From the UHGV virus genome UHGV-0385297: DNA of 64,000 nt; one strand, given 5' to 3'. Source of the stretch: a virus. The notes under the pieces are model-generated. The model saw nothing but the letters and a program-made list of their open reading frames with translations. It made no database searches and was not told where the DNA came from. Of the stretch, positions 1 to 64,000 are shown in pieces. Both the position numbers and the translations under genes were made by a program. How positions within the stretch are numbered: position 1 is the stretch's first letter; every line of letters begins with the position of its first letter.

Positions 1-120
1 GGAAAAAAGTAGTCACTAAGACTTGTACGATTCCAAGTCACGGAACGGATATTTCAGCACCATTAGCGAAACGGTTAAGCAAGGAACATGATTTAGATTT
101 ATTTTAAGGAGGGAAAAGAA

Positions 121-519
121 ATGGCAGATTACAAAGTACGGTTAGTTGCTGGGCGGTATTGTCTGGCAGAAACAAAAAATAATTGGATTGTAGGTTGCGG
201 TTATAATCCAGACAGACCAGAAGGACAGCAGTGGGAGCAGGGTAAATATTTCTCTAAGGCAAATGGTTTAACTGGTCTCTTAAGTTTACACGAAGCAACG
301 GAATATATGTATAGTCGTCTGGACGAAAACTACATTCCAAGGGAAAGGTTAATCGAATTGGCAACACGGTTTAAGGACTGTGCCAATGGAGATGAGGATC
401 TTGAGTATGTAAAAGATGATATGGAAGACAACGAGCTTAAATTCTTTGAGATGGATGAGAAAACAACAGAAGATATGGAAATTGATGATGATATCTTGTT
501 AGAGGAGAATGATTTATGA
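121..519 (+). CDS. hypothetical protein (acidic C-terminus)
   Basis: ORF of 132 aa preceded by GGAGGG RBS; no recognisable motif. Confidence 0.5.
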   Translation: MADYKVRLVAGRYCLAETKNNWIVGCGYNPDRPEGQQWEQGKYFSKANGLTGLLSLHEATEYMYSRLDENYIPRERLIELATRFKDCANGDEDLEYVKDDMEDNELKFFEMDEKTTEDMEIDDDILLEENDL

Positions 520-791
520 TGCCTACATATTCATTAATCAATTATTTTGATGTATGGGGAAATGCAAAAGATGGTTGGGAAGTCAATAATCTCTGTACAG
601 AGAAAACTGGGATCACCATTACTGATGATGCGACCGATAAAGAGATTTTAGATTATCTTGTGCAGATTGGTTTTCTCGCTACATCTGATATGCGAAAGGT
701 AAAAATAGATACTACTGACGGTGACATGATGGAAATTTACGCAGTTAAAGGTATGCAGCCTTTAGGCAGATTGCAGAGGGAATGGAAATGA
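516..791 (+). CDS. hypothetical protein
   Basis: 91-aa ORF; ATGA start/stop overlap with upstream gene suggests translational coupling. Confidence 0.5.
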   Translation: MMPTYSLINYFDVWGNAKDGWEVNNLCTEKTGITITDDATDKEILDYLVQIGFLATSDMRKVKIDTTDGDMMEIYAVKGMQPLGRLQREWK

Positions 792-961
792 AAAAGAAAC
801 CACGGTGGAAAGATTTACCTTTTGATGAACGGATGGATAAGAAGTTAAAACAGCGGGGATTATCCGAAGAAACACGAGAAAGGGTAAAACAGAAAATTAA
901 AAAACGGAAACAATTAGTAGAAGCATAAAATTCGTGTTTCATTAGATTAGAGGTAAGAGAA

Positions 962-1186
962 ATGAATAATATTTTTGTGATTGATAAAACAACAAAATGC
1001 AATTTAGGAGTCCTTGATTTCACACCACGGATAGATGACAGGATTTCTATGAAAGCATCTGAAGGGAAAGAAATAGAAGTAGTAGTTGAGTGTGTATTAT
1101 ATGAGCCATTGGAACATGCAACATTGGTTTTTGTAAACATTGTCGAACCATATTACACAGCGTTAGTAAAAGCAATTAAATGGTAA
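962..1186 (+). CDS. hypothetical protein
   Basis: 74-aa ORF after GAGGTAAGAG RBS. Confidence 0.45.
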   Translation: MNNIFVIDKTTKCNLGVLDFTPRIDDRISMKASEGKEIEVVVECVLYEPLEHATLVFVNIVEPYYTALVKAIKW

Positions 1187-1257
1187 TAAAATTCGCATTT
1201 CATTAGAAAAAGGAAACAAATATGTATAGAGGATTCATTTGAAGATAGGAGGATATT

Positions 1258-1608
1258 ATGAATCTATATGATGGTTGCGAATCAAATAAGGAAATCATTT
1301 ATGGTTTTACTTCACTTGATTTTTACGATAAATTAGAAAAGCGACAAAATGAAATTTTATCACAAGGAAAGAAAGTTGTGTTTGTAGAATCAAATACAAG
1401 TGTTCATGCAGGTGCAAGAGTTGTTATATATTCTGATAAAATTCCTGAAATCATGCAGAATTATAAAAACAGATACGTCAAAATCAATGGAAAATGGACA
1501 AGAAATAGTCTTCTTGGATATTGCGATCGCTGTGGAAAGTATACAGAACTTATTTGTTTGAGCGATAAAGGAAGAACATGTGAAAATTGTTCAGACTGGG
1601 ATTTCTAA
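1258..1608 (+). CDS. hypothetical protein with C-terminal Cys4 cluster (CDRCGK...CENC)
   Basis: 116-aa ORF, AGGAGG RBS, CxxC..CxxC motif. Confidence 0.5.
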   Translation: MNLYDGCESNKEIIYGFTSLDFYDKLEKRQNEILSQGKKVVFVESNTSVHAGARVVIYSDKIPEIMQNYKNRYVKINGKWTRNSLLGYCDRCGKYTELICLSDKGRTCENCSDWDF

Positions 1609-1644
1609 TAAATCTAAGATTTCTTTGAAAGGAGCGGAGCGAAA

Positions 1645-1860
1645 ATGACAAGTGTTGAAAAGTCAAAAGAAGATGCACGGAACTTAAATGAACTTATGGA
1701 TCATCTGATTAAGCTGATCGAATCGGATGACATGCGGTTCTCATTTGAATTTTGTGCAGGCGGTATAATGGGAATTTATGACAAAGAAAAAGCAATCGGT
1801 TATGCCGTTCACATTGCACCGATTGAATATGACGAAGATGGAAACGCAACAAATTTATAA
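1645..1860 (+). CDS. hypothetical protein
   Basis: 71-aa ORF with GGAGCGGAG RBS. Confidence 0.45.
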   Translation: MTSVEKSKEDARNLNELMDHLIKLIESDDMRFSFEFCAGGIMGIYDKEKAIGYAVHIAPIEYDEDGNATNL

Positions 1861-1927
1861 GCAACCGCAAAGGCAGTTAGGAGAATAAATACCTAGCTGC
1901 TTATTTTATTACAAGGAGGAATGAATT

Positions 1928-2338
1928 ATGTATGATTTTACAAAAAACGAAATGGAAATTGTTAAAGACAACTTGATGTCATTTATTGCAAACTTTGGTA
2001 AACCACGGATTAAGCGTGGAGATGATGGCGAAAGTTTCTATGTATTCACTGATGATTCAGATTCATGGAGACATTATTGTTATAACATTGATTATCTGAA
2101 TGGATGGTTATACGGATGTGTGCAAGCAGTTTGTGGAAATCCAAAGCGAGATAAAGAAATGAGAGAAATGTGTGATAGTGCAGGTTTTAGAGAAAGATAT
2201 GCAATCTTGTATGGTGAAAGAGGAGTGAAAAATATTAGTGGTCATAAATGCTATGTATTCACATACTCAGAAGATGACGAATACCAGGATGCAAACGGAG
2301 CACTTTATGACACAGTAACAAAAAGTTGGAGAGGTTAG
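1928..2338 (+). CDS. hypothetical protein
   Basis: 136-aa ORF with AGGAGGAATG context. Confidence 0.5.
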   Translation: MYDFTKNEMEIVKDNLMSFIANFGKPRIKRGDDGESFYVFTDDSDSWRHYCYNIDYLNGWLYGCVQAVCGNPKRDKEMREMCDSAGFRERYAILYGERGVKNISGHKCYVFTYSEDDEYQDANGALYDTVTKSWRG

Positions 2339-2347
2339 AAAGGTTGG

Positions 2348-2761
2348 TTGATTAGTATGAAATATGTTCCGAGAAATGAATATTTTGATTTGATTAGAAA
2401 ACTTGGTGTAAAGAAAACAGAAAGTGAATATGAGATTACAGATTTAGATTTATCTGTATATCCATTAAATGAAGATACAAAACGGATTGCAAATGTAAAC
2501 TTTATGGAAGAGACAAAAGATAAAAACGGGAATTATATGCTAAGTGGGCATTGGATGTCTGATTTAAGTTATCAGTTCGCAAAGAAATGTAAATTTGATT
2601 TAGTTCAGGTAGATGGATATAGTTCGTATGCTTATTCGGATGAACAGATGGCTGTGTTTACATATACGGAGGGTGATATTTATCTCACATTGTTTACTGA
2701 TAAAGCGAAATATGAAGCTGAAAAGGAAAGAACGATTAAATTTTATGAGGAGAAATATTGA
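2348..2761 (+). CDS. hypothetical protein
   Basis: 137-aa ORF; the 17-nt initiation region TGATTAGTATGAAATAT is shared with the gene at 3093. Confidence 0.5.
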   Translation: MISMKYVPRNEYFDLIRKLGVKKTESEYEITDLDLSVYPLNEDTKRIANVNFMEETKDKNGNYMLSGHWMSDLSYQFAKKCKFDLVQVDGYSSYAYSDEQMAVFTYTEGDIYLTLFTDKAKYEAEKERTIKFYEEKY

Positions 2762-2762
2762 T

Positions 2763-2924
2763 ATGAAAAAGAATACGGAATTATGTATAAGAGACAAAAA
2801 TGGATATATTGTAGGCTGGGAAGCTGGGTATTCAGATGATGAATTAAAACAATTGCTAGAGCGACATAAAGACGAAGGATGGCATATAAGTTATGCAGAA
2901 TATACAGAAGGAGGATTACGATAA
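2763..2924 (+). CDS. hypothetical small protein
   Basis: 53-aa ORF (MKKNTELC...) from an internal ATG of the listed 2613 ORF; fits non-overlapping gene packing. Confidence 0.4.
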   Translation: MKKNTELCIRDKNGYIVGWEAGYSDDELKQLLERHKDEGWHISYAEYTEGGLR

Positions 2925-3103
2925 TGGCTTATAAAAGAAAAACAAAGGATTGTTATGCAATCGAAGGGAATTGTGGTTACGGATGGGATATTGAATGTAA
3001 TTGTGAAGATAGAGCAGATGCAAAAGCACAGTTGAAGACATACAGAGAAAATGTAAATTATCCTGTGCGAATTAAGAAATGGAGAGAAAGGATTGATGAT
3101 TAG
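2924..3103 (+). CDS. hypothetical small Cys-rich protein
   Basis: ATG at 2924 after GAAGGAGG RBS (MAYKRK...). Confidence 0.45.
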   Translation: MAYKRKTKDCYAIEGNCGYGWDIECNCEDRADAKAQLKTYRENVNYPVRIKKWRERIDD

Positions 3104-4064
3104 TATGAAATATACAATAGACACATTAAGAGAGATTAACGCAAGATTTTGTGGTTCGCATATACTTATGAATTACGATGTAGATAAGGCAAATATGTAT
3201 GTCGAACTTATAAAAAATACACGATCTGAAAAGACTCCAAGTGTAGGTGATTGCGTTAGATATACAAATGAATATGGAGATTACTATGGAGCAGCTCATA
3301 TTGAAAAAGCAGATGCGAATGAAGTTTATATCTGTGAACAACCATATACACCTTTTGTTTATGAATATGAAGGCAGAATCAGTTGTAATACAAGTGGTGG
3401 AGCATGGACACATTTACCAACAAGAGAACTGAAATATATAGGTAAAATTGAAAAGAGATTTTGTGATTGGGGTAATTGTGGAGGCTGTGCAGATGGTGCT
3501 ATTGATTTTATAGCAGAAGTAAGTTTATGGGAATATGTAGATAGTAAAAATCCTTTTGTAAGTGAAAATGGATATAAGTTCACAACAAAGGATTTTGATA
3601 AACAGTATATATCATTCAATCCTAAAGATGATTCACCTTATGTATATTTTGGAGAAGGTTGTGTCTGGAAAAGTAAAACAGATTTATATGCTTATCTGAG
3701 AACATATAGAGCAGAAATTTTCAAAGGACATTGGCAGAATCAGTTCATTGTGTGGACTTGGAAAGAGAAACAGCATCATATATCACCAACGGAATTTGAT
3801 AGTCTTAAATTAGAAGAAGATACATTCCTGATGAATGGTGACATCATGAGATGTAAAAGAAAATATGATGAAATTACCCATACTGTACACACATATTATG
3901 TTTGGTATTGGGACGATCCAACTAAAGACTTCTTTGAGGCAAGTGCAGAACAGAATAAAATAAGAGAAAAATATTATACACTTGATAGAAAAATTCCAAC
4001 ATATATTGTTGCAAGAGAAGAATTAAAGTCTGGAATTGAAATTCCAAAACATAAGGAGGTGTAA
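3093..4064 (+). CDS. hypothetical protein
   Basis: 323-aa ORF; Cys cluster CDWGNCGGC; no family recognised. Confidence 0.55.
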   Translation: MMISMKYTIDTLREINARFCGSHILMNYDVDKANMYVELIKNTRSEKTPSVGDCVRYTNEYGDYYGAAHIEKADANEVYICEQPYTPFVYEYEGRISCNTSGGAWTHLPTRELKYIGKIEKRFCDWGNCGGCADGAIDFIAEVSLWEYVDSKNPFVSENGYKFTTKDFDKQYISFNPKDDSPYVYFGEGCVWKSKTDLYAYLRTYRAEIFKGHWQNQFIVWTWKEKQHHISPTEFDSLKLEEDTFLMNGDIMRCKRKYDEITHTVHTYYVWYWDDPTKDFFEASAEQNKIREKYYTLDRKIPTYIVAREELKSGIEIPKHKEV

Positions 4065-4068
4065 TAGT

Positions 4069-4434
4069 ATGCAAATTCTTGATAAAGCCATTACACCAGA
4101 TGGAATAGAAATTGAGCTTAGAGATTTAAGTGGAAAACATAAACTGCCAGATTATAACGGATTGGTAATTGTCTTTCGTACAATTGCAAAGAAAACATTT
4201 CCACCTAATCTTGGATGGTATGCAAAAAAAGGCAAAGAATTTCGGTCATGTATTTGTTGCTATAAAAATTATACATCAGATATGTTAAAGGCAGATTATG
4301 AGAAATTAAAAAATGGTACAAAAACTCTTGCAGATTTGAAATCATATTTTTGGAATGGAAATAGAGATTGTTATGTACTTGGGTTGGAATGGAGTAAAAG
4401 TTATGCTGAAAACATTAAAGGAAATGTTAATTGA
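4069..4434 (+). CDS. hypothetical protein
   Basis: ATG after AAGGAGGTG RBS (MQILDK...). Confidence 0.5.
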   Translation: MQILDKAITPDGIEIELRDLSGKHKLPDYNGLVIVFRTIAKKTFPPNLGWYAKKGKEFRSCICCYKNYTSDMLKADYEKLKNGTKTLADLKSYFWNGNRDCYVLGLEWSKSYAENIKGNVN

Positions 4435-4636
4435 AGCGGGTTATCCTGAAAGCGAAATGTATCATCCTTCGTATGGATCTGATTTGTATGTATATGTAAC
4501 ACCGCTTACAACAAAGGTAATTGAAGAATGGTGTAAGGCACATGATTACAGAATGGCTTGGCATTGTCCTACATTTAAAGACCAGATAACAGGCAAAATG
4601 ATGTATGATTGTGCATTTCAGTGGTATGAAAATTAG
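4403..4636 (+). CDS. hypothetical protein
   Basis: ORF MLKTLKEM...; start uncertain, overlaps upstream gene end. Confidence 0.4.
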   Translation: MLKTLKEMLIEAGYPESEMYHPSYGSDLYVYVTPLTTKVIEEWCKAHDYRMAWHCPTFKDQITGKMMYDCAFQWYEN

Positions 4637-4674
4637 CAGATAGGAGCGTGATTATATGGCATATTAAGATTTAA

Positions 4675-5160
4675 GTGAAAGGAAGAACCATGATGAATTT
4701 GCAGGTACTTGAAACGGTAAAAACTGAATATATAAAACTCAGAGATAAATACCAGAAGAAAGCAATAAAAGAGCGTGAAAAAGTAAACGATGTGTATGTG
4801 ATGGTATGTGGAGAGAAATGTTATACAGAATCAGAAATAAATGAGTGGTATGCATGTGACTATATTACTTGTGAGCAGTCGAATAAATTCATTGAAAAAC
4901 TCAATAAGAAAAAAGCCACAGCAGGAGAAATGAAAAACTCAATGACAGAGAGCGAAATGATTTGCAGAATCATAGATAATAGCATTTCAAATCTGAATCA
5001 GGAAGTTCATGATATCAAGGTAAAGCAGAAACGGGAAGCAGAAAAAGAAGAACGGTGGAAAATAGCACAAGCCCAGGGATGTTCCTACAGGGAGTTTTTA
5101 GAGTTGGAAGAAGTAAACAGAAGATCAGAGGAATATGAGAAGCTTATGGGCTTAAACTGA
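4675..5160 (+). CDS. hypothetical coiled-coil protein
   Basis: 161-aa K/E-rich ORF. Confidence 0.5.
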   Translation: MKGRTMMNLQVLETVKTEYIKLRDKYQKKAIKEREKVNDVYVMVCGEKCYTESEINEWYACDYITCEQSNKFIEKLNKKKATAGEMKNSMTESEMICRIIDNSISNLNQEVHDIKVKQKREAEKEERWKIAQAQGCSYREFLELEEVNRRSEEYEKLMGLN

Positions 5161-5170
5161 AAGTTAAGAT

Positions 5171-5368
5171 TTGGAGATAGAGATGCAGAAGAAAGATACA
5201 TACACCAGAGAAGAAGTAATTGAGATGTTGACAGAGATGCAAAAAGAAACAGCACACACTAATGGATTTTTCGCCGGACACGTCACTCAGTTATGGGTTA
5301 TCAGAACCATGCTTGGTAAGAGAATTGCGGAACTGGGCGGCGAAGGCATCCAGGTCACAATCGTATAG
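5171..5368 (+). CDS. hypothetical protein
   Basis: 65-aa ORF. Confidence 0.4.
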   Translation: MEIEMQKKDTYTREEVIEMLTEMQKETAHTNGFFAGHVTQLWVIRTMLGKRIAELGGEGIQVTIV

Positions 5369-5436
5369 ATGGAATTTGAATTGTAGTAAATTATAATTTT
5401 CGCCATAAAAGTAAAATAGAAAATCGAGGGAAAAGT

Positions 5437-5658
5437 ATGAATAAAACTATTGAAATTACACCGAAACTAGAAAAAAGGATAGTTGATTTTTGTGATGATG
5501 AACTTAATTATCATATCAATGAGTGTGCATATGGTTGCATTGAATACAAAAATGAGATTCTGGCACAATTACAACTGCTAAATCTTTTAGGTTATACGGA
5601 AATGAGTAATGAATACAAAAGACAATACAAAGAATGTTTGGCAGAAAATCATAAATGA
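5437..5658 (+). CDS. hypothetical protein
   Basis: 73-aa ORF after GAGGGAAAAG RBS. Confidence 0.45.
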   Translation: MNKTIEITPKLEKRIVDFCDDELNYHINECAYGCIEYKNEILAQLQLLNLLGYTEMSNEYKRQYKECLAENHK

Positions 5659-5700
5659 TTTTAGATACATTGAAATTGTAATTTCTTAGGAGGTAAACAA

Positions 5701-6009
5701 ATGGTAAAATGGATTATTGTTCACACCAATTCAGATAATGGATGTATAGAATTTAAATTATTTTATGGTACGGAAATTGAAGTGCGACAATTATTAAAAT
5801 CAATGGCCGTAAAAAGCGATATCATAACTAACTTTACAGAAAAAATGGATAAAGACGAAGCCGATATTTATGAAGAAATTTCAGATATGATTGATGATCA
5901 GGGTTTTGATCCAAAAAATAATACATATACAGTTATGGTGAGTGATCAATATGGAGAATGTGATGAAGTGTTTACGGCAATTGAGTTAGACAACATTAAG
6001 ACAGTATAG
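5701..6009 (+). CDS. hypothetical acidic protein
   Basis: 102-aa ORF after AGGAGG RBS. Confidence 0.5.
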   Translation: MVKWIIVHTNSDNGCIEFKLFYGTEIEVRQLLKSMAVKSDIITNFTEKMDKDEADIYEEISDMIDDQGFDPKNNTYTVMVSDQYGECDEVFTAIELDNIKTV

Positions 6010-6034
6010 AAATATATTTTAGGAGAATAACTAA

Positions 6035-6068
6035 AGGCAGATGCAGAAATGTGTCTGCCTTATTAAAT
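6035..6068 (+). terminator. putative rho-independent terminator
   Basis: hairpin AGGCAGA...TCTGCCT followed by TATTAAAT. Confidence 0.45.
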
Positions 6069-6090
6069 AGGAAAGGATAAGTAAAATACT

Positions 6091-7263
6091 ATGTTAAAAT
6101 TTAAACTTAATGCAAGAGAACTCAAAGAAATGATGGAAAAGGCAGCAACAGTAATTAATAAGAAAAGTTGTCTTCCAGCGTTATCACGGTTATATTTCCA
6201 GATTGATGAGAACGAACATCTTAAAATCTGGGGTACAAATATGGAGCATTGGTTAGAAGTGAGAAGCGAAAATATTTATGACACACAGCCAGGAGTTGTA
6301 GGAATTGATATTGAAGATATGAAAATCATTTCTAAGATGTCAGGAGAAATTACATTTGAAGACATTACTAAGGATGCAGACGCAAAGATTAGTATTAAAT
6401 GTGGAAAGAAAAATGTAACGATTCCTAGATATACAAATACAGATATTTTCTTACCAAGTATGGATGATACGGAAACTAAAATTCTTTCTGTTAAAGAGAA
6501 TTGGTTACTTGATACAGTATCTAAATTAGTTGTATTCACTGCGGCGGATGATAAAAACAAGATGATGCAGGTTTTTAACTTTAACACAAAAGATAAACGA
6601 GTAGAAGCGCTTGATGGTCATAGAATTGGAATGAGATCACTTGATACCCAGAAGATTTTTGTTACAACGGAAAACCCATTTGAAACAGTAAAGCTTCATA
6701 ATATGTGTGTTCCTGTTTTTAAAAAGGTAATGAGTAAGAAATCAGAAAGAGAAATTGATATTTACCAGGATAAAAAGTATATCAGAGTAGAAGGCAATGA
6801 TTTTACTTATGTGACTAGAAGAATTAATGGAGAATATTACAAAGTAAAATCAATGTTACCTACAAATGAGCTTTTCAGATTTAAACCAGATAGAGAAGCG
6901 TTCTTAGAGGCAATGAAGTACGATTCTGATTTAACAAAAGATATTACAATTCCAGTTGTATTACATAGCGAAAACGGAAAGTTATATTCATACATTAAAA
7001 CAGCAAGATATGAAGCATTTGATACTTTTGATACAAAAGAAAATACAATGAGTAATGATATTTATATTGGATTCAGACCAACATATTTAACAGATGTATT
7101 TTCAATCGCAGATGCAGATGAACCTGTATGTGCAGGAAGCAAGGACATAAATCCATTAATGATCTATGGAAATGAGTATAGTTTTCTTCTGCTTCCGGTA
7201 AATATTAGACAGGATAAAAACAAGATCATTGATGCAATCAAAAAGAATATTGAGAGGAATTAG
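6091..7263 (+). CDS. DNA polymerase sliding clamp (DnaN/beta-clamp-like)
   Basis: 390 aa; N-terminus CLPALSRLYFQIDENEHLKIWGTNMEHWLEV parallels DnaN TLPILGNLLLQV..LSLTGTDLE; size fits a three-domain clamp. Confidence 0.6.
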   Translation: MLKFKLNARELKEMMEKAATVINKKSCLPALSRLYFQIDENEHLKIWGTNMEHWLEVRSENIYDTQPGVVGIDIEDMKIISKMSGEITFEDITKDADAKISIKCGKKNVTIPRYTNTDIFLPSMDDTETKILSVKENWLLDTVSKLVVFTAADDKNKMMQVFNFNTKDKRVEALDGHRIGMRSLDTQKIFVTTENPFETVKLHNMCVPVFKKVMSKKSEREIDIYQDKKYIRVEGNDFTYVTRRINGEYYKVKSMLPTNELFRFKPDREAFLEAMKYDSDLTKDITIPVVLHSENGKLYSYIKTARYEAFDTFDTKENTMSNDIYIGFRPTYLTDVFSIADADEPVCAGSKDINPLMIYGNEYSFLLLPVNIRQDKNKIIDAIKKNIERN

Positions 7264-7301
7264 GTAGCGAAAGCTACCTGATTTCATATAAGGAGAATGA
7301 T

Positions 7302-7499
7302 ATGGAAAAATATAGAATGGTTCAGGGAATTGGTTTGTACTGGAATCGCCGTTGGGAAATTCAGAAAAGATATACATATTATGAAAGAAAACACGGAGAA
7401 TTAAAGGAAATCATCGGCTGGCATATGGTCTTTTGGTCAAGTAATAAAGAGAGATGTGAAGAAGTGTTTAAGAGGTACATGGACGAGGAGGACGAATAA
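7302..7499 (+). CDS. hypothetical protein
   Basis: 65-aa ORF after AGGAGAATG context. Confidence 0.45.
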   Translation: MEKYRMVQGIGLYWNRRWEIQKRYTYYERKHGELKEIIGWHMVFWSSNKERCEEVFKRYMDEEDE

Positions 7500-7500
7500 T

Positions 7501-8475
7501 ATGACCATTGAAATGCTAGAAAATAGAATTGATGAGATTTTAAAAAATATATTCTACGTAAATGAAGATGGTGGCATTGAAATTTACACAGATTACAGAG
7601 ATAGGGAATTATCAGATAGTTTTTTAAAAAAGATATTTGAGCATGATAATCCAAGAGAAGCATTTAATGATGAATTGGCTGAATGGGCCGATGATTATGA
7701 ACAGAATTATGGAGAAAATGAATTAGAAAAAGATATCCGTAAAGAGCTAACAGAAGAAGAGGAAGAATATTTTACAGAACATTTTGATGAAATCCGAGAA
7801 TATGTAAAAGAAAATACATATTTTTATTATGACGCAGATGATTTTAATAATGAAGTAAAAGTAAATATCATGGTAGATTGTGGTAATTGGAATTATGATT
7901 GTGTTTGTGATAATGTGCTGAATTGGTATGGAAATTCAGGAGATGGAAACATTGATAAAGAGTCGTCTATGCTGTGGTTAGCAAAAACACAAGGTAAAGC
8001 AACTGCATTAAGAAAAGCTTGTAAACAAGTACATAGGGATGACGGATATTATGTAGATAGAGATAAGAATAAAGACAAATTTATTGAAAGCTGCATACAG
8101 GAATTTGAAAATCTTCCATCACATATGGCAACTGTAACATTTCTTGTAAAAATGCCGTTATTTGATTTATTTGATTTAATCGAATTACAGAATAAAGAAT
8201 ATGACGAAAAAGGAAAATATGATCCACGAAAGAATGAAAAATCAAAATCTTATATAGTTCTTGGAAAAGAAACAATGTGTGGGTTATATGATACTTGGTC
8301 TGGCGGTGGTTCTGTATTAGAAGTAGAACTGGATAAGGATGTTAAACTTCCTATTAAATATGCAATCTTTTGTGTAGAGGGATGCAAAATGCATGGATAT
8401 GATATTGATGAAGTTTATGGGCTGATTGATAGTTGTTGGAAAGAAACAGTAAAGGAAATAAAAGAGGTTGCATAA
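7501..8475 (+). CDS. hypothetical acidic protein
   Basis: ATG at 7501 after GGAGGACG RBS; about 324 aa. Confidence 0.55.
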   Translation: MTIEMLENRIDEILKNIFYVNEDGGIEIYTDYRDRELSDSFLKKIFEHDNPREAFNDELAEWADDYEQNYGENELEKDIRKELTEEEEEYFTEHFDEIREYVKENTYFYYDADDFNNEVKVNIMVDCGNWNYDCVCDNVLNWYGNSGDGNIDKESSMLWLAKTQGKATALRKACKQVHRDDGYYVDRDKNKDKFIESCIQEFENLPSHMATVTFLVKMPLFDLFDLIELQNKEYDEKGKYDPRKNEKSKSYIVLGKETMCGLYDTWSGGGSVLEVELDKDVKLPIKYAIFCVEGCKMHGYDIDEVYGLIDSCWKETVKEIKEVA

Positions 8476-8522
8476 AACCTGATGAAAGAACGGTTTTAAG
8501 AATAGAAAGTGAGGAAGATATT

Positions 8523-8924
8523 ATGAGATACTACGAAACAAAAATTGGAAAGATTATTGAAGAAGAATTTGATCCACGGATGGGTAATGCAGTATTTGCT
8601 TATATAATGAGCAACGGAATCGATGCAATTAAAGAATATACGGATGAAGAAATTGCCAAAATCAAAGGCAATGTATTATGCACAGCGGAGTTCAATCAGT
8701 CATTAGTTAGATGTGCTAGAAGAATCTGTAGGGAATGTGAATGGATTGAGATGATCGAATTTATTCGGCTGTACTTATGGTGTACTCCAACGGTACATGA
8801 TGTGTATCTGTATAGAGAAGATTTTACAGAAGAAACTTTTGCAGAATTATTAAATTCACTTGACTTAGAAGATGAAGATGTAGGAAGCGAAATCAAATTG
8901 TTTGCAGTTGTTGATAAAGAATGA
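8523..8924 (+). CDS. hypothetical protein
   Basis: MRYYETKIG... after GAGGAAG RBS. Confidence 0.5.
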   Translation: MRYYETKIGKIIEEEFDPRMGNAVFAYIMSNGIDAIKEYTDEEIAKIKGNVLCTAEFNQSLVRCARRICRECEWIEMIEFIRLYLWCTPTVHDVYLYREDFTEETFAELLNSLDLEDEDVGSEIKLFAVVDKE

Positions 8925-8948
8925 ATTTGGAATTGAGGTGGAAAGTGA

Positions 8949-9293
8949 ATGAGATATTTAACCTATTATAAAGAGTATCCAATATATGAGCCAGCAGAAG
9001 GCGGATATTATTACGCTGGAAATGAAGTAGCACAAAGCGAAAGAATGTCAAAGCGGAAATGTAGGTCACGTTTCAATGAAATATGGAAAGAATGTGAAAA
9101 GGAAAACATCGAAAATGGATTTACAGAAGATGTAGATTGGGCAGAGGTTTATAACCGAACTGGAATTCATCCATGGATTAAATTTGGTGATAATTGTATA
9201 TACAAAGAGTCAAATTATGTTGGCCAAGGCGAAAGTTATGTAATCGAAAGAAAACTTGGAAGTCAAAGAAAAGGTTGGGAACCATATTGTTAG
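8949..9293 (+). CDS. hypothetical protein
   Basis: 114-aa ORF. Confidence 0.5.
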   Translation: MRYLTYYKEYPIYEPAEGGYYYAGNEVAQSERMSKRKCRSRFNEIWKECEKENIENGFTEDVDWAEVYNRTGIHPWIKFGDNCIYKESNYVGQGESYVIERKLGSQRKGWEPYC

Positions 9294-9305
9294 GAGGGAT
9301 ACAAG

Positions 9306-9494
9306 ATGACAAGATGCTATATTTGCGGAGTTTCCGATGAAAATGTTCCCAATTATCAGCAGACATACAAAGGTAAAATAAATGGAAAGCCAAGACGGAA
9401 AACAATTCGAATATGTAATTGTTGTGGTGCTTGGTTGTCATATGAAGATATAAGAGAAAAAGTTTCAGAAAATCGTGGATGGGATCAAGAATAA
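9306..9494 (+). CDS. small zinc-ribbon protein
   Basis: CYICG...CNCCG Cys4 pattern. Confidence 0.45.
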   Translation: MTRCYICGVSDENVPNYQQTYKGKINGKPRRKTIRICNCCGAWLSYEDIREKVSENRGWDQE

Positions 9495-9685
9495 ATGGAG
9501 ATGTGGTAATTATGATGACAGAAGAGAGATTTAAACGGACGAGCTGGAAGATGTCTTATGAAGAATATAAAAAGTGTTACTGTCCAGGCTGCAACAGAAA
9601 GGATTGCCCACATAGAGAGGCGTTCAGAAGAGTACCTGTTATTGACGGTGGCTTGGGCCTGTGTCCAAACTTAAATGGAAAATAA
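9479..9685 (+). CDS. small Cys/His-rich protein
   Basis: CYCPGCNRKDCPH motif. Confidence 0.45.
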   Translation: MGSRINGDVVIMMTEERFKRTSWKMSYEEYKKCYCPGCNRKDCPHREAFRRVPVIDGGLGLCPNLNGK

Positions 9686-9703
9686 AACAATGAGAGAATA
9701 TAT

Positions 9704-9735
9704 AAGAGGTAGAGAAATCTGCCTCTTATTTTATT
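9704..9735 (+). terminator. putative rho-independent terminator
   Basis: AAGAGG-loop-CCTCTT hairpin followed by ATTTTATT. Confidence 0.5.
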
Positions 9736-9746
9736 GGAGGGAAAAT

Positions 9747-10106
9747 ATGAAAGCGTATAAATTGTTACGAAAATTGTCAGATGGGAAATTATATCCGCTA
9801 TTCATTCATAAAACATATTCAACACCATTTAATGAGTGGATGCAGGCGGAATGCTATCCAACAAAGGGGTTTGCAGTACGGAAAGGATGGCATTGTACAA
9901 TTAGGCCTGAAGCACAACATTTGTCAATGCAGTTAGCAAATGGAGAACAAAGAGTTTGGTGCGAAGTTGAAATAGAGGATTATCAGTTCTACGAAAGACC
10001 TAAATGCCAGGGTGGGACATGGGCTTTGGCACAGAAAATGAAAATTGTAAAAATTCTAAGCGAAAATAAGGTTAAAGAAATATTAAATAAAAAGGAGACG
10101 GAATAG
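9747..10106 (+). CDS. hypothetical protein (target gene of the HNH insertion)
   Basis: MKAYKLLRKL... after GGAGGG RBS; its C-terminal 45 aa have a diverged second copy at 10859-10999. Confidence 0.6.
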   Translation: MKAYKLLRKLSDGKLYPLFIHKTYSTPFNEWMQAECYPTKGFAVRKGWHCTIRPEAQHLSMQLANGEQRVWCEVEIEDYQFYERPKCQGGTWALAQKMKIVKILSENKVKEILNKKETE

Positions 10107-10108
10107 AA

Positions 10109-10858
10109 ATGGTAAAAACAAAGGAAGATTTAACAGGGAAAAAGTTTGGTAGGTTAACAGTTGTAAATCAGGCATACGATTTTATTAGTGGTGGAAGAAA
10201 AATTGCTGCATGGAATGTATTTTGTTCTTGCAATCCAAATAAAATTTTTCGAGTAAGACAAAAGGACTTAAAATCAGGACACACAAAAAGTTGTGGTTGT
10301 ATTGTTTCTGAAAATGCAAAAACAGTTGGGAAAATAAATGACGGGAAAAATGCAAAGAAATATAATTCATATAACCTAAACGGTGAATATGGTGTTGGAT
10401 ACACACTGAATGGAGAAGAGTTTTATTTTGATAAAGAAGATTATGAAAAAATTAAAAGTTATTGTTGGAGAATTGATACTCGTGGATATGTTACGACAAA
10501 TATTGATAAAGTCCCTGTTTTTATGCATAGATTAATTTTAAATATTACAGACAAAAATATTATTGTAGATCATATTTATCATAATAAAAATGACAATAGA
10601 AAATCAAAATTAAGATTATGTACGAACAAAGAAAATTGCAGAAATGCAAAAATTGGTATAAATAATACATCTGGTGTTGTTGGTGTTTTTTATAACAAAA
10701 ATAAAAATAAATGGGAAGCAACAATAAAGGTTGATGGAAAATCAAAATATTTGGGGAGATATGACAAAATTGAAGATGCAATAAATTGTAGATTAGAGGC
10801 ACAAAATAAATATTTTGGTGATTTTTCGAATAAAAAGAATGGAGAACAACGTGTATAG
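10109..10858 (+). CDS. HNH homing endonuclease with C-terminal AP2-like DNA-binding domain
   Basis: HNH motif VDHIYHNKNDNRKSKLRLCTNKENCRNA; AP2-like SGVVGVFYNKNKNKWEATIKVDGKSKYLGRYDKIEDA; paralog at 62342. Confidence 0.8.
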   Translation: MVKTKEDLTGKKFGRLTVVNQAYDFISGGRKIAAWNVFCSCNPNKIFRVRQKDLKSGHTKSCGCIVSENAKTVGKINDGKNAKKYNSYNLNGEYGVGYTLNGEEFYFDKEDYEKIKSYCWRIDTRGYVTTNIDKVPVFMHRLILNITDKNIIVDHIYHNKNDNRKSKLRLCTNKENCRNAKIGINNTSGVVGVFYNKNKNKWEATIKVDGKSKYLGRYDKIEDAINCRLEAQNKYFGDFSNKKNGEQRV

Positions 10859-10999
10859 GTTGAATGTGAAGTTGATGATTTTAGTACATATAATCGCCCA
10901 GAATCTCAGGGTGGAACATGGATCTTAGCACAAAGAATTAAAATTATAAAAGAGTTAAATGATGATGATGTTATGGAGATTCTGCAGAATGTAGCTTAG
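10859..10999 (+). pseudogene. start-less duplicated 3' fragment of gene 9747-10106
   Basis: in-frame directly after the HNH stop: ECEVDDFSTYNRPESQGGTWILAQRIKIIKELNDDDVMEIL versus upstream CEVEIEDYQFYERPKCQGGTWALAQKMKIVKILSENKVKEIL. Confidence 0.65.
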
Positions 11000-11012
11000 G
11001 AGGAAAAGAAAA

Positions 11013-11483
11013 ATGAAAAGATATTTATTATGTGCTTTAGATGATGAGAATTACACAGAACCTAAATTTTATATTTATGAATCACGAGAAGAAGCATTTA
11101 AGGATGCAGTAGAAGATTGTATCAATGCAGCAGATGGTGGAGATTTTCAGATGAAAGTTGAAAATAATCAGAATCGTATTTCTGTTAATTTTGATCATGA
11201 TAACTTCTTTGTTACAGAAATTAAAGAGCTGGATTTGGATGACGGAAATTATGCGATTATTCGGCACCATGCTTATGAGGGTGTTGGGTTTGAAGTATTA
11301 TTTCAGGGAACATACGATGAGTGTGTAGAGAAACGAAAAGAATTTATCAAAAAGGCATTTGAAGAAAATGATTATTCTGGTGGAGATAATAGTGATTTCG
11401 ATATGGAAAATGATGCTTGCATTGATACTGGTATTGAGTGGGAAATTTACTCAATTGTGAAGTTGCCGGAAAGTGAGGGATGA
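11013..11483 (+). CDS. hypothetical acidic protein
   Basis: 156-aa ORF after AGGAGG RBS. Confidence 0.5.
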   Translation: MKRYLLCALDDENYTEPKFYIYESREEAFKDAVEDCINAADGGDFQMKVENNQNRISVNFDHDNFFVTEIKELDLDDGNYAIIRHHAYEGVGFEVLFQGTYDECVEKRKEFIKKAFEENDYSGGDNSDFDMENDACIDTGIEWEIYSIVKLPESEG

Positions 11484-11689
11484 ATATGACGACAATAAAG
11501 ATTTATTGCAATAAGCGAAATCATAATAAGTATATTGAGGTTCGGAATGATGGTCACTATCACAATTCTGTGCGGCAATACATGGAATGGAAAGATGAAA
11601 ATGTGAAAAATCTACTTGGTGATAGGCGGTTGCACCGATGGAAAATAAAAAATTTAAAGGCTCTATTAGAGGATTATGAGGAGGTATAA
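11480..11689 (+). CDS. hypothetical protein
   Basis: 69-aa ORF; ATGA overlap with upstream gene. Confidence 0.45.
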   Translation: MNMTTIKIYCNKRNHNKYIEVRNDGHYHNSVRQYMEWKDENVKNLLGDRRLHRWKIKNLKALLEDYEEV

Positions 11690-12056
11690 ACAAGATATGG
11701 AAAATAAACAAGAAATGGAACTTTATATTAAACAGTTGGAAGAAGAAAATTTACGGTTAAAGACAAGTAATAAATCTCTCAGAACAAACAATAAGGGGTT
11801 ATTAAATGGCCACAACAAGCTGCAGCGTGATTTATACAGAGTAAGAAATGAACGGAATGAATTACGAAATAAACAGTTTACTGATGAGGAGCTACGAATT
11901 CTTTTTATGGCAATAAAGAAATTACTTAAAGGTATAAGTATGGAGTTAAATGTTACTTATGACAAGGTGAATTATAATTCACTAGAAATGTTATTAGCAC
12001 AGTCTTGGGCGGTAAGGCAGAAAGTTTATAAAATGCTGAAAGAAGAGGTGGAATAG
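11676..12056 (+). CDS. hypothetical coiled-coil protein
   Basis: 126-aa ORF; leucine-heptad-like LEEENLRLKTSNKSLRTNNKGLLN. Confidence 0.45.
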   Translation: MRRYKQDMENKQEMELYIKQLEEENLRLKTSNKSLRTNNKGLLNGHNKLQRDLYRVRNERNELRNKQFTDEELRILFMAIKKLLKGISMELNVTYDKVNYNSLEMLLAQSWAVRQKVYKMLKEEVE

Positions 12057-12060
12057 AAAA

Positions 12061-12300
12061 ATGACAGGTGGATGGGGATTTGAAACAATTTTTGGAACAA
12101 TTGGAGAAGAAATCGAAGATAAAACTTTTGTCGTTATTCCAAAAGAAGATTCATTAGATGTGTTACGGAAAATACAAAGCGATCTTGCCATGACTCAAAT
12201 CTTAGAAGGCTCTGAAAATATAGGAGATGTTCTATATAGATGCGAACTCATGGAAGAGGTAAATAAAGGCTTGAAAAAACTGGAAGAAATGATGAAATAG
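12061..12300 (+). CDS. hypothetical protein
   Basis: 79-aa ORF. Confidence 0.45.
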   Translation: MTGGWGFETIFGTIGEEIEDKTFVVIPKEDSLDVLRKIQSDLAMTQILEGSENIGDVLYRCELMEEVNKGLKKLEEMMK

Positions 12301-12312
12301 TCAATTTTATAA

Positions 12313-12510
12313 ATGGAGGAATATTTTATGAAAATGAATAGTTTAGAATTAGCAAAGAGAATTATTGATTGTATTTCAGATGGTTATGATGATGAAGAAT
12401 ACAGAGGAGAGGCAACAGAACAATTAGAAACAGAATTAGATGTAACACCTTCTTATATTGTAGATGTAATTAAAAAACTCTGTGAACGTATCGAAGAGTT
12501 AGAAGCGTAA
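12313..12510 (+). CDS. hypothetical protein
   Basis: 65-aa ORF after GGAGGAAT RBS. Confidence 0.45.
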   Translation: MEEYFMKMNSLELAKRIIDCISDGYDDEEYRGEATEQLETELDVTPSYIVDVIKKLCERIEELEA

Positions 12511-12535
12511 TCGGAATAAATTAGAAGCTACGGAA

Positions 12536-12850
12536 ATGGAGGGACAAAACATGGATAAACGGATTCCAGAATATACGATTATAACACGGAACAAAGTGTT
12601 AGAAAACGACATAGAAGATGTATTAAAAGAGCAGAATGAGAAGAGGGAGATTCTTGAATTAAATGAAGATGGCTACATTTGTCACTTCTTCAATGCTGGC
12701 CCAGAATACAAAATAGTTTCAAGTATTGATGAAGCAACTGAATATTTGAATATAAAAGACGGTGCAGATCTAGTTCAGTTTTGTAATGGAAATTATGGAT
12801 TTGTAGCTTATTGCAACGGAAAAGAAGATGCTTTTGAGGTTATAGGATGA
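12536..12850 (+). CDS. hypothetical protein
   Basis: 104-aa ORF after GGAGGG RBS. Confidence 0.5.
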   Translation: MEGQNMDKRIPEYTIITRNKVLENDIEDVLKEQNEKREILELNEDGYICHFFNAGPEYKIVSSIDEATEYLNIKDGADLVQFCNGNYGFVAYCNGKEDAFEVIG

Positions 12851-12888
12851 AACAAGAGTTTCATTAGATTAAAAGGAGAGTATAAACT

Positions 12889-13086
12889 ATGGCATATATA
12901 TTAGGAAGATTGATTTCATGGAATATAAAATTTGAAAAAGTTGATAGCAAATGCGTAAGAGTATATGGAAACTTTGATGGTTTTTCTGTAGTAAGAGAAT
13001 CGGAACAGGAAAACTATATTGAAGTGGATGGAAGGCTTATTGACTATGAGGATTTTGAAGATTGGCTATATGTTATTAACCAATGA
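12889..13086 (+). CDS. hypothetical protein
   Basis: 65-aa ORF after AAGGAGAG RBS. Confidence 0.45.
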   Translation: MAYILGRLISWNIKFEKVDSKCVRVYGNFDGFSVVRESEQENYIEVDGRLIDYEDFEDWLYVINQ

Positions 13087-13123
13087 AATGAGGATTTACT
13101 GTGAAGAATGGAGGTAGATTTAT

Positions 13124-13411
13124 ATGAAGAAAATTACAGAAGAGTTAATTACAGAAGCTATGGAAAATGGATTTACAAGAGAAGATGCAGAAAGAGGATA
13201 TGGCGTTTTTACATCTGATTATGGAAATGGTGCAGAACATATACAGAGGCTTGATTGCATGATGATATTCGATAGTGATAATGAAGCTGCTGAACAGGCT
13301 GAAAAAGACGGAATTAAAATTATACATGATATGGAATTTGATGATGAAAATTCAGCAGCTTATATTGATACACCTGAAAATAGAGAATTGCTGAAAGATT
13401 TAGCATTGTAG
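13124..13411 (+). CDS. hypothetical acidic protein
   Basis: 95-aa ORF after GGAGG RBS. Confidence 0.5.
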   Translation: MKKITEELITEAMENGFTREDAERGYGVFTSDYGNGAEHIQRLDCMMIFDSDNEAAEQAEKDGIKIIHDMEFDDENSAAYIDTPENRELLKDLAL

Positions 13412-13422
13412 GAGGAATTGTT

Positions 13423-13647
13423 ATGAACAGATATATTGTTGAAATTAAAAGAGAAGATGATGAAGAACCTTGGTTATTTTTAGTATTTTCAGAAGAAACA
13501 AGGGAATATGTAAAAGAAGTAATCATTGAAGCACAAAAGGAATTTCATTTCTCAGATACTTGCGAATTAATGGATTATGTTTGTGATACTTATGATTTTA
13601 GATGGGAAGATTTTGCATATGACATTAGTTTGGATATGGAAATTTAA
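13423..13647 (+). CDS. hypothetical protein
   Basis: 74-aa ORF after GGAGGAAT RBS. Confidence 0.45.
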   Translation: MNRYIVEIKREDDEEPWLFLVFSEETREYVKEVIIEAQKEFHFSDTCELMDYVCDTYDFRWEDFAYDISLDMEI

Positions 13648-13690
13648 CTAATGAAACGATGATTTAGTTGGCTTAGAAAGAGAGGAAAAT

Positions 13691-13960
13691 ATGAGAACAT
13701 TAAATTTAAGAATAAATTTCTTTTGGGATGACGGAGATGATATGGAGACATTTGAATTAACGGTGCCAAGCAACGTAAGTAATGCGGAAATACTGGACAC
13801 ACTAAAAAAAGAACATGAATATCTCTGCGAAGAAGACGAGGAAGACGTTTATGGGAAAACTGGAAGGACACCAGAAACATTACTAAATTATATATGTAAT
13901 AAATATTATGGGTGGTCATGGCGTGATTTTCAATATGATATTGATGTTAATTTCAACTAA
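13691..13960 (+). CDS. hypothetical protein
   Basis: 89-aa ORF after GAGAGGAAA RBS. Confidence 0.45.
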   Translation: MRTLNLRINFFWDDGDDMETFELTVPSNVSNAEILDTLKKEHEYLCEEDEEDVYGKTGRTPETLLNYICNKYYGWSWRDFQYDIDVNFN

Positions 13961-13991
13961 ATAAAACGTAGATATCAGAAACGGAGGAAAT

Positions 13992-14192
13992 ATGATGAAG
14001 CGTGATTTAGTAGATGAATTATATAAAACAGCATATAAACGATATAGAGACAAATATCCAAATAAAGATTTTGCATCTATTCCAAATTTTTTAGATTCAC
14101 TTTGGTTTAGTATTGAAGGCGAACTTAATAGAAATGGATATAATGCTGCAAGAAAATATGTCGAAGAAGCAGACTTAATTGTATTAAAGTAA
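13992..14192 (+). CDS. hypothetical protein
   Basis: 66-aa ORF after GGAGGAAAT RBS. Confidence 0.45.
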   Translation: MMKRDLVDELYKTAYKRYRDKYPNKDFASIPNFLDSLWFSIEGELNRNGYNAARKYVEEADLIVLK

Positions 14193-14212
14193 ATAAAACG
14201 GTAATTTCTTAA

Positions 14213-14434
14213 TTGGAGGAAAATATTATGGATGATATGCAATTTGCGAAATATAGTTGTGAAATCAGAGAAGTATTAGAAAATGTATCAGAAGAAAATC
14301 TGGAAATACTTGTTAGAAATGTAGTTGCTTATGCAATTTCAAACAATCGTAGCAAGACAAACTGGACTGCACAAGAACTATTTGTAGATGTTATTCCAGA
14401 TGAATTGATAGCGGAAATATTTAATGAAGAATAG
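14213..14434 (+). CDS. hypothetical protein
   Basis: 73-aa ORF after GGAGGAAAAT RBS. Confidence 0.45.
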   Translation: MEENIMDDMQFAKYSCEIREVLENVSEENLEILVRNVVAYAISNNRSKTNWTAQELFVDVIPDELIAEIFNEE

Positions 14435-14455
14435 TAGAAAGTGAGGTAGATGTAA

Positions 14456-14905
14456 ATGAAGAAATACACGTGGGATGAAATTTATAAGAGAGCAGATGAA
14501 TGTTGTTTTGGAGAGGATAATTTAAAGGCAAAGGATAATGCGAGAGAAAATGTGCGTTGCCTTGCACTTGAATACGGAGAAGAAGATTTGGAAAAAGCAG
14601 AGTGTCCAGAAGATGAAGTGGATTACTATTGTGATAAATACAATATTTTGTTTGATGAAAATGGTCACATAGTTGATGGATATATTGATTATGCCAAACT
14701 TGCGATTGCTATAATCAATGAGTTTGAAAGTGATAGAGAGGAATCAGGAAGAAGAGAAATCGAAAAAGGAATGAGACTTCTGCTTAGTAAGTATGTTTCT
14801 AAAAATGAAAGAAAAATTATTGATGATGTTTTTATGACTCTTACTGGTTGGAACTTGAAATCATTGTTAGAAAAATCAATAGAAATTGATGATATGGAAG
14901 TGTGA
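14456..14905 (+). CDS. hypothetical acidic protein
   Basis: 149-aa ORF after GAGGTAG RBS. Confidence 0.5.
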   Translation: MKKYTWDEIYKRADECCFGEDNLKAKDNARENVRCLALEYGEEDLEKAECPEDEVDYYCDKYNILFDENGHIVDGYIDYAKLAIAIINEFESDREESGRREIEKGMRLLLSKYVSKNERKIIDDVFMTLTGWNLKSLLEKSIEIDDMEV

Positions 14906-14961
14906 TGTAGAAATTATGTAGATGAAACAGCAATTTAATAATTTGAAAGGAGATTATACTT

Positions 14962-15267
14962 ATGAAAAAAATTATTAATGGAAAAATGTACAATACGGAA
15001 ACAGCAGAGAAATTAACCAGTTGGGAACACAGTTACAGATCACAGGTTGATTGGTATGAAGAAATGCTCTACAAGAAGAAAACAGGAGAATACTTCTTAT
15101 ATGGAAATGGTAATGCCGGAAGTAAGTATGCAAGAGAGACAAGTCAGAACTGTTATTCTCCTGATGAGACAATTATTCCTATTACCGAAAGCACGGCAAG
15201 ACGTTTAGTGGAAAGAAATGCAAGCGTAGAAGAATACATCAGAATTTTTGGTGAACCAGAAGAATAA
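14962..15267 (+). CDS. hypothetical protein
   Basis: 101-aa ORF after AAGGAG RBS. Confidence 0.5.
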   Translation: MKKIINGKMYNTETAEKLTSWEHSYRSQVDWYEEMLYKKKTGEYFLYGNGNAGSKYARETSQNCYSPDETIIPITESTARRLVERNASVEEYIRIFGEPEE

Positions 15268-15283
15268 GAGAGGAGAAATGATT

Positions 15284-15565
15284 ATGTTAGGAAAATATTT
15301 GGATATTAGTACATCCCATTTAAAAGAAGAGACACTGAATAGTTTAAGCGAAAATAAAATGCCTTATAGTTATGATTATAAAGAGGGCATATTCATTAGC
15401 GTACCTGATAAAGACATTATAGGGAAAGAAATTCGTAATCTGCCATCAGATTTAGTTGTATTGTTAGAATATGCTTGGGAAAATGATGTGCTTTTAATCC
15501 GGTTGGATACGGATGGAGAGATTGTTGATGATCTTCCTGTATACGAATGGGATGAGGTAAAATGA
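15284..15565 (+). CDS. hypothetical protein
   Basis: MLGKYLD...; ATG placed at RBS GAGGAG with 8-nt spacing. Confidence 0.45.
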   Translation: MLGKYLDISTSHLKEETLNSLSENKMPYSYDYKEGIFISVPDKDIIGKEIRNLPSDLVVLLEYAWENDVLLIRLDTDGEIVDDLPVYEWDEVK

Positions 15566-15602
15566 AACGGAAAATTCAATAGAAGAAAGAGAGGATATTT
15601 AT

Positions 15603-15800
15603 ATGAATAAAGTATATTTAATTTGGTTGTCAAATGATGATATTGAACCTATGGTTGTCGGTATTGCAACAAACAAAGAGAAAGCTAATGCAATGAGAGA
15701 CAAATTAGCATCTACGGATGGATTTGAATTTAATGATTATGAAATCGTTGAAATGAAATCTGACACTGTAATAATTGATAATATAGAATATAAATTTTAA
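15603..15800 (+). CDS. hypothetical protein
   Basis: 65-aa ORF after GAGAGG RBS. Confidence 0.45.
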   Translation: MNKVYLIWLSNDDIEPMVVGIATNKEKANAMRDKLASTDGFEFNDYEIVEMKSDTVIIDNIEYKF

Positions 15801-15831
15801 GATGAAAAGCACATTTCTTGGAGGTGAAATT

Positions 15832-15999
15832 ATGAATGAGTTATATATAAGTGACAGCAGTATTTGTTTCAAAACGAATGAAAATACATATGATAAGGCA
15901 ATGGATAAATTTCTTAAAGCATGTGTTGATGCAGAAATTGATATTGTAATCGAAAATGCTTTTTTGAGAAATGAAAATGGAGATGAAATAGATGAATAA
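15832..15999 (+). CDS. hypothetical small protein
   Basis: MNELYISD... after GGAGGTG RBS. Confidence 0.4.
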   Translation: MNELYISDSSICFKTNENTYDKAMDKFLKACVDAEIDIVIENAFLRNENGDEIDE

Positions 16000-16189
16000 T
16001 ATACATGATAAGGTATTTATTTGTCCAAAGTGTAGCAATAAAACGTTATATCCTGTAAATGGAAACAAAGATATAATCGGTATTGGTTATCATGAGGTTT
16101 GTATTTGTGATGAATGTGCTGCTGAACTGTTAGCAGAACCGCAATTTGATTATTCAGTAAAATTTGTTGATATTCCAGAGGAGGAATAG
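15992..16189 (+). CDS. small zinc-ribbon protein
   Basis: CPKCSN...CICDEC Cys4 motif. Confidence 0.45.
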   Translation: MNNIHDKVFICPKCSNKTLYPVNGNKDIIGIGYHEVCICDECAAELLAEPQFDYSVKFVDIPEEE

Positions 16190-16305
16190 AATGAAAAACA
16201 AAAAATGGACTTATGATTTTGTACCAGTTGGGATAAAGTGTATCAATTTAAAAATGAAAAATTGATATGGATTACTAAATTTTAATGAAAACCGTGTTTC
16301 AAAGG

Positions 16306-16338
16306 CAGATGAGAATAATCATCTGTCTTTTCTTTTTT
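16306..16338 (+). terminator. rho-independent terminator
   Basis: perfect 7-bp stem CAGATGA/TCATCTG with 6-nt loop, followed by TCTTTTCTTTTTT. Confidence 0.7.
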
Positions 16339-16366
16339 GGAGAATATATTATCAGGAGGTATGGAA

Positions 16367-17389
16367 ATGGAAAATAAAACATTAAAAATCTTGGAATTAT
16401 TTGGAGGAATTGGAGCGCCACGGAAGGCACTAGAAAATTTAGGATTTGATATAAAGAGTATTGATTACGTTGAAATTCTTCCATTCGCAGTACAAGCCAA
16501 TAATTCAATTTTTGATATTGCTTACAAACCACAAAGCGTTGTTGGATGGAATTTAAATCCTGATATTCTTATACATGGAAGTCCATGCCAGGACTTCAGT
16601 AAAAATGGTAGAAATAATATTAATACAGGACGGTCAATCTTATTTGAAGAGACATTAGCAATTATTGATCACAAGCTTCCAAAAAGACCAACGGTAGTTA
16701 TTTGGGAGAACGTTCCGAATCTTCTTTCTGAAGGCAAAAAGGTTAATCATCGTGTTCATCACTATCACTATCTGAGTGAAATGGAAAGAATGGGATACAA
16801 AAATTATTATAAAATTTTAAATGCAGCTGATTATAACATTCCACAGGCAAGAGAAAGATTATATACGATTAGTATTCTGAAAGATCAATTAAAAGATAAA
16901 GAGTTTGAATTTCCAGAAGCGGTTGAGTTAAAGAAAGATATTAGTTGTTACCTTGAAAAAGACGTAGATTGGGATAAATATTCACTTAGTCCTGCGGAGA
17001 ATGCAATTTTCTTTACAAGAGAAGACGGTCAATTATGCGTGAAAGAAGCAACAAAACTTGGGTATAAAGAAGTAAACGAATATGATGTAATTAATGTTGA
17101 GTTCCCAACAAGTACAACACGTAGAGGAAGGGTTGGACATGGTATATGCAAAACATTAACAACGGCTCCAAGACAGGCTATCTATTATGACGGGAAAGTA
17201 AGAATGCTAACTGCGAAAGAACATCTTCGGTTAATGGGATTTAAAGACAAAGATTATAATCATATGAAGAAAAGTGGATTAACTGATCAACAAATCAGTT
17301 ATCTTGCAGGTAATAGTATTTGTATTCCTGTGCTAATGGAATTGTATAAGGAACTTATGAAATTGAACTTATTTAGTAGAAGTGAATGA
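16367..17389 (+). CDS. DNA (cytosine-5)-methyltransferase, orphan
   Basis: motif [10 protein letters not shown], motif [10 protein letters not shown] (PCQ), motif VI ENVPNL; the listed TTG at 16337 lies inside the terminator; ATG at 16361 or 16367 after AGGAGG. Confidence 0.85.
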
Positions 17390-17402
17390 TGGAGTACGGA
17401 AA

Positions 17403-17582
17403 ATGAGAACAGAAATTAAAAAGCAGACGGAAGAATGGTTGGATGAACGGTGGATGATCGCAAATATGGAAGAAGCAAGACCGCAGGATATGAGTTATTA
17501 CGCCGGTGCTGTAAAGGCATTGGAGTTTGCTGGATATGAATGGCAGAGAGATGCAGAAGGCAAACATACATTATATATATAA
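17403..17582 (+). CDS. hypothetical small protein
   Basis: MRTEIKKQ... after GGAGTACGG. Confidence 0.4.
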   Translation: MRTEIKKQTEEWLDERWMIANMEEARPQDMSYYAGAVKALEFAGYEWQRDAEGKHTLYI

Positions 17583-17596
17583 GGGAGCGTGATGAT

Positions 17597-17827
17597 ATGA
17601 ACAGGAAAGCACTTTATAGAGTAGTTTTCCATAATGAATCAAATGATGTTTATATAAGTATTGCAATGGAATATAACAAAGGAGATTTTTTGTTAGATGA
17701 TTATGGAGAGAAATTATTAAATACGGATCAGAGAATTGCAGCTTATGATGAATTATCAAAATATGTGTCAGAAGATTTTATTCACGATACAGTAATAGAT
17801 GATCTGGTAGAAACTATAACAAAGTAA
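17597..17827 (+). CDS. hypothetical protein
   Basis: MNRKALYRV... after AAGGGAG RBS. Confidence 0.45.
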   Translation: MNRKALYRVVFHNESNDVYISIAMEYNKGDFLLDDYGEKLLNTDQRIAAYDELSKYVSEDFIHDTVIDDLVETITK

Positions 17828-17857
17828 CTGATAAAAGTTAGATTTGGAGGAGAAATT

Positions 17858-18202
17858 ATGACCTTATACGAATATATTAAATCAGCTCCTGATGGAGAAG
17901 AAATTGCAGTACATGATCAGGATTATGATATGGAAAGTTATTTTTATAATGATGACGCTGATGGTGATGTGTGGCAAATGGAAATGTTAAAATTAGCGAA
18001 GCTGCTAACAGTAATTGAGTCATACGGAAATCGTGTTACGGTTAACCTTTCCGATTTGATAATAAAGAAGTTAGACGAATTGGAAGCTGCAAATTTGTTC
18101 ATTAGATGCAACACCAATGCAATTATGAACGATATGAATAATATTCTCGCAGGTTATGTAAGTGAAGAATGGCTAACAAGATTTGTAAAAGCGCTAAGTT
18201 AA
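17858..18202 (+). CDS. hypothetical acidic protein
   Basis: 114-aa ORF after GGAGGAG RBS. Confidence 0.5.
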   Translation: MTLYEYIKSAPDGEEIAVHDQDYDMESYFYNDDADGDVWQMEMLKLAKLLTVIESYGNRVTVNLSDLIIKKLDELEAANLFIRCNTNAIMNDMNNILAGYVSEEWLTRFVKALS

Positions 18203-18280
18203 TGGTTACAGAATAATGCAAAAGTGGTATAATGAAGTAAAATATATAACCTCAAAACACACAATAAGGAGGAAATAAGT

Positions 18281-18898
18281 ATGATCGGAACATTATTATT
18301 TTTAACTGCGTTAGGTGTTAGTGGATTAAGTTGTTTAAGTGACAATCATTATTGTAAGAAAACAAGTATACACAAAGAAGGAGATGATACCGTATGGTAT
18401 GATCGAAAAGGTAGAGAAATTAGAAACGGAGAACGTACTACCTATAGAGTAAGAGAAGATAAATATGGGAATCTTGGTGGACAGGTAGTGGGAGTAAATA
18501 GTGGTAGGGTTTATGAAGATAGCCTTGCTAAAAAATATGCGTTTTACAAGGCAGAAGAAGATAAAGAAGCACAATGGGCAAAAGAGAATGGAAATCTTGC
18601 CTATAATAAATACTATCCTCAGTATAACAAAGCTTATACGACAGAGATTAGTACGGGAAAAATTATTTCCTGTCTTTGGGAATATAAAACAGAATGTGAT
18701 GGGCCATCGAAATATAGAAAATTCTATTTTGATCCAGCAACAATGACAATTCCAAAAGGAACTGCTCCTGGAGATATAGGAGTAGAAATATCACTACATG
18801 AATATGTAGATTTGCATGGACCACTTATGTTCACAGGTGATTCATTTCCATATGATAGTGCGGTGAGAAGAAAACTTGGAGATTGGTTATATAGTTAA
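18281..18898 (+). CDS. putative secreted or lipoprotein
   Basis: N-terminal hydrophobic signal MIGTLLFLTALGVSGLSC then polar domain; 205 aa. Confidence 0.5.
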   Translation: MIGTLLFLTALGVSGLSCLSDNHYCKKTSIHKEGDDTVWYDRKGREIRNGERTTYRVREDKYGNLGGQVVGVNSGRVYEDSLAKKYAFYKAEEDKEAQWAKENGNLAYNKYYPQYNKAYTTEISTGKIISCLWEYKTECDGPSKYRKFYFDPATMTIPKGTAPGDIGVEISLHEYVDLHGPLMFTGDSFPYDSAVRRKLGDWLYS

Positions 18899-19058
18899 AT
18901 GAAAACGCAGATTAAAATTAAGTATAAATGGAGGTCATTATGTTCATCGAATTGATCAGTTGGGCAATTGCTTTAGGTATTGTTTATGGACCATGGATGC
19001 CATGGAATAGACGGTAAATAAAATTGAATACAGAGAATACATGTAGGAAGGTTGTAAA

Positions 19059-19340
19059 ATGCAGCCTTCCTATTTTAGTACAGAGAAAGGAATAAAAATA
19101 ATGAGTGCAGAAGAATACGTTAGGAATGTAGCCAAACGGAAAGGATGGATCAAGTATTATATGCTTCACCGTCCAGTGAGTATCGGAACACAGCCACAGA
19201 AAGGATTCATGGATTTTATCAACTATGATAACAAGACAAATGTAAATGGTATATCTGCCTGGGCGGAAGTATATTATGATCGGTTACTGGATCAAGAAGA
19301 ACTGGATAAATATGAGATGATGAAAGGAGAAGAGTTATGA
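19059..19340 (+). CDS. hypothetical protein
   Basis: 93-aa ORF. Confidence 0.45.
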   Translation: MQPSYFSTEKGIKIMSAEEYVRNVAKRKGWIKYYMLHRPVSIGTQPQKGFMDFINYDNKTNVNGISAWAEVYYDRLLDQEELDKYEMMKGEEL

Positions 19341-19714
19341 GTCATATTGTAAGAATTATTTCAGAAAGAGAACGGAGACAACAGTCAATTTATGAACATT
19401 GTTTTCATATTATTGGCGCACCATATTATGAAACGCTTGGGTTTGGATGTGATAAAGAAGGCAATTTAACTCAGACGGATGATATGGAAAGTAAACTTAG
19501 AAATTACAATGATTGTGCCGATCATCCAGAAAAATGGGAAGATATGGGTATACGAAAAAGGTCTTGTTGGTATACAGAGCCAGCACATGCAAAATGCAGC
19601 TGCGGGTATGAGGTTATCCTTCAGGGAGATACATATTGTGATGGATGCGGACAGTTGTACAATCAGTTTGGACAGGTGCTAAAAGATCCAAGTGAGTGGG
19701 AAGAAGATTGGTAG
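19337..19714 (+). CDS. hypothetical Cys-rich protein
   Basis: 125-aa ORF with several CxxC pairs (CSCGYE..CDGCGQ). Confidence 0.5.
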   Translation: MSHIVRIISERERRQQSIYEHCFHIIGAPYYETLGFGCDKEGNLTQTDDMESKLRNYNDCADHPEKWEDMGIRKRSCWYTEPAHAKCSCGYEVILQGDTYCDGCGQLYNQFGQVLKDPSEWEEDW

Positions 19715-19954
19715 AGAAATCTGGTGGCTATAATATTGCAACCTATGTTATAATATTTATGAGAGGTTCGAAATATGATGAAATATTTTTCAAAAAACAG
19801 GTCAAGAGTGGGATGAAATGGCTAGAAAATAAAAAGAAACTCTTTGTGTGCGGGGAATACTATATCTCTAGAATTAAATCAAGGATCAACCCCGCCAAAG
19901 AGTTTCTGAAAACATTATAACATAACTATCGAAAAAAGAAAAGAGGTAAAATAT

Positions 19955-20668
19955 ATGTCTTGGTATGAAGGAAAGCACTCATGCGGTCATGAGGGTGGTA
20001 TAGAGCTTGTGGGCACAAAATCCTACAAGGAATGGAGGGCAAAACAGTATTTTTCCGATTTGTGTCCAGACTGCAAGCAAAAAGAAAAGAAAGAAAGAAA
20101 TAAAGAGATTGCAGAACAGTATGATATGCCCGATCTGAGCGGAACGGAAAAACAGATCGTCTGGGCAAATACAATAAGGGCAGATTTCCTGGACTATTGT
20201 GAAAAACACGAATTGGCGGCAGAATTCTTAATCAATACAAAAACTGATGCAAAGTTCTGGATTGATAATCGGGATCATATCTGTGATAAAGAGTTTGTGC
20301 TGTGTTATGAGGATATTTTGGAAAGAAAGCTACAAGCATCAAGATTTCTGCCGGAAGATACGATCATACCCACAAGCCAGAAATATTATGATACAGTAGA
20401 GATTACAGAGTATGTAGATTTAGGTGGTGTTGATCGATATATAAAGCTTTGCTACATGAAAAATAGCGATTTCATAAGCCTTGTTAAAAGTAGAGGATAT
20501 GAATGGAATCAGTACGTAGGAGGATGGTGTAAATCATTGCCAAAAATTGTAAAACATGATTTTGAAAATGAAGCGATTGAAATAGGCAAAATATTGTTAG
20601 ATAATAGGTTTTCTGTTTGCGTTCATGATGAGAATATAAAAGCAAAATTAGAATTGATTAGAGAATAA
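19955..20668 (+). CDS. hypothetical protein with N-terminal Zn-ribbon-like motif
   Basis: 237 aa; CGHEGG...CPDCKQK. Confidence 0.5.
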   Translation: MSWYEGKHSCGHEGGIELVGTKSYKEWRAKQYFSDLCPDCKQKEKKERNKEIAEQYDMPDLSGTEKQIVWANTIRADFLDYCEKHELAAEFLINTKTDAKFWIDNRDHICDKEFVLCYEDILERKLQASRFLPEDTIIPTSQKYYDTVEITEYVDLGGVDRYIKLCYMKNSDFISLVKSRGYEWNQYVGGWCKSLPKIVKHDFENEAIEIGKILLDNRFSVCVHDENIKAKLELIRE

Positions 20669-20763
20669 TATAATTAGGAAATAATAGATTCATTTGGAGT
20701 GGAATTGTCGTAAGGCAGTTCTGTTTCTGATATAATGGAGAATATAATATTGAGGTGATTTGT

Positions 20764-20988
20764 ATGGAATATCCAAAAGAAATTTACTTGGATGGTTATA
20801 CATATACGCAAATGTATGAACATGAAAAAGGTGGAATGTATTATCATTCAGAAGAATGCAGCGATGTTATTACAGGTTCATTTATTAGTTTATATCCAGA
20901 TGGAAGATTAACATATTTATGGGATGGATATGAACATGAATATGGAAAATATGATTTTGAAAATAATAAAAAGATTGGAGGATTATAA
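20764..20988 (+). CDS. hypothetical protein
   Basis: MEYPKEIY... ORF. Confidence 0.45.
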   Translation: MEYPKEIYLDGYTYTQMYEHEKGGMYYHSEECSDVITGSFISLYPDGRLTYLWDGYEHEYGKYDFENNKKIGGL

Positions 20989-20990
20989 AT

Positions 20991-21251
20991 ATGTTATATA
21001 CAATAGTACATACAGTAATTAATAATAAAGGAGAACACCCAGAAGCAAACGCAAGGGTGCTTGGGATATATTCAAATGAAAATGTTGCTATTAATGAAGC
21101 GGAAAAATGGATTAAGAATACAAAGACTTCTGACATAAATGTAAAGAGAATAACAGACACAGAATGGTATTTTTGGTATGAAGAGAATGGAAATAGCTAT
21201 GGCGGTTATGTAGATGTATATGGAAAAAGATTAGACGAGCCAATTGAATAA
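20991..21251 (+). CDS. hypothetical protein
   Basis: 86-aa ORF coupled to upstream gene. Confidence 0.45.
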   Translation: MLYTIVHTVINNKGEHPEANARVLGIYSNENVAINEAEKWIKNTKTSDINVKRITDTEWYFWYEENGNSYGGYVDVYGKRLDEPIE

Positions 21252-21517
21252 ACCAATGAAACCAAGTTTTCTTTGGGAGGTATGAATATGATTACATTTA
21301 AGTGCTTATATAAATTAACAAAAGAAGAAGTTCAGGGAATTGTATTTGATATTAAAAATGGTAAATCTTATACTGTTTCAGGCTGGGAGGATTATTATGC
21401 TACAGATGCAGATATTATTGAGTATTATAATTCCCTTTAATAAAAATTACACATCTTGAATAATGTAACTTGGGATTATGTAAAATCACATAAAATCTAA
21501 GTTTCAGGAGGTTATGA

Positions 21518-21709
21518 ATGCAAAATAAAAAATATAAGTACAAAGTGAGTAATATAGCGGATGATGAGACAAGCGGATATATAGAGTTGACACCAGACGA
21601 AGCAAGGATTGTGCAATATGCAACAAATGAAGAAAATTGGAATATTATAAAACAAGGAGAATATAGTGGTGGATTTGAAATTGACGTAAATAATCCAATT
21701 GAAATTTAA
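21518..21709 (+). CDS. hypothetical protein
   Basis: 63-aa ORF after AGGAGG RBS. Confidence 0.45.
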   Translation: MQNKKYKYKVSNIADDETSGYIELTPDEARIVQYATNEENWNIIKQGEYSGGFEIDVNNPIEI

Positions 21710-21737
21710 CTTTCTTTTGATGATTGGAGGTAAAAAA

Positions 21738-22079
21738 ATGGAAAATAAAAATTTAAACTGTTATGGATATTTATTAAATTGTCCAGAAGAAATGCTCGTA
21801 GATATCAATGAAACAATGAAAGATAAACAAACAACTATAAATTGGAACAATTTTAAGGTTGGTGATGCTTTTTATGCAGAAAATACTTACAGATGTGTAA
21901 TGGTAGATCACGTCATGAAAAGAATCGTATTTACAACAGAAGAATATAAAAATGAGTTTGAATTAAGATATAATAACAATAAATATAAAAAGCCAGATAT
22001 GAGAGAAAAGATAAAAGAATATATTGGTGAGCCTGATACAGAAATTGATAGGCTTGAGGGGTTTATTAAAAAATACTGA
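21738..22079 (+). CDS. hypothetical protein
   Basis: MENKNLNCYGY... after GGAGGTAAAAAA. Confidence 0.45.
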   Translation: MENKNLNCYGYLLNCPEEMLVDINETMKDKQTTINWNNFKVGDAFYAENTYRCVMVDHVMKRIVFTTEEYKNEFELRYNNNKYKKPDMREKIKEYIGEPDTEIDRLEGFIKKY

Positions 22080-22367
22080 TAGTCCATATGATTTACAGAT
22101 TAAAGGTAGGCTGAATGCAATAATCGAAGTGAAAAATGATTTACTTGGTAGATTAGAAGAGGCGATATAGGTGGCAAGAATAATAGATAAGCCAAATAAA
22201 ATAAAAGTGAAACTCATTGTAGAAGTAGAAGCAGAATTCTATGATGATGAGTCATCAGAAGAAACATTAAGATATTGTGTTGAACAAGACTTGGAAGATG
22301 CAGGATTCAATGTTATTGATGTTTCAGTCATGAAATGACGATTTTAAGTGAAAATGGAGATGGTTAA

Positions 22368-22601
22368 ATGGATTTAGATAATATAACCGATATTGAAATT
22401 TTGAAAAGTGCATTAAAAAAGTACATGGTTCAAATGAAAAAAGATGCACATTCAAATGATGGCACGGATTATCTTTTTAAAGAAGGGCTTTGGTATTATG
22501 TTACTCAAGATGGAACAGGTGTGACAATTTATTCAGATAATATGGAACACGATTGTATTTTTGATTATGATACCGCAAAGAGATATTTAAATGTAGGATA
22601 A
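22368..22601 (+). CDS. hypothetical protein
   Basis: 77-aa ORF. Confidence 0.45.
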   Translation: MDLDNITDIEILKSALKKYMVQMKKDAHSNDGTDYLFKEGLWYYVTQDGTGVTIYSDNMEHDCIFDYDTAKRYLNVG

Positions 22602-22660
22602 AAAATTAAATAAAGGTTGGTTTCATTGATGGCTTTGTGTATTGAGTGTGTATAAAAACG

Positions 22661-22688
22661 TTGACATTACGCAATAAGTGTGTATAAT
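22661..22688 (+). promoter_or_regulatory. sigma-A-type promoter upstream of hicAB
   Basis: TTGACA, 16-nt spacer, TGTATAAT (extended -10), 25 nt before the hicA ATG. Confidence 0.6.
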
Positions 22689-22713
22689 ATATGTATAAGG
22701 AGGCAGACACCCC

Positions 22714-22887
22714 ATGAAAAGAACGGAATTAGTCAGTAGACTAGAAAAAGGTGGTTTTGTCTTTGAGAGACACGGTGGCAGTCATGACATATATGTTCGG
22801 GGAAACGTTAAAGAAACAATTCCGAGACATAAAGAAATTGATGAGCGTTTGGCAAAGGCAATACTAAAGAGAAATGGACTTTTATAG
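22714..22887 (+). CDS. hicA: HicA-family mRNA interferase toxin
   Basis: 57 aa MKRTELVSRLEKGGFVFERHGGSHDIYVRGNVKETIPRHKEID; GSHxxY core; below the ORF-track cutoff; AAGGAGG RBS. Confidence 0.8.
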   Translation: MKRTELVSRLEKGGFVFERHGGSHDIYVRGNVKETIPRHKEIDERLAKAILKRNGLL

Positions 22888-22946
22888 TCCATTATTTCTT
22901 TAGTATTATATGAATATCAATAATTAGAGAATGGAGGTTTAAAAAG

Positions 22947-23366
22947 ATGAAAAATGTATATCCTGTATTCTTTACAAAAACAAATGAAGATATATTAGTT
23001 GAAGTTCCAGATTTTGGAATTTTAACAGAAGGTAAGGATATGAATGATGCCATGAATATGGCACGAGACGCAATTGAATTAAAATGTGTATCAATGGAAG
23101 ATGATAAAGAAGAAATTCCAACACCATCTGAACTTAAAGAATTAAATCCGGCAAATGGAACCTTTGCAGACGATGGAGAAACCGTGGTCTCATTTGTAGA
23201 TATTGATTCTACATTATATAGAAAGAAAATTGATACAAAAACTGTAAGAAGAAATGTTGCCTTACCAAGCTGGTTAAATTATGCTGCGGATCAAGCAGGA
23301 ATTAACGTGTCACGGATTTTACAGGAAGCACTTATGAGAACATTAAAAGTGGAGAATAGGATGTAG
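22947..23366 (+). CDS. hicB: HicB-family antitoxin
   Basis: 139 aa; N-terminal YPVFFTK..ILVEVPDFGILTEGKDMNDAMNMARDAIEL matches the HicB fold pattern; C-terminal RHH-like region; immediately downstream of hicA. Confidence 0.75.
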   Translation: MKNVYPVFFTKTNEDILVEVPDFGILTEGKDMNDAMNMARDAIELKCVSMEDDKEEIPTPSELKELNPANGTFADDGETVVSFVDIDSTLYRKKIDTKTVRRNVALPSWLNYAADQAGINVSRILQEALMRTLKVENRM

Positions 23367-23370
23367 CTTA

Positions 23371-23523
23371 ATGGAAAATTATATGAATCCGCCTGTTGAT
23401 TACCAGTGGACTGATCGGGATATTATAAACGAATATCAACGCTGTCAAGATAAGAAACAAGTGGCAAAGATATATCTGATCAGTGTAAAGGAAGTGACGG
23501 AAATCCTAAAACGGAATAAGTAA
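23371..23523 (+). CDS. small putative DNA-binding protein (Xis-like candidate)
   Basis: 50-aa ORF ending ...QVAKIYLISVKEVTEILKRNK; upstream of int; followed by a strong terminator. Confidence 0.35.
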   Translation: MENYMNPPVDYQWTDRDIINEYQRCQDKKQVAKIYLISVKEVTEILKRNK

Positions 23524-23537
23524 ATATGGTTTTATGT

Positions 23538-23569
23538 AGAAGTAGAGAAAATCTACTTCTATTTTTTTT
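23538..23569 (+). terminator. rho-independent terminator
   Basis: 8-bp perfect stem AGAAGTAG/CTACTTCT, loop AGAAAAT, then T8. Confidence 0.75.
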
Positions 23570-23630
23570 ATGCAAAATCGGAATGGATATGGAGAATACA
23601 TAGATAGGAAACTATCGGAGGTAAATAGAA

Positions 23631-24182
23631 ATGCAATACATAATAACTAATGGTGAGAAATATTTAAAACAGAATCCTCAAGCTGGATATTTGGTTGTGG
23701 ATAATTTTAGTGATGCATCGATATGGCAAGTAAAAGAAAAGGCAAACAATGTAATAAAAACCTGTCCATTATGTAGGACTTATGATATGGAAACCATTGA
23801 ACTTACAACAAATGATATTGAAGATACTCCTATCAACTATGATTTAGAAGAAAAGATAGGAGAAATTGAACGGTTTACGGAACAACTTCAAAGCCGAAGA
23901 ATTATACTTCTAAAGTTGATACAGAGAGAAGATTTAAAAATTGTAGACATAGAACATGTTGCTGAGTTTAAAAATTTAGGAGCTGCGGCTGGCTATAAGA
24001 TTTACAAATTACTACATGACTGCAAATGCAGAAGAAGGGATTATAAAAATGAGCTGAGGCAGATAGATGGTATTCTTGGTAAAACATTAAATGCAAAAGG
24101 AATTATATGTATGAAAAAAGCAATAAAAAGTGTACAGGAACAGAAATATGAGCCTCGGATTTTAAAAGAATTATTTCAGTAA
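23631..24182 (+). CDS. hypothetical protein
   Basis: 183-aa ORF directly upstream of the integrase. Confidence 0.5.
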   Translation: MQYIITNGEKYLKQNPQAGYLVVDNFSDASIWQVKEKANNVIKTCPLCRTYDMETIELTTNDIEDTPINYDLEEKIGEIERFTEQLQSRRIILLKLIQREDLKIVDIEHVAEFKNLGAAAGYKIYKLLHDCKCRRRDYKNELRQIDGILGKTLNAKGIICMKKAIKSVQEQKYEPRILKELFQ

Positions 24183-24188
24183 AGGAGA

Positions 24189-25196
24189 ATGATTATGGAA
24201 GAGAAAAGTAGATATGCAACAAAGAAAAAAGGTAAAACAGAAGTTCAGCCATTATGGAATATGGAAGATATTAAAGCGGTTATAGAATGGTTTGAGAAAA
24301 AAGAAGATTGGGATGGATATTTTATCACCATGTTAGAGCTTCTTCTTGGTAGACGTATTGGTGATACTATCTCTATGAAGTGGTCTGATCTGTATTATGA
24401 AAACGGAAAGAGAAAAGAAGCAATTAACACTATTGTAGAGCAGAAGACAGGTAAAGTCACTGAACTGCCAGTAAGTCATATGACATATGAAGCAATGGAT
24501 ATTTATTTGGACCATACCGGCATTAATCCAATGCAGCATTATGATGAGTTTATTTTTAAATATGAAGCGAAAACTGCATGGGTTCAGCGTTATGATAATC
24601 CTGTGTATGATAATACAGACATAGAAGAATGGTGCAGATTCTTAGGAAAGGATTTTACGGAAGATCGTAAACAGAAAATTTTAAAGGATTTTGAAAAGCA
24701 AAAGGAGTATAAAACATTAGGTGGTTATTTGTATTATGAAGTAGAATGGAATGACATTGTAAAGTGGCAGTCTGATGATTATAGGAAGAAACTAAAACAG
24801 GCTGCGAAAGCTATTGGTATCACAACTCCAGTCAGTACGCATAGCCTTCGGAAGTCGCTAGGATACTGGGTGTATAAAATGCATATGTTCGATCCTAACT
24901 GTTTGCTGACATTACAGAAGCTCTTTAATCATGCAGATCTTCAGACAACTATAATTTATATTGGTTTAGTGGAGGAACAGAAGAGAAGATATTTGGAAGA
25001 TCATGGAGAGTTCATTAAGAACGTCCTGGCTGGCAAGGGAGATGAAATCATCAAAAACATGCCGGTCATTTCATTAAAATCAAACGACTTTGGAAATGTA
25101 ATTATGAATGTTATCAAGGGAATGCAGGAAGGCAAAGAAGCAGTTGAGGTTTACCAGATTGCTATTAACATGGCAAATGAGAAGCGAATTGCGTAA
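24189..25196 (+). CDS. int: tyrosine recombinase / phage integrase
   Basis: C-terminal catalytic signature HSLRKSLGYWVY...LFNHADLQTTIIYIG (H-x-x-R ... Y nucleophile); 335 aa. Confidence 0.8.
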   Translation: MIMEEKSRYATKKKGKTEVQPLWNMEDIKAVIEWFEKKEDWDGYFITMLELLLGRRIGDTISMKWSDLYYENGKRKEAINTIVEQKTGKVTELPVSHMTYEAMDIYLDHTGINPMQHYDEFIFKYEAKTAWVQRYDNPVYDNTDIEEWCRFLGKDFTEDRKQKILKDFEKQKEYKTLGGYLYYEVEWNDIVKWQSDDYRKKLKQAAKAIGITTPVSTHSLRKSLGYWVYKMHMFDPNCLLTLQKLFNHADLQTTIIYIGLVEEQKRRYLEDHGEFIKNVLAGKGDEIIKNMPVISLKSNDFGNVIMNVIKGMQEGKEAVEVYQIAINMANEKRIA

Positions 25197-25209
25197 AAGG
25201 AAAGCGGTG

Positions 25210-25695
25210 CTATTTTTTAGCATCGCTTAATTCCTTAATCTGTTCTATTAGCTTATCATATTTATCAGCTGATATAACAACATGTCGGCGCATAAAAGAG
25301 TGTACTATTTGGTTTGCAACGTCTTGAGCTATCTGCGCCATTTTTTCTTCATCTTTTGTATCGACATTTACTTTTATAGGAGTGCTTGGATCATTCGGAT
25401 TATTTAAACTAACAGTAAATGTTGATTCTTGAGATTTTTCTTTTGGATGGTCGATGTCAAAAACAATGTCAGGTGAATCGCACCATTTTGTTATATCATC
25501 ATTAATAAGAATATCATTTGGCGTACAGTGAAAAGTATTACATAAAGAAGTAAGGACATCGAAATTTATTCGTGTCGTTTCACTAGAGTATAATTGTTTT
25601 GCAGGATTATAATTTACACCTATTGCCTTAGCAAATTTGTTGATATTACCGTCAAACATGACATCTACATATTTTTTTATATTAAGTCTATACAT
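25210..25695 (-). CDS. XRE-family helix-turn-helix repressor (CI-like)
   Basis: the only convincing minus-strand gene; N-terminal HTH INKFAKAIGVNYNPAKQLYSSETTRINFDVLTSLCNTFHCTPNDIL; divergent from a consensus promoter and operator repeats. Confidence 0.75.
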   Translation of the reverse strand: MYRLNIKKYVDVMFDGNINKFAKAIGVNYNPAKQLYSSETTRINFDVLTSLCNTFHCTPNDILINDDITKWCDSPDIVFDIDHPKEKSQESTFTVSLNNPNDPSTPIKVNVDTKDEEKMAQIAQDVANQIVHSFMRRHVVISADKYDKLIEQIKELSDAKK

Positions 25696-25721
25696 GCATA
25701 ACCTCTATATAAAAGAGAAAA

Positions 25722-25815
25722 TTAACGTCTACAATAACAGTATACAATAAAAAAGTGAAAAAGTAAATTAATGTCTACAATAACACTTGACATTAATTGT
25801 AGAGTGTAATATACT
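25722..25815 (+). promoter_or_regulatory. divergent promoter and operator region
   Basis: two 18-bp direct repeats TTAAYGTCTACAATAACA (25722-25739, 25768-25785); inverted half-site ATTGTAGAG inside the spacer of a near-consensus promoter TTGACA (25787-92), 17 nt, TATACT (25810-15). Confidence 0.6.
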
Positions 25816-25861
25816 AAAATTGTTCAAAGAAATGAATACTAAAGGAAAGGAGGATGCAGAA

Positions 25862-26221
25862 GTGGAAGGCGGTTATAAGAAGTTTGATGTAGTATTAGTA
25901 GATTTTGGTGAAGAAATATTAGCTGGCGAACAAGGTGGCATTAGACCGGCAGTGATTGTACAGAATAATATAGGAAATAGGTATAGTGTTTCTACGGTTG
26001 TGATGCCGTTTACGTCACAACCCAAAAGTTTAAAGCAGTCTACGCATTCTCTTTTTCCTGCGAATGAAAAATATGGTTTAACAAAAGACTCCTATCTTTT
26101 AGGAGAATGTATTAGACAGGCTTCTGAACGCAGAATTATAAAAAAAATGGGAACCATTTCTGACAATGCTGGTAGAGAAGAAGTAAAAAGAGTTTACTTC
26201 TCAAATTGGGGAAATGACTAG
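25862..26221 (+). CDS. mazF: MazF/EndoA (PemK-family) endoribonuclease toxin homolog
   Basis: GGYKKFDVVLVDFGEE..GEQGGIRPAVIVQNNIGNRYSVSTVVMPFTSQ matches Bacillus EndoA [40 protein letters not shown]; GTG 25862 after AGGAGG; the listed TTG start at 25787 is the -35 box; ATG 25832 is an alternative start. Confidence 0.8.
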   Translation: MEGGYKKFDVVLVDFGEEILAGEQGGIRPAVIVQNNIGNRYSVSTVVMPFTSQPKSLKQSTHSLFPANEKYGLTKDSYLLGECIRQASERRIIKKMGTISDNAGREEVKRVYFSNWGND

Positions 26222-26230
26222 GAGGATATT

Positions 26231-26509
26231 ATGGAGTATATATTAATGACAGTAGAAGAGGCAAAGAAGATGGCAAAAAAAGATGCTGTTGTTCTTGTAG
26301 CGGTAAATGATTTAGAAAATCCCAAGGATATAAGTGAATTTTCAAAGAAGAGATTTTTTGAATGTGAGAAAATGATTAAGGAAGCAGAAACCATCGCATC
26401 GGTCTGTGATGATTTTATTAGGCAGCTTAGATGTTATACGGAAAGACAAGATGCATTTCCTGATCTAAGACTAAAAGGGAAGGAGAGTGTGATCCTTTTG
26501 CGGGAATAA
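26231..26509 (+). CDS. hypothetical protein downstream of mazF (possible cognate partner)
   Basis: 92-aa ORF 9 nt after mazF stop, GGAGG RBS; no antitoxin-family motif recognised. Confidence 0.45.
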   Translation: MEYILMTVEEAKKMAKKDAVVLVAVNDLENPKDISEFSKKRFFECEKMIKEAETIASVCDDFIRQLRCYTERQDAFPDLRLKGKESVILLRE

Positions 26510-26870
26510 AATAATACCGAACAAATGTTCGATAAAGTAGTTGACAGAACAAATGTTCGGCTATATAATAGCAAATGTAAAGAGATTCCAGAAATGGAAA
26601 CGGAAAATAAAAAAGACTACCATCTGATAATGTGGTTGCCGCCACAAAACAGATATACGGTAGTCTTAATACATAAGCACCCATCAAGATACTATGCAAT
26701 ACATATTATACTTTGTTTCATTTCATAAATCAAGTTAATCAAAGCAAGTATCTGCTGAAATTTTCCAATCTTTATTTTTACAACAAGAGAATATAAGCAT
26801 AGGGCTGTAGTCAAGCGGTTAATGCAATAAATTATTGCATTTATTTTTAATACAAAAAAATATATAAGGA

Positions 26871-27638
26871 GTGATTTTTATTAGTTCAAGAGCGTTAGTT
26901 GATAACTATTCAAAAGAAGAATTAGAAAAAATTGTTACTAATTCATTTTCTATGGCAGAAGTTATTGAAAAATTGGGATATAAAACAAGAAATGGAAGTA
27001 ATTTTAAAACAATTTTGAAACGAATTAAAGAATACAATATTAATTGTGATCATTTTAGAGTTCCTGAAAGAGTTGTAAGAACTTTTGAAAATACATTTTG
27101 TAAAGATAGTACCGCAAGTCAAAATACATTAAGAAGTGCTTTTATAAAAATAAGTGATAATACTTTTTGTAAAATATGTGGACAATCAAATATATGGAAT
27201 GACAAAGAACTTACAATGATTTTGGATCATATCGATGGGAATAATCATAATAATGTGATTAATAATTTAAGATGGATATGTCCCAATTGTAATAGTCAGT
27301 TACCGACCTTTGCTGGTAGAAATTTAAAAGAGAGAAAATCTCAAATTGATGGAAAAATAAAATATGTTCCAATGATAAAAAGAAAAAAGAACATGAAAAT
27401 ATGTCCTATTTGTAATATAAACGAAATTTCTATGAATAGTAAAATGTGTCTTGAATGTTATAACAAAGACAGAAGGAAAAACATTCCTCCAAAAGAAGAA
27501 TTAGAAAAATTAATATACATAAAATCTTTTGTAGAAATTGGCAAGAAATATAATGTTACAGATAATGCGGTAAGAAAATGGTGCAAATCTTATGGATTGC
27601 CGTTCAGATATGGTGAATTACATAAATATGGAGCCTAA
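26871..27638 (+). CDS. HNH endonuclease with Zn-ribbons and duplicated HTH-like segments
   Basis: HNH core ILDHIDGNNHNNVINNLRWICPNCNSQ; CxxC pairs; N-terminal SKEELEKIVTNSFSMAEVIEKLGYKTRNG resembles C-terminal PKEELEKLIYIKSFVEIGKKYNVTDNAV; start codon uncertain (GTG/ATT). Confidence 0.65.
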   Translation: MIFISSRALVDNYSKEELEKIVTNSFSMAEVIEKLGYKTRNGSNFKTILKRIKEYNINCDHFRVPERVVRTFENTFCKDSTASQNTLRSAFIKISDNTFCKICGQSNIWNDKELTMILDHIDGNNHNNVINNLRWICPNCNSQLPTFAGRNLKERKSQIDGKIKYVPMIKRKKNMKICPICNINEISMNSKMCLECYNKDRRKNIPPKEELEKLIYIKSFVEIGKKYNVTDNAVRKWCKSYGLPFRYGELHKYGA

Positions 27639-27686
27639 TTACATTACAAATCACACAATCGGTGGTCAATAAAAGACTGCCGGTAT

Positions 27687-27760
27687 GGATCGTTAGCTCA
27701 GTTGGTTAGAGCAATCGGCTCATAACCGATCGGTCACAGGTTCAAGTCCTGTACGATCCA
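27687..27760 (+). tRNA. tRNA-Met (anticodon CAT; elongator type or Ile-lysidine)
   Basis: manual cloverleaf: acceptor GGATCGT/ACGATCC, D-arm GCTC-AGTTGGTTA-GAGC, anticodon stem ATCGG/CCGAT loop CTCATAA, T-arm ACAGG-TTCAAGT-CCTGT; no encoded CCA. Confidence 0.8.
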
Positions 27761-27786
27761 TTGACGAAAAAGGAGGGAAAAGGAAA

Positions 27787-28401
27787 ATGGACTATGTAAT
27801 CAGAAATAATAGGGGAGTTTATATCAAAATCGATTCAGGTGGTAGACCTGTCTCATGCAATTTCAAAGATAGAACACTGATGGATCGCAACAAAGCAAGA
27901 AATGTTTTAAATTCGCTTCCAAAACATATGAAGAAAATGAAATTCTTCATGGAAGCCATTCCTGAAATCCCTCCGAGAGTAATTGAGACGCCACAGACGT
28001 ATAAACCATCTGAGAATATTACTCGTTGGGTGGAACAATTTGGAACCTGCGGAGATATTTTCAACTCGGCTGTAAAACGAAGCAATGAGCTGATCGGTAT
28101 TCTGTATGATCTTGATAAGGGATTGCTCAATATCCTTCATTCAATCGAGATTGAGAAGCCGAAAGATTTATATACAGGCTGGCAGCTCTATAAGGCTATC
28201 CGTGAAAACCGTACTCAGCGTAGAGAAACAAAAGATGAAATCCAGATTATCCAGAATGTTCTGACGAATATCAATCCAGAATGTGTTCAACGTGAACGGA
28301 TTCAAAAAGCCGTGGATGGACTTTTCCATAGAAAATATACATATCGAATCATCGAAGGAAACGAAGATGATGAGAGTGAAACAGAAATACATAACAATTA
28401 G
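27787..28401 (+). CDS. hypothetical protein
   Basis: 204-aa ORF after AAGGAGGGAAAAGG RBS. Confidence 0.55.
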   Translation: MDYVIRNNRGVYIKIDSGGRPVSCNFKDRTLMDRNKARNVLNSLPKHMKKMKFFMEAIPEIPPRVIETPQTYKPSENITRWVEQFGTCGDIFNSAVKRSNELIGILYDLDKGLLNILHSIEIEKPKDLYTGWQLYKAIRENRTQRRETKDEIQIIQNVLTNINPECVQRERIQKAVDGLFHRKYTYRIIEGNEDDESETEIHNN

Positions 28402-28412
28402 GTAGGTTCAAT

Positions 28413-30671
28413 ATGGGGAAAGTAGAAAAAATAAATCTGAATGAAAAACAGATGGAATTAGTTACATATTATTCTGAAAATGATATGGCGAGATTAAAAC
28501 GGATTTGTAATCCAATCATTAATATGAAGAACGTAGATCAGAAGGATTATGATGACTTGTACAGTGATGCACTGAAAGTTCTTCTGGAAAGTGTTCAGAC
28601 ATTTGATGAAACAGCAGATTGTTCCTTTAATACATTTCTTACAGGAAATATTAAACGGTCATTCTATGATTGGAGCCGTGATCAGCTGACTTGGAAGCGG
28701 TGCAACCTGGAATATGAAACAGATGAAAATGGAGAGATTAAAAAAGATAAGAATGGAAAACCAATAAAAAAGAAAGTCTATGATGTTTCTATGGATGTTC
28801 CATTGGAAGATGGATCTGATTTAAGAGAAAAAATCCCGTCCAATTTCAGTGTAGAGACAGAACTTGGATTAAATGGAGATGATACTGTAGAAAAGGTAAA
28901 TATACTTCTTGATAGTATGCCACGGTTACAGAAGCAAATTACTATTTTGAAAATGAGGAAAGTTCCTGTAGAAAAAATTAAGAAGATCTTAAATATATCG
29001 CAAAGCGATTATGAAAACGCAGTAGAGCGGATTAAGAGAAATGAAAATATGGAAATGTTTTTAAAAGACACGAAATATAATATGGAGGAATATAATATGA
29101 AAGACAGAGTAATTGCTATTAGCGAATCCGAAGATTACAGAATGGACAAATTACCAATGTTCACATTATTGCAGCAGAAAAAAGATGGTGACATTAACTG
29201 TAAATACATTTTACAGAGAAAACCATTTCAGTGGTCAGAAGAAGAAGCGAATCGTTATTTCTGTAGAATATTAAGTTCTCTTCCTGTTCCTGAAATCGTT
29301 TTATGTGAGCAAAAAGTAAAGGAATTGATTATTGCATATTTAATTGATGGTTTACAGCGTTTATCTTATGCGGAGGCATTTAGAAATAATCGTATTAAAA
29401 TTGGAAGTGTAGGTGCAGAAAGACACTTAATTGAATATAGAGAATATTCTTTAGACGAAAACGGAAATCGAATTTTAGATGACAACGGATTTCCAACCTA
29501 CGAATTAAAAATATGTGATGTTATTGGAAAATACTACAAAGATCTTCCTGATGAATTAAAAAAGAGATTTGATGTATTTAATTTCAATGTGACTAAGTTT
29601 TTTAACTGCACGGATCAGCAAATTGCGGATCACCTTCGCGACTACAACAACCACTCATCTATGAACAAGGAGCAGTTGGGACTGACCAAGATTACTACCG
29701 TAACAGCTGGGAAAATTAAGAAAATCTCTGAGAAGAATATGTTTTTCAAAAATTGCTGTAAAATCACTACAACTAATGAGACTAAAGGTAAACTGGAACG
29801 TGTAGTTGCCGAAGCAATTATGCTTTTGTTCCATAAGGACGATTGGAAAGCTAAATTGGAAAATGCCTATAAGTATGTAGATGAAAATGCAACAGACGAA
29901 GAGTTTGAACAGCTTAATTCTGATTTAAACCGTTTGGAATTAGCAATTGGAGAAAATAATAAGGAAGTTACCAAGTTATTTACTCCAGCTGCTATTCCTA
30001 TGTGGGTGGCGGTATTCAATGAGTTTACAAAGTATAACATTGAAGATAGCAGATTTGTAGACTTCCTTAATGCATATGTAACCGATTTAAAGGATCGTAC
30101 AGTAGATGGTGTAAGCATGAAAACTTTTAAATCAGAACAGAGTAAAAAGAGAACTACCATCATGGGAAAGATCAATCTGTTGGTTACTCTTATGAAAGAT
30201 TATTTACATATTGAAGATACAGAAGAAACAGAAAATACATATGAAGAAACAACTGATGAAAAAGTAACTGAAAACGAGAATAATACAGTAGAAGAGACAA
30301 CAGAAGATAATGTTACTACAGAAGAAATGGAATCAGTAGTAACTGAATCACAGTCAGAAGAAGATCATGAGTTACAGTTCGTAAAAGAGGTAGCTGATCC
30401 AAATGTAGAACAGGAAGATATTGAACTGTATAAGGATTTTATTGATGACTATCTTAAGTTAGACTCCTGTGTATACAAAGTTGGTATGCCGGTATTGTTA
30501 GCACTTATGGCATATGCTTGTAATGCAGAGAAAGACGAAGAGTTTAGTGAATGGCTCAATGAAATGGAAAAACAGCATAGAATTTTCACAGGTTCAGAGA
30601 AAGATAATTATGAGAAGTTGAAAGCAGAATTTCTTCAGTTTTTAGATTCTCATAACAATAAAGCAGCATAA
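28413..30671 (+). CDS. fusion protein: N-terminal ECF-like sigma-70 domain (regions 2 and 4) + DUF262/ParB-like domain + acidic C-terminal tail
   Basis: region-2-like DLYSDALKVLLESVQTFDETADCSFNTFLTGNIKRSFYDWSRDQ; region-4-like LQKQITILKMRKVPVEKIKKILNISQSDYENAVERIKRN; then YILQRKPFQWSEEEANRYFCRILSSLPVPEIVL...AYLIDGLQRLSYAEAF (DUF262 QR..W / DGQQR signature); T/E-rich tail; one uninterrupted 752-aa ORF. Confidence 0.65.
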   Translation: MGKVEKINLNEKQMELVTYYSENDMARLKRICNPIINMKNVDQKDYDDLYSDALKVLLESVQTFDETADCSFNTFLTGNIKRSFYDWSRDQLTWKRCNLEYETDENGEIKKDKNGKPIKKKVYDVSMDVPLEDGSDLREKIPSNFSVETELGLNGDDTVEKVNILLDSMPRLQKQITILKMRKVPVEKIKKILNISQSDYENAVERIKRNENMEMFLKDTKYNMEEYNMKDRVIAISESEDYRMDKLPMFTLLQQKKDGDINCKYILQRKPFQWSEEEANRYFCRILSSLPVPEIVLCEQKVKELIIAYLIDGLQRLSYAEAFRNNRIKIGSVGAERHLIEYREYSLDENGNRILDDNGFPTYELKICDVIGKYYKDLPDELKKRFDVFNFNVTKFFNCTDQQIADHLRDYNNHSSMNKEQLGLTKITTVTAGKIKKISEKNMFFKNCCKITTTNETKGKLERVVAEAIMLLFHKDDWKAKLENAYKYVDENATDEEFEQLNSDLNRLELAIGENNKEVTKLFTPAAIPMWVAVFNEFTKYNIEDSRFVDFLNAYVTDLKDRTVDGVSMKTFKSEQSKKRTTIMGKINLLVTLMKDYLHIEDTEETENTYEETTDEKVTENENNTVEETTEDNVTTEEMESVVTESQSEEDHELQFVKEVADPNVEQEDIELYKDFIDDYLKLDSCVYKVGMPVLLALMAYACNAEKDEEFSEWLNEMEKQHRIFTGSEKDNYEKLKAEFLQFLDSHNNKAA

Positions 30672-30697
30672 AAAATACATAGAAAGAGGTAAAAGAT

Positions 30698-31087
30698 ATG
30701 GCAAAATTGACGGGTTATTATGAAGTGGCAGAAACGATTCAGAGTGGTGGTAGATATTATTACGCAATCTACGAGGATTATGTTTGTTATCAGGTAGGAG
30801 ATAAGATTTTAGTTTCAGGAGCATGTCACAATATCTTGGAAATTACTTCTATTCTTACACCAGAAGAAGTAAAAGGCAAGGTAAATATCACAGCAGAAGT
30901 TATTTGTAAAGTTGATACAGAAGCATATGAAAAACGTGTTGAAGAACGTAGAAGAAAGATGAAACTTAAGAAAGAATTGGATAAAAGATTAAAAGAAATC
31001 GTTAACGAAGGGAAATATGAATGGGCAGCAGAGAAGAATTCTGAGTTTGCTAAGATGCTGGAAGAATATAAGAAGATGGGAGAATAA
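30698..31087 (+). CDS. hypothetical protein
   Basis: 129-aa ORF after AGAGGTAAAAG RBS; ends ...KKMGE via the GGAGAATAA junction. Confidence 0.5.
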   Translation: MAKLTGYYEVAETIQSGGRYYYAIYEDYVCYQVGDKILVSGACHNILEITSILTPEEVKGKVNITAEVICKVDTEAYEKRVEERRRKMKLKKELDKRLKEIVNEGKYEWAAEKNSEFAKMLEEYKKMGE

Positions 31088-31092
31088 TACAT

Positions 31093-31683
31093 ATGGAACA
31101 CGTAAATAACATTATGAGTAAAGCAGATGTGGAAAGATTAAAATCAGATAATTATCAGCCTATTACAGTTACTGCAGGTTATCCAATTACAAGTCATGCA
31201 GTCGGTGGTGGAATTTCTGTTGAAAAGTTTGCGGAAAATATAAAGGGTTCTCTTTCTTTATCTATTAAAAAAGAATCTAATGTAAAAATAAAAATCAAAG
31301 ATGTAAATATCATTGTAGAGAATAAAGTCGTAGAAGTAACTTTTACAGATGGAGATAAACAGAAATCAGTTTGCCGAGAGCCAGATGTGTTCAGTTTAGA
31401 GATGGCAATTTCTATTTGTATCACAAAACATGTACTTGGTGGAAGCAGTTTATATAATAAGGCAGTTCGCAATGGTCTTAAGTGTTATGAAAATAAGTTA
31501 AAGAAAGCAGAAACCGAAGAAAAAGAGAAAGAAAGAATTGAAAAACGCAAGGCGAAGTTAGCTGCTTATAAGAAGCGTAGAGCTGAGAAACGAAAAGAAG
31601 AACAGATCGAAACTCAGAAAGAAGCATATCTGAGAGCGATGAGAGATTTTAATAAGGAACTTTCTGAAGCTAGTTGCGAATAA
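31093..31683 (+). CDS. hypothetical protein with K/E-rich C-terminal helix
   Basis: 196-aa ORF. Confidence 0.5.
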   Translation: MEHVNNIMSKADVERLKSDNYQPITVTAGYPITSHAVGGGISVEKFAENIKGSLSLSIKKESNVKIKIKDVNIIVENKVVEVTFTDGDKQKSVCREPDVFSLEMAISICITKHVLGGSSLYNKAVRNGLKCYENKLKKAETEEKEKERIEKRKAKLAAYKKRRAEKRKEEQIETQKEAYLRAMRDFNKELSEASCE

Positions 31684-31690
31684 TACAATG

Positions 31691-31713
31691 GGCGGTAGAA
31701 ATGCCGCCTTATT
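31691..31713 (+). terminator. putative terminator hairpin
   Basis: GGCGG-loop-CCGCC followed by TTATT. Confidence 0.4.
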
Positions 31714-31745
31714 AGAAAAAATGCATAAGATAGGAGAAAAATAAA

Positions 31746-32084
31746 ATGGTAACAGATGTGACTTATGAGCTGATGAAAATTGGAAACAATCTGACGGATG
31801 ACACAAAGGCAAATGTAAATACTGCCGTGGATGACATTAATAACATCGTCAGAGAGATGATTGAGTCAGACAGTCAATTTCAGTTCAAAAAAGGAATTTT
31901 CCGTAGGCAGTACAATGCCGATGTGGAGTATTCTTCTTTCAATACTATTAGGATTCATGTGAAAGATGATAACAGAATCTACTATATTTCAGTAGAGAAT
32001 TTCCTTAAAGTGCTCTCTTTTAGGATTTGGAATGAGATCGAAAGATGCGGCAATGGGTTCTATTTGTGGTTCGATAAACAATAA
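31746..32084 (+). CDS. hypothetical protein
   Basis: 112-aa ORF after GGAGAAAAATAAA RBS. Confidence 0.5.
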   Translation: MVTDVTYELMKIGNNLTDDTKANVNTAVDDINNIVREMIESDSQFQFKKGIFRRQYNADVEYSSFNTIRIHVKDDNRIYYISVENFLKVLSFRIWNEIERCGNGFYLWFDKQ

Positions 32085-32160
32085 TTTTTAAAAATAAATA
32101 TAAATATATGGAGGTAATAACATGACACATGAAAAGATAAATATTTAAAAGGAGCGAAAA

Positions 32161-32514
32161 ATGGGTGAATTGAATTTAATTCAGATTGCAAGAGAACTTT
32201 TAGCAATCCATGAAGAGTTTCCTTATCATTTAAAAAATTATGATGATAGCAGTATTCGTGATTTTGTTATGGAAACCTTCACACAGCTATGGGGTAATAC
32301 AAGCGGAGGTTTTGAAAGCATGGGTGGTGCGGCAATGACTATTCAGAGAACTTATGTATTTATACCTACAGTTAATGATGAAGATTGCCAGGTATATTTT
32401 GGCGGAGCTTATGCATATTCAGTTCCATATTCGAAAGAATTTGAGGATGATGTTAAAGCGCATAACGTAGCTGGAAAATATCATAAAGGAAAATATTTAA
32501 AAGGAGATAAATAA
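32161..32514 (+). CDS. hypothetical protein
   Basis: 117-aa ORF after AAGGAGCG RBS; overlapping ATG with next gene. Confidence 0.5.
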   Translation: MGELNLIQIARELLAIHEEFPYHLKNYDDSSIRDFVMETFTQLWGNTSGGFESMGGAAMTIQRTYVFIPTVNDEDCQVYFGGAYAYSVPYSKEFEDDVKAHNVAGKYHKGKYLKGDK

Positions 32515-32515
32515 T

Positions 32516-34579
32516 ATGGATGGATTTATGGAGTTTAAGGAAGCTTTACAGGAACATTTCAATGAAATGCAGAAGGATGCAGACAAATTATTCGAGGTGT
32601 TAGTAGATAAGGATGAGCTGTGGAATACTTATTTAAACAGTTTTCCAGCGGGTACTAACCCTATCTACCGTGAGAGAACTGAACATGATTGTAGCTGCTG
32701 TAGACATTTTATTAAGAATATTGGCGTGGCAGTAGTTATTAAGGATAACCAGATGCATACAATTTGGGAACTTAAATTAAATGACCCTACATATCAGACA
32801 GTTGCTAATGCGCTGGATAAATTCGTAAAAGCTCATGCAGTTTCCGATATTTATTTGAGTAAGTTCAAAAAGATTGGAACAGATTATAATTTTGAAGAAA
32901 TCAATGGTAAAGCTCATAGATGGGATCATTTCTTCTTAGAGCTTCCAGATAAGTTTGTAAATCGTACCAGTTCTTCTAACGAAGAAATCAAAGGTCAGTT
33001 CCGTGATACCAGAAATGTGTTTAAGCGTTCTTTAGACGAAATTACTATGGATGCAGTTGATACGGTATTAGAGTTGATCAATTCTAATACTTTATATAAA
33101 GGTGAGGAATGGAAAACTGCTCTGACTGAGTTCAAGAAATACAAAAAGGAATATGACAAGTTAACAACAGCAACAGATAAGGCTCTGTACACTTGGGAAA
33201 AATCCATTAAAGCAGGCATGGCGATTGGTCGTATTAGAAACCATTCTATTGGCACTCTGCTTGTAAATATCAGTGAAGATATGGATCTCGATTTAGCAGT
33301 TAAAAAATATGAGCAGATTGTAGCCCCCGCCAGCTATAAGCGCCCAAAGGCAATTTTCACTAAAAAGATGTTAGAGGACGCAAAGAAGACCATTACTGAG
33401 CTTGGATATATGGATTCATTACAGAGAAGATTTGCAACTTTGAATGATATTTCAGTAAATAATGTTCTGTTCTCAAATAAGAGTGCTGCAAGAAGAATGG
33501 TTGGTGCAGATGATATTTTTGGCCAGATGGAAAAGGATGTTACTGTAAATCCTAAGAAGTTCTCTAAAGTAGAAGAGATTTCTGCACAGGATTTTATTGA
33601 CAAGGTGCTTCCAACTGCAAAAGAAATCGAGGCATTTGTAGAGAATAAACATGAGAAGAACTTTGTATCGTTGATCGCACCAGTAAATCCAGATGCCAAA
33701 ACTATGTTTAAATGGAACAACGGTTTATCCTGGGCGTATAGTGGCAATATTACCGATTCAGACATGAAACAGAATGTTAAAGCTGCAGGAGGTAATGTTA
33801 ACGGTGTGCTTAGATTTTCCATCATGTGGAATGAGGCGCAAAATGATAATAGCGATCTTGATGCTCATTGTATTGAACCAGATGGTAATGAAATCTATTT
33901 TAGCAATTGCAGGAAACCACAGATGTCTAGGATGGGTGGGCAGCTTGATATTGACATTACTAGACCAATGGAACAGATGAAAGGTAAACCTTCAGTAGAG
34001 AATATTACATGGGCAGATATGTCACGTATGAAACCAGGCGTTTATAAGTTTTTTGTTAATCAGTATGCAGCGAGAGGAAGTAAGGGATTCAAGGCAGAAG
34101 TTGAGTTTAATGGTGAGATTTATGCATTTGAATACAATCAGCCTGTGCATGGTGATGTTCAGGTTGCAGAAGTAACACTTGATGCCAATGGTAACTTCTC
34201 AATTAAAGAGAAATTAGCAGGCAATTCATCTATTTCGAGTCGTGAGATTTGGGGTGTAAATACAAATCAGTTTGTCCCTGTATCAGTAATTAGTTACAGT
34301 CCAAATTACTTTGATGAGCAGGACGGAATTGGTCATAGACATTTATTTTTCTTCTTGAAAGATTGTGTAAATACTGAAGAACCAAATGGATTTTATCTTG
34401 AATTTTTAGACAATGATTTAATGAAACATAAGAGAGTATTTGAAGCATTAGGTGCTAAGTGTCATGTAGAAGATACAGACGATCAGTTATCAGGCATTGG
34501 TTTTTCTATGACTAAGAGAGCGGAACTTGTAATCAAAGTAAAAGGTGCAACTGAGCGTATTATGAAGATTAAATTTTAA
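32516..34579 (+). CDS. large hypothetical protein (687 aa) with HDCSCCRH cluster
   Basis: long uninterrupted ORF, coupled start; no family recognised by eye. Confidence 0.6.
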   Translation: MDGFMEFKEALQEHFNEMQKDADKLFEVLVDKDELWNTYLNSFPAGTNPIYRERTEHDCSCCRHFIKNIGVAVVIKDNQMHTIWELKLNDPTYQTVANALDKFVKAHAVSDIYLSKFKKIGTDYNFEEINGKAHRWDHFFLELPDKFVNRTSSSNEEIKGQFRDTRNVFKRSLDEITMDAVDTVLELINSNTLYKGEEWKTALTEFKKYKKEYDKLTTATDKALYTWEKSIKAGMAIGRIRNHSIGTLLVNISEDMDLDLAVKKYEQIVAPASYKRPKAIFTKKMLEDAKKTITELGYMDSLQRRFATLNDISVNNVLFSNKSAARRMVGADDIFGQMEKDVTVNPKKFSKVEEISAQDFIDKVLPTAKEIEAFVENKHEKNFVSLIAPVNPDAKTMFKWNNGLSWAYSGNITDSDMKQNVKAAGGNVNGVLRFSIMWNEAQNDNSDLDAHCIEPDGNEIYFSNCRKPQMSRMGGQLDIDITRPMEQMKGKPSVENITWADMSRMKPGVYKFFVNQYAARGSKGFKAEVEFNGEIYAFEYNQPVHGDVQVAEVTLDANGNFSIKEKLAGNSSISSREIWGVNTNQFVPVSVISYSPNYFDEQDGIGHRHLFFFLKDCVNTEEPNGFYLEFLDNDLMKHKRVFEALGAKCHVEDTDDQLSGIGFSMTKRAELVIKVKGATERIMKIKF

Positions 34580-34599
34580 AAATAAAGGAGAATATTATT

Positions 34600-34986
34600 A
34601 TGACAACCAATGAATTATTTGTAAAAGCAACCCGTGAGAATTTTCAGTTCCCATTTAGAGGGATGGTAAATGTTATTGATCTTTGGAGCTTATCATTAAC
34701 CAATCTGGATTCTGTGTTTAAGGCGCTTAACGCAGAAGTAAAGAAAACCGAAGAAGAAAGTCTTCTGCATACTAAGTCAAAGGAAGATGAAGAACTTTCC
34801 GAAAAGATTGAGATTGTAAAATATATTGTCGGTGTCAAGCTGGAAGAAATTAAGGCAAGAGAAGATGCCAAGAAAAATAGGGAAATGAAACAAAGACTTC
34901 TGGAAATCAAAGCAAAGAGACAGGATGCAGCGTTAGAGAATATGTCTGATGAAGAGTTGGATAAAGCTCTTGCTGAATTAGATTAA
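34600..34986 (+). CDS. hypothetical coiled-coil protein
   Basis: 128-aa ORF after AAGGAG RBS. Confidence 0.5.
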   Translation: MTTNELFVKATRENFQFPFRGMVNVIDLWSLSLTNLDSVFKALNAEVKKTEEESLLHTKSKEDEELSEKIEIVKYIVGVKLEEIKAREDAKKNREMKQRLLEIKAKRQDAALENMSDEELDKALAELD

Positions 34987-35079
34987 TAGATTTTATCGAG
35001 TTAGATTAACAATACACTAGGGTTGGTTGGTGTCATAACTAATCAACCTATTTCTAAAAATATAGCAAAGGAAAACATG

Positions 35080-35706
35080 ATTATGACAAATTATGAGAAG
35101 TATAAAGATGAGATCGATAAAATCTGGAATGATGGAAAGGTTATTGGTGTCACCGAAGATTGTAAGGTAACAAGCTGTGATGAAATTTTGTCTTGCAATG
35201 AATGTATTTTTAATGAAGAGTGTGATTTAAAATCACAGAAATGGCTCGTATCTGAATACAAAGATCTAGCAGAAGATGTAGATTGGAGCAAAGTAATAGT
35301 AGATACACCCGTATTAGTAAGGGATTATGAGACTGATAAATGGAATCCAAGATATTTTGCTGGGATTAATGAGGATGGAAATGTTATTGCATTTGACAGC
35401 GGCGCCACATCTTGGTCAGATGACGGAGAAAACCTTACTGTAAATTGGAAACAAGCCAAACTTGCTAATCCAGACGATTTGAAGAAATCTGACTTTCATC
35501 AGGAGAAGAAAGACTATACTGACAATGAATTAATCGATATGCTGGTAGCAAATTATGTTGAAAAAGCAGAAGATGATACATATTTCAGTCGGGAAAATTA
35601 TAAAGAGTTTCTTGTATCAGTATATTGGTTCTGGAAAGCTAATATGAACAATTTCAATAAAGAGAAAATTGTCAAAGCAGTTAAATTAATGTTAGAAGTA
35701 GAATAG
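35080..35706 (+). CDS. hypothetical protein
   Basis: MIMTNYEKY... after AAGGAAAAC; about 208 aa. Confidence 0.5.
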   Translation: MMTNYEKYKDEIDKIWNDGKVIGVTEDCKVTSCDEILSCNECIFNEECDLKSQKWLVSEYKDLAEDVDWSKVIVDTPVLVRDYETDKWNPRYFAGINEDGNVIAFDSGATSWSDDGENLTVNWKQAKLANPDDLKKSDFHQEKKDYTDNELIDMLVANYVEKAEDDTYFSRENYKEFLVSVYWFWKANMNNFNKEKIVKAVKLMLEVE

Positions 35707-35715
35707 GAGACCATC

Positions 35716-35889
35716 ATGAGAAAAGATAAAAAACGATTAATTGGTTCTGGATTATATCTTTGTGGATTTGTTTCGTATGTTACTTTTATGGGATTATTGA
35801 ACAAGTGTGGAGCTAATGCTGGATTATATGGATTAGGTGCTTCCATTAGTGCAGTTGTTTTTTGCGGTGCATTGTATAGTTTACATTAG
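35716..35889 (+). CDS. small membrane protein (two predicted TM helices)
   Basis: 57 aa MRKDKKRLIGSGLYLCGFVSYVTFMGLL...GLGASISAVVFCGALYSLH; GGAGACC RBS. Confidence 0.45.
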   Translation: MRKDKKRLIGSGLYLCGFVSYVTFMGLLNKCGANAGLYGLGASISAVVFCGALYSLH

Positions 35890-35898
35890 GAGGTTTAT

Positions 35899-36246
35899 AT
35901 GGGTAAAGTCGGGAATGTAGAAGTTGAATGGAGCGGTGGATATCCATGTTTGTGCCATGGCAAATGGACATTAAAAGTAGATGGAAGAGACGTTTCAGAT
36001 AAGATTCCAGAAGATCTGAGAAAAGATGACATGAATACATATAAATCATATCGAAAATGGCATTTTAATGAAGATTATCGTGAAGAATGGGAATATTATA
36101 ATGACGGTCTGAGATGTGAAGATTGGATTAAAGTCAATGGCTATTGGCTCAATAAAATCGTTGCAGATAAAGATATTCAGAAGTGTGTATTTTATGCAAT
36201 CAATGAGGAAGATTGGAGACATAGTAGCTGTGGCGGATGTGTCTAA
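35899..36246 (+). CDS. hypothetical Cys-containing protein
   Basis: 115-aa ORF after AGGAGG RBS. Confidence 0.5.
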   Translation: MGKVGNVEVEWSGGYPCLCHGKWTLKVDGRDVSDKIPEDLRKDDMNTYKSYRKWHFNEDYREEWEYYNDGLRCEDWIKVNGYWLNKIVADKDIQKCVFYAINEEDWRHSSCGGCV

Positions 36247-36285
36247 AAAGGTAAAAAACAAATTTTAATATAATAAAAGGAGAAA

Positions 36286-36903
36286 ATGATTATGATGAAC
36301 AATTTTTTAAACGGTATGTTTGGTAAAGTAGGAAGTGGTATGTGTAGACTTTCCATGAATGGTGGCATTGCAGTTAAAACATCAAATGGATATAAAACAT
36401 ACAATGTGAAGACTGGCAAACTTACAAACTGTAGCAATTTTGTATTTGATATTGGTGAAGAGTTTTTCTTTGTTATTCCAACTAATAAAGTAGAAGCAGG
36501 AGATATTATCCTGGTTAATGGTAAGCCCAAATGTGTTATCGAAGCAGATAAAACTAAAATTACAGTTATTAATTATGAAGATTCTACTGTGGAAACTATT
36601 CTTCCAGAAAGACATGTTTTTATGGGTAATACATATTTCTATGGAAAGATTGTATCTATGTTTGGCAGTGATATTCTTAAGGGAAAGAAAGGCACAAATA
36701 ATATCTTTAAATATATGATGCTGTCTCAGATGATGAAGAGTGATGGAAATGCTTCTAGTATGATGAGTGGTAATGGTATGAGTTCTATGCTTCCACTTAT
36801 GATGATGGGTGGTAATATGGGTAATATGTTTGACGGATTATTCGATTTTGATATGGACGTTGATACAGAAAATGATGAAGATGTAGAAGAGGAGGATGCA
36901 TAA
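36286..36903 (+). CDS. hypothetical protein with Met/Gly-rich low-complexity region and acidic tail
   Basis: 205-aa ORF; ...MMSGNGMSSMLPLMMMGGNMGNMFDGLFDFDMD... Confidence 0.5.
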   Translation: MIMMNNFLNGMFGKVGSGMCRLSMNGGIAVKTSNGYKTYNVKTGKLTNCSNFVFDIGEEFFFVIPTNKVEAGDIILVNGKPKCVIEADKTKITVINYEDSTVETILPERHVFMGNTYFYGKIVSMFGSDILKGKKGTNNIFKYMMLSQMMKSDGNASSMMSGNGMSSMLPLMMMGGNMGNMFDGLFDFDMDVDTENDEDVEEEDA

Positions 36904-37783
36904 TATGGGATGTGGTTCATGGACAAGAGATAGTTATGTAGGTTATTCAACAGCAAAAGGTATGAGTGTTTCAACGGATGGTATGATTAGCGGTTCTTAT
37001 TCTAATCAGGATATGTTTAAGGCAAGGAATATTGATTCTGCACTTGATCCTAAGAATGTCATTAGAGAGTGTTGCGATACAGAGGAACATCCAAACACAA
37101 TTCCTGTTATTCTTGCACTTGATGTAACTGGTTCTATGGGACAGGCTGCTGTTGAAGTGGCAAAGAAGTTAAATGTAATTATGACTAAGTTATATGAAAA
37201 GGTTACAGATGTTGAGTTCCTTATCATGGGTATTGGTGATTTGGCTTGTGATAGCTGTCCAATTCAGGCTTCACAGTTTGAATCAGATATTCGTATTGCT
37301 GAACAGCTTGATAAGATTTATTTTGAATTTGGCGGTGGTGGAAACAGTTATGAATCCTATACAGCAGCATGGTATTTCGGTTCTCGTCACACAAAGCTTG
37401 ATTGTTTAAATCGTGGAAGAAAAGGAATTATTATTACAATGGGAGATGAGCAGTTAAATCCATATCTTCCATTTAAGGGTAGAGGTCATGGTTTATCAGA
37501 GGTAACAGGTGATAATCTTCAGTCTGATGTAGAGACTAAGGATTTATACGAAGAGGCTTCTCAAAAGTTTAACATTTATCATTTAGATGTAAATCATACT
37601 CGCAGATGGGATGAAGAAGAAATTGAGAAGTCTTACAAGAAGTATCTTGATGATACACACTTTAGAAGAGTAACTATGGATAGTATTACAAATGAGATTG
37701 TAGATATTATTGTTAGTGAAGCAGAGAATAATGTTACAGATATAGTTACTACACTTTCTAATTCAGAAGGAATTACTTGGTAG
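36896..37783 (+). CDS. von Willebrand factor A (vWA) domain protein
   Basis: MIDAS motif IPVILALDVTGSMGQ (DxTGS), further G/T/D positions typical of the vWA fold; 295 aa. Confidence 0.65.
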   Translation: MHNMGCGSWTRDSYVGYSTAKGMSVSTDGMISGSYSNQDMFKARNIDSALDPKNVIRECCDTEEHPNTIPVILALDVTGSMGQAAVEVAKKLNVIMTKLYEKVTDVEFLIMGIGDLACDSCPIQASQFESDIRIAEQLDKIYFEFGGGGNSYESYTAAWYFGSRHTKLDCLNRGRKGIIITMGDEQLNPYLPFKGRGHGLSEVTGDNLQSDVETKDLYEEASQKFNIYHLDVNHTRRWDEEEIEKSYKKYLDDTHFRRVTMDSITNEIVDIIVSEAENNVTDIVTTLSNSEGITW

Positions 37784-37800
37784 GATAGGAGATTTAAGAG

Positions 37801-38898
37801 ATGAAAGACATTAAGATTGTGATAGGTGCTAATTTTGGAGATTGTGGAAAAGGATTAATGACAGATTATTTCTCACAGAAACCTAATAGTATTGTTGTTT
37901 GTTCAAATGGTGGTGCTCAGAGAGGACATACCGTAACAACGCCTGATGGAATCAGACATGTCTTTCATCATTTTGGATCTGGAACATTCACCCATGCAAG
38001 TACATATTTATCTGAGGATTTTATTGTTAATCCAATTATTTTTAAGCAGGAATATGATGAGTTGATGAAATTAGGATATATCCCGAATGTTTATATCAAT
38101 CAAGATTGTATGTTGACTACACCTTTTGATATGATGGCAAATCAGATTATAGAGGAAAATCGTGGAAAAAATAAACATGGTAGTTGTGGCTTGGGAATTT
38201 TTGAAACTATCAAAAGATATAAAGCCGGTATAACTGATGTAGATGATCATATCAGGGAATATTACTTAGAACAATTTGAAAGAGAGAATATTATATTAAC
38301 AGATGAATGGTCAAGAATATTCCTTGATAATGGTATATTTGAACACTTTTTAGATGATTGGGATTTTATGAATAATCACTCATTGGCTATATCAGATAAT
38401 TATTTCTTAAATCAGTTTGATAATATTGTATTTGAAGCTGCACAAGGTTTATTGCTTGATCAGAATAACACAGAATATTTTCCACATCTAACACCATCTA
38501 ATACAGGTATTAAAAATCCCAAGAGAATAATTGAAAATGGTGAATGGAATGAAGAGATAAACATTGAAACTTGTTATGTGTCTCGTACATATCTTACACG
38601 GCATGGTACAGGAAAATTTCCATCAGAGTGTGATAAAAATCAGATCAACAAATATATTTTTGATAAAACTAATATACCAAATCCATTCCAGGATACATTG
38701 AGATATGGAACATTAGATTTAAAAGAATTGTATAACAGATGCAGTAAGGATGTAGGAGATTTTGGAAATAAGAAATCATTAGCACTTATGCATTGCAATG
38801 AATGTGACTGGGATGACGAAGAATTGATTAGCCTATTTAAAGGTTGGAATATATATTATTCTGATGGAGAAACAAGAGAAGATATTAGATTGAGGTAA
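37801..38898 (+). CDS. adenylosuccinate synthetase (PurA) family protein, short form (PurZ-type candidate)
   Basis: VIGANFGDCGKGLMTDYF..VVCSNGGAQRGHTV matches PurA P-loop GTQWGDEGKGKIVDLL..RYQGGHNAGHTL; HGSCGLGI ~ GTTGRGIGP; FEAAQGLLLDQNNTEY ~ FEGAQGTLLDIDHGTY; VSRTYLTRHGTGKFP ~ STRVGAGPFP; 365 aa versus about 430 for bacterial PurA. Confidence 0.75.
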   Translation: MKDIKIVIGANFGDCGKGLMTDYFSQKPNSIVVCSNGGAQRGHTVTTPDGIRHVFHHFGSGTFTHASTYLSEDFIVNPIIFKQEYDELMKLGYIPNVYINQDCMLTTPFDMMANQIIEENRGKNKHGSCGLGIFETIKRYKAGITDVDDHIREYYLEQFERENIILTDEWSRIFLDNGIFEHFLDDWDFMNNHSLAISDNYFLNQFDNIVFEAAQGLLLDQNNTEYFPHLTPSNTGIKNPKRIIENGEWNEEINIETCYVSRTYLTRHGTGKFPSECDKNQINKYIFDKTNIPNPFQDTLRYGTLDLKELYNRCSKDVGDFGNKKSLALMHCNECDWDDEELISLFKGWNIYYSDGETREDIRLR

Positions 38899-38902
38899 AA
38901 AC

Positions 38903-39370
38903 ATGAGATTAAGTGAAATTGCAGAATGGATAGTAAAAAATAATCCAGACTGTTGTATGGTGCCAAATTATACTGTTGTTAATGGTTGCAGAGAAGACTG
39001 GTATGAAGAATCATTAATCGAACCACTTATGAACCATTGGATGTACGAAGATTTAGGTTTATGTGATTGTGGTTGTCCTGAATATACATATGAAGTAATC
39101 AGAAAATTTTTACATATTCGTCAGGATTGGCGAGAAAATAAACTTGAATATACCGAAGTTCTTAATAGGTATAAAAGAGATTTACATGTTGATGACAATG
39201 ACAACAATCAATTTGGATTGCTACAGTTCATGATGTATATTTTAGATGAACATGAATTCATAGAGCATGGTAGTAGTATCACAGGTTGTTGGCTTACCGA
39301 AAAAGGTGAAATGCTATTGATTACTTTAGATGCATGGCATGAAAAGAATATGAAAACAGAAGCCGATTAA
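38903..39370 (+). CDS. hypothetical protein (CDCGCPEY motif)
   Basis: 155-aa ORF immediately after the PurA-like gene. Confidence 0.5.
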   Translation: MRLSEIAEWIVKNNPDCCMVPNYTVVNGCREDWYEESLIEPLMNHWMYEDLGLCDCGCPEYTYEVIRKFLHIRQDWRENKLEYTEVLNRYKRDLHVDDNDNNQFGLLQFMMYILDEHEFIEHGSSITGCWLTEKGEMLLITLDAWHEKNMKTEAD

Positions 39371-39395
39371 ATGTTGGTTTCAATAGGAGAATCTA

Positions 39396-39758
39396 ATGGA
39401 TATATTATTCGGTTACGACTGTATAGATAGTTGTGATTGCGATAAAAGTAGCAGTTGCAAATATGCTAAACATAAATTTATTCCATTTAAAATTTCACAT
39501 TTACTATTTGTTTATCCAAGATGTATCAAATTGAGTGGCACAAATAAATGTCCATACAATAAAACAAGAAACTATACATGTGCAAGTTGTGCCAATAGTA
39601 ATTCATTCGAAGAATGTGATATTCCTTTTAATGAGAGAAAACCATATATTCCTAAAGATAGGTGGAAGAAATATAGTAGATGTGGTAGTTATAAAAAATG
39701 TAAATGGGCAGATGACTGTTTATATGATGGTGTGTATGTAAGCAGAAATCAGCTCTAA
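39396..39758 (+). CDS. hypothetical Cys-rich protein
   Basis: 120 aa with about 18 Cys in CxxC/CxC arrangements. Confidence 0.5.
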   Translation: MDILFGYDCIDSCDCDKSSSCKYAKHKFIPFKISHLLFVYPRCIKLSGTNKCPYNKTRNYTCASCANSNSFEECDIPFNERKPYIPKDRWKKYSRCGSYKKCKWADDCLYDGVYVSRNQL

Positions 39759-40089
39759 CTTGTTTAGAGTGTTAATTATTATCTACTACTTATTATATCT
39801 ACTATTTATATCTGTGGCAGTTCTTGCAAAATTTTACATGAACTTCATCTGAGTTTTCAAAAGTTATTGTCAAAAAATGTAATAACATCCGCCATAGGAA
39901 AATATGATTATTCCGCTGCGGCGAAGCCGCCTATCCGGAACAATGGTTTCCTCATTCCGGACAGGTGGTGTAAAAGCACCCGTAATATTCAAAAATACAA
40001 AAGGAATAACAGAAAGGATATGCACCCGAAGAACCGAACTATATAGATATGTCGGTATTCGGTGCGGCAAGTTAAGATAGGAGTTGGCT

Positions 40090-40419
40090 ATGTTATTAAC
40101 AAATAGATTTCCAAACGAAAATCGCTCAGGTCTTCAAGAATACTATTGTGACTTAACACGAGAAATAGATCGGCTTCTTGGATTATCACCAGATCAATAC
40201 TGGAAGCATTATATTCTGGCAGATAGCACAATGCTAAAGGACAAGTGTCTTGCAATTAGAATTCCTGGCGGTACAGTTGGTGGAATTTGGATTGATGATG
40301 AGAATATTATTACGAAGGTATTTGTAGACACTGAGTATTATGTTATTGAAGAATATCCAATAGATATTAATGAAAAACTGGCACATTTTGTAGGAGAGAA
40401 GATTGAATTTGTTGATTAA
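40090..40419 (+). CDS. hypothetical protein
   Basis: ATG at 40090 after AGGAG RBS. Confidence 0.5.
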   Translation: MLLTNRFPNENRSGLQEYYCDLTREIDRLLGLSPDQYWKHYILADSTMLKDKCLAIRIPGGTVGGIWIDDENIITKVFVDTEYYVIEEYPIDINEKLAHFVGEKIEFVD

Positions 40420-40434
40420 GAGAAAGGAATAAAT

Positions 40435-41205
40435 ATGGGAACAGATATTACTATGTTTGCAGAAGTACGTAAAAATAAAAAATGGACAAAGGTAGGAAGT
40501 GTATTTAAAAATCCTTGGTATCGCGAAGATAGAGTAATTGACGAATGGAATCGACCATATACTGATCGACCTTATGATAGTCGAAATTATGATTTATTTG
40601 CAATTCTTGCAGATGTAAGAAATGGAACTGGTTTCGCTGGATGTAAGACTTCTTATGGGTTTAATCCAATTAGTATGCCCAAAGGACTGCCAGAAGATAT
40701 TACTGCTGAAGTAAAAGAACTTTTATGGGGTGATGGATATGCAAACTCATATTATACATTAAAGGAATTGAAAGATTATGATTGGGATCAGAAAGTCATT
40801 CATGTAGGTGTTATTAGTGAAGCTCAGTATATAGAAATGAAAAGAACAGGAAAGAATCCAGATAGTTGGTCTGGCAATGTTTCTGGTTGGGATATTGTTG
40901 TAGTGTCGGCAGATACGATGGATAAGATTTTAAATAAAACCATCAGTAGGAATAATCGTGTTAAATATTATGTACAAGTGGATTTTAAATCAATTACATA
41001 TAGAGAGTGTTGTGACAATTTTTTAGAAAACACAATTCCAGCGTTAGAAAAACTTGTTCCTGATGGTGGTACAGAAGAAGATATACGGATTATCTTGACT
41101 TTGTACTGGATGATTATAGTTTGGAAGATGCAGATTATGATGATCAGCCGTTTAAGATTGAAGAAATTGAGAAAGAATAATGGAAATAAAAGATATAAGG
41201 TATGA
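40435..41205 (+). CDS. hypothetical protein (possible frameshift near C-terminus)
   Basis: 256-aa ORF; last ~40 aa hydrophobic and basic; an alternative frame from about 41062 reads DYLDFVLDDYSLEDADYDDQPFKIEEIEKE and ends in a TAATG overlap with the next gene. Confidence 0.5.
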   Translation: MGTDITMFAEVRKNKKWTKVGSVFKNPWYREDRVIDEWNRPYTDRPYDSRNYDLFAILADVRNGTGFAGCKTSYGFNPISMPKGLPEDITAEVKELLWGDGYANSYYTLKELKDYDWDQKVIHVGVISEAQYIEMKRTGKNPDSWSGNVSGWDIVVVSADTMDKILNKTISRNNRVKYYVQVDFKSITYRECCDNFLENTIPALEKLVPDGGTEEDIRIILTLYWMIIVWKMQIMMISRLRLKKLRKNNGNKRYKV

Positions 41206-41359
41206 AGGTTTTGGTGTATATAGAATAGATCTTGCGCCTAATAATGGAACAATTATTAAATTTGAAGCGAAGAATATACAAGATTGTAAAGAACAATTTA
41301 TGAAAGATATAAGTCACGATTTTGATATTATAATAGATCGAAAATTGAAAGAAATTTAG
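41180..41359 (+). CDS. hypothetical small protein
   Basis: 59-aa ORF MEIKDIRYEGFGVYRIDLAPNNG... Confidence 0.4.
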   Translation: MEIKDIRYEGFGVYRIDLAPNNGTIIKFEAKNIQDCKEQFMKDISHDFDIIIDRKLKEI

Positions 41360-41389
41360 GTCGTATTTACATATAAAAGGAGATAAGTT

Positions 41390-41809
41390 ATGGAATTAGT
41401 AAATGTTAGTTTATTTGCAGAAGGATATTATAGTGGGGAGACTTATGAAGAAAATATTTGGATTAAAAAATCTTCATATGAGAAATTAAAAGATGATTTC
41501 CCAGAAGAAATTGGTTGCGGTGAATTAGATGGAAAACATAGCAATGTATCAGGTGGTGTTGAAGTTGAAGATGAATGGGAAACTGATGAAGACTATGCAA
41601 GAGCTGTGATGCCACCAAATGATGGTGATCTTCTTGAATATGAATTGGAATATTTATATGAAGAAAATGGTCTTGATTGGGCAACAGAGCGGAAAGAAAT
41701 TAAAAAATATTTTGACAGTCTTGACGTATGGGTTGAAGTAAATATTAAAATTCCATCTAGTAAAAAAGATGAGTTATTAAAGTTCGTTGATAAGATTTGC
41801 AAAGAATAA
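41390..41809 (+). CDS. hypothetical acidic protein
   Basis: 139-aa ORF after AAGGAG RBS. Confidence 0.5.
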   Translation: MELVNVSLFAEGYYSGETYEENIWIKKSSYEKLKDDFPEEIGCGELDGKHSNVSGGVEVEDEWETDEDYARAVMPPNDGDLLEYELEYLYEENGLDWATERKEIKKYFDSLDVWVEVNIKIPSSKKDELLKFVDKICKE

Positions 41810-41852
41810 ATTGACAGGAAATTTTGTTTTCATACGAAAGGAGAATAACGAT

Positions 41853-42440
41853 ATGAAAGTAACACTTGAGTTGGATAATCTTGAGAATATAGTACAGACA
41901 ACATTAGAAAAAAATCTTGAAAATGTTGTAAAAGAACAGATTGCTGATATTGTAAAAAAGACTGCTGATAATTTAATGAAAGATACTATCAATGCACAGG
42001 TTTCTGAGAATTTCCAGCACTTTGTTGACGAGTATATTACAACAAAGAAAATTAAGATAGGCGGATCTTATTGGGATAATGAACCTGAGCAGGAATATAC
42101 AGTAGAGCAGTATATTAAGCAGCAGCTGAAGGAAAAGTTAGATTCAAAAAAACTAAAATTAAAGAAGCAGGATAGTTACGGTCGTTATACAAATAATTAC
42201 GAAGAAGTAAGCTTTGAGACATATATTTCTCGTCAGTTTGATCCTTCTGAAGAAATTAAAAAAGAATTAGATACATTTATGGATGATATTCGTAAACAGG
42301 TAAATACAACAATGAAAGAAACTTTTGATAATTCTACCAAGTCCATGTTGTCTAATGCTGTTTTAAGTATTCTCAGCGCAAATGATACATACAGACAGAT
42401 TGAGAACAATATTAAATGCATCGCAGATAAACAGGCGTAA
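41853..42440 (+). CDS. hypothetical protein
   Basis: MKVTLELDNL... after GAAAGGAG RBS. Confidence 0.5.
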   Translation: MKVTLELDNLENIVQTTLEKNLENVVKEQIADIVKKTADNLMKDTINAQVSENFQHFVDEYITTKKIKIGGSYWDNEPEQEYTVEQYIKQQLKEKLDSKKLKLKKQDSYGRYTNNYEEVSFETYISRQFDPSEEIKKELDTFMDDIRKQVNTTMKETFDNSTKSMLSNAVLSILSANDTYRQIENNIKCIADKQA

Positions 42441-42443
42441 GAT

Positions 42444-42617
42444 ATGGAAAAAGAAGTTTTTGAAAACGATTGGGAAGACTGTGAATATTGTAAATGTTCA
42501 TATTATGAATATGATACTGGTTATAGTGAATATGAGTGTTTGTTAGATAACAAAGATTGTTTTGGTGGTGAATTAGAATTTGGTTGTCCATTATCATTCA
42601 AATACATAGTTGAGTAG
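42444..42617 (+). CDS. small Cys-rich protein
   Basis: 57 aa MEKEVFENDWEDCEYCKCSYYEYD...CFGGELEFGCP. Confidence 0.4.
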   Translation: MEKEVFENDWEDCEYCKCSYYEYDTGYSEYECLLDNKDCFGGELEFGCPLSFKYIVE

Positions 42618-42684
42618 AGAATAATTCTATAGAATATCATGAGTATTTCGCTCAGAAATCCAATATAAAACAATTAAATAGAGG

Positions 42685-43053
42685 GTGAATATGAAAATAG
42701 AAGCAATATCTACTCGCAGTCAGAAGAAAGAGTACGAATGGCTTTGCGTAGAAAGTAGCGTCCATTTTGACTGGAACGGATGTTTCTGCAGAAAACCATT
42801 TATGTATCTAATTGTTTGGAAAGATAAGTATTTTTCAGAGAAGCAATATGTTATCCAGGTGTCAGTTTTGGACTATGATGATTATTTTGTTGGATGTGCT
42901 TATTATCCTGGTCAGGATCGATTTACAGAGGTTTTACATGAAATCATTAACTGGATGAATGATTTGGAACATGGCGTTGTCGACTATAGAGAATATGTAA
43001 AAGACTGTGAAGGTTTCTTTCCTGACTGTGGGTGTGAGAGAGAATTGTATTAA
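42685..43053 (+). CDS. hypothetical protein
   Basis: 122-aa ORF after GAGGGTG RBS. Confidence 0.5.
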   Translation: MNMKIEAISTRSQKKEYEWLCVESSVHFDWNGCFCRKPFMYLIVWKDKYFSEKQYVIQVSVLDYDDYFVGCAYYPGQDRFTEVLHEIINWMNDLEHGVVDYREYVKDCEGFFPDCGCERELY

Positions 43054-43240
43054 GGAAATTAAATAATGAAAAATAATATAACGAGAGAGGAGAACACCTT
43101 ATCCTAGTGAAACTAGGTTGCTATCAGATTAGTCTGGTGAATGATAGCGTAAAGTAGAACGGAGTGGCTGTGCCTCACTAAGCACTTAATAATGCATCCA
43201 AGCCGATTGTTATATTGCCGCGTACCAAGGATTTTGGTTT

Positions 43241-43966
43241 GTGGCTGGTGTGAAAGTTTGTTGGTTTAGTACAGGAATTAGTAGTTTTGTAGCATGTTAT
43301 TTAGCAAAGGACGTAGATGAGATTATTTATACTCACGTTCCTAATCAGCATCCTGATAGTCTGAGATTTCTGCATGATTGCGAGAAACTTCTTGGTAGAA
43401 AGATCACAATATTGCAATCTACCAGATTTAAAGATGTTGATGATGTGATTATGAAGACTCGTTGTATTAATACACCATATGGTGCGCCTTGTACTAAGTT
43501 TTTAAAGAAAGAAGTGCGAAAACAATGGGAGAAAGAACATCCAGATCACCATATTTATGTATGGGGATATGATATGAATGAGCAGCGTAGAGCTGATCGT
43601 TTAGTAAATACCATGACAGATTATGATCATGAATTTCCATTAATCGAGAATAAATTTACGAAAGAAGATTGTCATGCATTGGCGAAGAAACTTGGATTAA
43701 AGAGACCAATGATGTATGAGTTAGGTTATTCTAACAACAATTGCGTTGGATGCGTAAAAGGTGGCATGGGCTACTGGAATAAAATTCGAGTAGATTTCCC
43801 CGAAGTTTTTGAACGCAGAGCCAAGGAGGAAAGAGAAATTGGTCATAGCTGTATCAAAGGTGTATTCCTGGATGAACTTGATCCTAAACGTGGACGTATG
43901 GATCTTGAAGTAATGGAAGATTGCGGAATCGCATGTCAGTTATTTTCAAGAGAGAATTTAGAGTAA
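43241..43966 (+). CDS. PP-loop ATP-pyrophosphatase / PAPS-reductase-like superfamily protein (divergent)
   Basis: N-terminal VKVCWFSTGISSFVACYLA resembles SGGxDS PP-loop (S-x-G-x-x-S); C-terminal NNCVGCVKGG Cys pair; 241 aa; preceded by 180-nt structured leader. Confidence 0.5.
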   Translation: MAGVKVCWFSTGISSFVACYLAKDVDEIIYTHVPNQHPDSLRFLHDCEKLLGRKITILQSTRFKDVDDVIMKTRCINTPYGAPCTKFLKKEVRKQWEKEHPDHHIYVWGYDMNEQRRADRLVNTMTDYDHEFPLIENKFTKEDCHALAKKLGLKRPMMYELGYSNNNCVGCVKGGMGYWNKIRVDFPEVFERRAKEEREIGHSCIKGVFLDELDPKRGRMDLEVMEDCGIACQLFSRENLE

Positions 43967-43989
43967 TAGAATAGATACAAAAAGGAGAA

Positions 43990-44286
43990 ATGAATATGGG
44001 AGAGTATGGACTAAAATTTGCAATATATATATTTGAAGATGAACGTTATTATAACATATTATATAGCGATTTTGGCATCAAAATAATTATGCACACAAAA
44101 GAAAACGGTCATAATCTCCCGCATGTTCATATTCAATATCAAGACAAAGAGGCTGTTATTAGTCTAATTGATGGTAGTGTTCTTAAAGGAAATATAAAAA
44201 AATCAAGATATAATTACGCAAAAAGATATGTTATAGAAAATAGAGAAGAGCTTTTGCGTAGATATAATGAAATAATTATTGTTTAG
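43990..44286 (+). CDS. hypothetical protein
   Basis: 98-aa ORF after AAAGGAGAA RBS. Confidence 0.5.
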   Translation: MNMGEYGLKFAIYIFEDERYYNILYSDFGIKIIMHTKENGHNLPHVHIQYQDKEAVISLIDGSVLKGNIKKSRYNYAKRYVIENREELLRRYNEIIIV

Positions 44287-44357
44287 AGAATAACCAACTG
44301 AAAGTTTTATTTCATGCGAATTAATGTAAATACACACAAAACAAAGGTGGTGATGAT

Positions 44358-44756
44358 ATGAAAACAGTAGTACAGACAGAATATCAGGATATTTACAGAG
44401 TTGTGGATGGTGTTCTGCTTGTTGTAAATAAATTTGAATCGATGTATGTAGAAGGCGTAGAGTATCCAACAGTGTATCCTGTTAATAGAGCTGGTATGAG
44501 ATCATATAACAAGAATTGCCAGCAGCAGTTAAAGGTTCTTAAGAATGCGTGGCATTGTAAAGAATCATGGTATGAACCAGCATGGAGCATTCCAGCAGGA
44601 ACAGTTTTATATAACAGTATGCCGGTTGTTTCTGTTTCTGATAAAAGCAAGTGGCAATATGAGATTAAAACCACAGGAAATATGTTTAGTGGAAACGCAG
44701 TCGAGATTCTTGAGATGTTGCACGATATTGAAGCTGTTGTTGGAAATGGAGAATAA
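44358..44756 (+). CDS. hypothetical protein
   Basis: 132-aa ORF after AAGGTGGTG RBS; ends ..VGNGE through the GGAGAATAA junction. Confidence 0.5.
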   Translation: MKTVVQTEYQDIYRVVDGVLLVVNKFESMYVEGVEYPTVYPVNRAGMRSYNKNCQQQLKVLKNAWHCKESWYEPAWSIPAGTVLYNSMPVVSVSDKSKWQYEIKTTGNMFSGNAVEILEMLHDIEAVVGNGE

Positions 44757-44760
44757 ATAT

Positions 44761-45033
44761 ATGAAGTTAAAAATTATTTCAGTCAAAGATAAAGCTGGTA
44801 ATGAGAAAACAGAATTTATGGATGAGTTAAGAAAAAATCATCCTTCTATGTCTGGCAGGTGGATTTATCCATTTCTTGCCACTCAGGACTTCGGATCATT
44901 TCATTTATTATGGGACGATCAGACTGATAGATGCTTGGTCACATCTGCAGTAAAGAATCTTATTCAGGCCGATACTAAAGTGGTAGTAACAACACGAAAT
45001 TCTGTATATGAGTTTGAGATTATTGGAGAATAA
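44761..45033 (+). CDS. hypothetical protein
   Basis: MKLKIISVKDKAGN...; start 4 nt after upstream stop, RBS embedded in upstream GGAGAATAA. Confidence 0.5.
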   Translation: MKLKIISVKDKAGNEKTEFMDELRKNHPSMSGRWIYPFLATQDFGSFHLLWDDQTDRCLVTSAVKNLIQADTKVVVTTRNSVYEFEIIGE

Positions 45034-45037
45034 ATAT

Positions 45038-45436
45038 ATGAGAGCAGAAGATACATTGCAGTTCATGATGGATTTCAATGGAAACTTATTTTGGAATCGT
45101 CAGAAATGTTTAGATCATTTGTTTTGTACGATTGGAAATGGATATGAATGGGAAAACGGTGAGCTTGTAGAGAAAGATTATGATACTAAACAAATGCTTT
45201 CTCGTTGGCAGCTTATTGAGCCTGTTAAATATGCAGAACCAAGATGGTTGACAGTAGAAATTCATGAAATAAAAGATGGAATGCAAAGAAGAGGCTTTAA
45301 AGAAAATCCAAAGTGGTATCCATTATCAAAAGAATATTCTTATCTCTATAATTATCCTGATGATATTAAACCTGACTGGTTGGCGCTGATTAAAGAATGT
45401 AAACAGATGCTTATTGCAGATGGTATTGAAGTCTGA
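45038..45436 (+). CDS. hypothetical protein
   Basis: MRAEDTLQF...; identical junction GGAGAATAAATATATGAG as the previous gene. Confidence 0.5.
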   Translation: MRAEDTLQFMMDFNGNLFWNRQKCLDHLFCTIGNGYEWENGELVEKDYDTKQMLSRWQLIEPVKYAEPRWLTVEIHEIKDGMQRRGFKENPKWYPLSKEYSYLYNYPDDIKPDWLALIKECKQMLIADGIEV

Positions 45437-45456
45437 AATATAAAAGGAGAAATTTT

Positions 45457-45720
45457 ATGGATAAACATAATTTTATTTTATCAAGAGTAGATAAAACTAA
45501 TGGCCACGAAGATTATTGGTTTAAAACAGACAAAATCTCAGATGAGGAGTTATCAAAAGATCATATGGAACAATGTATGATTGGGGTTACAGAAGTGGTT
45601 TATTCAAAAGATGAAGATATTGTTGGAATCAAAAGATTGTTTCCTTTTAATTTCGATGTTGTTTTATTGAATGATGAAAATTTAAAAGCCATTTTAAAAG
45701 AAATAATTGATGAAAAATAA
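45457..45720 (+). CDS. hypothetical protein
   Basis: 87-aa ORF after AAGGAGAAA RBS. Confidence 0.5.
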   Translation: MDKHNFILSRVDKTNGHEDYWFKTDKISDEELSKDHMEQCMIGVTEVVYSKDEDIVGIKRLFPFNFDVVLLNDENLKAILKEIIDEK

Positions 45721-45883
45721 AATTAAATGATCGTTTCATCGGAGAGGATGTATGATGGAAGATTTATTTGATGAGGTATTGATTACAACTATGGAAGATA
45801 ATCTAAATTCTTTTGTAGAAGTAAAAGATTTGGCAGTTGGCGATGCGAATGTGTTTAGAGTGAGTGAATAGGAGAATAACAGT

Positions 45884-46135
45884 ATGGAGTTATCACAAGA
45901 TGAAAGACAAAAATTTTTAGAGTTAATAGATAAAGTAAGTCCATGTGCTGCAATTTCTGAAAAAGAAAATCTTGAAAAGTTTAAAGAGTGGCTGGATAGT
46001 GATATGTCAAAAAAAGTTACATTTGTTGAAGCTCCAAAAATATTTAAAGATCAGGTTGGAAATGACAAAGTGCTTCTTATACCAACAAATGACGAAGCTA
46101 TAAAGCCAATAAAAGTAATATTCGAAGGAGAATAA
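45884..46135 (+). CDS. hypothetical protein
   Basis: 83-aa ORF; junction GGAGAATAACAGTATGG. Confidence 0.5.
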   Translation: MELSQDERQKFLELIDKVSPCAAISEKENLEKFKEWLDSDMSKKVTFVEAPKIFKDQVGNDKVLLIPTNDEAIKPIKVIFEGE

Positions 46136-46139
46136 CAGT

Positions 46140-46418
46140 ATGAACAAAAGACAGAAAAAGAAATTATTTAAACAGACGCTTATTAAGGTTAGAAAACTGT
46201 ATCCACAAAAAGGTGATGTGATTTGTTTTCAGCCAGATTTAGATTGGATTGATGCTGAAACTATGTGCCAGTTTATGAAAGTTTATTCGAATAATGATGT
46301 TTTCGGTGAATCGAAGTTGGCTTTTGTACCTGCCAATATTAAGCAGCTTAAGTATAAAAAGAACGCTCAGATATATATTAACAAGCTGCAGAGTATTGTA
46401 GATCAGATGGGAGAATAA
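46140..46418 (+). CDS. hypothetical basic protein
   Basis: 92-aa ORF; same junction motif GGAGAATAACAGTATGA. Confidence 0.5.
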   Translation: MNKRQKKKLFKQTLIKVRKLYPQKGDVICFQPDLDWIDAETMCQFMKVYSNNDVFGESKLAFVPANIKQLKYKKNAQIYINKLQSIVDQMGE

Positions 46419-46467
46419 TAATACAACTTAATTGAATTAAGAAACAAGTGATTAGGAAGGAGAAAAT

Positions 46468-46935
46468 ATGATTTATAAATTAGTATTAGGTGATTGGTCA
46501 GATGATGGACATGGAATTTCAAAGGATTTTTTATTTGAATGTAATTACGATGTACACAAAATTAGACAAGCATATAAAGATAGCTGTAAAAAGTTAGGCG
46601 TTACATTTAATCATAATAAAGATTATACAGGTCTTGGGTTAGGATATGGAAACGAGAGACAGGTGTGGACTGAATATGAGGAAGATGGTATTAGTAAAAC
46701 AGCATTTGAAATTTTAGATAAGGCTAACTGTTTTAATGGAATAGAATATTACGAAGATAATGATAAATATTACATTGAGTGTGATGAAGACTGTGCGAAA
46801 CTTATTATTAATTTTATTGCCTTATCTATGCCAGAAGATTTTACATACAAACTAATCGAGCAGGAATATGAATATATCAATGGTTATTGGAATGATGAAT
46901 TAAATCATCAATTTGGATATGGATTATTTGATTAG
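46468..46935 (+). CDS. hypothetical protein
   Basis: 155-aa ORF after AGGAAGGAG RBS. Confidence 0.5.
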   Translation: MIYKLVLGDWSDDGHGISKDFLFECNYDVHKIRQAYKDSCKKLGVTFNHNKDYTGLGLGYGNERQVWTEYEEDGISKTAFEILDKANCFNGIEYYEDNDKYYIECDEDCAKLIINFIALSMPEDFTYKLIEQEYEYINGYWNDELNHQFGYGLFD

Positions 46936-47045
46936 CAGGAATGAAGCATTTCTTGTTGATTTTATCTAAGAGCGTTTCTGCTCACAATTTCCAAATAAAA
47001 GAGAGAATATATAAGTGACAATAAAATTTTAAAGGAGATGTCACT

Positions 47046-47747
47046 ATGAGCAAAAAGAATTTTTTTAAAGGTCTTAAATTTCATTATCGTTTTAACGATA
47101 AGGAGTTATTAGACAAATATGAAACTATTGAAGATTTCTTAAATACGAGTTTTCCCAAGAACAATAATCCATTATCACCAAATTTGGATACAGAAATTTT
47201 TAAGATTGTTTGGAATAGACATTTACTTTCTGATTATATTCCTAACCAGATTAAAACAGTAAAAGATTTGTTAATTATTTTGAGTAATGAAGATATTTGT
47301 AATACTTTATTAACTAAGCAATTTTGCAAATCAAAACTAAAGCAAAAACAAAAACACGAGGACTTGATTCGCAAAGAAGTATATTCCATTGATGAAGTTA
47401 GAGAAAAAGTAAAAGACATTCTATTTGAAAAAGATAAGAGAAATGCAAAGATTGATTTCGATGGAGATTTGATTAAGGGTAACAGTCAAAGATATCAGAC
47501 TTTTTTCACAAAAGGTTGTAAATGCGCAATTTGTGGAATTGAAGGAAAATATTTTGCAAAAGAAAGACATTTACAAGATAAAGCATATCATCTGAATTTA
47601 TATGCAGTTGATGATAATGGTGATGAAATTTTAATGACAAAAGATCATATTATACCACGTTCAAAAGGTGGTATTGATGATATTAGTAACTATCAAACAA
47701 TGTGTAAGCTTTGTAATGAAGCTAAAGGTAACAAATTAGAAGATTAA
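47046..47747 (+). CDS. HNH nuclease domain protein
   Basis: C-terminal MTKDHIIPRSKGGIDDISNYQTMCKLCNEAKGNK (H-N-H, CxxC); 233 aa; directly upstream of the RNA ligase genes. Confidence 0.7.
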   Translation: MSKKNFFKGLKFHYRFNDKELLDKYETIEDFLNTSFPKNNNPLSPNLDTEIFKIVWNRHLLSDYIPNQIKTVKDLLIILSNEDICNTLLTKQFCKSKLKQKQKHEDLIRKEVYSIDEVREKVKDILFEKDKRNAKIDFDGDLIKGNSQRYQTFFTKGCKCAICGIEGKYFAKERHLQDKAYHLNLYAVDDNGDEILMTKDHIIPRSKGGIDDISNYQTMCKLCNEAKGNKLED

Positions 47748-47816
47748 AAAGAAAGGAAAAATTAGAAAAGTTCCTATAGGATAAAGTGCGCACTACTTAC
47801 TAAGGTAAGATGGAAC

Positions 47817-48737
47817 TTGGAACAGAAAAAATTTATGGATATCGCCCGTATCAAAGAGGATACGGAGTTAACGGCAGCAAATACAAATGGTTTTCATGTA
47901 GGGGATCATGTAGTAATTCAGACTAAATTTGACGGAGCAAATGCATCTTTCAGATACAATGAAGAAACAGGGGAACTTGACACTTTTTCTCGCAAGCAGC
48001 CACTTACATATGACAGTACATTATCTGGTTTTTGGAATTTTGTAAAAACACTGGATGCAGATAAATTTAAGAAATATCCAAATTATGTATTCTTTGGAGA
48101 ATGGGCTGTAAAAAATAAGATTATTTATAAACCAGAATATAGAAAAATTTGGCTTATGTATGATGTTTATGACGTAGAAAATAAATGTTATTTGTCTCAG
48201 TCAGAAGTTAAAAGGTTAGCTGAAGAGTTTGGATTTACATATATCAATACGTGGTATGATGGAGAATTTATTTCTTGGGAACATGTTAAAAGCTTCTTAG
48301 ATAAAGTAGTTTATTCTGAGTCTATCGAAGAAGGGGTAGTGATTAAAAATATGACAAGGCTTAATGACCCTAATTCAAGAACACCATTTGTATTGAAAAT
48401 TGTAAACGATCAGTTCTCAGAAGTAATGAAGCAAAAACCAAAAGAAATAAATCCAGAAGTCGAAGCAGCAAAGCAAAAAGCACAGGATATTGTTAATCAG
48501 ATTGTAACACGTAGACGAGTTGAAAAAGAGATTTATAAAATGCGAGATGAGGGTATCCTCCCTGAAAAAATTGAACCAATAGATATGAAACTTGTAGCAC
48601 AGAATCTTCCAAAAAGAATTTTCAATGATTGTGTTAAGGAAGAAAAAGAAATGGTAGAAACAGCTGGTGAATATTTTAGTAAGATGTGTGGATCTACAGC
48701 AATGAAACACGCAAAAAATATTATTTTAGGGAATTAA
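47817..48737 (+). CDS. Rnl2-family RNA ligase (nucleotidyltransferase)
   Basis: motif I KFDGAN (KxDG), III FFGEW, IV YDVYDV, V EGVVIK, VI KIVNDQ, in Rnl2 order and spacing; start either TTG 47817 or ATG 47835. Confidence 0.75.
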   Translation: MEQKKFMDIARIKEDTELTAANTNGFHVGDHVVIQTKFDGANASFRYNEETGELDTFSRKQPLTYDSTLSGFWNFVKTLDADKFKKYPNYVFFGEWAVKNKIIYKPEYRKIWLMYDVYDVENKCYLSQSEVKRLAEEFGFTYINTWYDGEFISWEHVKSFLDKVVYSESIEEGVVIKNMTRLNDPNSRTPFVLKIVNDQFSEVMKQKPKEINPEVEAAKQKAQDIVNQIVTRRRVEKEIYKMRDEGILPEKIEPIDMKLVAQNLPKRIFNDCVKEEKEMVETAGEYFSKMCGSTAMKHAKNIILGN

Positions 48738-48739
48738 AT

Positions 48740-50062
48740 ATGAGTTGGAATCCAGTATTAAATAAAACTATTGAAATAAAGAACGAATATATAAAGAAAT
48801 TTGGATATATTACATATGATTATTTAGATGGTTATACAAATAAATCTCAAACCTGTTTGGAAAGATGGGTAGAAGAGTTAAATAAACTTGAGCCAATTGA
48901 TCAATATTCTGAGTATACTGATTTACTTTCTTGCTTAGAGTTGAATCAGTATAATGATTTTATTTTGTTAAGATACGCAAGATACAGTAACGTATATGAT
49001 GGAGAAATTGATAATTCAGGTGAAGATTTTTGGGATAGATATAATGGATTTTATAGAGAATGTAGAAGTATTGTTATAGATATTAGAAATGAATGCATTA
49101 TTCTTTGTCCATTTAAAAAGTTTTTCAATATAAATGAACTAGAAGAAACCAATTTAGAGAATATTCAAAGTAGAATTAGTAATGCAAAAACAGTTGAGTT
49201 CTCTGATAAATTGGACGGTTCTATGCAGACAGCTACTTGGTACGATAATCGAATTGTTATGGCAGGTAGCCAAGCAATCAATCCTGATAATTCATGGAGA
49301 TTACAAGATGGATATCGGATGATCCGTGAGTTGTCTGGATATGAAGAAATGTTAAAAAATAATATTGGACTTACATTTATTTTTGAGTATATTTCATTAA
49401 AAGATGCTCATGTAGTTAAATATGCAAAAGAACAAGAAGGATTATATCTTATTGGTATAAGAAGCAATGAATTTGGAACAGAATATGATTATAAAACTGT
49501 TCTTGATATGGCGAACATTTATAATATTCCAACAACAAAACTTTTCGATAAAACATTAGACAAGATTATGAATGAATTAGATGATAAGTCTTCCAATGAG
49601 GCTGAAGGTTTTGTTGTCAACATTGATGGCTATAAAGTAAAAGTCAAATATAATGATTATGTATATATCCATAAAGCTCTATCTAAACTTTCTTCAATTA
49701 ATCTAATTATCCGTTCTATCGCAGATGACAAATATGACGATCTTCTTTCAAAACTTCCTATTGCATACCATGAAAACGTAAAAAGAGTAGCAGCTATTGT
49801 AGTGAAATATATTGAATATACTGAAAAAGAAATAAGAGAATATTATAATAAGGCACCAAAATATGATCAAAAAGAATTTATGGTATATGTCTCAAATAAT
49901 ATTCCTAAAAAGTATCAAGCATATTGCAGAGAGTTATATTTTGGTCGTGAGATTAATGTTGTTAGAAGCGGAAATGATAAGCAACCACATTATAAAAAAC
50001 TAAAAGATATGGGTGTTAAAAACTATTCTATAATATTTACTCAGGAGGAAAATGATGAATAA
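48740..50062 (+). CDS. ATP-dependent RNA ligase (second KxDG nucleotidyltransferase)
   Basis: motif I SDKLDGSM, motif V EGFVVNIDGYKVKVK; ATG 48740 overlaps the upstream stop; about 440 aa. Confidence 0.65.
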   Translation: MSWNPVLNKTIEIKNEYIKKFGYITYDYLDGYTNKSQTCLERWVEELNKLEPIDQYSEYTDLLSCLELNQYNDFILLRYARYSNVYDGEIDNSGEDFWDRYNGFYRECRSIVIDIRNECIILCPFKKFFNINELEETNLENIQSRISNAKTVEFSDKLDGSMQTATWYDNRIVMAGSQAINPDNSWRLQDGYRMIRELSGYEEMLKNNIGLTFIFEYISLKDAHVVKYAKEQEGLYLIGIRSNEFGTEYDYKTVLDMANIYNIPTTKLFDKTLDKIMNELDDKSSNEAEGFVVNIDGYKVKVKYNDYVYIHKALSKLSSINLIIRSIADDKYDDLLSKLPIAYHENVKRVAAIVVKYIEYTEKEIREYYNKAPKYDQKEFMVYVSNNIPKKYQAYCRELYFGREINVVRSGNDKQPHYKKLKDMGVKNYSIIFTQEENDE

Positions 50063-50987
50063 ACCAACACTGACGGTATTCGTTGGGCTAAGTGGTAGTG
50101 GTAAGTCAACCATTGCCACTCAGATTGCCAACGAAAATTCAAACACAGTAATTGTATCATCAGATGCAATTCGTGAGGAATTAACAGGTAATTACGAAGA
50201 CCAAGAACATAACGAAGAAGTGTTTAAGATTTTTCACAATAGAATTCGTAAGAATTTGGAAAATAAAAAGAATGTAATAGCAGATGCAACCAACATTACT
50301 ATGAAGTCACGCAGAGCAATTATAACGAAAGTAAATGGATTAGATGTTGAGAAAATCTGTTATTTGATCCCAAAACCATATGAACAGTGCAAGATTGATA
50401 ATAAGAATAGATTACATCCTGTTCCAGACGAAGTAATAGACAAACAGATCATGCGGTTTCAAGTGCCATTCTATGAAGAAAATTTCGATAAAATTATTAT
50501 TCGTAAAGATGATAGTTGGGAAGAATACAAAATTGGAAGTATTAATCTGTTTTTGGCAATGTTTGGATTTGATCAGAAAAACCCACATCATAACATGACA
50601 TTAGATGATCATTGCATGAATACATATAACTTGTTCTGCAATAAAATTCCGCATAAAACATTATTAAATCTCGAATATGTTAATGGGTATGCAATGGGAG
50701 CAAAACTACACGATTTTGGTAAAATCATGGTTCAGACATTTGATGAAAACGGTATTGCTCACTACTATGGACATTCTAGTACAGGATCGTATTTTATTCT
50801 TTCTCAAATGGTAAAACCTCTTGTATGGACAGACGATATGTTATTAGATTGTTGTTTTCTTATCAACTATCATATGATGCCGTTCAATTGGACAAGTGAT
50901 GAAGCAAATAAACGTTGGAAGAAAAGATTTGGAGAATATAAATATCAGATGCTATTAGATTTCAATGAATGCGATAAGGCGAGGTAA
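50052..50987 (+). CDS. P-loop kinase fused to HD-domain phosphohydrolase (polynucleotide kinase-phosphatase-like RNA healing enzyme)
   Basis: Walker A VGLSGSGKSTIA at N-terminus; C-terminal HHNMTLDDH...LHDFGK (H...HD); overlapping start ATGATGA. Confidence 0.65.
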   Translation: MMNKPTLTVFVGLSGSGKSTIATQIANENSNTVIVSSDAIREELTGNYEDQEHNEEVFKIFHNRIRKNLENKKNVIADATNITMKSRRAIITKVNGLDVEKICYLIPKPYEQCKIDNKNRLHPVPDEVIDKQIMRFQVPFYEENFDKIIIRKDDSWEEYKIGSINLFLAMFGFDQKNPHHNMTLDDHCMNTYNLFCNKIPHKTLLNLEYVNGYAMGAKLHDFGKIMVQTFDENGIAHYYGHSSTGSYFILSQMVKPLVWTDDMLLDCCFLINYHMMPFNWTSDEANKRWKKRFGEYKYQMLLDFNECDKAR

Positions 50988-50989
50988 TC

Positions 50990-51385
50990 ATGGGAAATAT
51001 TTTACAAGATGAAGCTTATTTCTATCTGAATGAGTACAAAGATATTGTCAAAACAGAAGATGGATATAAGTTGCAGCCGGTATTTGAAAGACTTCACAAT
51101 GGAGACATCGTAAGAACTGAATGTAGCAAGGCTATGAGTAATCAAAATAGTGCAGATAAAATTTGTTTTAGTTGTATTCACTCTACTGAACTTAGTTCAA
51201 GTCGGATTTGTAAAATACGAAGTAAGTTAAACGGCAATCCAAAACGTTTATGCTTAAGTTCATATGTTCATAATTGTGATGCATGTGAATATATTGAACC
51301 ACTTACTGTTATTCATTCAGAAGAAGAAATGATTCAGTTTATAGAAAAAACGGAAAATTTTTTTTTCTTGTATCGAATATTATGA
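50990..51385 (+). CDS. hypothetical Cys-rich protein
   Basis: 131-aa ORF coupled to upstream gene. Confidence 0.5.
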   Translation: MGNILQDEAYFYLNEYKDIVKTEDGYKLQPVFERLHNGDIVRTECSKAMSNQNSADKICFSCIHSTELSSSRICKIRSKLNGNPKRLCLSSYVHNCDACEYIEPLTVIHSEEEMIQFIEKTENFFFLYRIL

Positions 51386-51608
51386 ATCGTACTATGGGTT
51401 TGAACGTAAGTGGGATGAGGAAGGAAATGGAGAAATTTTAGAGACGGTTGGAGAATATTATAACAGAGGTGGCAAGTTTACATATATTCCAAATAAATAT
51501 CCAAGTGTGGTCTATTTCGGATTAGTAGATGATGATTATCTATATAGTTGGAGTTCAGCACATCTAAAATGGATATATTGCGGAGAATGATAAAGTGAGG
51601 TTGAAGAT

Positions 51609-51824
51609 ATGATTGATAGCTCAGATGTGGTTTCTTATGATAACGGTTGGCAGGCTGGTTATGAAATGGGATTTTCAGACTGTAAAGAAAAGCTGATGAA
51701 GGTACTTAGATTAGTGGCTTTGAGAGCTGTAGAAAAAGAAAATCCTGGATTATACGTTATTCCAGAAGAAAAGTTAAGAAAGATTATGATCGAAGCTGGA
51801 TTAGATGAAGAGTTCTTAGATTAA
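51609..51824 (+). CDS. hypothetical protein
   Basis: 71-aa ORF after GAGGTTGAAG RBS. Confidence 0.45.
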   Translation: MIDSSDVVSYDNGWQAGYEMGFSDCKEKLMKVLRLVALRAVEKENPGLYVIPEEKLRKIMIEAGLDEEFLD

Positions 51825-51829
51825 TGTGT

Positions 51830-51976
51830 TATGTGGTGGCGGAATAGGTAGACGCACAGACGGTCAGGAGACAGGCACAATGAGTAAAAACATCCGGTGA
51901 TAGCGCCTATGGGTTCGACTCCCTCCAATGTGAGCAGTGCACGGCTTATGCATGGTGCAAATCCATGCCCACATAG
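51830..51976 (+). ncRNA. aberrant tRNA-like element (147 nt): Leu-type acceptor/D-arm at 5' end, T-arm-like hairpin and matching acceptor at 3' end, about 60 nt of extra sequence between
   Basis: 7-bp acceptor complementarity TATGTGG (51830-36) / CCACATA (51969-75); D-arm TG-GCGG-AATAGGTAG-ACGC as in tRNA-Leu; internal GGGTTCGACTCCC T-loop-like motif; 3' hairpin GCATGG-TGCAAAT-CCATGC; no canonical anticodon stem found. Confidence 0.35.
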
Positions 51977-52002
51977 TAAAAATATAAAAGGAGAATAAGT
52001 AT

Positions 52003-52458
52003 ATGAAAATTAATTTTGTTAAAATTCATTTTAATCAAACTGAGTCGTATAAATACAAACCAATTAAATATTGCTGTCCTGGAATTATGAGATATCCAAT
52101 TGTTATTGCCAATGAGGATCTACGGGATCAAAATTATGGTTATTATGGAACTGATGATATGCCGAGAGTATGTATCAGTGAAACAATTCACAGACAGGAT
52201 TGGGATGATGAATGGGATGAAACTGAAAATCATGTTATTAATTATTGTCCATATTGTGGAGAGAAGATTGAGCTGGCAGTTGTAGATGAAAAAGACTGCG
52301 ATGAGTTGTACCAGGAAGTGATAAACTTACGTAAGAAAAAATGGGCTGAATATATTAAAACAGATAGTAAGAAAAAAGCAAATAAATTAAGACAAGAAGT
52401 GGCTGAGTTGGATAATAAGATCAATGGATTGTACGAATTGGAGGAGTATAAAGAATGA
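52003..52458 (+). CDS. hypothetical protein with CxxC pairs
   Basis: 151-aa ORF after AAGGAG RBS. Confidence 0.5.
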   Translation: MKINFVKIHFNQTESYKYKPIKYCCPGIMRYPIVIANEDLRDQNYGYYGTDDMPRVCISETIHRQDWDDEWDETENHVINYCPYCGEKIELAVVDEKDCDELYQEVINLRKKKWAEYIKTDSKKKANKLRQEVAELDNKINGLYELEEYKE

Positions 52459-52895
52459 GACAGAGAACAAGAAAGAAATGGCTTAAGAAACATGACCAGT
52501 ATATTGCTCCGAAAGAATTATGGAATTTGGATTATACTGTGGCGAAATTTGTATTGCCAAGACTAATTAAATTTAAAGAAAATAGTTCAGGTTTTCCTGG
52601 TTATGACGAAGCAGATACTATGGATAAGTGGCAAGATATTTTACAGAAGATGATTACCGCTTTTGAATATATCGTCACAGATGACGATTGGTGGGTTGAT
52701 GATCCGAGATATGATTATTCGGATGGCATTCATATAGAAATAGATAAAGATAAAAAAACATTATTTCATTTTCGTATAGACGATTGGGCCAAAGAGATTG
52801 AAAACAATCGAGATACAGAGCAGGATAGACGGAATGAAGCAATCAAAGAAGGGCTAGAGCTGTTTTCTAAATATTTTAGACATTTGTGGTGGTGA
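52455..52895 (+). CDS. hypothetical protein
   Basis: 146-aa ORF, ATGA overlap. Confidence 0.5.
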   Translation: MRQRTRKKWLKKHDQYIAPKELWNLDYTVAKFVLPRLIKFKENSSGFPGYDEADTMDKWQDILQKMITAFEYIVTDDDWWVDDPRYDYSDGIHIEIDKDKKTLFHFRIDDWAKEIENNRDTEQDRRNEAIKEGLELFSKYFRHLWW

Positions 52896-52902
52896 AAACT
52901 AT

Positions 52903-53388
52903 ATGTTGTGTGATAGATGTCCATATTTTGGTGTTTATCAAAAATGCAATACTATATATTGTATATTTGAAGACGAATCACCACAATATATAGAAAAAAT
53001 TTCCGATGAAACCCATCTTTCATCCAGAAAAATTAGACTCACAGCCACCGATTATAAGAAGAAAAAGTCCCGTGATCGGAGAAATTCAGAGAATAAATAT
53101 AAGACACATCTAAAATTTCTTTCTGATAATCTTAAAAGGTATCCTTCGCCTGTATATCCAGTTGATCGAAATGGTAAACCTTCAGAAAAATGGAATTTCC
53201 AAAATGGCTCATATACGTTAGGCGAAATCGCACGATATAAGAGATGCTGGCTTTCTAAAAAAGGACATGGAAATTTAGCCGGATATTACAAAAAGATGGC
53301 AAATCGTGCTGTGAGGAAAGATAAAAACATAATACATAGAGGTTGTTTTTATAAAAAAGTTTATGACTATTGGTGGAAAATAATTTAG
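52903..53388 (+). CDS. hypothetical basic protein
   Basis: 161 aa, K/R-rich. Confidence 0.5.
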   Translation: MLCDRCPYFGVYQKCNTIYCIFEDESPQYIEKISDETHLSSRKIRLTATDYKKKKSRDRRNSENKYKTHLKFLSDNLKRYPSPVYPVDRNGKPSEKWNFQNGSYTLGEIARYKRCWLSKKGHGNLAGYYKKMANRAVRKDKNIIHRGCFYKKVYDYWWKII

Positions 53389-53429
53389 AGAATATAAATG
53401 TGGAGGTGACATAGACGGAGAATAAATAT

Positions 53430-53645
53430 ATGAAACAGACATTAAAACCGTGTCCATTTTGTGGTAGTGATAAGTTAAAGATAGATAATCGTAAAGGAAC
53501 ATATTCTATTAGATGTAATAGATGCCACGCAAGAGGTTGTACGAGTAGTATTTGGAGCGACAATACTACAATCAGCGAAGAGGATGCTATCAATAAAGCA
53601 GTTGAATTATGGAACAGGAGAGTGGTTTTAGATGGAGCTAAATAA
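53430..53645 (+). CDS. Lar-family zinc-finger protein (restriction alleviation-like)
   Basis: MKQTLKPCPFCGSDKLKIDNRKGTYSIRCNRCHARGCT pattern typical of Lar/Rz-like zinc ribbons. Confidence 0.55.
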   Translation: MKQTLKPCPFCGSDKLKIDNRKGTYSIRCNRCHARGCTSSIWSDNTTISEEDAINKAVELWNRRVVLDGAK

Positions 53646-53862
53646 TAAAACTAAACAATTATTATACATTATAGCTGCTGGTGTGGTACAGGCTACAATA
53701 ATGATTATTATTTTCTTTGCAGAATATTATATGATTTGCATTGATGATAATATGACAGTGTTTCTGACGTCTATTATTATAAGTGATGTACTATTATATA
53801 CATGGCACTTTCTGTATAAGAAAGTAGAAAAATTAGGAGAAGATGATAAAGATGAGAAATAA
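53632..53862 (+). CDS. small membrane protein
   Basis: two hydrophobic helices LLYIIAAGVVQATIMIIIFFAEYYMICI / VFLTSIIISDVLLY. Confidence 0.5.
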   Translation: MELNNKTKQLLYIIAAGVVQATIMIIIFFAEYYMICIDDNMTVFLTSIIISDVLLYTWHFLYKKVEKLGEDDKDEK

Positions 53863-54103
53863 AATTGGAGATGTAATTTTAGTTTTAGGATTTCTTATTG
53901 GTTTGTATGTAGGTGGATGGCTGATGTTAATTAAACCAATTCTTGACTGCTATGCTGCATACGGATCAGGAGCATTAACATGGGGAATAATCGGATGGAA
54001 TTTCTTGAAGTTCTGTTTTGCTGGTCCAGTGATTTGGTTTATTGCATGGGGTGGCGCAATTGTAAGACTGGTTGTAGTTAAATGGAATAAAAATAAAGAA
54101 TAA
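53843..54103 (+). CDS. small membrane protein
   Basis: three hydrophobic segments VILVLGFLIGLYVGGWLMLI... ; overlaps previous gene. Confidence 0.5.
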   Translation: MIKMRNKIGDVILVLGFLIGLYVGGWLMLIKPILDCYAAYGSGALTWGIIGWNFLKFCFAGPVIWFIAWGGAIVRLVVVKWNKNKE

Positions 54104-54118
54104 GAGAGGAAAGACAAT

Positions 54119-54385
54119 ATGAGAAAGTTGACTGAAAATGAAGTAGAAATGTTAAAAGGATTAAGTGCAGATGATATTATGAAAGAACTAGAGAATATCT
54201 ATAAAGATGATAAAGATACGCTGTTAAAAATTCAGGAATGCGAAAGTATCAAAGAGTCTTTGCAGTGGATCGAGACATATCCTGCTTATGCAAAGTCTTA
54301 TGAAATGTTTATTGAACATTTACGTGAAATGATGGATCAGATTGGATATTATAATGAAGCATTAGTAAATCTTCAGAAGGAATAA
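54119..54385 (+). CDS. hypothetical protein
   Basis: 88-aa ORF after AGAGAGGAAAG RBS. Confidence 0.5.
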   Translation: MRKLTENEVEMLKGLSADDIMKELENIYKDDKDTLLKIQECESIKESLQWIETYPAYAKSYEMFIEHLREMMDQIGYYNEALVNLQKE

Positions 54386-54421
54386 GAGAATAAATAAGTG
54401 GCTGAGAAATCAGTCACATCT

Positions 54422-54494
54422 AGCGAATTAGTATAATCAGGTAGTACACTGAGGTTTGATCTCAGAAGTATCGGTTCAAATCCGGTATTCGCCG
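54422..54494 (+). tRNA. tRNA-Gln (anticodon TTG)
   Basis: manual cloverleaf: acceptor AGCGAAT/ATTCGCC (1:72 A-C mismatch), U8, D-arm GTAT-AATCAGGTA-GTAC, anticodon stem CTGAG/CTCAG loop GTTTGAT, T-arm ATCGG-TTCAAAT-CCGGT. Confidence 0.75.
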
Positions 54495-54641
54495 TTGGCT
54501 CTGATTCATCTGTGATGTGGAAAGTCGCAGAACGGTGGCAAGAGGATGTAAAACTTTAAAAACAAATTTCCCATCGGATTGTTATTGCTTGGTTGATGCG
54601 CAGACTTAAGCAACAGAGCCACTTAATAAAACGTTTATGGT

Positions 54642-54710
54642 TTCTCATTGGTGTAATAGGAAGCACGGCAGCTCACTCTGCAAAACTTGGTTCGAGTCCA
54701 AGATGAGGAA
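54642..54710 (+). ncRNA. tRNA-like element with non-canonical anticodon arm (possible pseudo-tRNA)
   Basis: acceptor TTCTCAT/ATGAGGA, perfect T-arm CTTGG-TTCGAGT-CCAAG, D-stem only GTG/CAC, anticodon region folds as 4-bp stem with 6-nt loop CTCACT. Confidence 0.35.
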
Positions 54711-54739
54711 GTAATAAAAATAAGAAGGAGTGATAAATA

Positions 54740-55510
54740 TTGAGTGTATTTGTAACAGGCGATTGCCATGGAGATGTAAGCAGATTCAGTAAAGATTGTT
54801 TCTATGAACAGAAAGATTTTAGTGGAAACAAAGATGAAAATTTTGTAATTATCTGTGGTGATTTTGGTCTTGTATGGCAGCGTGATTGTGAAAGTAAATC
54901 AGAACATTATTGGTTAGACTGGTTAGAAGATAAACCATTTACAACTCTATTCGTAGATGGTAATCATAGCAATCATAAGAGAATTGAAAAGTATCCAGTA
55001 AAAGAATGGCATGGCGGTATGGTTCATGAAATTAGACCACATGTTTTACATATGATGCGTGGCGAAGTCTTCAATATTCAAGGTAAAAAATTCTTTGTAT
55101 TCGGTGGTGCAAGTTCGCACGATATTTCAGATGGTATTCTTGATTATAACGATGAGGATTGGCGAGAGAAAGCCAAGAAATTGGAAGCAAGTGGTAAATG
55201 GATGTACCGTGTAAAAGATCTGACTTGGTGGGAAGAAGAGTTACCAACTGATCAGGAAATGCAGCATGGTTTGGATAAATTAAAAGAGAATAATAATGTA
55301 GTTGATTATATTATCACTCATAGTCCACCTGCATCAGTTATTGCTCTATTAGGACAAGGCTTATATGAACAAGATATTCTTACGAAGTATTTAGAGAATA
55401 TTAGAGCAGAGACCGAATATAAATATTGGTTCATGGGACATATGCATGTTAATAGGGCAATCAATGATAAAGATATGATTCTGTATGAACAAATCGTACA
55501 GATATTATAA
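54740..55510 (+). CDS. calcineurin-like metallophosphoesterase
   Basis: signature motifs GDCHGD, GDFGLVW, GNHSNH, and a GH pair in ITHSPP/MGHMH; TTG start 54740 with AAGGAGTG RBS 8 nt upstream. Confidence 0.7.
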   Translation: MSVFVTGDCHGDVSRFSKDCFYEQKDFSGNKDENFVIICGDFGLVWQRDCESKSEHYWLDWLEDKPFTTLFVDGNHSNHKRIEKYPVKEWHGGMVHEIRPHVLHMMRGEVFNIQGKKFFVFGGASSHDISDGILDYNDEDWREKAKKLEASGKWMYRVKDLTWWEEELPTDQEMQHGLDKLKENNNVVDYIITHSPPASVIALLGQGLYEQDILTKYLENIRAETEYKYWFMGHMHVNRAINDKDMILYEQIVQIL

Positions 55511-55540
55511 AAAAATAAGAAAGAAAAGAGGAAATTAAGT

Positions 55541-55672
55541 ATGGGAATCACATGTAAATCAATCGGTAAGATGGGAAGTATTATGGCAAAGCTGAATAAT
55601 GAGCTTGCTAAGGAAAAGGCTGCAGCTAAGAAGGAAACAAAGAAAAACGACAAGAAGAAGGAGAATAAATAA
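55541..55672 (+). CDS. small lysine-rich protein
   Basis: 43 aa MGITCKSIGKMGSIMAKLNNELAKEKAAAKKETKKNDKKKENK; RBS AGAGGAAATTAAG. Confidence 0.35.
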   Translation: MGITCKSIGKMGSIMAKLNNELAKEKAAAKKETKKNDKKKENK

Positions 55673-55986
55673 TGGAAGAGTTATTAGCAAAGTTATTAGA
55701 AAATCCTGATGTGCTGTTAGAAGCAGCAAAAATGTATGTCGAGAAGTATAAACCAGTGGCTTATGGTGTCGCACAGGAAGTTGTCAATGTATATAAAGAT
55801 TATTCCGAGAATAAGGAATATTTCGCAGTTGTAGCAAAGGCTAAGAAGAATATGTATGACGCATATATGGAAGCCGGTTTTAACGAAGATCAGTCATTAG
55901 CTCTTATGATTAATGATAATCTGAAGTTGATGGACAATGTTAAGAGAATTGGCAATAAGAGTAGTTCTGTAAAGAAGGAGAAGTAA
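55672..55986 (+). CDS. hypothetical protein
   Basis: 104-aa ORF; junction GGAGAATAAATAATGG. Confidence 0.5.
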   Translation: MEELLAKLLENPDVLLEAAKMYVEKYKPVAYGVAQEVVNVYKDYSENKEYFAVVAKAKKNMYDAYMEAGFNEDQSLALMINDNLKLMDNVKRIGNKSSSVKKEK

Positions 55987-56160
55987 ATGAATCCAATTAT
56001 GTTTCCTTTAGTTATTATGGCAGCAATCATATTATGGTTTCTGTTGGCAGCAATTTTTAAACCTGTAGGTGCAATTTTAGAACTTCTTTGGAACGATGTT
56101 AAAAAAGCACTTAAAGGTAATGAAAAAGAAAAGAAAGAGGAGAATAAAGAGAATGAGTAA
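55987..56160 (+). CDS. small membrane protein
   Basis: 57 aa MNPIMFPLVIMAAIILWFLLAAIFKPVGAILELLW + K/E-rich tail; TAAATGA overlap. Confidence 0.45.
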   Translation: MNPIMFPLVIMAAIILWFLLAAIFKPVGAILELLWNDVKKALKGNEKEKKEENKENE

Positions 56161-57079
56161 AGGTTTAATTGGTGGAGTAGGTTTAGCAGTATTAATTGCT
56201 GGTGGTCTGTTTGTAGGAATTAAGTGTACAGAGAAAATTCCAGCTGGATATGTGGGAATCGTATACAACAGCATGAACGGCGGGGTTGATGGAGAAGTTA
56301 TCACACAGGGATGGCATTTTGTGGCTCCAACAAAAAAAGTAACTACATATTCTATTGGTATTGAACAGTCTTATCTTACATCAGAAGAAAAAGGGGATTC
56401 CCCAGCAGACGAAAGTTTTTCCACTCCAACATCTGATGGTAAGTCGTTAAAAGTTGATCTTGAATTTTCATATAAGTTTGATCAGACAAAGATTGCAGAT
56501 ACATTTATTATGTTTAAAGGACAGCCTGGAAAGTCTATTAAAGATACATTTATTAAACCAAAGATGAGAGCATGGATACAGGAAGTAACTGCTAAGTATC
56601 CTGTAACTGATGTATTCGGTGATAAACGTCAGGAACTGAACGAAGCACTTGATGTATATTTAAAGCAGAAATTTGAGCCTTATGGAATTGTCATTGACAC
56701 AGTAAACTTTACCAATATTTCCACAGATTCTGAAACATCTGCTGCAATTCAGAAGAAAGTAACTGCACAGCAGGAATTAGAACTCGCTAATATTGAGGCA
56801 AAGACAGCAAAGGTACAGGCCGATAAGGATAAGGAAGTTGCTCTTATTGCAGCAGAACAGGAAAAAGAAAAGGCTTCTATTGTTGCAGAACAGAAAAAGA
56901 TTCAGGCAGAAGGTGAAGCCGAAGCGACAAGAATTAAATCTGAAGCAGAAGCAGCTGCTAATGCTAAGATTGCGGCATCTCTTACTCCTGAACTGATTGA
57001 AAAACAGAAGATTGAGAAATGGAAAGGTGAAGTCCCACAGGTTCAGGGTAATGCTACTCCAATCGTAAATATGCAGTAG
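56153..57079 (+). CDS. SPFH / band-7 (stomatin-prohibitin-HflK/C) domain protein
   Basis: N-terminal TM helix GLIGGVGLAVLIAGGLFVGI, then IPAGYVGIVYNSMNGGVDGEVITQGWHFVAPTKKV (SPFH core) and long A/E/K-rich coiled coil; ATG 56153 after AAGAAAGAGGAG RBS. Confidence 0.7.
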   Translation: MSKGLIGGVGLAVLIAGGLFVGIKCTEKIPAGYVGIVYNSMNGGVDGEVITQGWHFVAPTKKVTTYSIGIEQSYLTSEEKGDSPADESFSTPTSDGKSLKVDLEFSYKFDQTKIADTFIMFKGQPGKSIKDTFIKPKMRAWIQEVTAKYPVTDVFGDKRQELNEALDVYLKQKFEPYGIVIDTVNFTNISTDSETSAAIQKKVTAQQELELANIEAKTAKVQADKDKEVALIAAEQEKEKASIVAEQKKIQAEGEAEATRIKSEAEAAANAKIAASLTPELIEKQKIEKWKGEVPQVQGNATPIVNMQ

Positions 57080-57086
57080 TAGTGAG

Positions 57087-57296
57087 GTGTTGACATTGTT
57101 ATTTGGTTTAGGTGCAATTATTGTATTTTGTATTGGTGTCGCAATAGCTCTTATAGTTTTATTTGGAGTTTTCTATTTGGCACTACGAATTTCTACATAT
57201 ATTGGAAAAGTTTATTATTTGTTTTCTCAAAAAGAGAATAAATTAAATGACCTTTATGATGAATTGTTTAATTCTTCATATCCAAAAAGATACTAA
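57087..57296 (+). CDS. small membrane protein
   Basis: 69 aa, MLTLLFGLGAIIVFCIGVAIALIVLFGVFYLAL. Confidence 0.5.
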   Translation: MLTLLFGLGAIIVFCIGVAIALIVLFGVFYLALRISTYIGKVYYLFSQKENKLNDLYDELFNSSYPKRY

Positions 57297-57411
57297 ATTA
57301 AAGAAAGCGGCATTTCTTCAAGAGAGAGTTTAAATAGTAAAAATAATTGAAACGAATCTTAGTTTAGATAAGACTGGTACAATACGAGATCATCAGTCTA
57401 GGATTATAGAA

Positions 57412-57624
57412 GTGCAAGATTGGGATATATATTGTAAAGCATATGAAAAATACAATGGCGAGTATTTAGAATTTCTTTCAGAAACTATGCCAGGTGCTAC
57501 ATTGATGTCAAATTGTAAAGTAACAGAGCTTGTATATGATGATATTCATTTAAGCTGTATTATCGAAAAAGGAATATTTAAAACAAAGCGCTTGGCATAT
57601 AGAGTTTTCTCATTCGAAGCATAA
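57412..57624 (+). CDS. hypothetical protein
   Basis: 70-aa ORF. Confidence 0.4.
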   Translation: MQDWDIYCKAYEKYNGEYLEFLSETMPGATLMSNCKVTELVYDDIHLSCIIEKGIFKTKRLAYRVFSFEA

Positions 57625-57851
57625 ATTTTTCAATCTTTAGATCAAATCGGATCAATAAATTCCAATAAAAATCAAAACTGAATAGCGAATAAATATATGG
57701 GTGGCACAGCATACCCTTGGGTTCTTATACTCAAAAACCACTGTTTAACATAGATGTTTATCTTATAGATTTACCTTCTGTGTTCCGCCTGAGAAGGCGT
57801 TTAGATAAATTGGTTATTAATAAAAATTATTATATTAGGAGGATTCATTTT

Positions 57852-59069
57852 ATGAATTTCGAAATGACAGGAAAACTGAGTATTTCTAAGGAGACAGAGA
57901 AGTTTCATCCATGGAGCGAAAAAACATATCCGTCTGGTTGGGTTCGCAGACAGCTTATGTTTAATGTAACTTGTGGTGATAATCGTCACATGCTTACTGT
58001 AACCGCCGGTGCTTTTGAAGATGGACACGGTGATGTGTTTAGTTTTACTAAGGGCAGTGTAGATGAGAACGGTAAGAAAGTAAAAGGTGAATCAATCAGA
58101 ATCCCATTTAAGGAAAGACTTACTTCTCCGAAACTTGCTGAGATTGCAGAATTCAAAAAGTTTATTGTAGATCTGGAATTACCTGGTAGAAGATATAAGC
58201 TTCAGAACATGGTAGATGGTATCCGTGAGGGCAAGGAAGTTACCGATGAACAGCTTAAAGAAGTTGGTCTCACTTCTAAAGAAGAAGCGGATGAAGCTTT
58301 AAAGAAGAGTATTAAGAAGAGACATGAGTTTATCTCTGAATGGGATTTTGCAGAATTCATCAAAAAAGTAATTGACAGTGGTAAGTATACAGATAAGAAG
58401 TTCTTTATTCGTGGCAATGGTGAATATCAGTATTCTGATTCTAAACAGCAGGTCTATGAGTCTTATATCCCAAATCGTATTTATTTAGCAGCAGATGATG
58501 CAGAAGAGTCTTCAACAGCAACATTCAATATTATCTATGGTGCAGATGCTCTTGATGAGATGAGCGTTGAAGAAAAGGGCAAGTATTATGTGAGTGGTTT
58601 CATGATGGAGTATGAGAACAACCGTAAAGCGAATATCCCAGTGCCAGTTACAATTACTATTCCTGTTGATCCAAATGCTGATGACAAGGGTAAGAGAAGA
58701 ATTGAGTCTCTTAAGCACAAATTCATGGTAGATGACGATACATATAAGGAGTACGGAGTGATCGTCAATATGCTGAACGGTGCTCAGAAGGTAGAGATTA
58801 CAGAGGACATGCTGACTGAGGATCAGCGAGAAGACTTAGATTGCGGACTGATTACTATGGATGATATTCGAGCTGAATTAGGCGGAAGTGTATATGGTGA
58901 CAGAGTTAAAGAATATCAGTTCTTAAAACCAGCCAGAGGGTTTACCAAAGGGCGTCAGGATACAATCTATACTTCTGATGATATGGTAATTAAGCCAATT
59001 GAAACAGAATCTTCTGATGATGAGAACTTATTTGAAGAAGAAAGTGCAACTGATGATGATGAGCTGTAA
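57852..59069 (+). CDS. single-stranded DNA-binding protein, phage gp2.5-like (DUF2815-type), with acidic C-terminal tail
   Basis: ATG 57852 after ATTAGGAGG RBS; C-terminal ETESSDDENLFEEESATDDDEL tail typical of SSBs; adjacent to a Sak4-like ATPase; family call from overall organisation only. Confidence 0.5.
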   Translation: MNFEMTGKLSISKETEKFHPWSEKTYPSGWVRRQLMFNVTCGDNRHMLTVTAGAFEDGHGDVFSFTKGSVDENGKKVKGESIRIPFKERLTSPKLAEIAEFKKFIVDLELPGRRYKLQNMVDGIREGKEVTDEQLKEVGLTSKEEADEALKKSIKKRHEFISEWDFAEFIKKVIDSGKYTDKKFFIRGNGEYQYSDSKQQVYESYIPNRIYLAADDAEESSTATFNIIYGADALDEMSVEEKGKYYVSGFMMEYENNRKANIPVPVTITIPVDPNADDKGKRRIESLKHKFMVDDDTYKEYGVIVNMLNGAQKVEITEDMLTEDQREDLDCGLITMDDIRAELGGSVYGDRVKEYQFLKPARGFTKGRQDTIYTSDDMVIKPIETESSDDENLFEEESATDDDEL

Positions 59070-59135
59070 GAGACTGGGCTTAAGCCCTTTCTCTTATAAA
59101 ACAAAATAAATACGAATTTAAAGGAGAATATACAT

Positions 59136-60293
59136 ATGGCATTTGGAAAGAGAAGTAAGATCAGTGACAACTTATACGATTATTCTATCATGATTTGTGG
59201 TGAATCTGGTGTTGGTAAGACAACCGTAATCAGTGAACTTTGTGAAAAAGAATTTGGTCCTGATGGATATTTATTACTGAATACAGGCGATGAAGAAGGT
59301 GTTTCTGCTATTGATGGTGTTACATACGAAGATGTCCCAACATATAAGAAGTTCGTTGAGATTTGCAATGACATTGTAAAAAATAAAAACACCGAATATC
59401 CAGATTTAAGAGTAGTTATTGTAGATACACTTGATCAGCTCATTGCTTGTACGGAAACTCAAGCGATTGCAGATTGGAACAAAGAAAATCTTGGCAATAA
59501 GAATTTTAAACCCGCAAAGACTTTAAATAGTGTTCAGGGTGGATTTGGCGCAGGCTATGATGTCGTATTTGATATGATTTATGACAAAGTAAGGGCATTA
59601 GGTAAGGTTGGTGTGAAAGTTTGGTACACCTGTCACTCAAAAACAAAAGACATTATTGATCCTGTAACAAGCGCAGCATATACAACACTGACATCTAATA
59701 TGGCTCAGAGATATTTCAACGATTTTAAGACAAAAGTTCATGTTGTTGGTGTTGCTTGTGTAGACAGATCTATTGAGGCTGAAGGTACTGGCAGAACAAA
59801 TATCATTAACCACAAAGAAATTACTGTAAATAAGGTAAAAGACGAGAAGAGAAAGATTGTATTTAGAGACGATTCATATAGTGTAGATAGTAAGTCCAGA
59901 TTTGCTGGCATTGTTAATGAAATTCCTCTTGATGCAGATGCTCTTCGTACAGCATTAAAAGATGCCATTAAGAATTCTAAGAAAAATGAATTCACATCTA
60001 AAAATTCTAAGCCATCCGCTCCAGTAAAAGAAACTCCAACGGCAATTTCAGAACCAGATTATATGGACGAAGAACTTCCATTCGATGAGGAAGAGAAGGA
60101 AGATATTGACGATACTGTAGACGAAACAAGAGATTATCCAGAAGACCTTGCAGATACAATTCGTACTATGTTTAAGGAATGTACTGATAAGGACGTAAAG
60201 GCTGACGTTAAGAAAGTAATTACTGAGTACGGCAAGTTAAATGACGTAGACGAAGAAGGGCTTAAGAAAATTTATGACATGATGAAAGGATGA
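59136..60293 (+). CDS. AAA_24 / Sak4-like RecA-fold ATPase (phage recombination protein)
   Basis: Walker A MICGESGVGKTT, Walker B VVIVDTLDQL; acidic C-terminal region. Confidence 0.55.
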   Translation: MAFGKRSKISDNLYDYSIMICGESGVGKTTVISELCEKEFGPDGYLLLNTGDEEGVSAIDGVTYEDVPTYKKFVEICNDIVKNKNTEYPDLRVVIVDTLDQLIACTETQAIADWNKENLGNKNFKPAKTLNSVQGGFGAGYDVVFDMIYDKVRALGKVGVKVWYTCHSKTKDIIDPVTSAAYTTLTSNMAQRYFNDFKTKVHVVGVACVDRSIEAEGTGRTNIINHKEITVNKVKDEKRKIVFRDDSYSVDSKSRFAGIVNEIPLDADALRTALKDAIKNSKKNEFTSKNSKPSAPVKETPTAISEPDYMDEELPFDEEEKEDIDDTVDETRDYPEDLADTIRTMFKECTDKDVKADVKKVITEYGKLNDVDEEGLKKIYDMMKG

Positions 60294-60790
60294 TCATCTT
60301 GCTAGTCAAGTGCAGAGCTTGTGGGCAAAAGATTGACAGGAATGATGCATTCAAAGTGGTAGTGGGCGGTAAAAACGCCTACTACTGCAATGAAGAAGAA
60401 TACCTGGCTATTTTGAAAGAACGTGAAAACAAGAAAATGATGTATGACCTGATTAATCAGATTTTTGGTTATACGATTGTAAATACAGCATTATACAAAG
60501 AAATTAATCCATTAGTAGAGACATATGGCTACACAATGATTTCTTCATATCTAAAAGAAACTTTCGATTATCTTTATGATGTAATCCATCGCCTTACCAG
60601 TAAAGAATATGGAAAAATCAGATATTTCTCAACTATTCTGCGTAATAAACTTCATGACTATTCAGAGAATATTGTAGTGGAAGAACCTAAGAAGCTCGTA
60701 GAAGTATCTGTTGATATAGAAGAAGTTCGTTACAGAAGAAAGAAGAAAAAACGTAGCCTGGAACAGATAGAACAGGAAATTGGAGACTAA
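60290..60790 (+). CDS. hypothetical protein with N-terminal CxxC
   Basis: 166-aa ORF, ATGA overlap. Confidence 0.5.
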   Translation: MIILLVKCRACGQKIDRNDAFKVVVGGKNAYYCNEEEYLAILKERENKKMMYDLINQIFGYTIVNTALYKEINPLVETYGYTMISSYLKETFDYLYDVIHRLTSKEYGKIRYFSTILRNKLHDYSENIVVEEPKKLVEVSVDIEEVRYRRKKKKRSLEQIEQEIGD

Positions 60791-62342
60791 TATGGCTGAG
60801 TTTATTACAGGTGTAAAAGAAAAATATCCAGCGGCACTTCTAAAAGGAAGAATTGAGGCAGAAGGCAATGTTATCAGTTGTTTCTTCAAAGATATGCTGC
60901 TTTTGGATGATACGACCTTCGAACAAAAGGATTTTATCACAGCAGACGGACTTTTCTATTTTTCTATGCTCAAAAATCTGCGTAAAAAGGGCTTTTATTC
61001 TCTGGATGAAATCACGATTTTATCCAATATGAATGAGGACGTTATTGGGCGTTATGAGGACTGTGGAGGCTGGGAAGCCATTCAACACCAAATAGATATC
61101 ATAAATGTCCAAAATTTCGATACATACATAGATATCCTCTATAGAGAGAATATACTCCTACATATGCATGATGATGGATTTAATCTTCTCAAAGAGATCA
61201 TGGTAAATGGCAAGCCGGTGGTGCCGCTAAAATTGTTTCGGAAGATGACAGCAGAAGAGGTAACGGACTGGTACGATGCAAGAATTAATTCTTACGGCAC
61301 AGGATATTCCAGCAAGATTCTTGAAGAAGAAGAAATCGACTTTGATGACGAGTTTATTGAGTCATGTGCAGAAGGTGAGGAGAATGGTGTCCCATTTGAT
61401 ATTGCTGGCTATGATGTGAATGGTGAAGAGATCAACTGTTTCCCGTTTTTGTCTGGGCAGACAATGGGGCTGTTGGAAGGTACATTTAGTATGATGGGGG
61501 GATATAGTAGCTGTGGAAAGAGTAGCTGGTATGTCACAATCATTATGGCACTTCTTCATTATGATAGAAAAATTTTAATCATCTCTAATGAGGAAAATGT
61601 AAAAAAATTTAAAATCAAATTCATGGTTTGGCTCCTTGGAAAACATAATAGATATTTTAAGCTTACTAAAAAGAAAATGACTGCTGGAAATATTTCGAAA
61701 GAAGATCGAGAGCAGCTTTCCTCTGTTCAAAAGTTTTGGCGAGAAAATTATAAAGGTAAAGTTAAATTTATCGCAATTGATGATGCGAATATGAGTGTCG
61801 TAAAAAAGAAGATTAGAGAAAATGTTCTTAGGTATGGTTATGATACTGTACTATATGATACTTTTAAAATGCAAGAAGCAGACATGTCAAATGCAAGACA
61901 AGACTTAGCTTTAATTCGGGACAGTAGAGATTTACATAAATTGGCAAAGAAATATAATTTGATTATGCTTGCATCCGTGCAACTTTCTGAATCTACTAGA
62001 GGGCAATTATTTCTTTCATCTATGAACACTTCGAACTCCCGTCAATTAAAAGAAATTTTGGAGAATTATTTCTTGATGAGAAATATGTATCCAGAAGAAT
62101 TCGATGAAAAAAGTAAATATTATTGCCGTCCATTTAGACTAAAGAAGATTAATGATAAGTGGATTGAAGAAGAATATAAAGTTGATCCAAATGGAGTATA
62201 CAGATGTCTTTTTGTTGAGAAAGCACGAAACGGTGCAAACTCTCAGGATAACGGAAAAGCATATATTTTAAAATATGACGGTGATCACTCTATTTTTAGA
62301 GAAATTGCGCAATGTTATCCAAAACATGGAGAAATAAGATAA
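60780..62342 (+). CDS. DnaB-family replicative DNA helicase
   Basis: Walker A MMGGYSSCGKSS, H1a SNEE, Walker B KFIAIDD, H3-like LASVQLSESTRGQ; N-terminal helical domain; 520 aa. Confidence 0.7.
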   Translation: METNMAEFITGVKEKYPAALLKGRIEAEGNVISCFFKDMLLLDDTTFEQKDFITADGLFYFSMLKNLRKKGFYSLDEITILSNMNEDVIGRYEDCGGWEAIQHQIDIINVQNFDTYIDILYRENILLHMHDDGFNLLKEIMVNGKPVVPLKLFRKMTAEEVTDWYDARINSYGTGYSSKILEEEEIDFDDEFIESCAEGEENGVPFDIAGYDVNGEEINCFPFLSGQTMGLLEGTFSMMGGYSSCGKSSWYVTIIMALLHYDRKILIISNEENVKKFKIKFMVWLLGKHNRYFKLTKKKMTAGNISKEDREQLSSVQKFWRENYKGKVKFIAIDDANMSVVKKKIRENVLRYGYDTVLYDTFKMQEADMSNARQDLALIRDSRDLHKLAKKYNLIMLASVQLSESTRGQLFLSSMNTSNSRQLKEILENYFLMRNMYPEEFDEKSKYYCRPFRLKKINDKWIEEEYKVDPNGVYRCLFVEKARNGANSQDNGKAYILKYDGDHSIFREIAQCYPKHGEIR

Positions 62343-63247
62343 TGGGAGCAAGAATAGATGAAACAAAATTAATCGGAGAGGTTTATGATCGATTAAAAAT
62401 TGTAAAAACATATCGCGAAGGAAAACATATTATGTGTGATTGTGACTGTGCATGTGGCGGTCACAAATCTCATATAAGATATTCATCTTTAAAAGATGGA
62501 TCTACAAGGTCATGTGGATGCCTTCAAAAAGAAATTGTAAAAGATTTGATGACAAAATATGATTTAGATAATTTGATTGGCGAAGAATATGGAGACTTAA
62601 CAATTATAGATGCTTGTAGAAAGACAAATAAATCATTAATTTATTGTAACTGTCTTTGCAAATGCGGAAAAATTGCAAAAAACATCCAATATAGTGCATT
62701 GAAAAACGGGACAACTAAATCATGTGGATGCCTTCATGATAGATTATCAGCAGAACGTCTGTCAAAACAGCGAAAAAAGTATAACAAGTATCAAATAGGG
62801 AATGGGTATATGATAGGTATTTGTTATGATAATTCAAAATTCATTTTTGATACTGAGGATTATGACAAAGTAAAAGAATATTGTTGGAGAAAAGACACTA
62901 ACGGGTATGTAGTAGCCTATGATCCATATACTAGAAAAACTGTTTGGCTTCATAGAGTAGTGATGAATTGTCCAGATGGGTACGAAGTAGATCATATCCA
63001 TCATGTAGTTGATGATAATAGAAAATCTGAACTTCGAATTTGTAAATTACAGGAAAATGCATTAAATAAAACGACTCCTTCTCATAATACATCTGGTCAT
63101 AAGAATGTTCAGAAAAAGGGAGATAAATGGTATGTTGTTATTAAGAAAAAATATATTGGTCGCTTTGAGTCATTTGAAGAAGCTTGTAGGATAGAAGAAG
63201 AAACTGAAAAACAAATGTACGGTGAATATAGCGTATATAGTAATTAG
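62342..63247 (+). CDS. HNH homing endonuclease with AP2-like domain (paralog of 10109-10858)
   Basis: VDHIHHVVDDNRKSELRICKLQENALNK; AP2-like SGHKNVQKKGDKWYVVIKKKYIGRFESFEEA; repeated N-terminal CxC/SCGC modules; ATG 62342 overlaps helicase stop. Confidence 0.75.
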   Translation: MGARIDETKLIGEVYDRLKIVKTYREGKHIMCDCDCACGGHKSHIRYSSLKDGSTRSCGCLQKEIVKDLMTKYDLDNLIGEEYGDLTIIDACRKTNKSLIYCNCLCKCGKIAKNIQYSALKNGTTKSCGCLHDRLSAERLSKQRKKYNKYQIGNGYMIGICYDNSKFIFDTEDYDKVKEYCWRKDTNGYVVAYDPYTRKTVWLHRVVMNCPDGYEVDHIHHVVDDNRKSELRICKLQENALNKTTPSHNTSGHKNVQKKGDKWYVVIKKKYIGRFESFEEACRIEEETEKQMYGEYSVYSN

Positions 63248-63275
63248 AAATAAAATAACAACTTGGTGGTGATAT

Positions 63276-64000
63276 ATGTTAGAAGATATTAAAAAAGAAC
63301 TGTTAAAAGATCCAGAAAAAATAAAGGACGTTTTAGAGCATTATGGATACTGTAACATAGTAATAAGACCTACATATATGCAATTCGGAAGAGATGAACA
63401 GTCTTCTAAAAAGAGTATTACTATAAAGCTGGAAAACAATAACTGGCTTTATGTTCATGATTATGCCAGAAATATTCAGGCGGATATCTTCTCATATATC
63501 ACCACTCAACGTCATGTAGAATTTGTCGATGTACTAAACGAAGTAAAGAAAGTTCTTAATATCACCGATTACTCAGATTATTTTGATAGAAGAGGAATTT
63601 TTGGCGGATTTTATGAGAAGATACGAAAACGAATTATAAGTAAATCAAAGATATACGATGAAGCAGTTTTAAATTCTTTTGCTTTTAATGGCAATCTAAG
63701 ATTTCTAAAAGATCATATTTCACTATCAACCCAACGATATTTTGGCATTAGATACGATATTGAATCACAAGGAATTGTTATTCCAATAAGAAATGAATAT
63801 GGTGAATTGATTGGAGCAAAAGAGCGCTTTAATTATGATATTCCAGATGGTGAGATGAAGTATTTTTATTCTTATCCTGGTAGATGCAGCACCACTTTAT
63901 TTGGATATGCGCAAAATTATCCGTATCTTGTAGGGAATACGATTCTTATAGGAGAGGCAGAGAAGTTTGTTCTTCAATGTCATTCATACGGTTATAGGAA
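63276..64000 (+). CDS. DNA primase (TOPRIM, DnaG-like), 3'-truncated by window end
   Basis: ATG 63276; ...TILIGEAEKFVLQCHSYGY resembles the TOPRIM acidic motif; position next to the helicase. Confidence 0.5.
   Translation, partial: MLEDIKKELLKDPEKIKDVLEHYGYCNIVIRPTYMQFGRDEQSSKKSITIKLENNNWLYVHDYARNIQADIFSYITTQRHVEFVDVLNEVKKVLNITDYSDYFDRRGIFGGFYEKIRKRIISKSKIYDEAVLNSFAFNGNLRFLKDHISLSTQRYFGIRYDIESQGIVIPIRNEYGELIGAKERFNYDIPDGEMKYFYSYPGRCSTTLFGYAQNYPYLVGNTILIGEAEKFVLQCHSYGYR

Follow-up and report, generated by a model that had tools for sequence, protein, structure and literature searches.

A sigma-70-type protein fused to a ParB-DUF262 module, encoded behind a predicted LexA-controlled promoter in phages of Lachnospiraceae

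Sigma factors are normally under the control of separate anti-sigma proteins, while the known roles of ParB-superfamily NTPases are those of a DNA clamp or of a sensor of invading DNA coupled to a nuclease or RNase. What, then, would a phage do with a single protein that joins the two? The 64-kb stretch of viral DNA analysed here (the window) carries such an ORF (28413..30671, + strand, 752 aa), which a first-pass annotation had read as an ECF-like sigma-70 domain fused to a DUF262 domain, a combination for which it knew of no precedent. A sequencing error that merges two genes can be rejected, as the ORF is unbroken across independent assemblies and conserved; it is also under purifying selection. 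Both domain calls are correct, and in our searches of the literature we came across no account of a sigma fused to DUF262. A megablast search of the locus against GenBank phages gave no match, and databases label the family only "DUF262 domain-containing protein" or "sigma-70 family".

The sigma half spans residues ~11-216 and consists of a σ2 domain with regions 2.1-2.4 (28443..28697, +; aa 11-95), a linker (28698..28880, +; aa 96-156) and a σ4 helix-turn-helix domain with regions 4.1-4.2 (28881..29060, +; aa 157-216). The linker contains a β-hairpin insert, with its secondary structure taken from the predicted model, and a region-3.2-like motif, VSMDVPLEDGSDLREKIPS, that a profile alignment matches to "vSLetPigeeedshLgDfI" of SigA region 3.2. 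Long linkers with a motif of this type are typical of group 1-3 sigmas. The description as ECF-like therefore holds only in part: the minimal σ2 and σ4 composition fits, but the ~60-aa linker carries the region-3.2-like motif, and the TIGR02937 score of 37 bits falls below the curated cut-off of 42.9. NCBIfam matches of this half were to generic sigma-70, SigI and FliA models, and a single-sequence search of PDB sequences returned no match. We saw no known anti-sigma domain near the fusion gene, either in the window or in the neighbourhoods of its relatives; the DUF262 module, whether fused or encoded by the next gene, and a 204-aa partner protein described below are candidates only for that role. 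Binding of RNA polymerase by the fusion protein, like its set of target promoters, is predicted from sequence.

The second half begins with a ParB-DUF262 domain (29133..29666, +; aa 241-418) that carries the motifs QRKPFQW (residues 268-274), DGLQR (312-316) and LRDYN (408-412), and its NTP-site residues are conserved. Following it is a domain (29667..30212, +; aa 419-600) that is all-helical in the predicted model (pLDDT >90) and is covered by the phrog_2598 and NsnA alignments; judged by position and helical content rather than by direct superposition, it is probably a DNA-binding domain of the ParBDB type. A disordered, acidic T/E-rich linker of varying length comes next (30213..30356, +; aa 601-648; pLDDT <50), in which the differences among close relatives are only non-synonymous; the fusion occurs in length variants of 747 and 752 aa. 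The protein ends in an orphan helical domain of ~100 aa (30357..30668, +; aa 649-752) with confidently modelled helices, in which only one Trp (W714) is invariant. Among the representatives, 59 of the 76 fused and 57 of the 73 unfused proteins have this domain, and no relatives of it were found in PDB sequences or Pfam. The structure model carries no information on contacts between the domains.

The DUF262 assignment rests on Pfam, PADLOC and fold comparison because PDB sequences yielded no match, either to a single-sequence search with the DUF262 half or to a profile of the DUF262 and helical regions; the GmrSD_N score of the window protein is below the curated cut-off. This half is closest to NsnA of the Menshen system (PADLOC E 3.1e-8, residues 11-284 of a 522-aa fragment), and is also close to BrxU and SspE. 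Like NsnA, GmrSD/BrxU, SspE and DndB, the fusion has a ParB-DUF262 domain with QRxxxW, DGxQR and FxxxN motifs and then a helical domain (PMC12065111). Does it belong to any of these systems? It shares the DUF262 domain and its QR and DGxQR motifs with the GmrSD/BrxU/SspE type IV restriction enzymes, but the DUF1524 His-Me (HNH) nuclease had no match in the whole protein, in its C-terminal pieces or in 23 C-terminal domains, and the C-terminal domain is an all-helical orphan. We therefore reject this identity. The fusion does resemble NsnA in combining ParB-DUF262 with ParBDB; in Menshen, however, genes for the NsnB ABC-ATPase and the NsnC effector lie immediately downstream of NsnA (PMC12065111), and we found no such neighbours in the loci examined and no AAA_15/DUF3696 gene near the fusion in relatives L010-L012, L014 and L015, so a Menshen (NsnABC) system is rejected too. 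Moreover, NsnA has been reported with no sigma-related N-terminal domains other than ones that resemble region 1.1, whereas the fusion has a full σ2-σ4 sigma. Nor is it a canonical ParB CTPase. Those proteins have a GERRxR-type CTP motif where ours has the DUF262-type DGLQR, ParB and Noc were only weak Foldseek matches (E >0.1), and no ParA-like gene occurs in the loci examined. To our knowledge, DUF262 modules have so far been found in defence systems and DndB-type regulators and never as regulators of sigma factors.

The first-pass annotation had proposed looking for other sigma-DUF262 proteins, and the architecture turned out to be widespread: clustering at 50% identity gave 680 clusters. 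Of the 150 best of these, about half are fused; where sigma and DUF262 are encoded by separate genes, as in L017, L073, L076 and L086-L088, the DUF262 gene directly follows the sigma gene. A genome scan seeded with a tight alignment placed the fusion family in at least 80 genomes, nearly all Lachnospiraceae and cultured strains among them, always in a phage or prophage; the same scan with a single protein as query gave no match. The cultured carriers include Lachnospiraceae bacterium 28-4 and COE1, Eubacterium plexicaudatum ASF492, [Clostridium] symbiosum ATCC 14940 and Lacrimispora sp. HJ-01. The family is thus no curiosity. More distant are the stand-alone DUF262 proteins of Bacillus phages (H2-H7), near which no sigma gene was found.

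In the window and its relatives, the fusion gene belongs to the control region, with integrase and repressor, of a phage of >100 kb and does not adjoin a lysis cassette; the source virus is a large temperate gut phage. The integrase is a tyrosine recombinase (24189..25196, +; Pfam Phage_integrase E 2.5e-13), beside which lies a 160-aa CI/Cro-type HTH repressor-like gene (25210..25695, -; Pfam HTH_26 E 6e-8). The synteny of integrase and fusion is kept in L001, L010-L012 and L014. Further along is a σA-type promoter, TTGACA-17 nt-TATAAT (26541..26569, +), which matches the consensus at 12/12 positions and is the best promoter match in 25100-31200. Two LexA (Cheo) boxes accompany it: box 1, CGAACAAATGTTCG (26518..26531, +), is a GAAC-N4-GTTC match, and box 2, AGAACAAATGTTCG (26546-26559, +), lies inside the promoter spacer. 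These are the only two GAAC-N4-GTTC sites in the 64-kb window. GAACN4GTTC is the operator consensus of Firmicutes LexA, and GAAC-N4-GTT[CT] sites that overlap promoters have been described (PMC4234289).

The arrangement is general. A LexA box is present upstream in 55 of 66 non-redundant loci (P about 2.5e-78, a value that overstates the evidence because the loci are not phylogenetically independent) and is located within a promoter-like element in 48 of the 66; the other 11 have no detectable box. Because the fusion gene is almost always found behind a host LexA operator, the protein is probably part of the switch that wakes Lachnospiraceae prophages.

Between the LexA promoter and the fusion gene, which lies 1.85 kb downstream of it, are an HNH gene and a tRNA. 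The HNH-type endonuclease ORF (26871..27638, +; 255 aa) has zinc ribbons and weak Pfam HNH_3 and DZR_2 matches; it separates the promoter from the partner gene, is absent at the same position in L010 and L014, and is probably a mobile insertion. The tRNA-Met (CAT; 27686..27761, +; ARAGORN) falls inside the putative operon. The 204-aa partner ORF (27787..28401, +) ends 11 nt before the fusion gene and has homologues immediately before the fusion gene in L001 (E 8e-10), L010 (E 2e-19) and L014 (E 1e-44). It had no match in Pfam, PHROG, NCBIfam or PADLOC, and we tested it as a DUF262-like protein, which it is not. We found no + strand terminator between the LexA promoter and the fusion gene, and on that sole support we assume that the genes are co-transcribed and predict that the LexA-controlled σA promoter drives the fusion. 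Genes downstream of the fusion in the window had no Pfam match, and a 687-aa ORF among them had none in PADLOC. The features that say most about function are the LexA-box promoter, the conserved partner gene, the split sigma/DUF262 pairs and the spread through Lachnospiraceae prophages.

How might such a protein work? With moderate confidence, we favour a phage sigma factor that is derepressed in the SOS response, serves the lytic programme and is gated or targeted by its NTP-dependent DNA-sensor module. In a lysogen, host LexA bound to the operators in or beside the consensus σA promoter would keep the operon, in the window the partner and fusion genes, switched off. DNA damage would inactivate LexA and let the host σA-RNA polymerase transcribe the operon, and the newly made sigma could then redirect core RNA polymerase to lytic or late phage promoters. 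The attached ParB-DUF262 and ParBDB module would bind nucleotide and DNA and serve as a built-in regulator in place of a separate anti-sigma or co-factor. We infer that it does so in one of two ways: by keeping the sigma inactive until an NTP or DNA signal arrives, or by tethering it to phage DNA. The nucleotide-gated late regulator and the modification-sensing device suggested in the first-pass annotation are both compatible with known DUF262 modules (PMC12065111). A bolder version, which we put forward tentatively and regard as doubtful, is that the protein represents a new class of initiation factor, in which a ParB-superfamily NTP switch reads DNA (its identity, modification or replication state) to license promoter engagement and, together with host LexA, forms a two-key circuit of damage and DNA signal that controls prophage induction in Lachnospiraceae.

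Several known systems share parts of this proposal. ECF41 and ECF42 are ECF-type sigmas with fused C-terminal regulatory extensions. Like them, the fusion is a minimal σ2 and σ4 sigma with a covalent extension, and in those proteins the extension regulates, replacing a separate anti-sigma; unlike them, it carries as its extension an NTP-binding ParB-DUF262/ParBDB module and an orphan domain, and it is phage-borne, predicted to be LexA-controlled, equipped with a region-3.2-type linker motif and below the TIGR02937 cut-off. Phage late sigma factors include SPO1 gp28/gp34, PBSX Xpf and T4 gp55, the last with the gp45 clamp. A sigma-like factor coupled to a DNA-loaded clamp offers a functional analogy for a DNA-tethered sigma, but none of these factors is known to be fused to a ParB-superfamily NTPase, and those of T4 are separate proteins with another clamp fold. 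T4-type factors are an example of a phage sigma that redirects host RNA polymerase (PMC7824862). On clostridial mobile elements, UviA/TcdR-type sigmas are SOS-inducible, have a LexA site in the regulatory region, drive a large secreted protein and have holin-type genes nearby (PMC4459074, PMC10467148). The fusion, too, would be an alternative sigma with a LexA site on a clostridial mobile element, but UviA and TcdR are small, stand-alone proteins without DUF262, and our NCBIfam search detected no specific kinship of the sigma half to them. LexA-governed prophage switches are also found in GIL01 and in coliphage 186 (Tum). CTXφ has a switch governed by host LexA as well (PMC4689574). As in all three, we propose that host LexA directly represses the phage gene that launches lytic development; what LexA acts on in those phages is a promoter under repressor control, a co-repressor system or an antirepressor, and here it is a sigma-sensor fusion. 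Finally, in type III-E CRISPR an RpoE-like sigma (NF041236) is the output of a nucleic-acid-sensing system, as we propose for the fusion, but it is freed by proteolysis of a partner instead of being fused to the sensor. PDB 9n9q, a type III-E CRISPR-associated sigma, was among the matches of the fusion protein; the NF041236 match itself was insignificant (E 0.03).

Lachnospiraceae are among the dominant bacterial families of the human gut, and we know of few regulators of prophage induction in them. The conserved LexA-box promoter leads to a testable model of how prophages in major gut commensals could be induced by inflammation and by drugs that damage DNA, and a σA promoter that contains a LexA box and has a sigma-DUF262 gene behind it is a simple genomic marker. 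If the two-key reading is true, prophage induction across the family would answer to damage and DNA signals. A covalent sigma-ParB-like protein would join the sigma and ParB fields as a compact "DNA-sensing sigma".

Could the fusion instead be a conflict or defence device carried by prophages? The DUF262 and ParBDB module would then detect DNA that is foreign or modified, such as that of a superinfecting phage or a competing element, and the sigma would respond by turning on an operon with toxic or lytic products (holin and endolysin, perhaps a cassette of the bacteriocin or tailocin type), much like the sigma released in type III-E CRISPR or UviA driving the bacteriocin BCN5. The nearest relatives of the DUF262 half, NsnA, BrxU and SspE, point this way, as DUF262 modules serve as invader-DNA sensors (PMC12065111), and some bacteriocin loci are induced by the SOS response and encode a sigma of their own (PMC4459074). 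The fusion gene is divergent, in 29-43 prophage-type loci, from a short operon that encodes a small ORF, a ~920-aa protein, a virion protein, a holin and an endolysin; in L022, host housekeeping genes directly follow the fusion gene, so this element might be a small cassette rather than a complete prophage. We nevertheless consider a defence role unlikely: the loci examined have neither NsnB/NsnC nor a nuclease or other defence partner close to the fusion, the fusion in the window and its relatives is not beside a lysis cassette, and LexA repression would leave undamaged cells without the sensor, a poor fit to an infection sentinel.

A sigma that reads modification, with DUF262 recognising the phage's own modified bases and so confining sigma-dependent transcription to phage DNA, is an idea already raised in the first-pass annotation. 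GmrSD and SspE recognise modified DNA through DUF262 (PMC12065111), and T4 Alc, cited in PMC7824862, is a precedent for a modification-sensing transcription factor. Among the window's genes are one for a PurZ-like enzyme (phrog_1211, E 7e-66) and one for a DNA methyltransferase, and several methylases adjoin the fusion in relatives. Even so, we hold this quite improbable, since the score with the NCBIfam PurZ model is 40.8 where the cut-off is 300, no DatZ/MazZ-like (Z-genome) companions were recognised, the loci seen have no modification gene in common, and many family prophages reside in and replicate with the host chromosome. Alternatively, the protein may not be a working sigma at all, its N-terminal domain serving only to bind DNA on behalf of a DndB-like repressor or of a ParB-like protein for the maintenance, partition or replication control of a plasmid-like prophage. 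KorB, a ParB-superfamily protein, is a transcription regulator. So is DndB (PMC12065111); in L015 the fusion gene overlaps the end of a RepA_N/DUF6017 replication-initiator gene with an MrpR-type resolvase upstream, and the window has a recombinase and a PemK toxin gene near the fusion, typical maintenance genes of plasmid-prophages. This strikes us as very improbable: simple DNA binding would need neither a conserved σ2, which binds core polymerase and the -10 element, nor a region-3.2 motif, the NTP motif is not of the ParB type, no locus examined has a ParA-type gene, and LexA control suits induction more than maintenance.

A point against the preferred phage sigma is that no cognate promoter emerged: k-mer enrichment in the window found only ribosome-binding sites. 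An EM motif, AGAGAA-TATA, is not enriched in the window's intergenic regions and is significant in the prophage subgroup.

The reading frame at 28413..30671 (+) starts with ATG and encodes 752 aa without interruption, and all of the peptides quoted in the first-pass annotation are present in its translation. The single uninterrupted ORF described there is intact in five distinct near-identical contigs, none of which carries an internal stop in this gene. Gene copies of 97-98% identity occur on IMG/VR viral contigs of 82-206 kb, and the 90%-identity cluster of the protein has 161 members drawn from many samples. Substitutions in the folded parts are biased towards synonymous changes (pN/pS 0.37 in the sigma part, 0.08 in the DUF262 and helical domain, 0.24 in the C-terminal domain), and both linkers vary freely. 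The 161-member cluster, the stop-free contigs and the synonymous bias rule out an assembly artefact as the source of the ORF. The window has the look of a large phage: 110 of its 121 ORFs lie on the + strand, GC ranges from 0.29 to 0.37, and PHROG matches include a sliding clamp, a DnaB-type helicase, an RNA ligase, a methyltransferase and a PurZ-like enzyme.

An AlphaFold2 model built with 65 diverse homologues as input is confident (mean pLDDT 85.4, pTM 0.64) and divides the protein into several parts. Residues 11-95 form a three-helix domain and residues 157-216 a helical domain, with a linker containing a β-hairpin between the two; aa 222-235 are disordered, aa 241-600 are a mixed α/β domain with helices after it, aa 605-647 are acidic and disordered, and aa 649-748 form a helical bundle. 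In its N-terminal third the protein is a sigma factor of the sigma-70 family in minimal σ2-linker-σ4 form, with all the sequence and fold hallmarks of that family. Pfam Sigma70_r2 scores above its cut-off, aa 43-210 match PHROG 351 ('RNA polymerase sigma factor'), aa 40-209 match TIGR02937, and a profile of 31 homologues matches solved sigma factors (best E 2.4e-10) in an alignment that spans the region-3.2 motif 'SLDxPi..D..L.D.I'. These matches bear out the sigma call of the first-pass annotation. Its 'ECF-like' label holds for composition, but the TIGR02937 match falls under the curated ECF cut-off, and we would call the longer linker group-1-3-like.

The middle part is a ParB-DUF262 domain, as had also been proposed. 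GmrSD_N matches the isolated segment at E 1.4e-6, under the gathering score, and matches 44 of the 65 long homologues (best E 8e-18). The nearest PADLOC entry is NsnA of the Menshen system (E 3e-8), and BFVD matches are DUF262/GmrSD_N proteins from many viruses. DUF262 is defined by the motifs QRxxxW, DGxQR and FxxxN (PMC12065111); all three are found here, as QRKPFQW (aa 268-274), DGLQR (aa 312-316) and LRDYN (aa 408-412). The key motif residues vary little or not at all among 150 cluster representatives, and the module conserves the NTP site. A DNA-binding domain termed ParBDB comes after DUF262 in NsnA, GmrSD, SspE and DndB (PMC12065111), and from its position we infer that the helical stretch at aa 419-600 is probably a ParBDB. 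Neither PDB sequences nor Pfam yielded a relative of the C-terminal helical domain. The same 'DENG-x4-D-x-NG' β-hairpin occurs in the sigma linker (aa 100-135; 28710-28817) and in a DUF262 insert (aa 339-369; 29427-29519), and the DUF262 profile also matches aa 100-208 (independent E 7e-4); the repeat could reflect a duplication within the protein, or the two parts may share an interaction hairpin.

An exhaustive search against 1.84 billion cluster representatives returned 680 clusters at E ≤ 1e-3 and 212 at E ≤ 1e-30. Among the best 150 of the 680, the check for other sigma-DUF262 architectures suggested earlier yielded 59 clusters with sigma, DUF262 and C-terminal domains and 17 with sigma and DUF262 only; 57 combine DUF262 with the C-terminal domain without sigma, and 16 the DUF262 module alone. 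Public names of these proteins are limited to 'RNA polymerase sigma factor (sigma-70 family)', 'hypothetical protein' and 'DUF262 domain-containing protein'. A scan of one genome per species gave at least 80 loci, overwhelmingly in Lachnospiraceae, with hosts that include Lacrimispora, Blautia, Roseburia, Eubacterium, Lachnospiraceae bacterium 28-4 and COE1, E. plexicaudatum ASF492 and C. symbiosum ATCC 14940; some loci lie on complete chromosomes. These loci comprise 64 fused genes and nine split pairs, and in all nine a sigma gene of ~200 aa lies directly upstream of the DUF262 gene (for the pair at locus L017, hhalign probability 99.8%, E 1.7e-29). Other 'DUF262-only' loci are mostly distant paralogues or truncated at contig ends. 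The pairing is obligate, and because fused genes and split pairs both occur, the two modules are a functional pair that has been fused or parted in evolution.

Locus L012 (53% identity) lies on a 932,943-bp metagenomic scaffold, and L022 and L073 lie in MAGs labelled Bacteroides or Bacteroidales, although they have the gene content of Lachnospiraceae prophages. Mis-binning or chimeric assembly seems likely in these cases. Loci L010-L012, the relatives at 53% identity, also encode, upstream of the integrase, a stand-alone 172-aa GmrSD_N (DUF262) protein (2606-3124 / 3123-3641). It matches the DUF262 profile of the fusion (E 2.4e-7), and nothing in the window corresponds to it.

The gene lies in an integrative-phage context. 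When we compared the window with relatives at 53%, 32% and 27% identity, the conserved block ahead of the fusion comprised a tyrosine recombinase, a Cro/CI-type HTH gene, a PemK toxin, small ORFs and a partner of 200-240 aa, which in the window is the 204-aa ORF at 27787..28401 (+). Just upstream of the integrase, the window encodes a 183-aa paralogue of this partner (23631-24182, +; 25% identity, E 1.6e-8), and no family could be assigned to either protein. The PemK/MazF-type toxin gene (25787-26221, +; E 2e-18) lies in the phage control region, keeps its synteny with the integrase and the fusion in relatives, and is followed by a 92-aa ORF (26231-26509, +) with no Pfam match. Between the toxin gene and the divergent CI-like HTH gene (25210-25695, -), in the segment 25696-25830, the 13-mer GTCTACAATAACA is directly repeated, with copies at 25727 and 25773. 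The second copy abuts the -35 of a TTGACA-17-TATACT promoter (11/12 to σA), whose spacer holds a partial inverted copy, TTAATTGTAGAG. Judged by sequence, this looks like an operator/promoter switch of classical arrangement, and the layout implies that the true start codon of the PemK ORF is the ATG near 25834 and not the TTG at 25787.

In most of the Lachnospiraceae genomes that carry it, the fusion gene sits in a prophage, divergent from a conserved operon (L022-L088, - strand, upstream of the fusion; for example L044 445-7850). This operon begins with a 57-79-aa ORF bearing the motif FGGxIYxSDF...RFDExC and continues with a ~920-aa protein (phrog_8308) and phrog_4051; its last genes encode a virion structural protein (phrog_2729), a Holin_LLH holin and an endolysin. 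Directly downstream of the fusion in L022, housekeeping genes of the host begin. A AGAGAAnTAaAtAtTA motif is found ahead of the divergent operon in Lachnospiraceae prophages. In the prophage subgroup, the motif AGAGAA-n-TA..AT.TA, 47-110 nt upstream of this operon, is significant (log-likelihood 77.3, compared with 46.6 ± 3.1 for shuffled sequences), with no enrichment in the intergenic regions of the window. At L015 (5073-8244; 27% identity) the context is plasmid-like, not phage: a RepA_N/DUF6017 replication-initiator gene overlaps, at its end, with the fusion gene, which is downstream of an MrpR-type resolvase.

The fusion gene lies behind a LexA-operator promoter. The LexA operator of Bacillus and clostridia is GAAC-N4-GTTC (PMC4234289), and the upstream regions of the loci show TTGACA-N17-TATAAT with this box in the spacer, often with one or two more copies. 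The whole 64-kb window holds just two such sites, CGAACAAATGTTCG at 26518-26531 and AGAACAAATGTTCG at 26546-26559, the latter within a perfect TTGACA-17-TATAAT. This promoter is the top match within the scanned 6-kb region, and we found no + strand terminator between it and the fusion. At least one box lies within 2.4 kb upstream of the sigma module in 55 of 66 non-redundant loci, two or more in 34, and a box within a promoter-like element in 48. The 1.09 Mb of sequence contains 130 boxes, of which 71 lie in the 400 nt upstream (2.4% of the sequence), for a binomial P of 2.5e-78 that is too optimistic because the 66 loci are related; their proteins are just 25-50% identical, and the surrounding intergenic DNA is otherwise unconserved. 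Large phages form a subgroup in which the boxes stand at the head of the operon holding the partner gene and the fusion. Inserted between the promoter and the tRNA, partner and fusion genes, the window has an HNH-type endonuclease gene with zinc-ribbon motifs (26871-27638, +), which is probably a homing endonuclease, since L010 and L014 lack it at this position, and a tRNA-Met (CAT) predicted by ARAGORN at 27686-27761, within the putative LexA-controlled operon.

We favor, with moderate confidence, the interpretation that the fusion is a LexA-controlled phage sigma factor with a built-in DUF262/ParBDB regulator. DNA damage would inactivate LexA and allow host σA polymerase to transcribe the gene, and the new sigma would then bring core polymerase to lytic or late promoters of the phage. 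The regulator might inhibit the sigma in cis, with the binding of NTP and/or DNA ending the inhibition, or might tether it to phage DNA; these specific roles are tentative. A regulatory role is suggested by the split forms, which keep the sigma-then-DUF262 order; the usual gene order is sigma, then anti-sigma. It is also suggested by the known function of DUF262+ParBDB as a DNA sensor, coupled to an NTPase, through which the effector attached to it is activated (PMC12065111). UviA is a precedent for a LexA-controlled sigma on a clostridial mobile element (PMC4459074).

Alternatively, the fusion could be a prophage-borne conflict device, in which DUF262 senses DNA of foreign origin and the sigma turns on an operon of the lysis or bacteriocin-like type. 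The affinity of the DUF262 half to NsnA/BrxU and the adjoining holin-endolysin operon are consistent with this, but the sensor would itself be under LexA repression and no defence partner was found, making it unlikely. Somewhat less probable is the modification-sensing sigma of the first-pass annotation: PurZ is unconfirmed (40.8 bits against an NCBIfam model cut-off of 300), and the loci share no modification gene. It overlaps with our favored interpretation, as one possible form of 'DNA signal'. We give least credence to a ParB-like maintenance or repressor protein using the sigma fold for DNA binding only, which the RepA_N and resolvase context of L015 would fit, because σ2 and region 3.2 are conserved and ParA is absent.

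Membership in known families was also considered. GmrSD/BrxU/SspE was rejected because the fusion has no DUF1524 nuclease, Menshen because NsnB and NsnC are missing, and canonical ParB because DGxQR replaces GERRxR and there is no ParA. The first-pass annotation knew of no sigma coupled to a ParB-like domain, and our full-text literature searches, in a corpus that is incomplete and so does not prove novelty, likewise found no description of a sigma-DUF262 or sigma-ParB-like fusion; the Menshen survey reported just sigma region-1.1-like N-terminal domains in NsnA. We place the fusion with two kinds that are already known, sigmas that have a regulatory module fused to them and phage switches under LexA control, with a real chance of a new mechanism.

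Elsewhere in the window, a 687-aa protein (32516-34579, +) belongs to the widespread phage family phrog_1735/DUF8224 (E 1e-265) and is also found downstream of the fusion in L011. The best match of the PurA-like enzyme (37801-38898, +) is phrog_1211 ('2-aminooxy adenylosuccinate synthetase', PurZ type; E 7e-66), which hints, at the level of sequence, that the genome contains 2-aminoadenine (Z); 10 neighbouring ORFs lack a Pfam match, so none of them was recognised as DatZ- or MazZ-like. ARAGORN also places a tRNA-Gln (TTG) at 54421-54495 and a 71-nt tRNA-like gene, without an anticodon call, at 54641-54711.

Follow-up and report, generated by a model that had tools for sequence, protein, structure and literature searches.

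A widespread vWA–PurA-like gene cassette in phages and bacteria, with a divergent adenylosuccinate synthetase relative and a possible role in NAD or adenine pools

The window, a stretch of 64,000 nucleotides from the virus genome UHGV-0385297, carries at positions 36286-38898 a self-contained three-gene cassette (Table 1). The cassette is horizontally exchanged and is a member of a very large uncharacterised family, which occurs in large phages as well as on bacterial chromosomes and of which no description was found in the literature as searched. Its third gene encodes a genuine relative of adenylosuccinate synthetase (PurA). It is proposed, with a probability of roughly 45%, that a vWA protein, the PurA-like protein and a third partner together carry out an altered PurA chemistry that serves NAD or adenine pools. 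The reaction and substrates suggested for the PurA-like protein derive solely from residue conservation and gene context.

Phage homologs of PurA have so far been read either as PurZ, which belongs to Z-genomes, or as host-like PurA. The PurA-like family forms a third and much larger group (>2,300 clusters at 50% identity). Its substrate pocket appears rebuilt, it is invariably paired with vWA, its third subunit is modular, and it lies repeatedly within NAD+/ADP-ribose loci (NrtR, Nampt, Prs-like, PARG, PARP, SIR2, NADAR). NAD+ depletion is central to bacterial anti-phage immunity, and the phage pathways that restore NAD+ (NARP1-3) are a fast-moving field; the cassette co-localises with such pathways and can be tested as a candidate for a new activity in counter-defence or NAD homeostasis.

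Table 1. Genes of the cassette and their positions in the window
Product	Coordinates	Strand	Length	Remarks
p205 (Met/Gly-rich, acidic-tailed)	36286..36903	+		Third partner of this lineage, 'Type A'
vWA/MIDAS protein	36905..37783	+		Longest ORF from 36896; putative obligate partner of PurA-like
PurA-like P-loop ligase	37801..38898	+	365 aa	PurA superfamily, distinct clade

Organisation of the cassette and partners of the PurA-like protein

All five plus-strand ORFs described in an earlier, sequence-only reading of this DNA are present, and the tight operon that it had noticed, comprising a Met/Gly-rich acidic protein, a vWA/MIDAS protein and the PurA-like enzyme, was confirmed. Among the best 80 viral loci per scan, chosen for their similarity to the window, p205, vWA and PurA-like are kept in 78, 79 and 80, respectively, whereas the flanking genes are not. 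In particular, the two downstream genes for Cys-containing proteins, which had been counted as part of the module, accompany it in merely 4 and 2 of these 80 loci and must be left out. The 176 kb phage MT835469 resembles the window in nucleotide sequence only across positions 36292-38873 (81.6% identity). The earlier suggestion that the region may be a new module, with a non-canonical PurA-family enzyme in a vWA operon lacking DatZ and MazZ, is well taken.

The vWA protein probably starts at 36905, and not at 36896 as first read, because a ribosome-binding site (GAGGAGGA) lies upstream and both its close homologs and independent gene calls are 292 aa long. Its MIDAS motif is intact: D76-x-T78-x-S80 (numbered from 36896) and, downstream, T181, G183, D184 and E185 are invariant or nearly so, which gives the pattern DVTGS … TxGDE, accompanied by many invariant acidic or polar residues. 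The protein has a Rossmann-like vWA fold with the DxSxS motif and the downstream Thr/Asp. Neither Pfam and NCBIfam nor a search of PDB sequences with a family profile gave a match for it; it belongs to PHROG 2971, a highly divergent subfamily, and integrins, BchD and Rpn10 are among its structural neighbours.

The ribosome-binding site of the PurA-like gene (TAGGAGAT) lies 17 nt past the vWA stop codon, and this pairing is retained far beyond the window. The vWA gene is directly 5' of the PurA-like gene in essentially every locus examined, a range that spans several bacterial phyla as well as phages from four groups of hosts. It occupies this position in all informative loci of Bacillota, Cyanobacteria, Alpha- and Gammaproteobacteria and Chlorobiota and also in Rhizobium, Vibrio and Mycobacterium phages, for which phage records give identical counts of the two proteins (202 Mycobacterium, 10 Rhizobium, 6 Vibrio). 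Presumably, the two proteins form an obligate complex.

The third partner varies. p205 consists of an N-terminal β-rich domain (~125 aa), a Met/Gly-rich low-complexity linker and an acidic/aromatic C-terminal tip (…MFDGLFDFDMDVDTENDEDVEEEDA). It likely starts at 36292, which gives 203 aa, the length of the independent gene call; its ribosome-binding site (AAAGGAGAA) lies upstream. The p205 gene is directly 5' of vWA in 78 of the best 80 viral loci and in 36 genome-derived loci, and proteins of Rhizobium and Vibrio phages match its architecture, with 10 columns invariant across all members; searches with p205 in Pfam, PHROG, NCBIfam and PADLOC returned nothing. Among the loci listed, a p205-like protein is found in 36, and in 32 the third partner is a J-domain pseudokinase, in which a J-domain with the HPD motif is fused to a kinase-like domain without the catalytic Asp.

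Pairs of a vWA/MIDAS adaptor and an NTPase are known from BchD-BchI of Mg-chelatase, CbbO-CbbQ and NorD-NorQ, and TerY-type vWA proteins form triads with a kinase and a phosphatase. The cassette resembles these systems in the genetic linkage between a P-loop NTPase and a vWA protein whose MIDAS is intact, a linkage that in many loci also takes in a kinase-fold protein. However, the NTPase of the cassette is a PurA-type ligase and not an AAA+ MoxR ATPase, whereas its kinase-fold partner, unlike that of the TerY triads, lacks the catalytic Asp, carries a J-domain and is not accompanied by a PP2C phosphatase.

Such partners might suit a regulatory or anti-defence protein machine, in which PurA-like would be an NTP-driven switch or a protein- or nucleic-acid-directed modifier. 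The MIDAS would then grip an acidic ligand, either the p205 tail or a host protein, and it would fall to the J-domain or Met/Gly-rich partner to link the machine with Hsp70-type chaperones or an ADP-ribosylation target. Acidic residues of partner proteins are the usual ligands of vWA/MIDAS domains, and both types of third partner, one with the J-domain and the kinase-like domain that lacks the catalytic Asp, the other with a conserved acidic/aromatic tip behind a disordered linker, are consistent with such a role. So are the neighbouring PARP, PARG, NADAR and SIR2 genes, whose products modify macromolecules, and the abundance of counter-defence genes in the window region. Nevertheless, the strictly conserved catalytic Asp, His and Gln, together with the nucleotide-monophosphate ligand T239, point to small-molecule nucleotide chemistry. 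Moreover, the two types of third partner have no conserved Lys in common, nor any other residue that would be an obvious acceptor, and PADLOC gave no match. A machine of this kind is quite unlikely.

A PurA relative with an altered active site

The assignment to the PurA family, originally made by eye from the motifs GDCGKG, GGAQRGH (His43, E. coli His41), FEAAQG (Gln215, E. coli Gln224) and TRHGTGKFP, was upheld by profile and structure searches. The ORF matches Pfam PF00709 with E 3.7e-34, coverage being limited to model positions 1-284 of 416, and PHROG 1211 at 7e-66. In Foldseek, the AlphaFold2 model (pLDDT 96.6) matches PurA structures with E 1e-21, whereas E is ~1e-16 for PurZ or archaeal PurA; bacterial PurA models also outscore the PurZ model, 99 vs 41 bits. 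The scores with both NCBIfam PurA equivalog models stay below the cutoffs (TIGR00184, 81.5 against a cutoff of 395.6; NF002223, 98.9 against 402). Relatives at E<=1e-30 comprise 2,366 representatives of 50%-identity clusters, with a median length of ~400 aa and a range of 365-470. The 365 aa of the window protein, initially taken as a hint of PurZ or archaeal affinity, are a short, lineage-specific extreme and not a family trait.

In comparison with PurA of the E. coli type (PDB 1ADE/1CG0), the fold is common to both (TM about 0.7), as are the P-loop, the FEGAQG and TRxGxGPFP motifs and catalytic Asp13, Lys16, His41 and Gln224, all four of which are invariant in 123/123 relatives aligned. The PurA-like protein differs in its low identity (18-20%), in scores of about a quarter of the equivalog cutoffs, in the deletion of ~65 residues from the C-terminal region of the window protein and in its obligate vWA gene partner.

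A residue table drawn from the alignment over these 123 relatives suggests which parts of the mechanism persist. D14, K17, H43, Q215 and T231 correspond to E. coli D13, K16, H41, Q224 and T239, so that the protein retains the NTP-binding P-loop of PurA and the residues that move a phosphoryl group onto an oxygen of the bound ribonucleotide. Two P-loop substitutions pointed out earlier are real and of different reach: Cys at the Glu14 position is a peculiarity of the lineage (Cys in 2/123, Glu in 119/123), whereas the exchange of Lys18 for Leu extends family-wide (101/123) and is shared with PurZ.

The L-aspartate pocket looks different. R131 is replaced by M, V or L, R303 by S, T or another residue, and R304 by L, I or F throughout the family; a reference cited in PMC8342488 gives these as L-Asp-site arginines of E. 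coli PurA. With three arginines exchanged for hydrophobic or small residues, the pocket appears to have been rebuilt. One carboxylate-binding arginine may persist at Arg305/Arg306, which would be compatible with the use of L-Asp; an arginine is aligned near these positions in 122/123 relatives, in an ambiguous region where MAFFT and HMMER differ by one position. The family has its own characteristic residues (Q40, C129, H268, an aromatic at 296, Q297, N291 and N294), and four exchanges relative to E. coli PurA, namely N38->Q, T129->C, V273->His and T301->Gln, show little or no variation. Judging by the E. coli equivalents of their positions, these new invariant residues would gather at the active site. 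Two of the changes, N38->Q and T129->C, affect ligands of the IMP 5'-phosphate, and R143 is not conserved. The guanine-specificity motif is altered as well: K331 is His in 87/123 or Cys in 33/123, the D333 position holds Asp in 67/123 and Asn in 55/123, and S414 is retained in 107/123. In the window protein, which has Asn at the D333 position, TKLD has become H-x-N. The PurA-like protein may, as is probable for PurZ, not be GTP-specific.

These residues bear on whether the protein is simply an auxiliary PurA, converting IMP, L-Asp and NTP to adenylosuccinate and boosting AMP/ATP for phage replication or NAD+ resynthesis, with the vWA protein and third partner merely regulatory or stabilising. 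The conserved phosphotransfer and IMP-base residues (D13, K16, H41, Q224, T239), the best matches to bacterial PurA models and the arginine near R305/R306 are what such an enzyme would be expected to show, and operons with a PRPP-synthetase-like protein and Nampt fit a supply of the adenylate half of NAD. This explanation is unlikely, however, given the family-wide loss of R131, R303 and R304, the changed 5'-phosphate ligands, the invariant His, Gln and aromatic residues that seem to line the site, the low equivalog scores and the modified guanine motif. Moreover, an ordinary PurA would have no need for a vWA partner invariably linked to it across phyla.

Relation to PurZ and modified DNA bases

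The 'PurZ-type' label initially attached to the enzyme does not hold. In PurZ of S-2L, S23 replaces the catalytic Asp13 of PurA and lies beside the 2-amino group of dGMP (PMC8342488). All 123 PurA-like relatives have Asp in this column (Asp14 in the window), where PurZ of phiVC8 has Ser. The NCBIfam PurZ model NF038379 yields 40.8 bits against a cutoff of 300, over the N-terminal part only, and the fold is no nearer to PurZ than to PurA. The lack of DatZ or MazZ neighbours noticed earlier was borne out: Pfam scans of essentially all window ORFs revealed no HD or MazG domain, and the search was extended by tblastn with phiVC8 DatZ and DpoZ, which found nothing in the window or MT835469. The latter also contains no PurZ homolog. 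PurZ identity was accordingly rejected, on the kept Asp13, the PurZ model score and the missing DatZ/MazZ/DpoZ, and the cassette is in all likelihood not a 2-aminoadenine (Z-genome) pathway. With PurZ/PurZ0 (phiVC8, S-2L; PDB 6FM1, 7ODX, 7VF6) it shares a short, phage-encoded PurA-superfamily enzyme with Leu18; it differs in the Asp, in 14-17% identity and a Foldseek E of 1e-16, in the absence of datZ, mazZ and dpoZ neighbours, and in its vWA linkage and presence in bacterial chromosomes. Hundreds of genes in mycobacteriophages and in phages of Rhizobium and Vibrio are labelled '2-aminooxy adenylosuccinate synthetase' or 'PurA-like' in PHROG and GenBank; such labels should not be taken to indicate Z-DNA.

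A wider version of this idea, in which the enzyme makes 2-aminoadenine, an N6-substituted adenine or another modified purine deoxynucleotide for phage DNA, is highly improbable. PurZ is the sole characterised phage PurA homolog, Leu18 and the short length recall it, a remodelled pocket could in principle take another amine and produce an N6-modified purine, and a 2026 preprint places adenylosuccinate-synthetase genes in predicted modified-base operons. Against this, apart from the retained Asp13 and the PurZ score, neither the window nor MT835469 yielded DatZ, DpoZ, a PurZ homolog or an HD or MazG domain in the searches, known Z-phage groups lack the vWA partner, and copies in bacterial chromosomes, beside NAD+/ADP-ribose genes and under an NAD regulator, make a role in DNA base modification implausible.

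NAD+/ADP-ribose gene context and proposed function

The PurA-like family is also common in bacterial chromosomes, where it lies beside NAD+/ADP-ribose genes. NrtR, an ADP-ribose-responsive regulator (NUDIX + NrtR_WHD), adjoins the cassette in 45 of the best 80 genome loci, and the palindrome TGTTATT-N4/5-AATAACA is found in the intergenic region between NrtR and the module at 8 loci from two phyla. In Clostridium beijerinckii, the gene order is NrtR-Prs-like-isochorismatase-Nampt-PARG-JK-vWA-PurA-like, and in gut-phage relatives it is isochorismatase-p205-vWA-PurA-like-Prs-like-p140-Nampt-like. Moreover, PARP and SIR2 are found in phages that bear an identical PurA-like protein, a NADAR gene lies upstream of the cassette in a Vibrio phage, and NMNAT/NUDIX lie near it in a Rhizobium phage. 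This bacterial and NAD context had been missed by the sequence-only reading.

Since neither the window nor MT835469 contains NrtR, Nampt, Prs-like, PARG or PARP genes, the window phage is linked to NAD by homology only; the NrtR palindrome is likewise absent from the window. Among the best 80 closely related viral loci, NAD-salvage genes lie within 8 kb (<=8 kb) in only 10, and some cellular copies of PurA-like lie among unrelated housekeeping genes. Some of the MAG contigs that carry the cassette may be mis-binned phages.

The nearest known systems are NARP1 (Adps + Namat), NARP2 (Nampt + Nmnat) and NrtR-controlled prs-nadV operons. Homologous cassettes lie among or beside Prs/Adps-like, Nampt/Namat-like and NrtR genes and, like NARP1 and NARP2, are phage-borne in accessory regions; the protein families are nevertheless unlike, and the NAD role of the cassette is a candidate one. 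NARP1 and NARP2 genes are absent from the window and MT835469, but relatives L081-L086 and C. beijerinckii carry them next to the cassette. The NARP papers that were checked do not mention the cassette.

In the mechanism proposed here, PurA-like would keep the two-step chemistry of PurA, in which an oxygen is phosphorylated and then displaced by a nitrogen nucleophile, but it would use a nucleophile other than free L-aspartate, and perhaps a nucleotide other than IMP. The third subunit, whether it has the acidic tail or is a J-domain pseudokinase, may act with the MIDAS site to position a ligand or to regulate PurA-like. The cassette would thereby keep adenine or NAD-type nucleotide pools usable while NAD+ is consumed and, in the phage, would act when the infected host has NAD+-depleting or ADP-ribosylating immunity.

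A more specific possibility is that the vWA–PurA-like pair is an NAD+/ADP-ribose-processing ligase, in which the PurA chemistry would be turned to an ADP-ribose-type or pyridine nucleotide and an uncharged nitrogen nucleophile, for instance nicotinamide or ammonia. It is suggested by the apparent replacement of carboxylate-binding arginines by an aromatic/Gln/His/Asn pocket, by the altered 5'-phosphate ligands and by the apparent control of homologous genes by ADP-ribose-responsive NrtR; such a ligase is nevertheless very unlikely. If true, it would constitute a new and widespread pathway of NAD+ reconstitution or of neutralising ADP-ribose signals, with which phages would counter NAD+-depleting immunity and bacteria would maintain NAD homeostasis.

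With its DarA_C, Lar, C5-methylase and RNA-repair genes, the window is an accessory region of the counter-defence type.

Identity and active site of the PurA-like protein

All five open reading frames (ORFs) named in the sequence-only reading are present in the window as described, and the assignment of one of them (365 aa; Table) to the PurA superfamily is borne out by Pfam, PHROG, AlphaFold2 and Foldseek. In particular, Pfam PF00709 matches with an E-value of 3.7e-34 over model positions 1-284 of 416, PHROG 1211 matches at 7e-66, and the AlphaFold2 model (pLDDT 96.6) retrieves PurA structures in Foldseek at E ~1e-21 and PurZ, PurZ0 and archaeal PurA at ~1e-16 to 1e-17. Bacterial PurA models are the top scorers (99 bits), yet this is only a quarter of their own cutoffs. 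The family comprises 2,366 representatives of 50%-identity clusters at E<=1e-30; this widespread variant of a known enzyme family is real and seems not to have been characterised. Viral PF00709 homologs besides PurZ and PurZ0 were lumped together in a survey from 2026 under the label 'other PurA homologs' (PMC12884076).

The interpretation of this protein as a PurZ-type enzyme, i.e., the PurA homolog of phages with 2-aminoadenine (Z) genomes, is not supported. The protein reaches 40.8 bits with the curated PurZ model, whose cutoff is 300. Moreover, in an alignment of 125 sequences (123 family members, E. coli PurA and phiVC8 PurZ), the catalytic Asp13 is kept in 123 of 123 family members, and the hallmark Ser of PurZ, whose specific residues have been described (PMC8342488), is not found. 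The proposed absence of neighbouring DatZ and MazZ genes is upheld: tblastn with phiVC8 DatZ, DpoZ and PurZ had no relevant hit in either the window or the phage relative MT835469, whose genome is complete at 176 kb, and Pfam scans of essentially all window ORFs detected no HD, MazG, dUTPase or DNA-polymerase domains. The vWA gene that accompanies the PurA-like gene is missing from the known Z-phage groups. The short length, which had been taken as a PurZ or archaeal sign, marks the bottom of the family's length range (median ~400 aa). The Cys at P-loop position 14 is indeed present, but it is a lineage rarity (2/123) rather than a family trait. A PurZ-type or other DNA-modification enzyme is thus largely excluded and highly improbable.

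According to E. coli numbering, G12, D13, K16, G17, H41, E221, Q224, G225, T271 and G274 are invariant in the PurA-like family, and T239 is retained in 121 of 123 members. The 5'-phosphate ligands N38 and T129 are replaced by Gln (121/123) and Cys (115/123), respectively; V273 is His and T301 is Gln in all 123 sequences, and T300 is aromatic (F, Y, W or H) in 117. Among the arginines of the L-Asp site, R131 is exchanged for M, V or L, R303 for S, T and others, and R304 for L, I or F. R143 is not conserved, K331 is His or Cys, and D333 is Asp in 67 and Asn in 55 of the 123 proteins, including the one from the window (Asn). The single retained arginine corresponds to R305 when aligned by MAFFT and to R306 by HMMER. 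By homology, this residue pattern suggests that phosphoryl-transfer chemistry on a ribonucleotide-type substrate is kept, and that the pocket for the incoming nucleophile has probably been rebuilt and the 5'-phosphate environment altered. An ordinary adenylosuccinate synthetase supplying AMP is unlikely, as R131, R303 and R304 are lost and an obligate partner is present.

The vWA–PurA-like cassette and its third partner

The PurA-like gene had been placed in an operon with a vWA protein (von Willebrand A fold with a MIDAS motif) and a Met/Gly-rich acidic protein (p205), and this arrangement recurs: of 80 related viral contigs with the gene, 79 also carry vWA and 78 carry p205. The Cys-rich unknowns lying downstream, also counted as members of the operon, accompany it in only 4/80 and 2/80 viral contigs and do not belong to it; the upstream 687-aa protein does so in 8/80. 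Poor linkage to the module also ruled out p687 (DUF8224), p155 and p120 as members of it, and the genes downstream in bacterial loci, among them those for an HtrA-like protease and ornithine decarboxylase, were discarded as heterogeneous. Junction sequences reveal tightly packed cassette genes with strong ribosome-binding sites and favour 36905 over 36896 as the start of vWA, and 36292 as that of p205. Promoter and terminator scans of 34500-40500 stayed at background level and did not define the unit boundaries. Nucleotide similarity between the window and MT835469 is found only over 36292-38873 (81.6% identity); therefore, the three genes move as a mosaic cassette.

Phages of Rhizobium, Vibrio and Mycobacterium (cluster C) also carry the vWA→PurA-like pair, and the phage groups with matches, as well as the record counts in them, are identical for both genes (202 Mycobacterium, 10 Rhizobium and 6 Vibrio). 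In 80 diverse genome-derived loci, from Lachnospiraceae, Ruminococcus, Clostridia, Cyanobacteria, Alphaproteobacteria, Competibacter and Chlorobiota, a same-strand vWA gene lies directly upstream wherever upstream sequence suffices, the sole exception being a truncated ORF. About 8,000 vWA relatives were scored in homology searches. The vWA and p205 family profiles retrieved nothing significant from PDB sequences, PADLOC gave no match for ten proteins of the region, and neither the vWA partner nor the J-pseudokinase (see below) is covered by a model in the June 2026 release of NCBIfam. A weak resemblance of p205 to an intein/Hint domain (E 0.29) was not relied upon.

Some copies of the pair are interrupted. 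A DUF4379 treble-clef zinc finger gene, probably a mobile or homing-type gene, is inserted between vWA and PurA-like in several relatives (Table). In many cluster C mycobacteriophages (H85-H100), the vWA match spans only residues 4-177, with an 'HNH endonuclease' annotated beneath, and phage Sauce encodes a 595-aa version (BFVD A0A3G3M5V4); the cluster C gene appears to have been broken up or lengthened by an insertion, possibly an intein or homing endonuclease.

The gene upstream of vWA exists in two alternative forms. Type A, found in the window, is p205-like, with a beta-rich N-terminal domain from which a Met/Gly-rich linker leads to an acidic/aromatic tip. The p205 HMM picked up no counterparts in Rhizobium, Vibrio or Mycobacterium phages; those of Rhizobium and Vibrio phages, which lie beyond the reach of BLAST and HMM searches, were found by position and architecture and then aligned, and they share with Type A a common architecture and ten invariant columns. 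Type B (~350 aa), exemplified by gp251 of mycobacteriophage Cali, joins a J-domain (HPD motif) to a protein-kinase-like domain in which the catalytic Asp is missing (J-pseudokinase). That the cassette is a regulatory or protein-directed, chaperone-coupled machine is unlikely. Three loci carry both the J-pseudokinase and, on the opposite strand, a long p205-like protein (~520 aa) with multiple zinc ribbons at its end (Table).

NAD/ADP-ribose genes in the neighbourhood of the PurA-like family

NAD/ADP-ribose genes are strongly, and unexpectedly, associated with the PurA-like family. In a neighbour census, in which all ORFs around diverse genome-derived loci were clustered, the fourth recurrent neighbour (45/80 loci) combines a NUDIX domain with an NrtR winged-helix domain and also matches the NCBIfam 'ADPR-responsive transcriptional repressor' family. 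This NrtR-type regulator is frequently transcribed divergently from the module. NrtR regulators control NAD synthesis and salvage, and binding of ADP-ribose makes them let go of DNA (PMC2330246). The palindrome TGTTATT-N4/5-AATAACA occurs in eight intergenic regions between NrtR and the module in Firmicutes and Gammaproteobacteria, and across all loci (1.1 Mb) it has 14 matches versus ~7 expected by chance, 8 of the 14 inside these gaps. It is a candidate NrtR operator and is unlike the published GT-N7-AC core. The palindrome, located in the NrtR–J-pseudokinase gaps of loci L117, L119, L124, L131, L145, L147, L152 and L159, is common to Ruminococcus and Competibacter/Contendobacter loci.

In cultured Clostridium beijerinckii, the genes NrtR – Prs-like – isochorismatase – Nampt-type PRTase – PARG – J-pseudokinase – vWA – PurA-like are co-directional, and relatives from gut phages show the order isochorismatase – p205 – vWA – PurA-like – Prs-like – p140 – Nampt-like. 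Where a phage's PurA-like protein is identical to that of the window, a PARP catalytic-domain protein (Pfam 1.2e-23) is encoded within 10 kb. A Vibrio phage carries a NADAR gene two genes upstream, and a Rhizobium phage has NMNAT/NUDIX and PRTase genes close by. Exceptions exist: some cellular copies of PurA-like stand alone amid housekeeping genes, and none of the NAD genes found beside relatives occurs in the window or MT835469. PARP-like enzymes encoded by phages are unusual. The window departs from the PARP-carrying relatives (contigs of 216-317 kb) after ~44315 and lacks the PARP gene; one of these relatives also has SIR2 and isochorismatase genes within 10 kb.

The best-supported account of these observations, to which we assign a probability of roughly 45%, has three parts. 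The vWA and PurA-like proteins encoded by the cassette would form an obligate enzyme complex, to which each lineage adds a third subunit of its own; this complex may catalyse a PurA-type ligation in which the nucleophile, and possibly the nucleotide too, differs from the canonical one; and it could serve NAD+/ADP-ribose-linked nucleotide homeostasis, in phages plausibly as counter-defence. The more specific proposal that the PurA-like protein is a new ligase rebuilding NAD+ or processing ADP-ribose is quite improbable. The openly accessible full-text literature searched contains no description of the vWA–PurA-like pairing or its NAD link. NARP3 consists of PnuC and NadR and is unrelated. In SEED, nrtX and nrtY are named as a Band-7 protein (nrtX) and a PpnK-like protein, and they would then be a different pair from vWA–PurA-like; an SPFH/Band-7 protein is also encoded in the window (Table). 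The 'nrtX-nrtY' operon has been described as NrtR-regulated and without a known role (Rodionov et al. 2008).

Gene content of the window

The window is AT-rich (GC ~33%), carries almost all genes on the + strand and resembles the part of a large human gut phage genome that holds accessory and replication genes. Among its products are a sliding clamp, a DnaB-type helicase and an AAA_24 protein, together with an RNA-repair set and proteins of counter-defence or toxin-antitoxin type, namely DarA_C, Lar, the C5 cytosine methylase, the HicB-like antitoxin and the PemK/MazF-like toxin (Table). RNA-repair sets of this kind typically counter anticodon nucleases. DarA_C defends against restriction and Lar alleviates it.

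Table. Features of the window and of related loci
Feature	Location	Strand	Description
p205	36286..36903	+	Type A third partner
vWA	36905..37783	+	
PurA-like	37801..38898	+	
p687	32516-34579		687 aa
752-aa protein	28413-30671		
C5 cytosine methylase	16361-17389		
DarA_C	19059-19340		
HicB-like antitoxin	22947-23366		
Integrase-family gene	24189-25196		
PemK/MazF-like toxin	25832-26221		
RNA-repair set	47835-50987		Rnl2-type RNA ligase, T4 Rnl1-type RNA ligase, AAA_33/KTI12-like kinase (Pnkp-like, polynucleotide-kinase-like)
Lar	53430-53645		
SPFH/Band-7 protein	56096-57079		
DUF4379 gene	L013:6915-7988		~1 kb, 357 aa; also in L019, L025, L028, L029, L042, L059
Long p205-like protein with J-pseudokinase	L134:8579-10159	-	also in L162, L165
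PARP	L174:19331-20545		404 aa, WGR + PARP catalytic domains; also in L175-L177

The protein p687 is common across phages and matches PHROG 1735 at E 1e-265 and, in precomputed Pfam assignments, DUF8224; its C-terminal part (…NDNSDLDAHCIEPDGNEIYFSN…GGQLDIDI…) resembles by eye a TerD-like calcium-binding beta-sandwich, a likeness confirmed by no model. The N-terminal vicinity of the 752-aa protein weakly matches Sigma70 region 2 (E 2.4e-5), and this protein could be a phage sigma-factor fusion.
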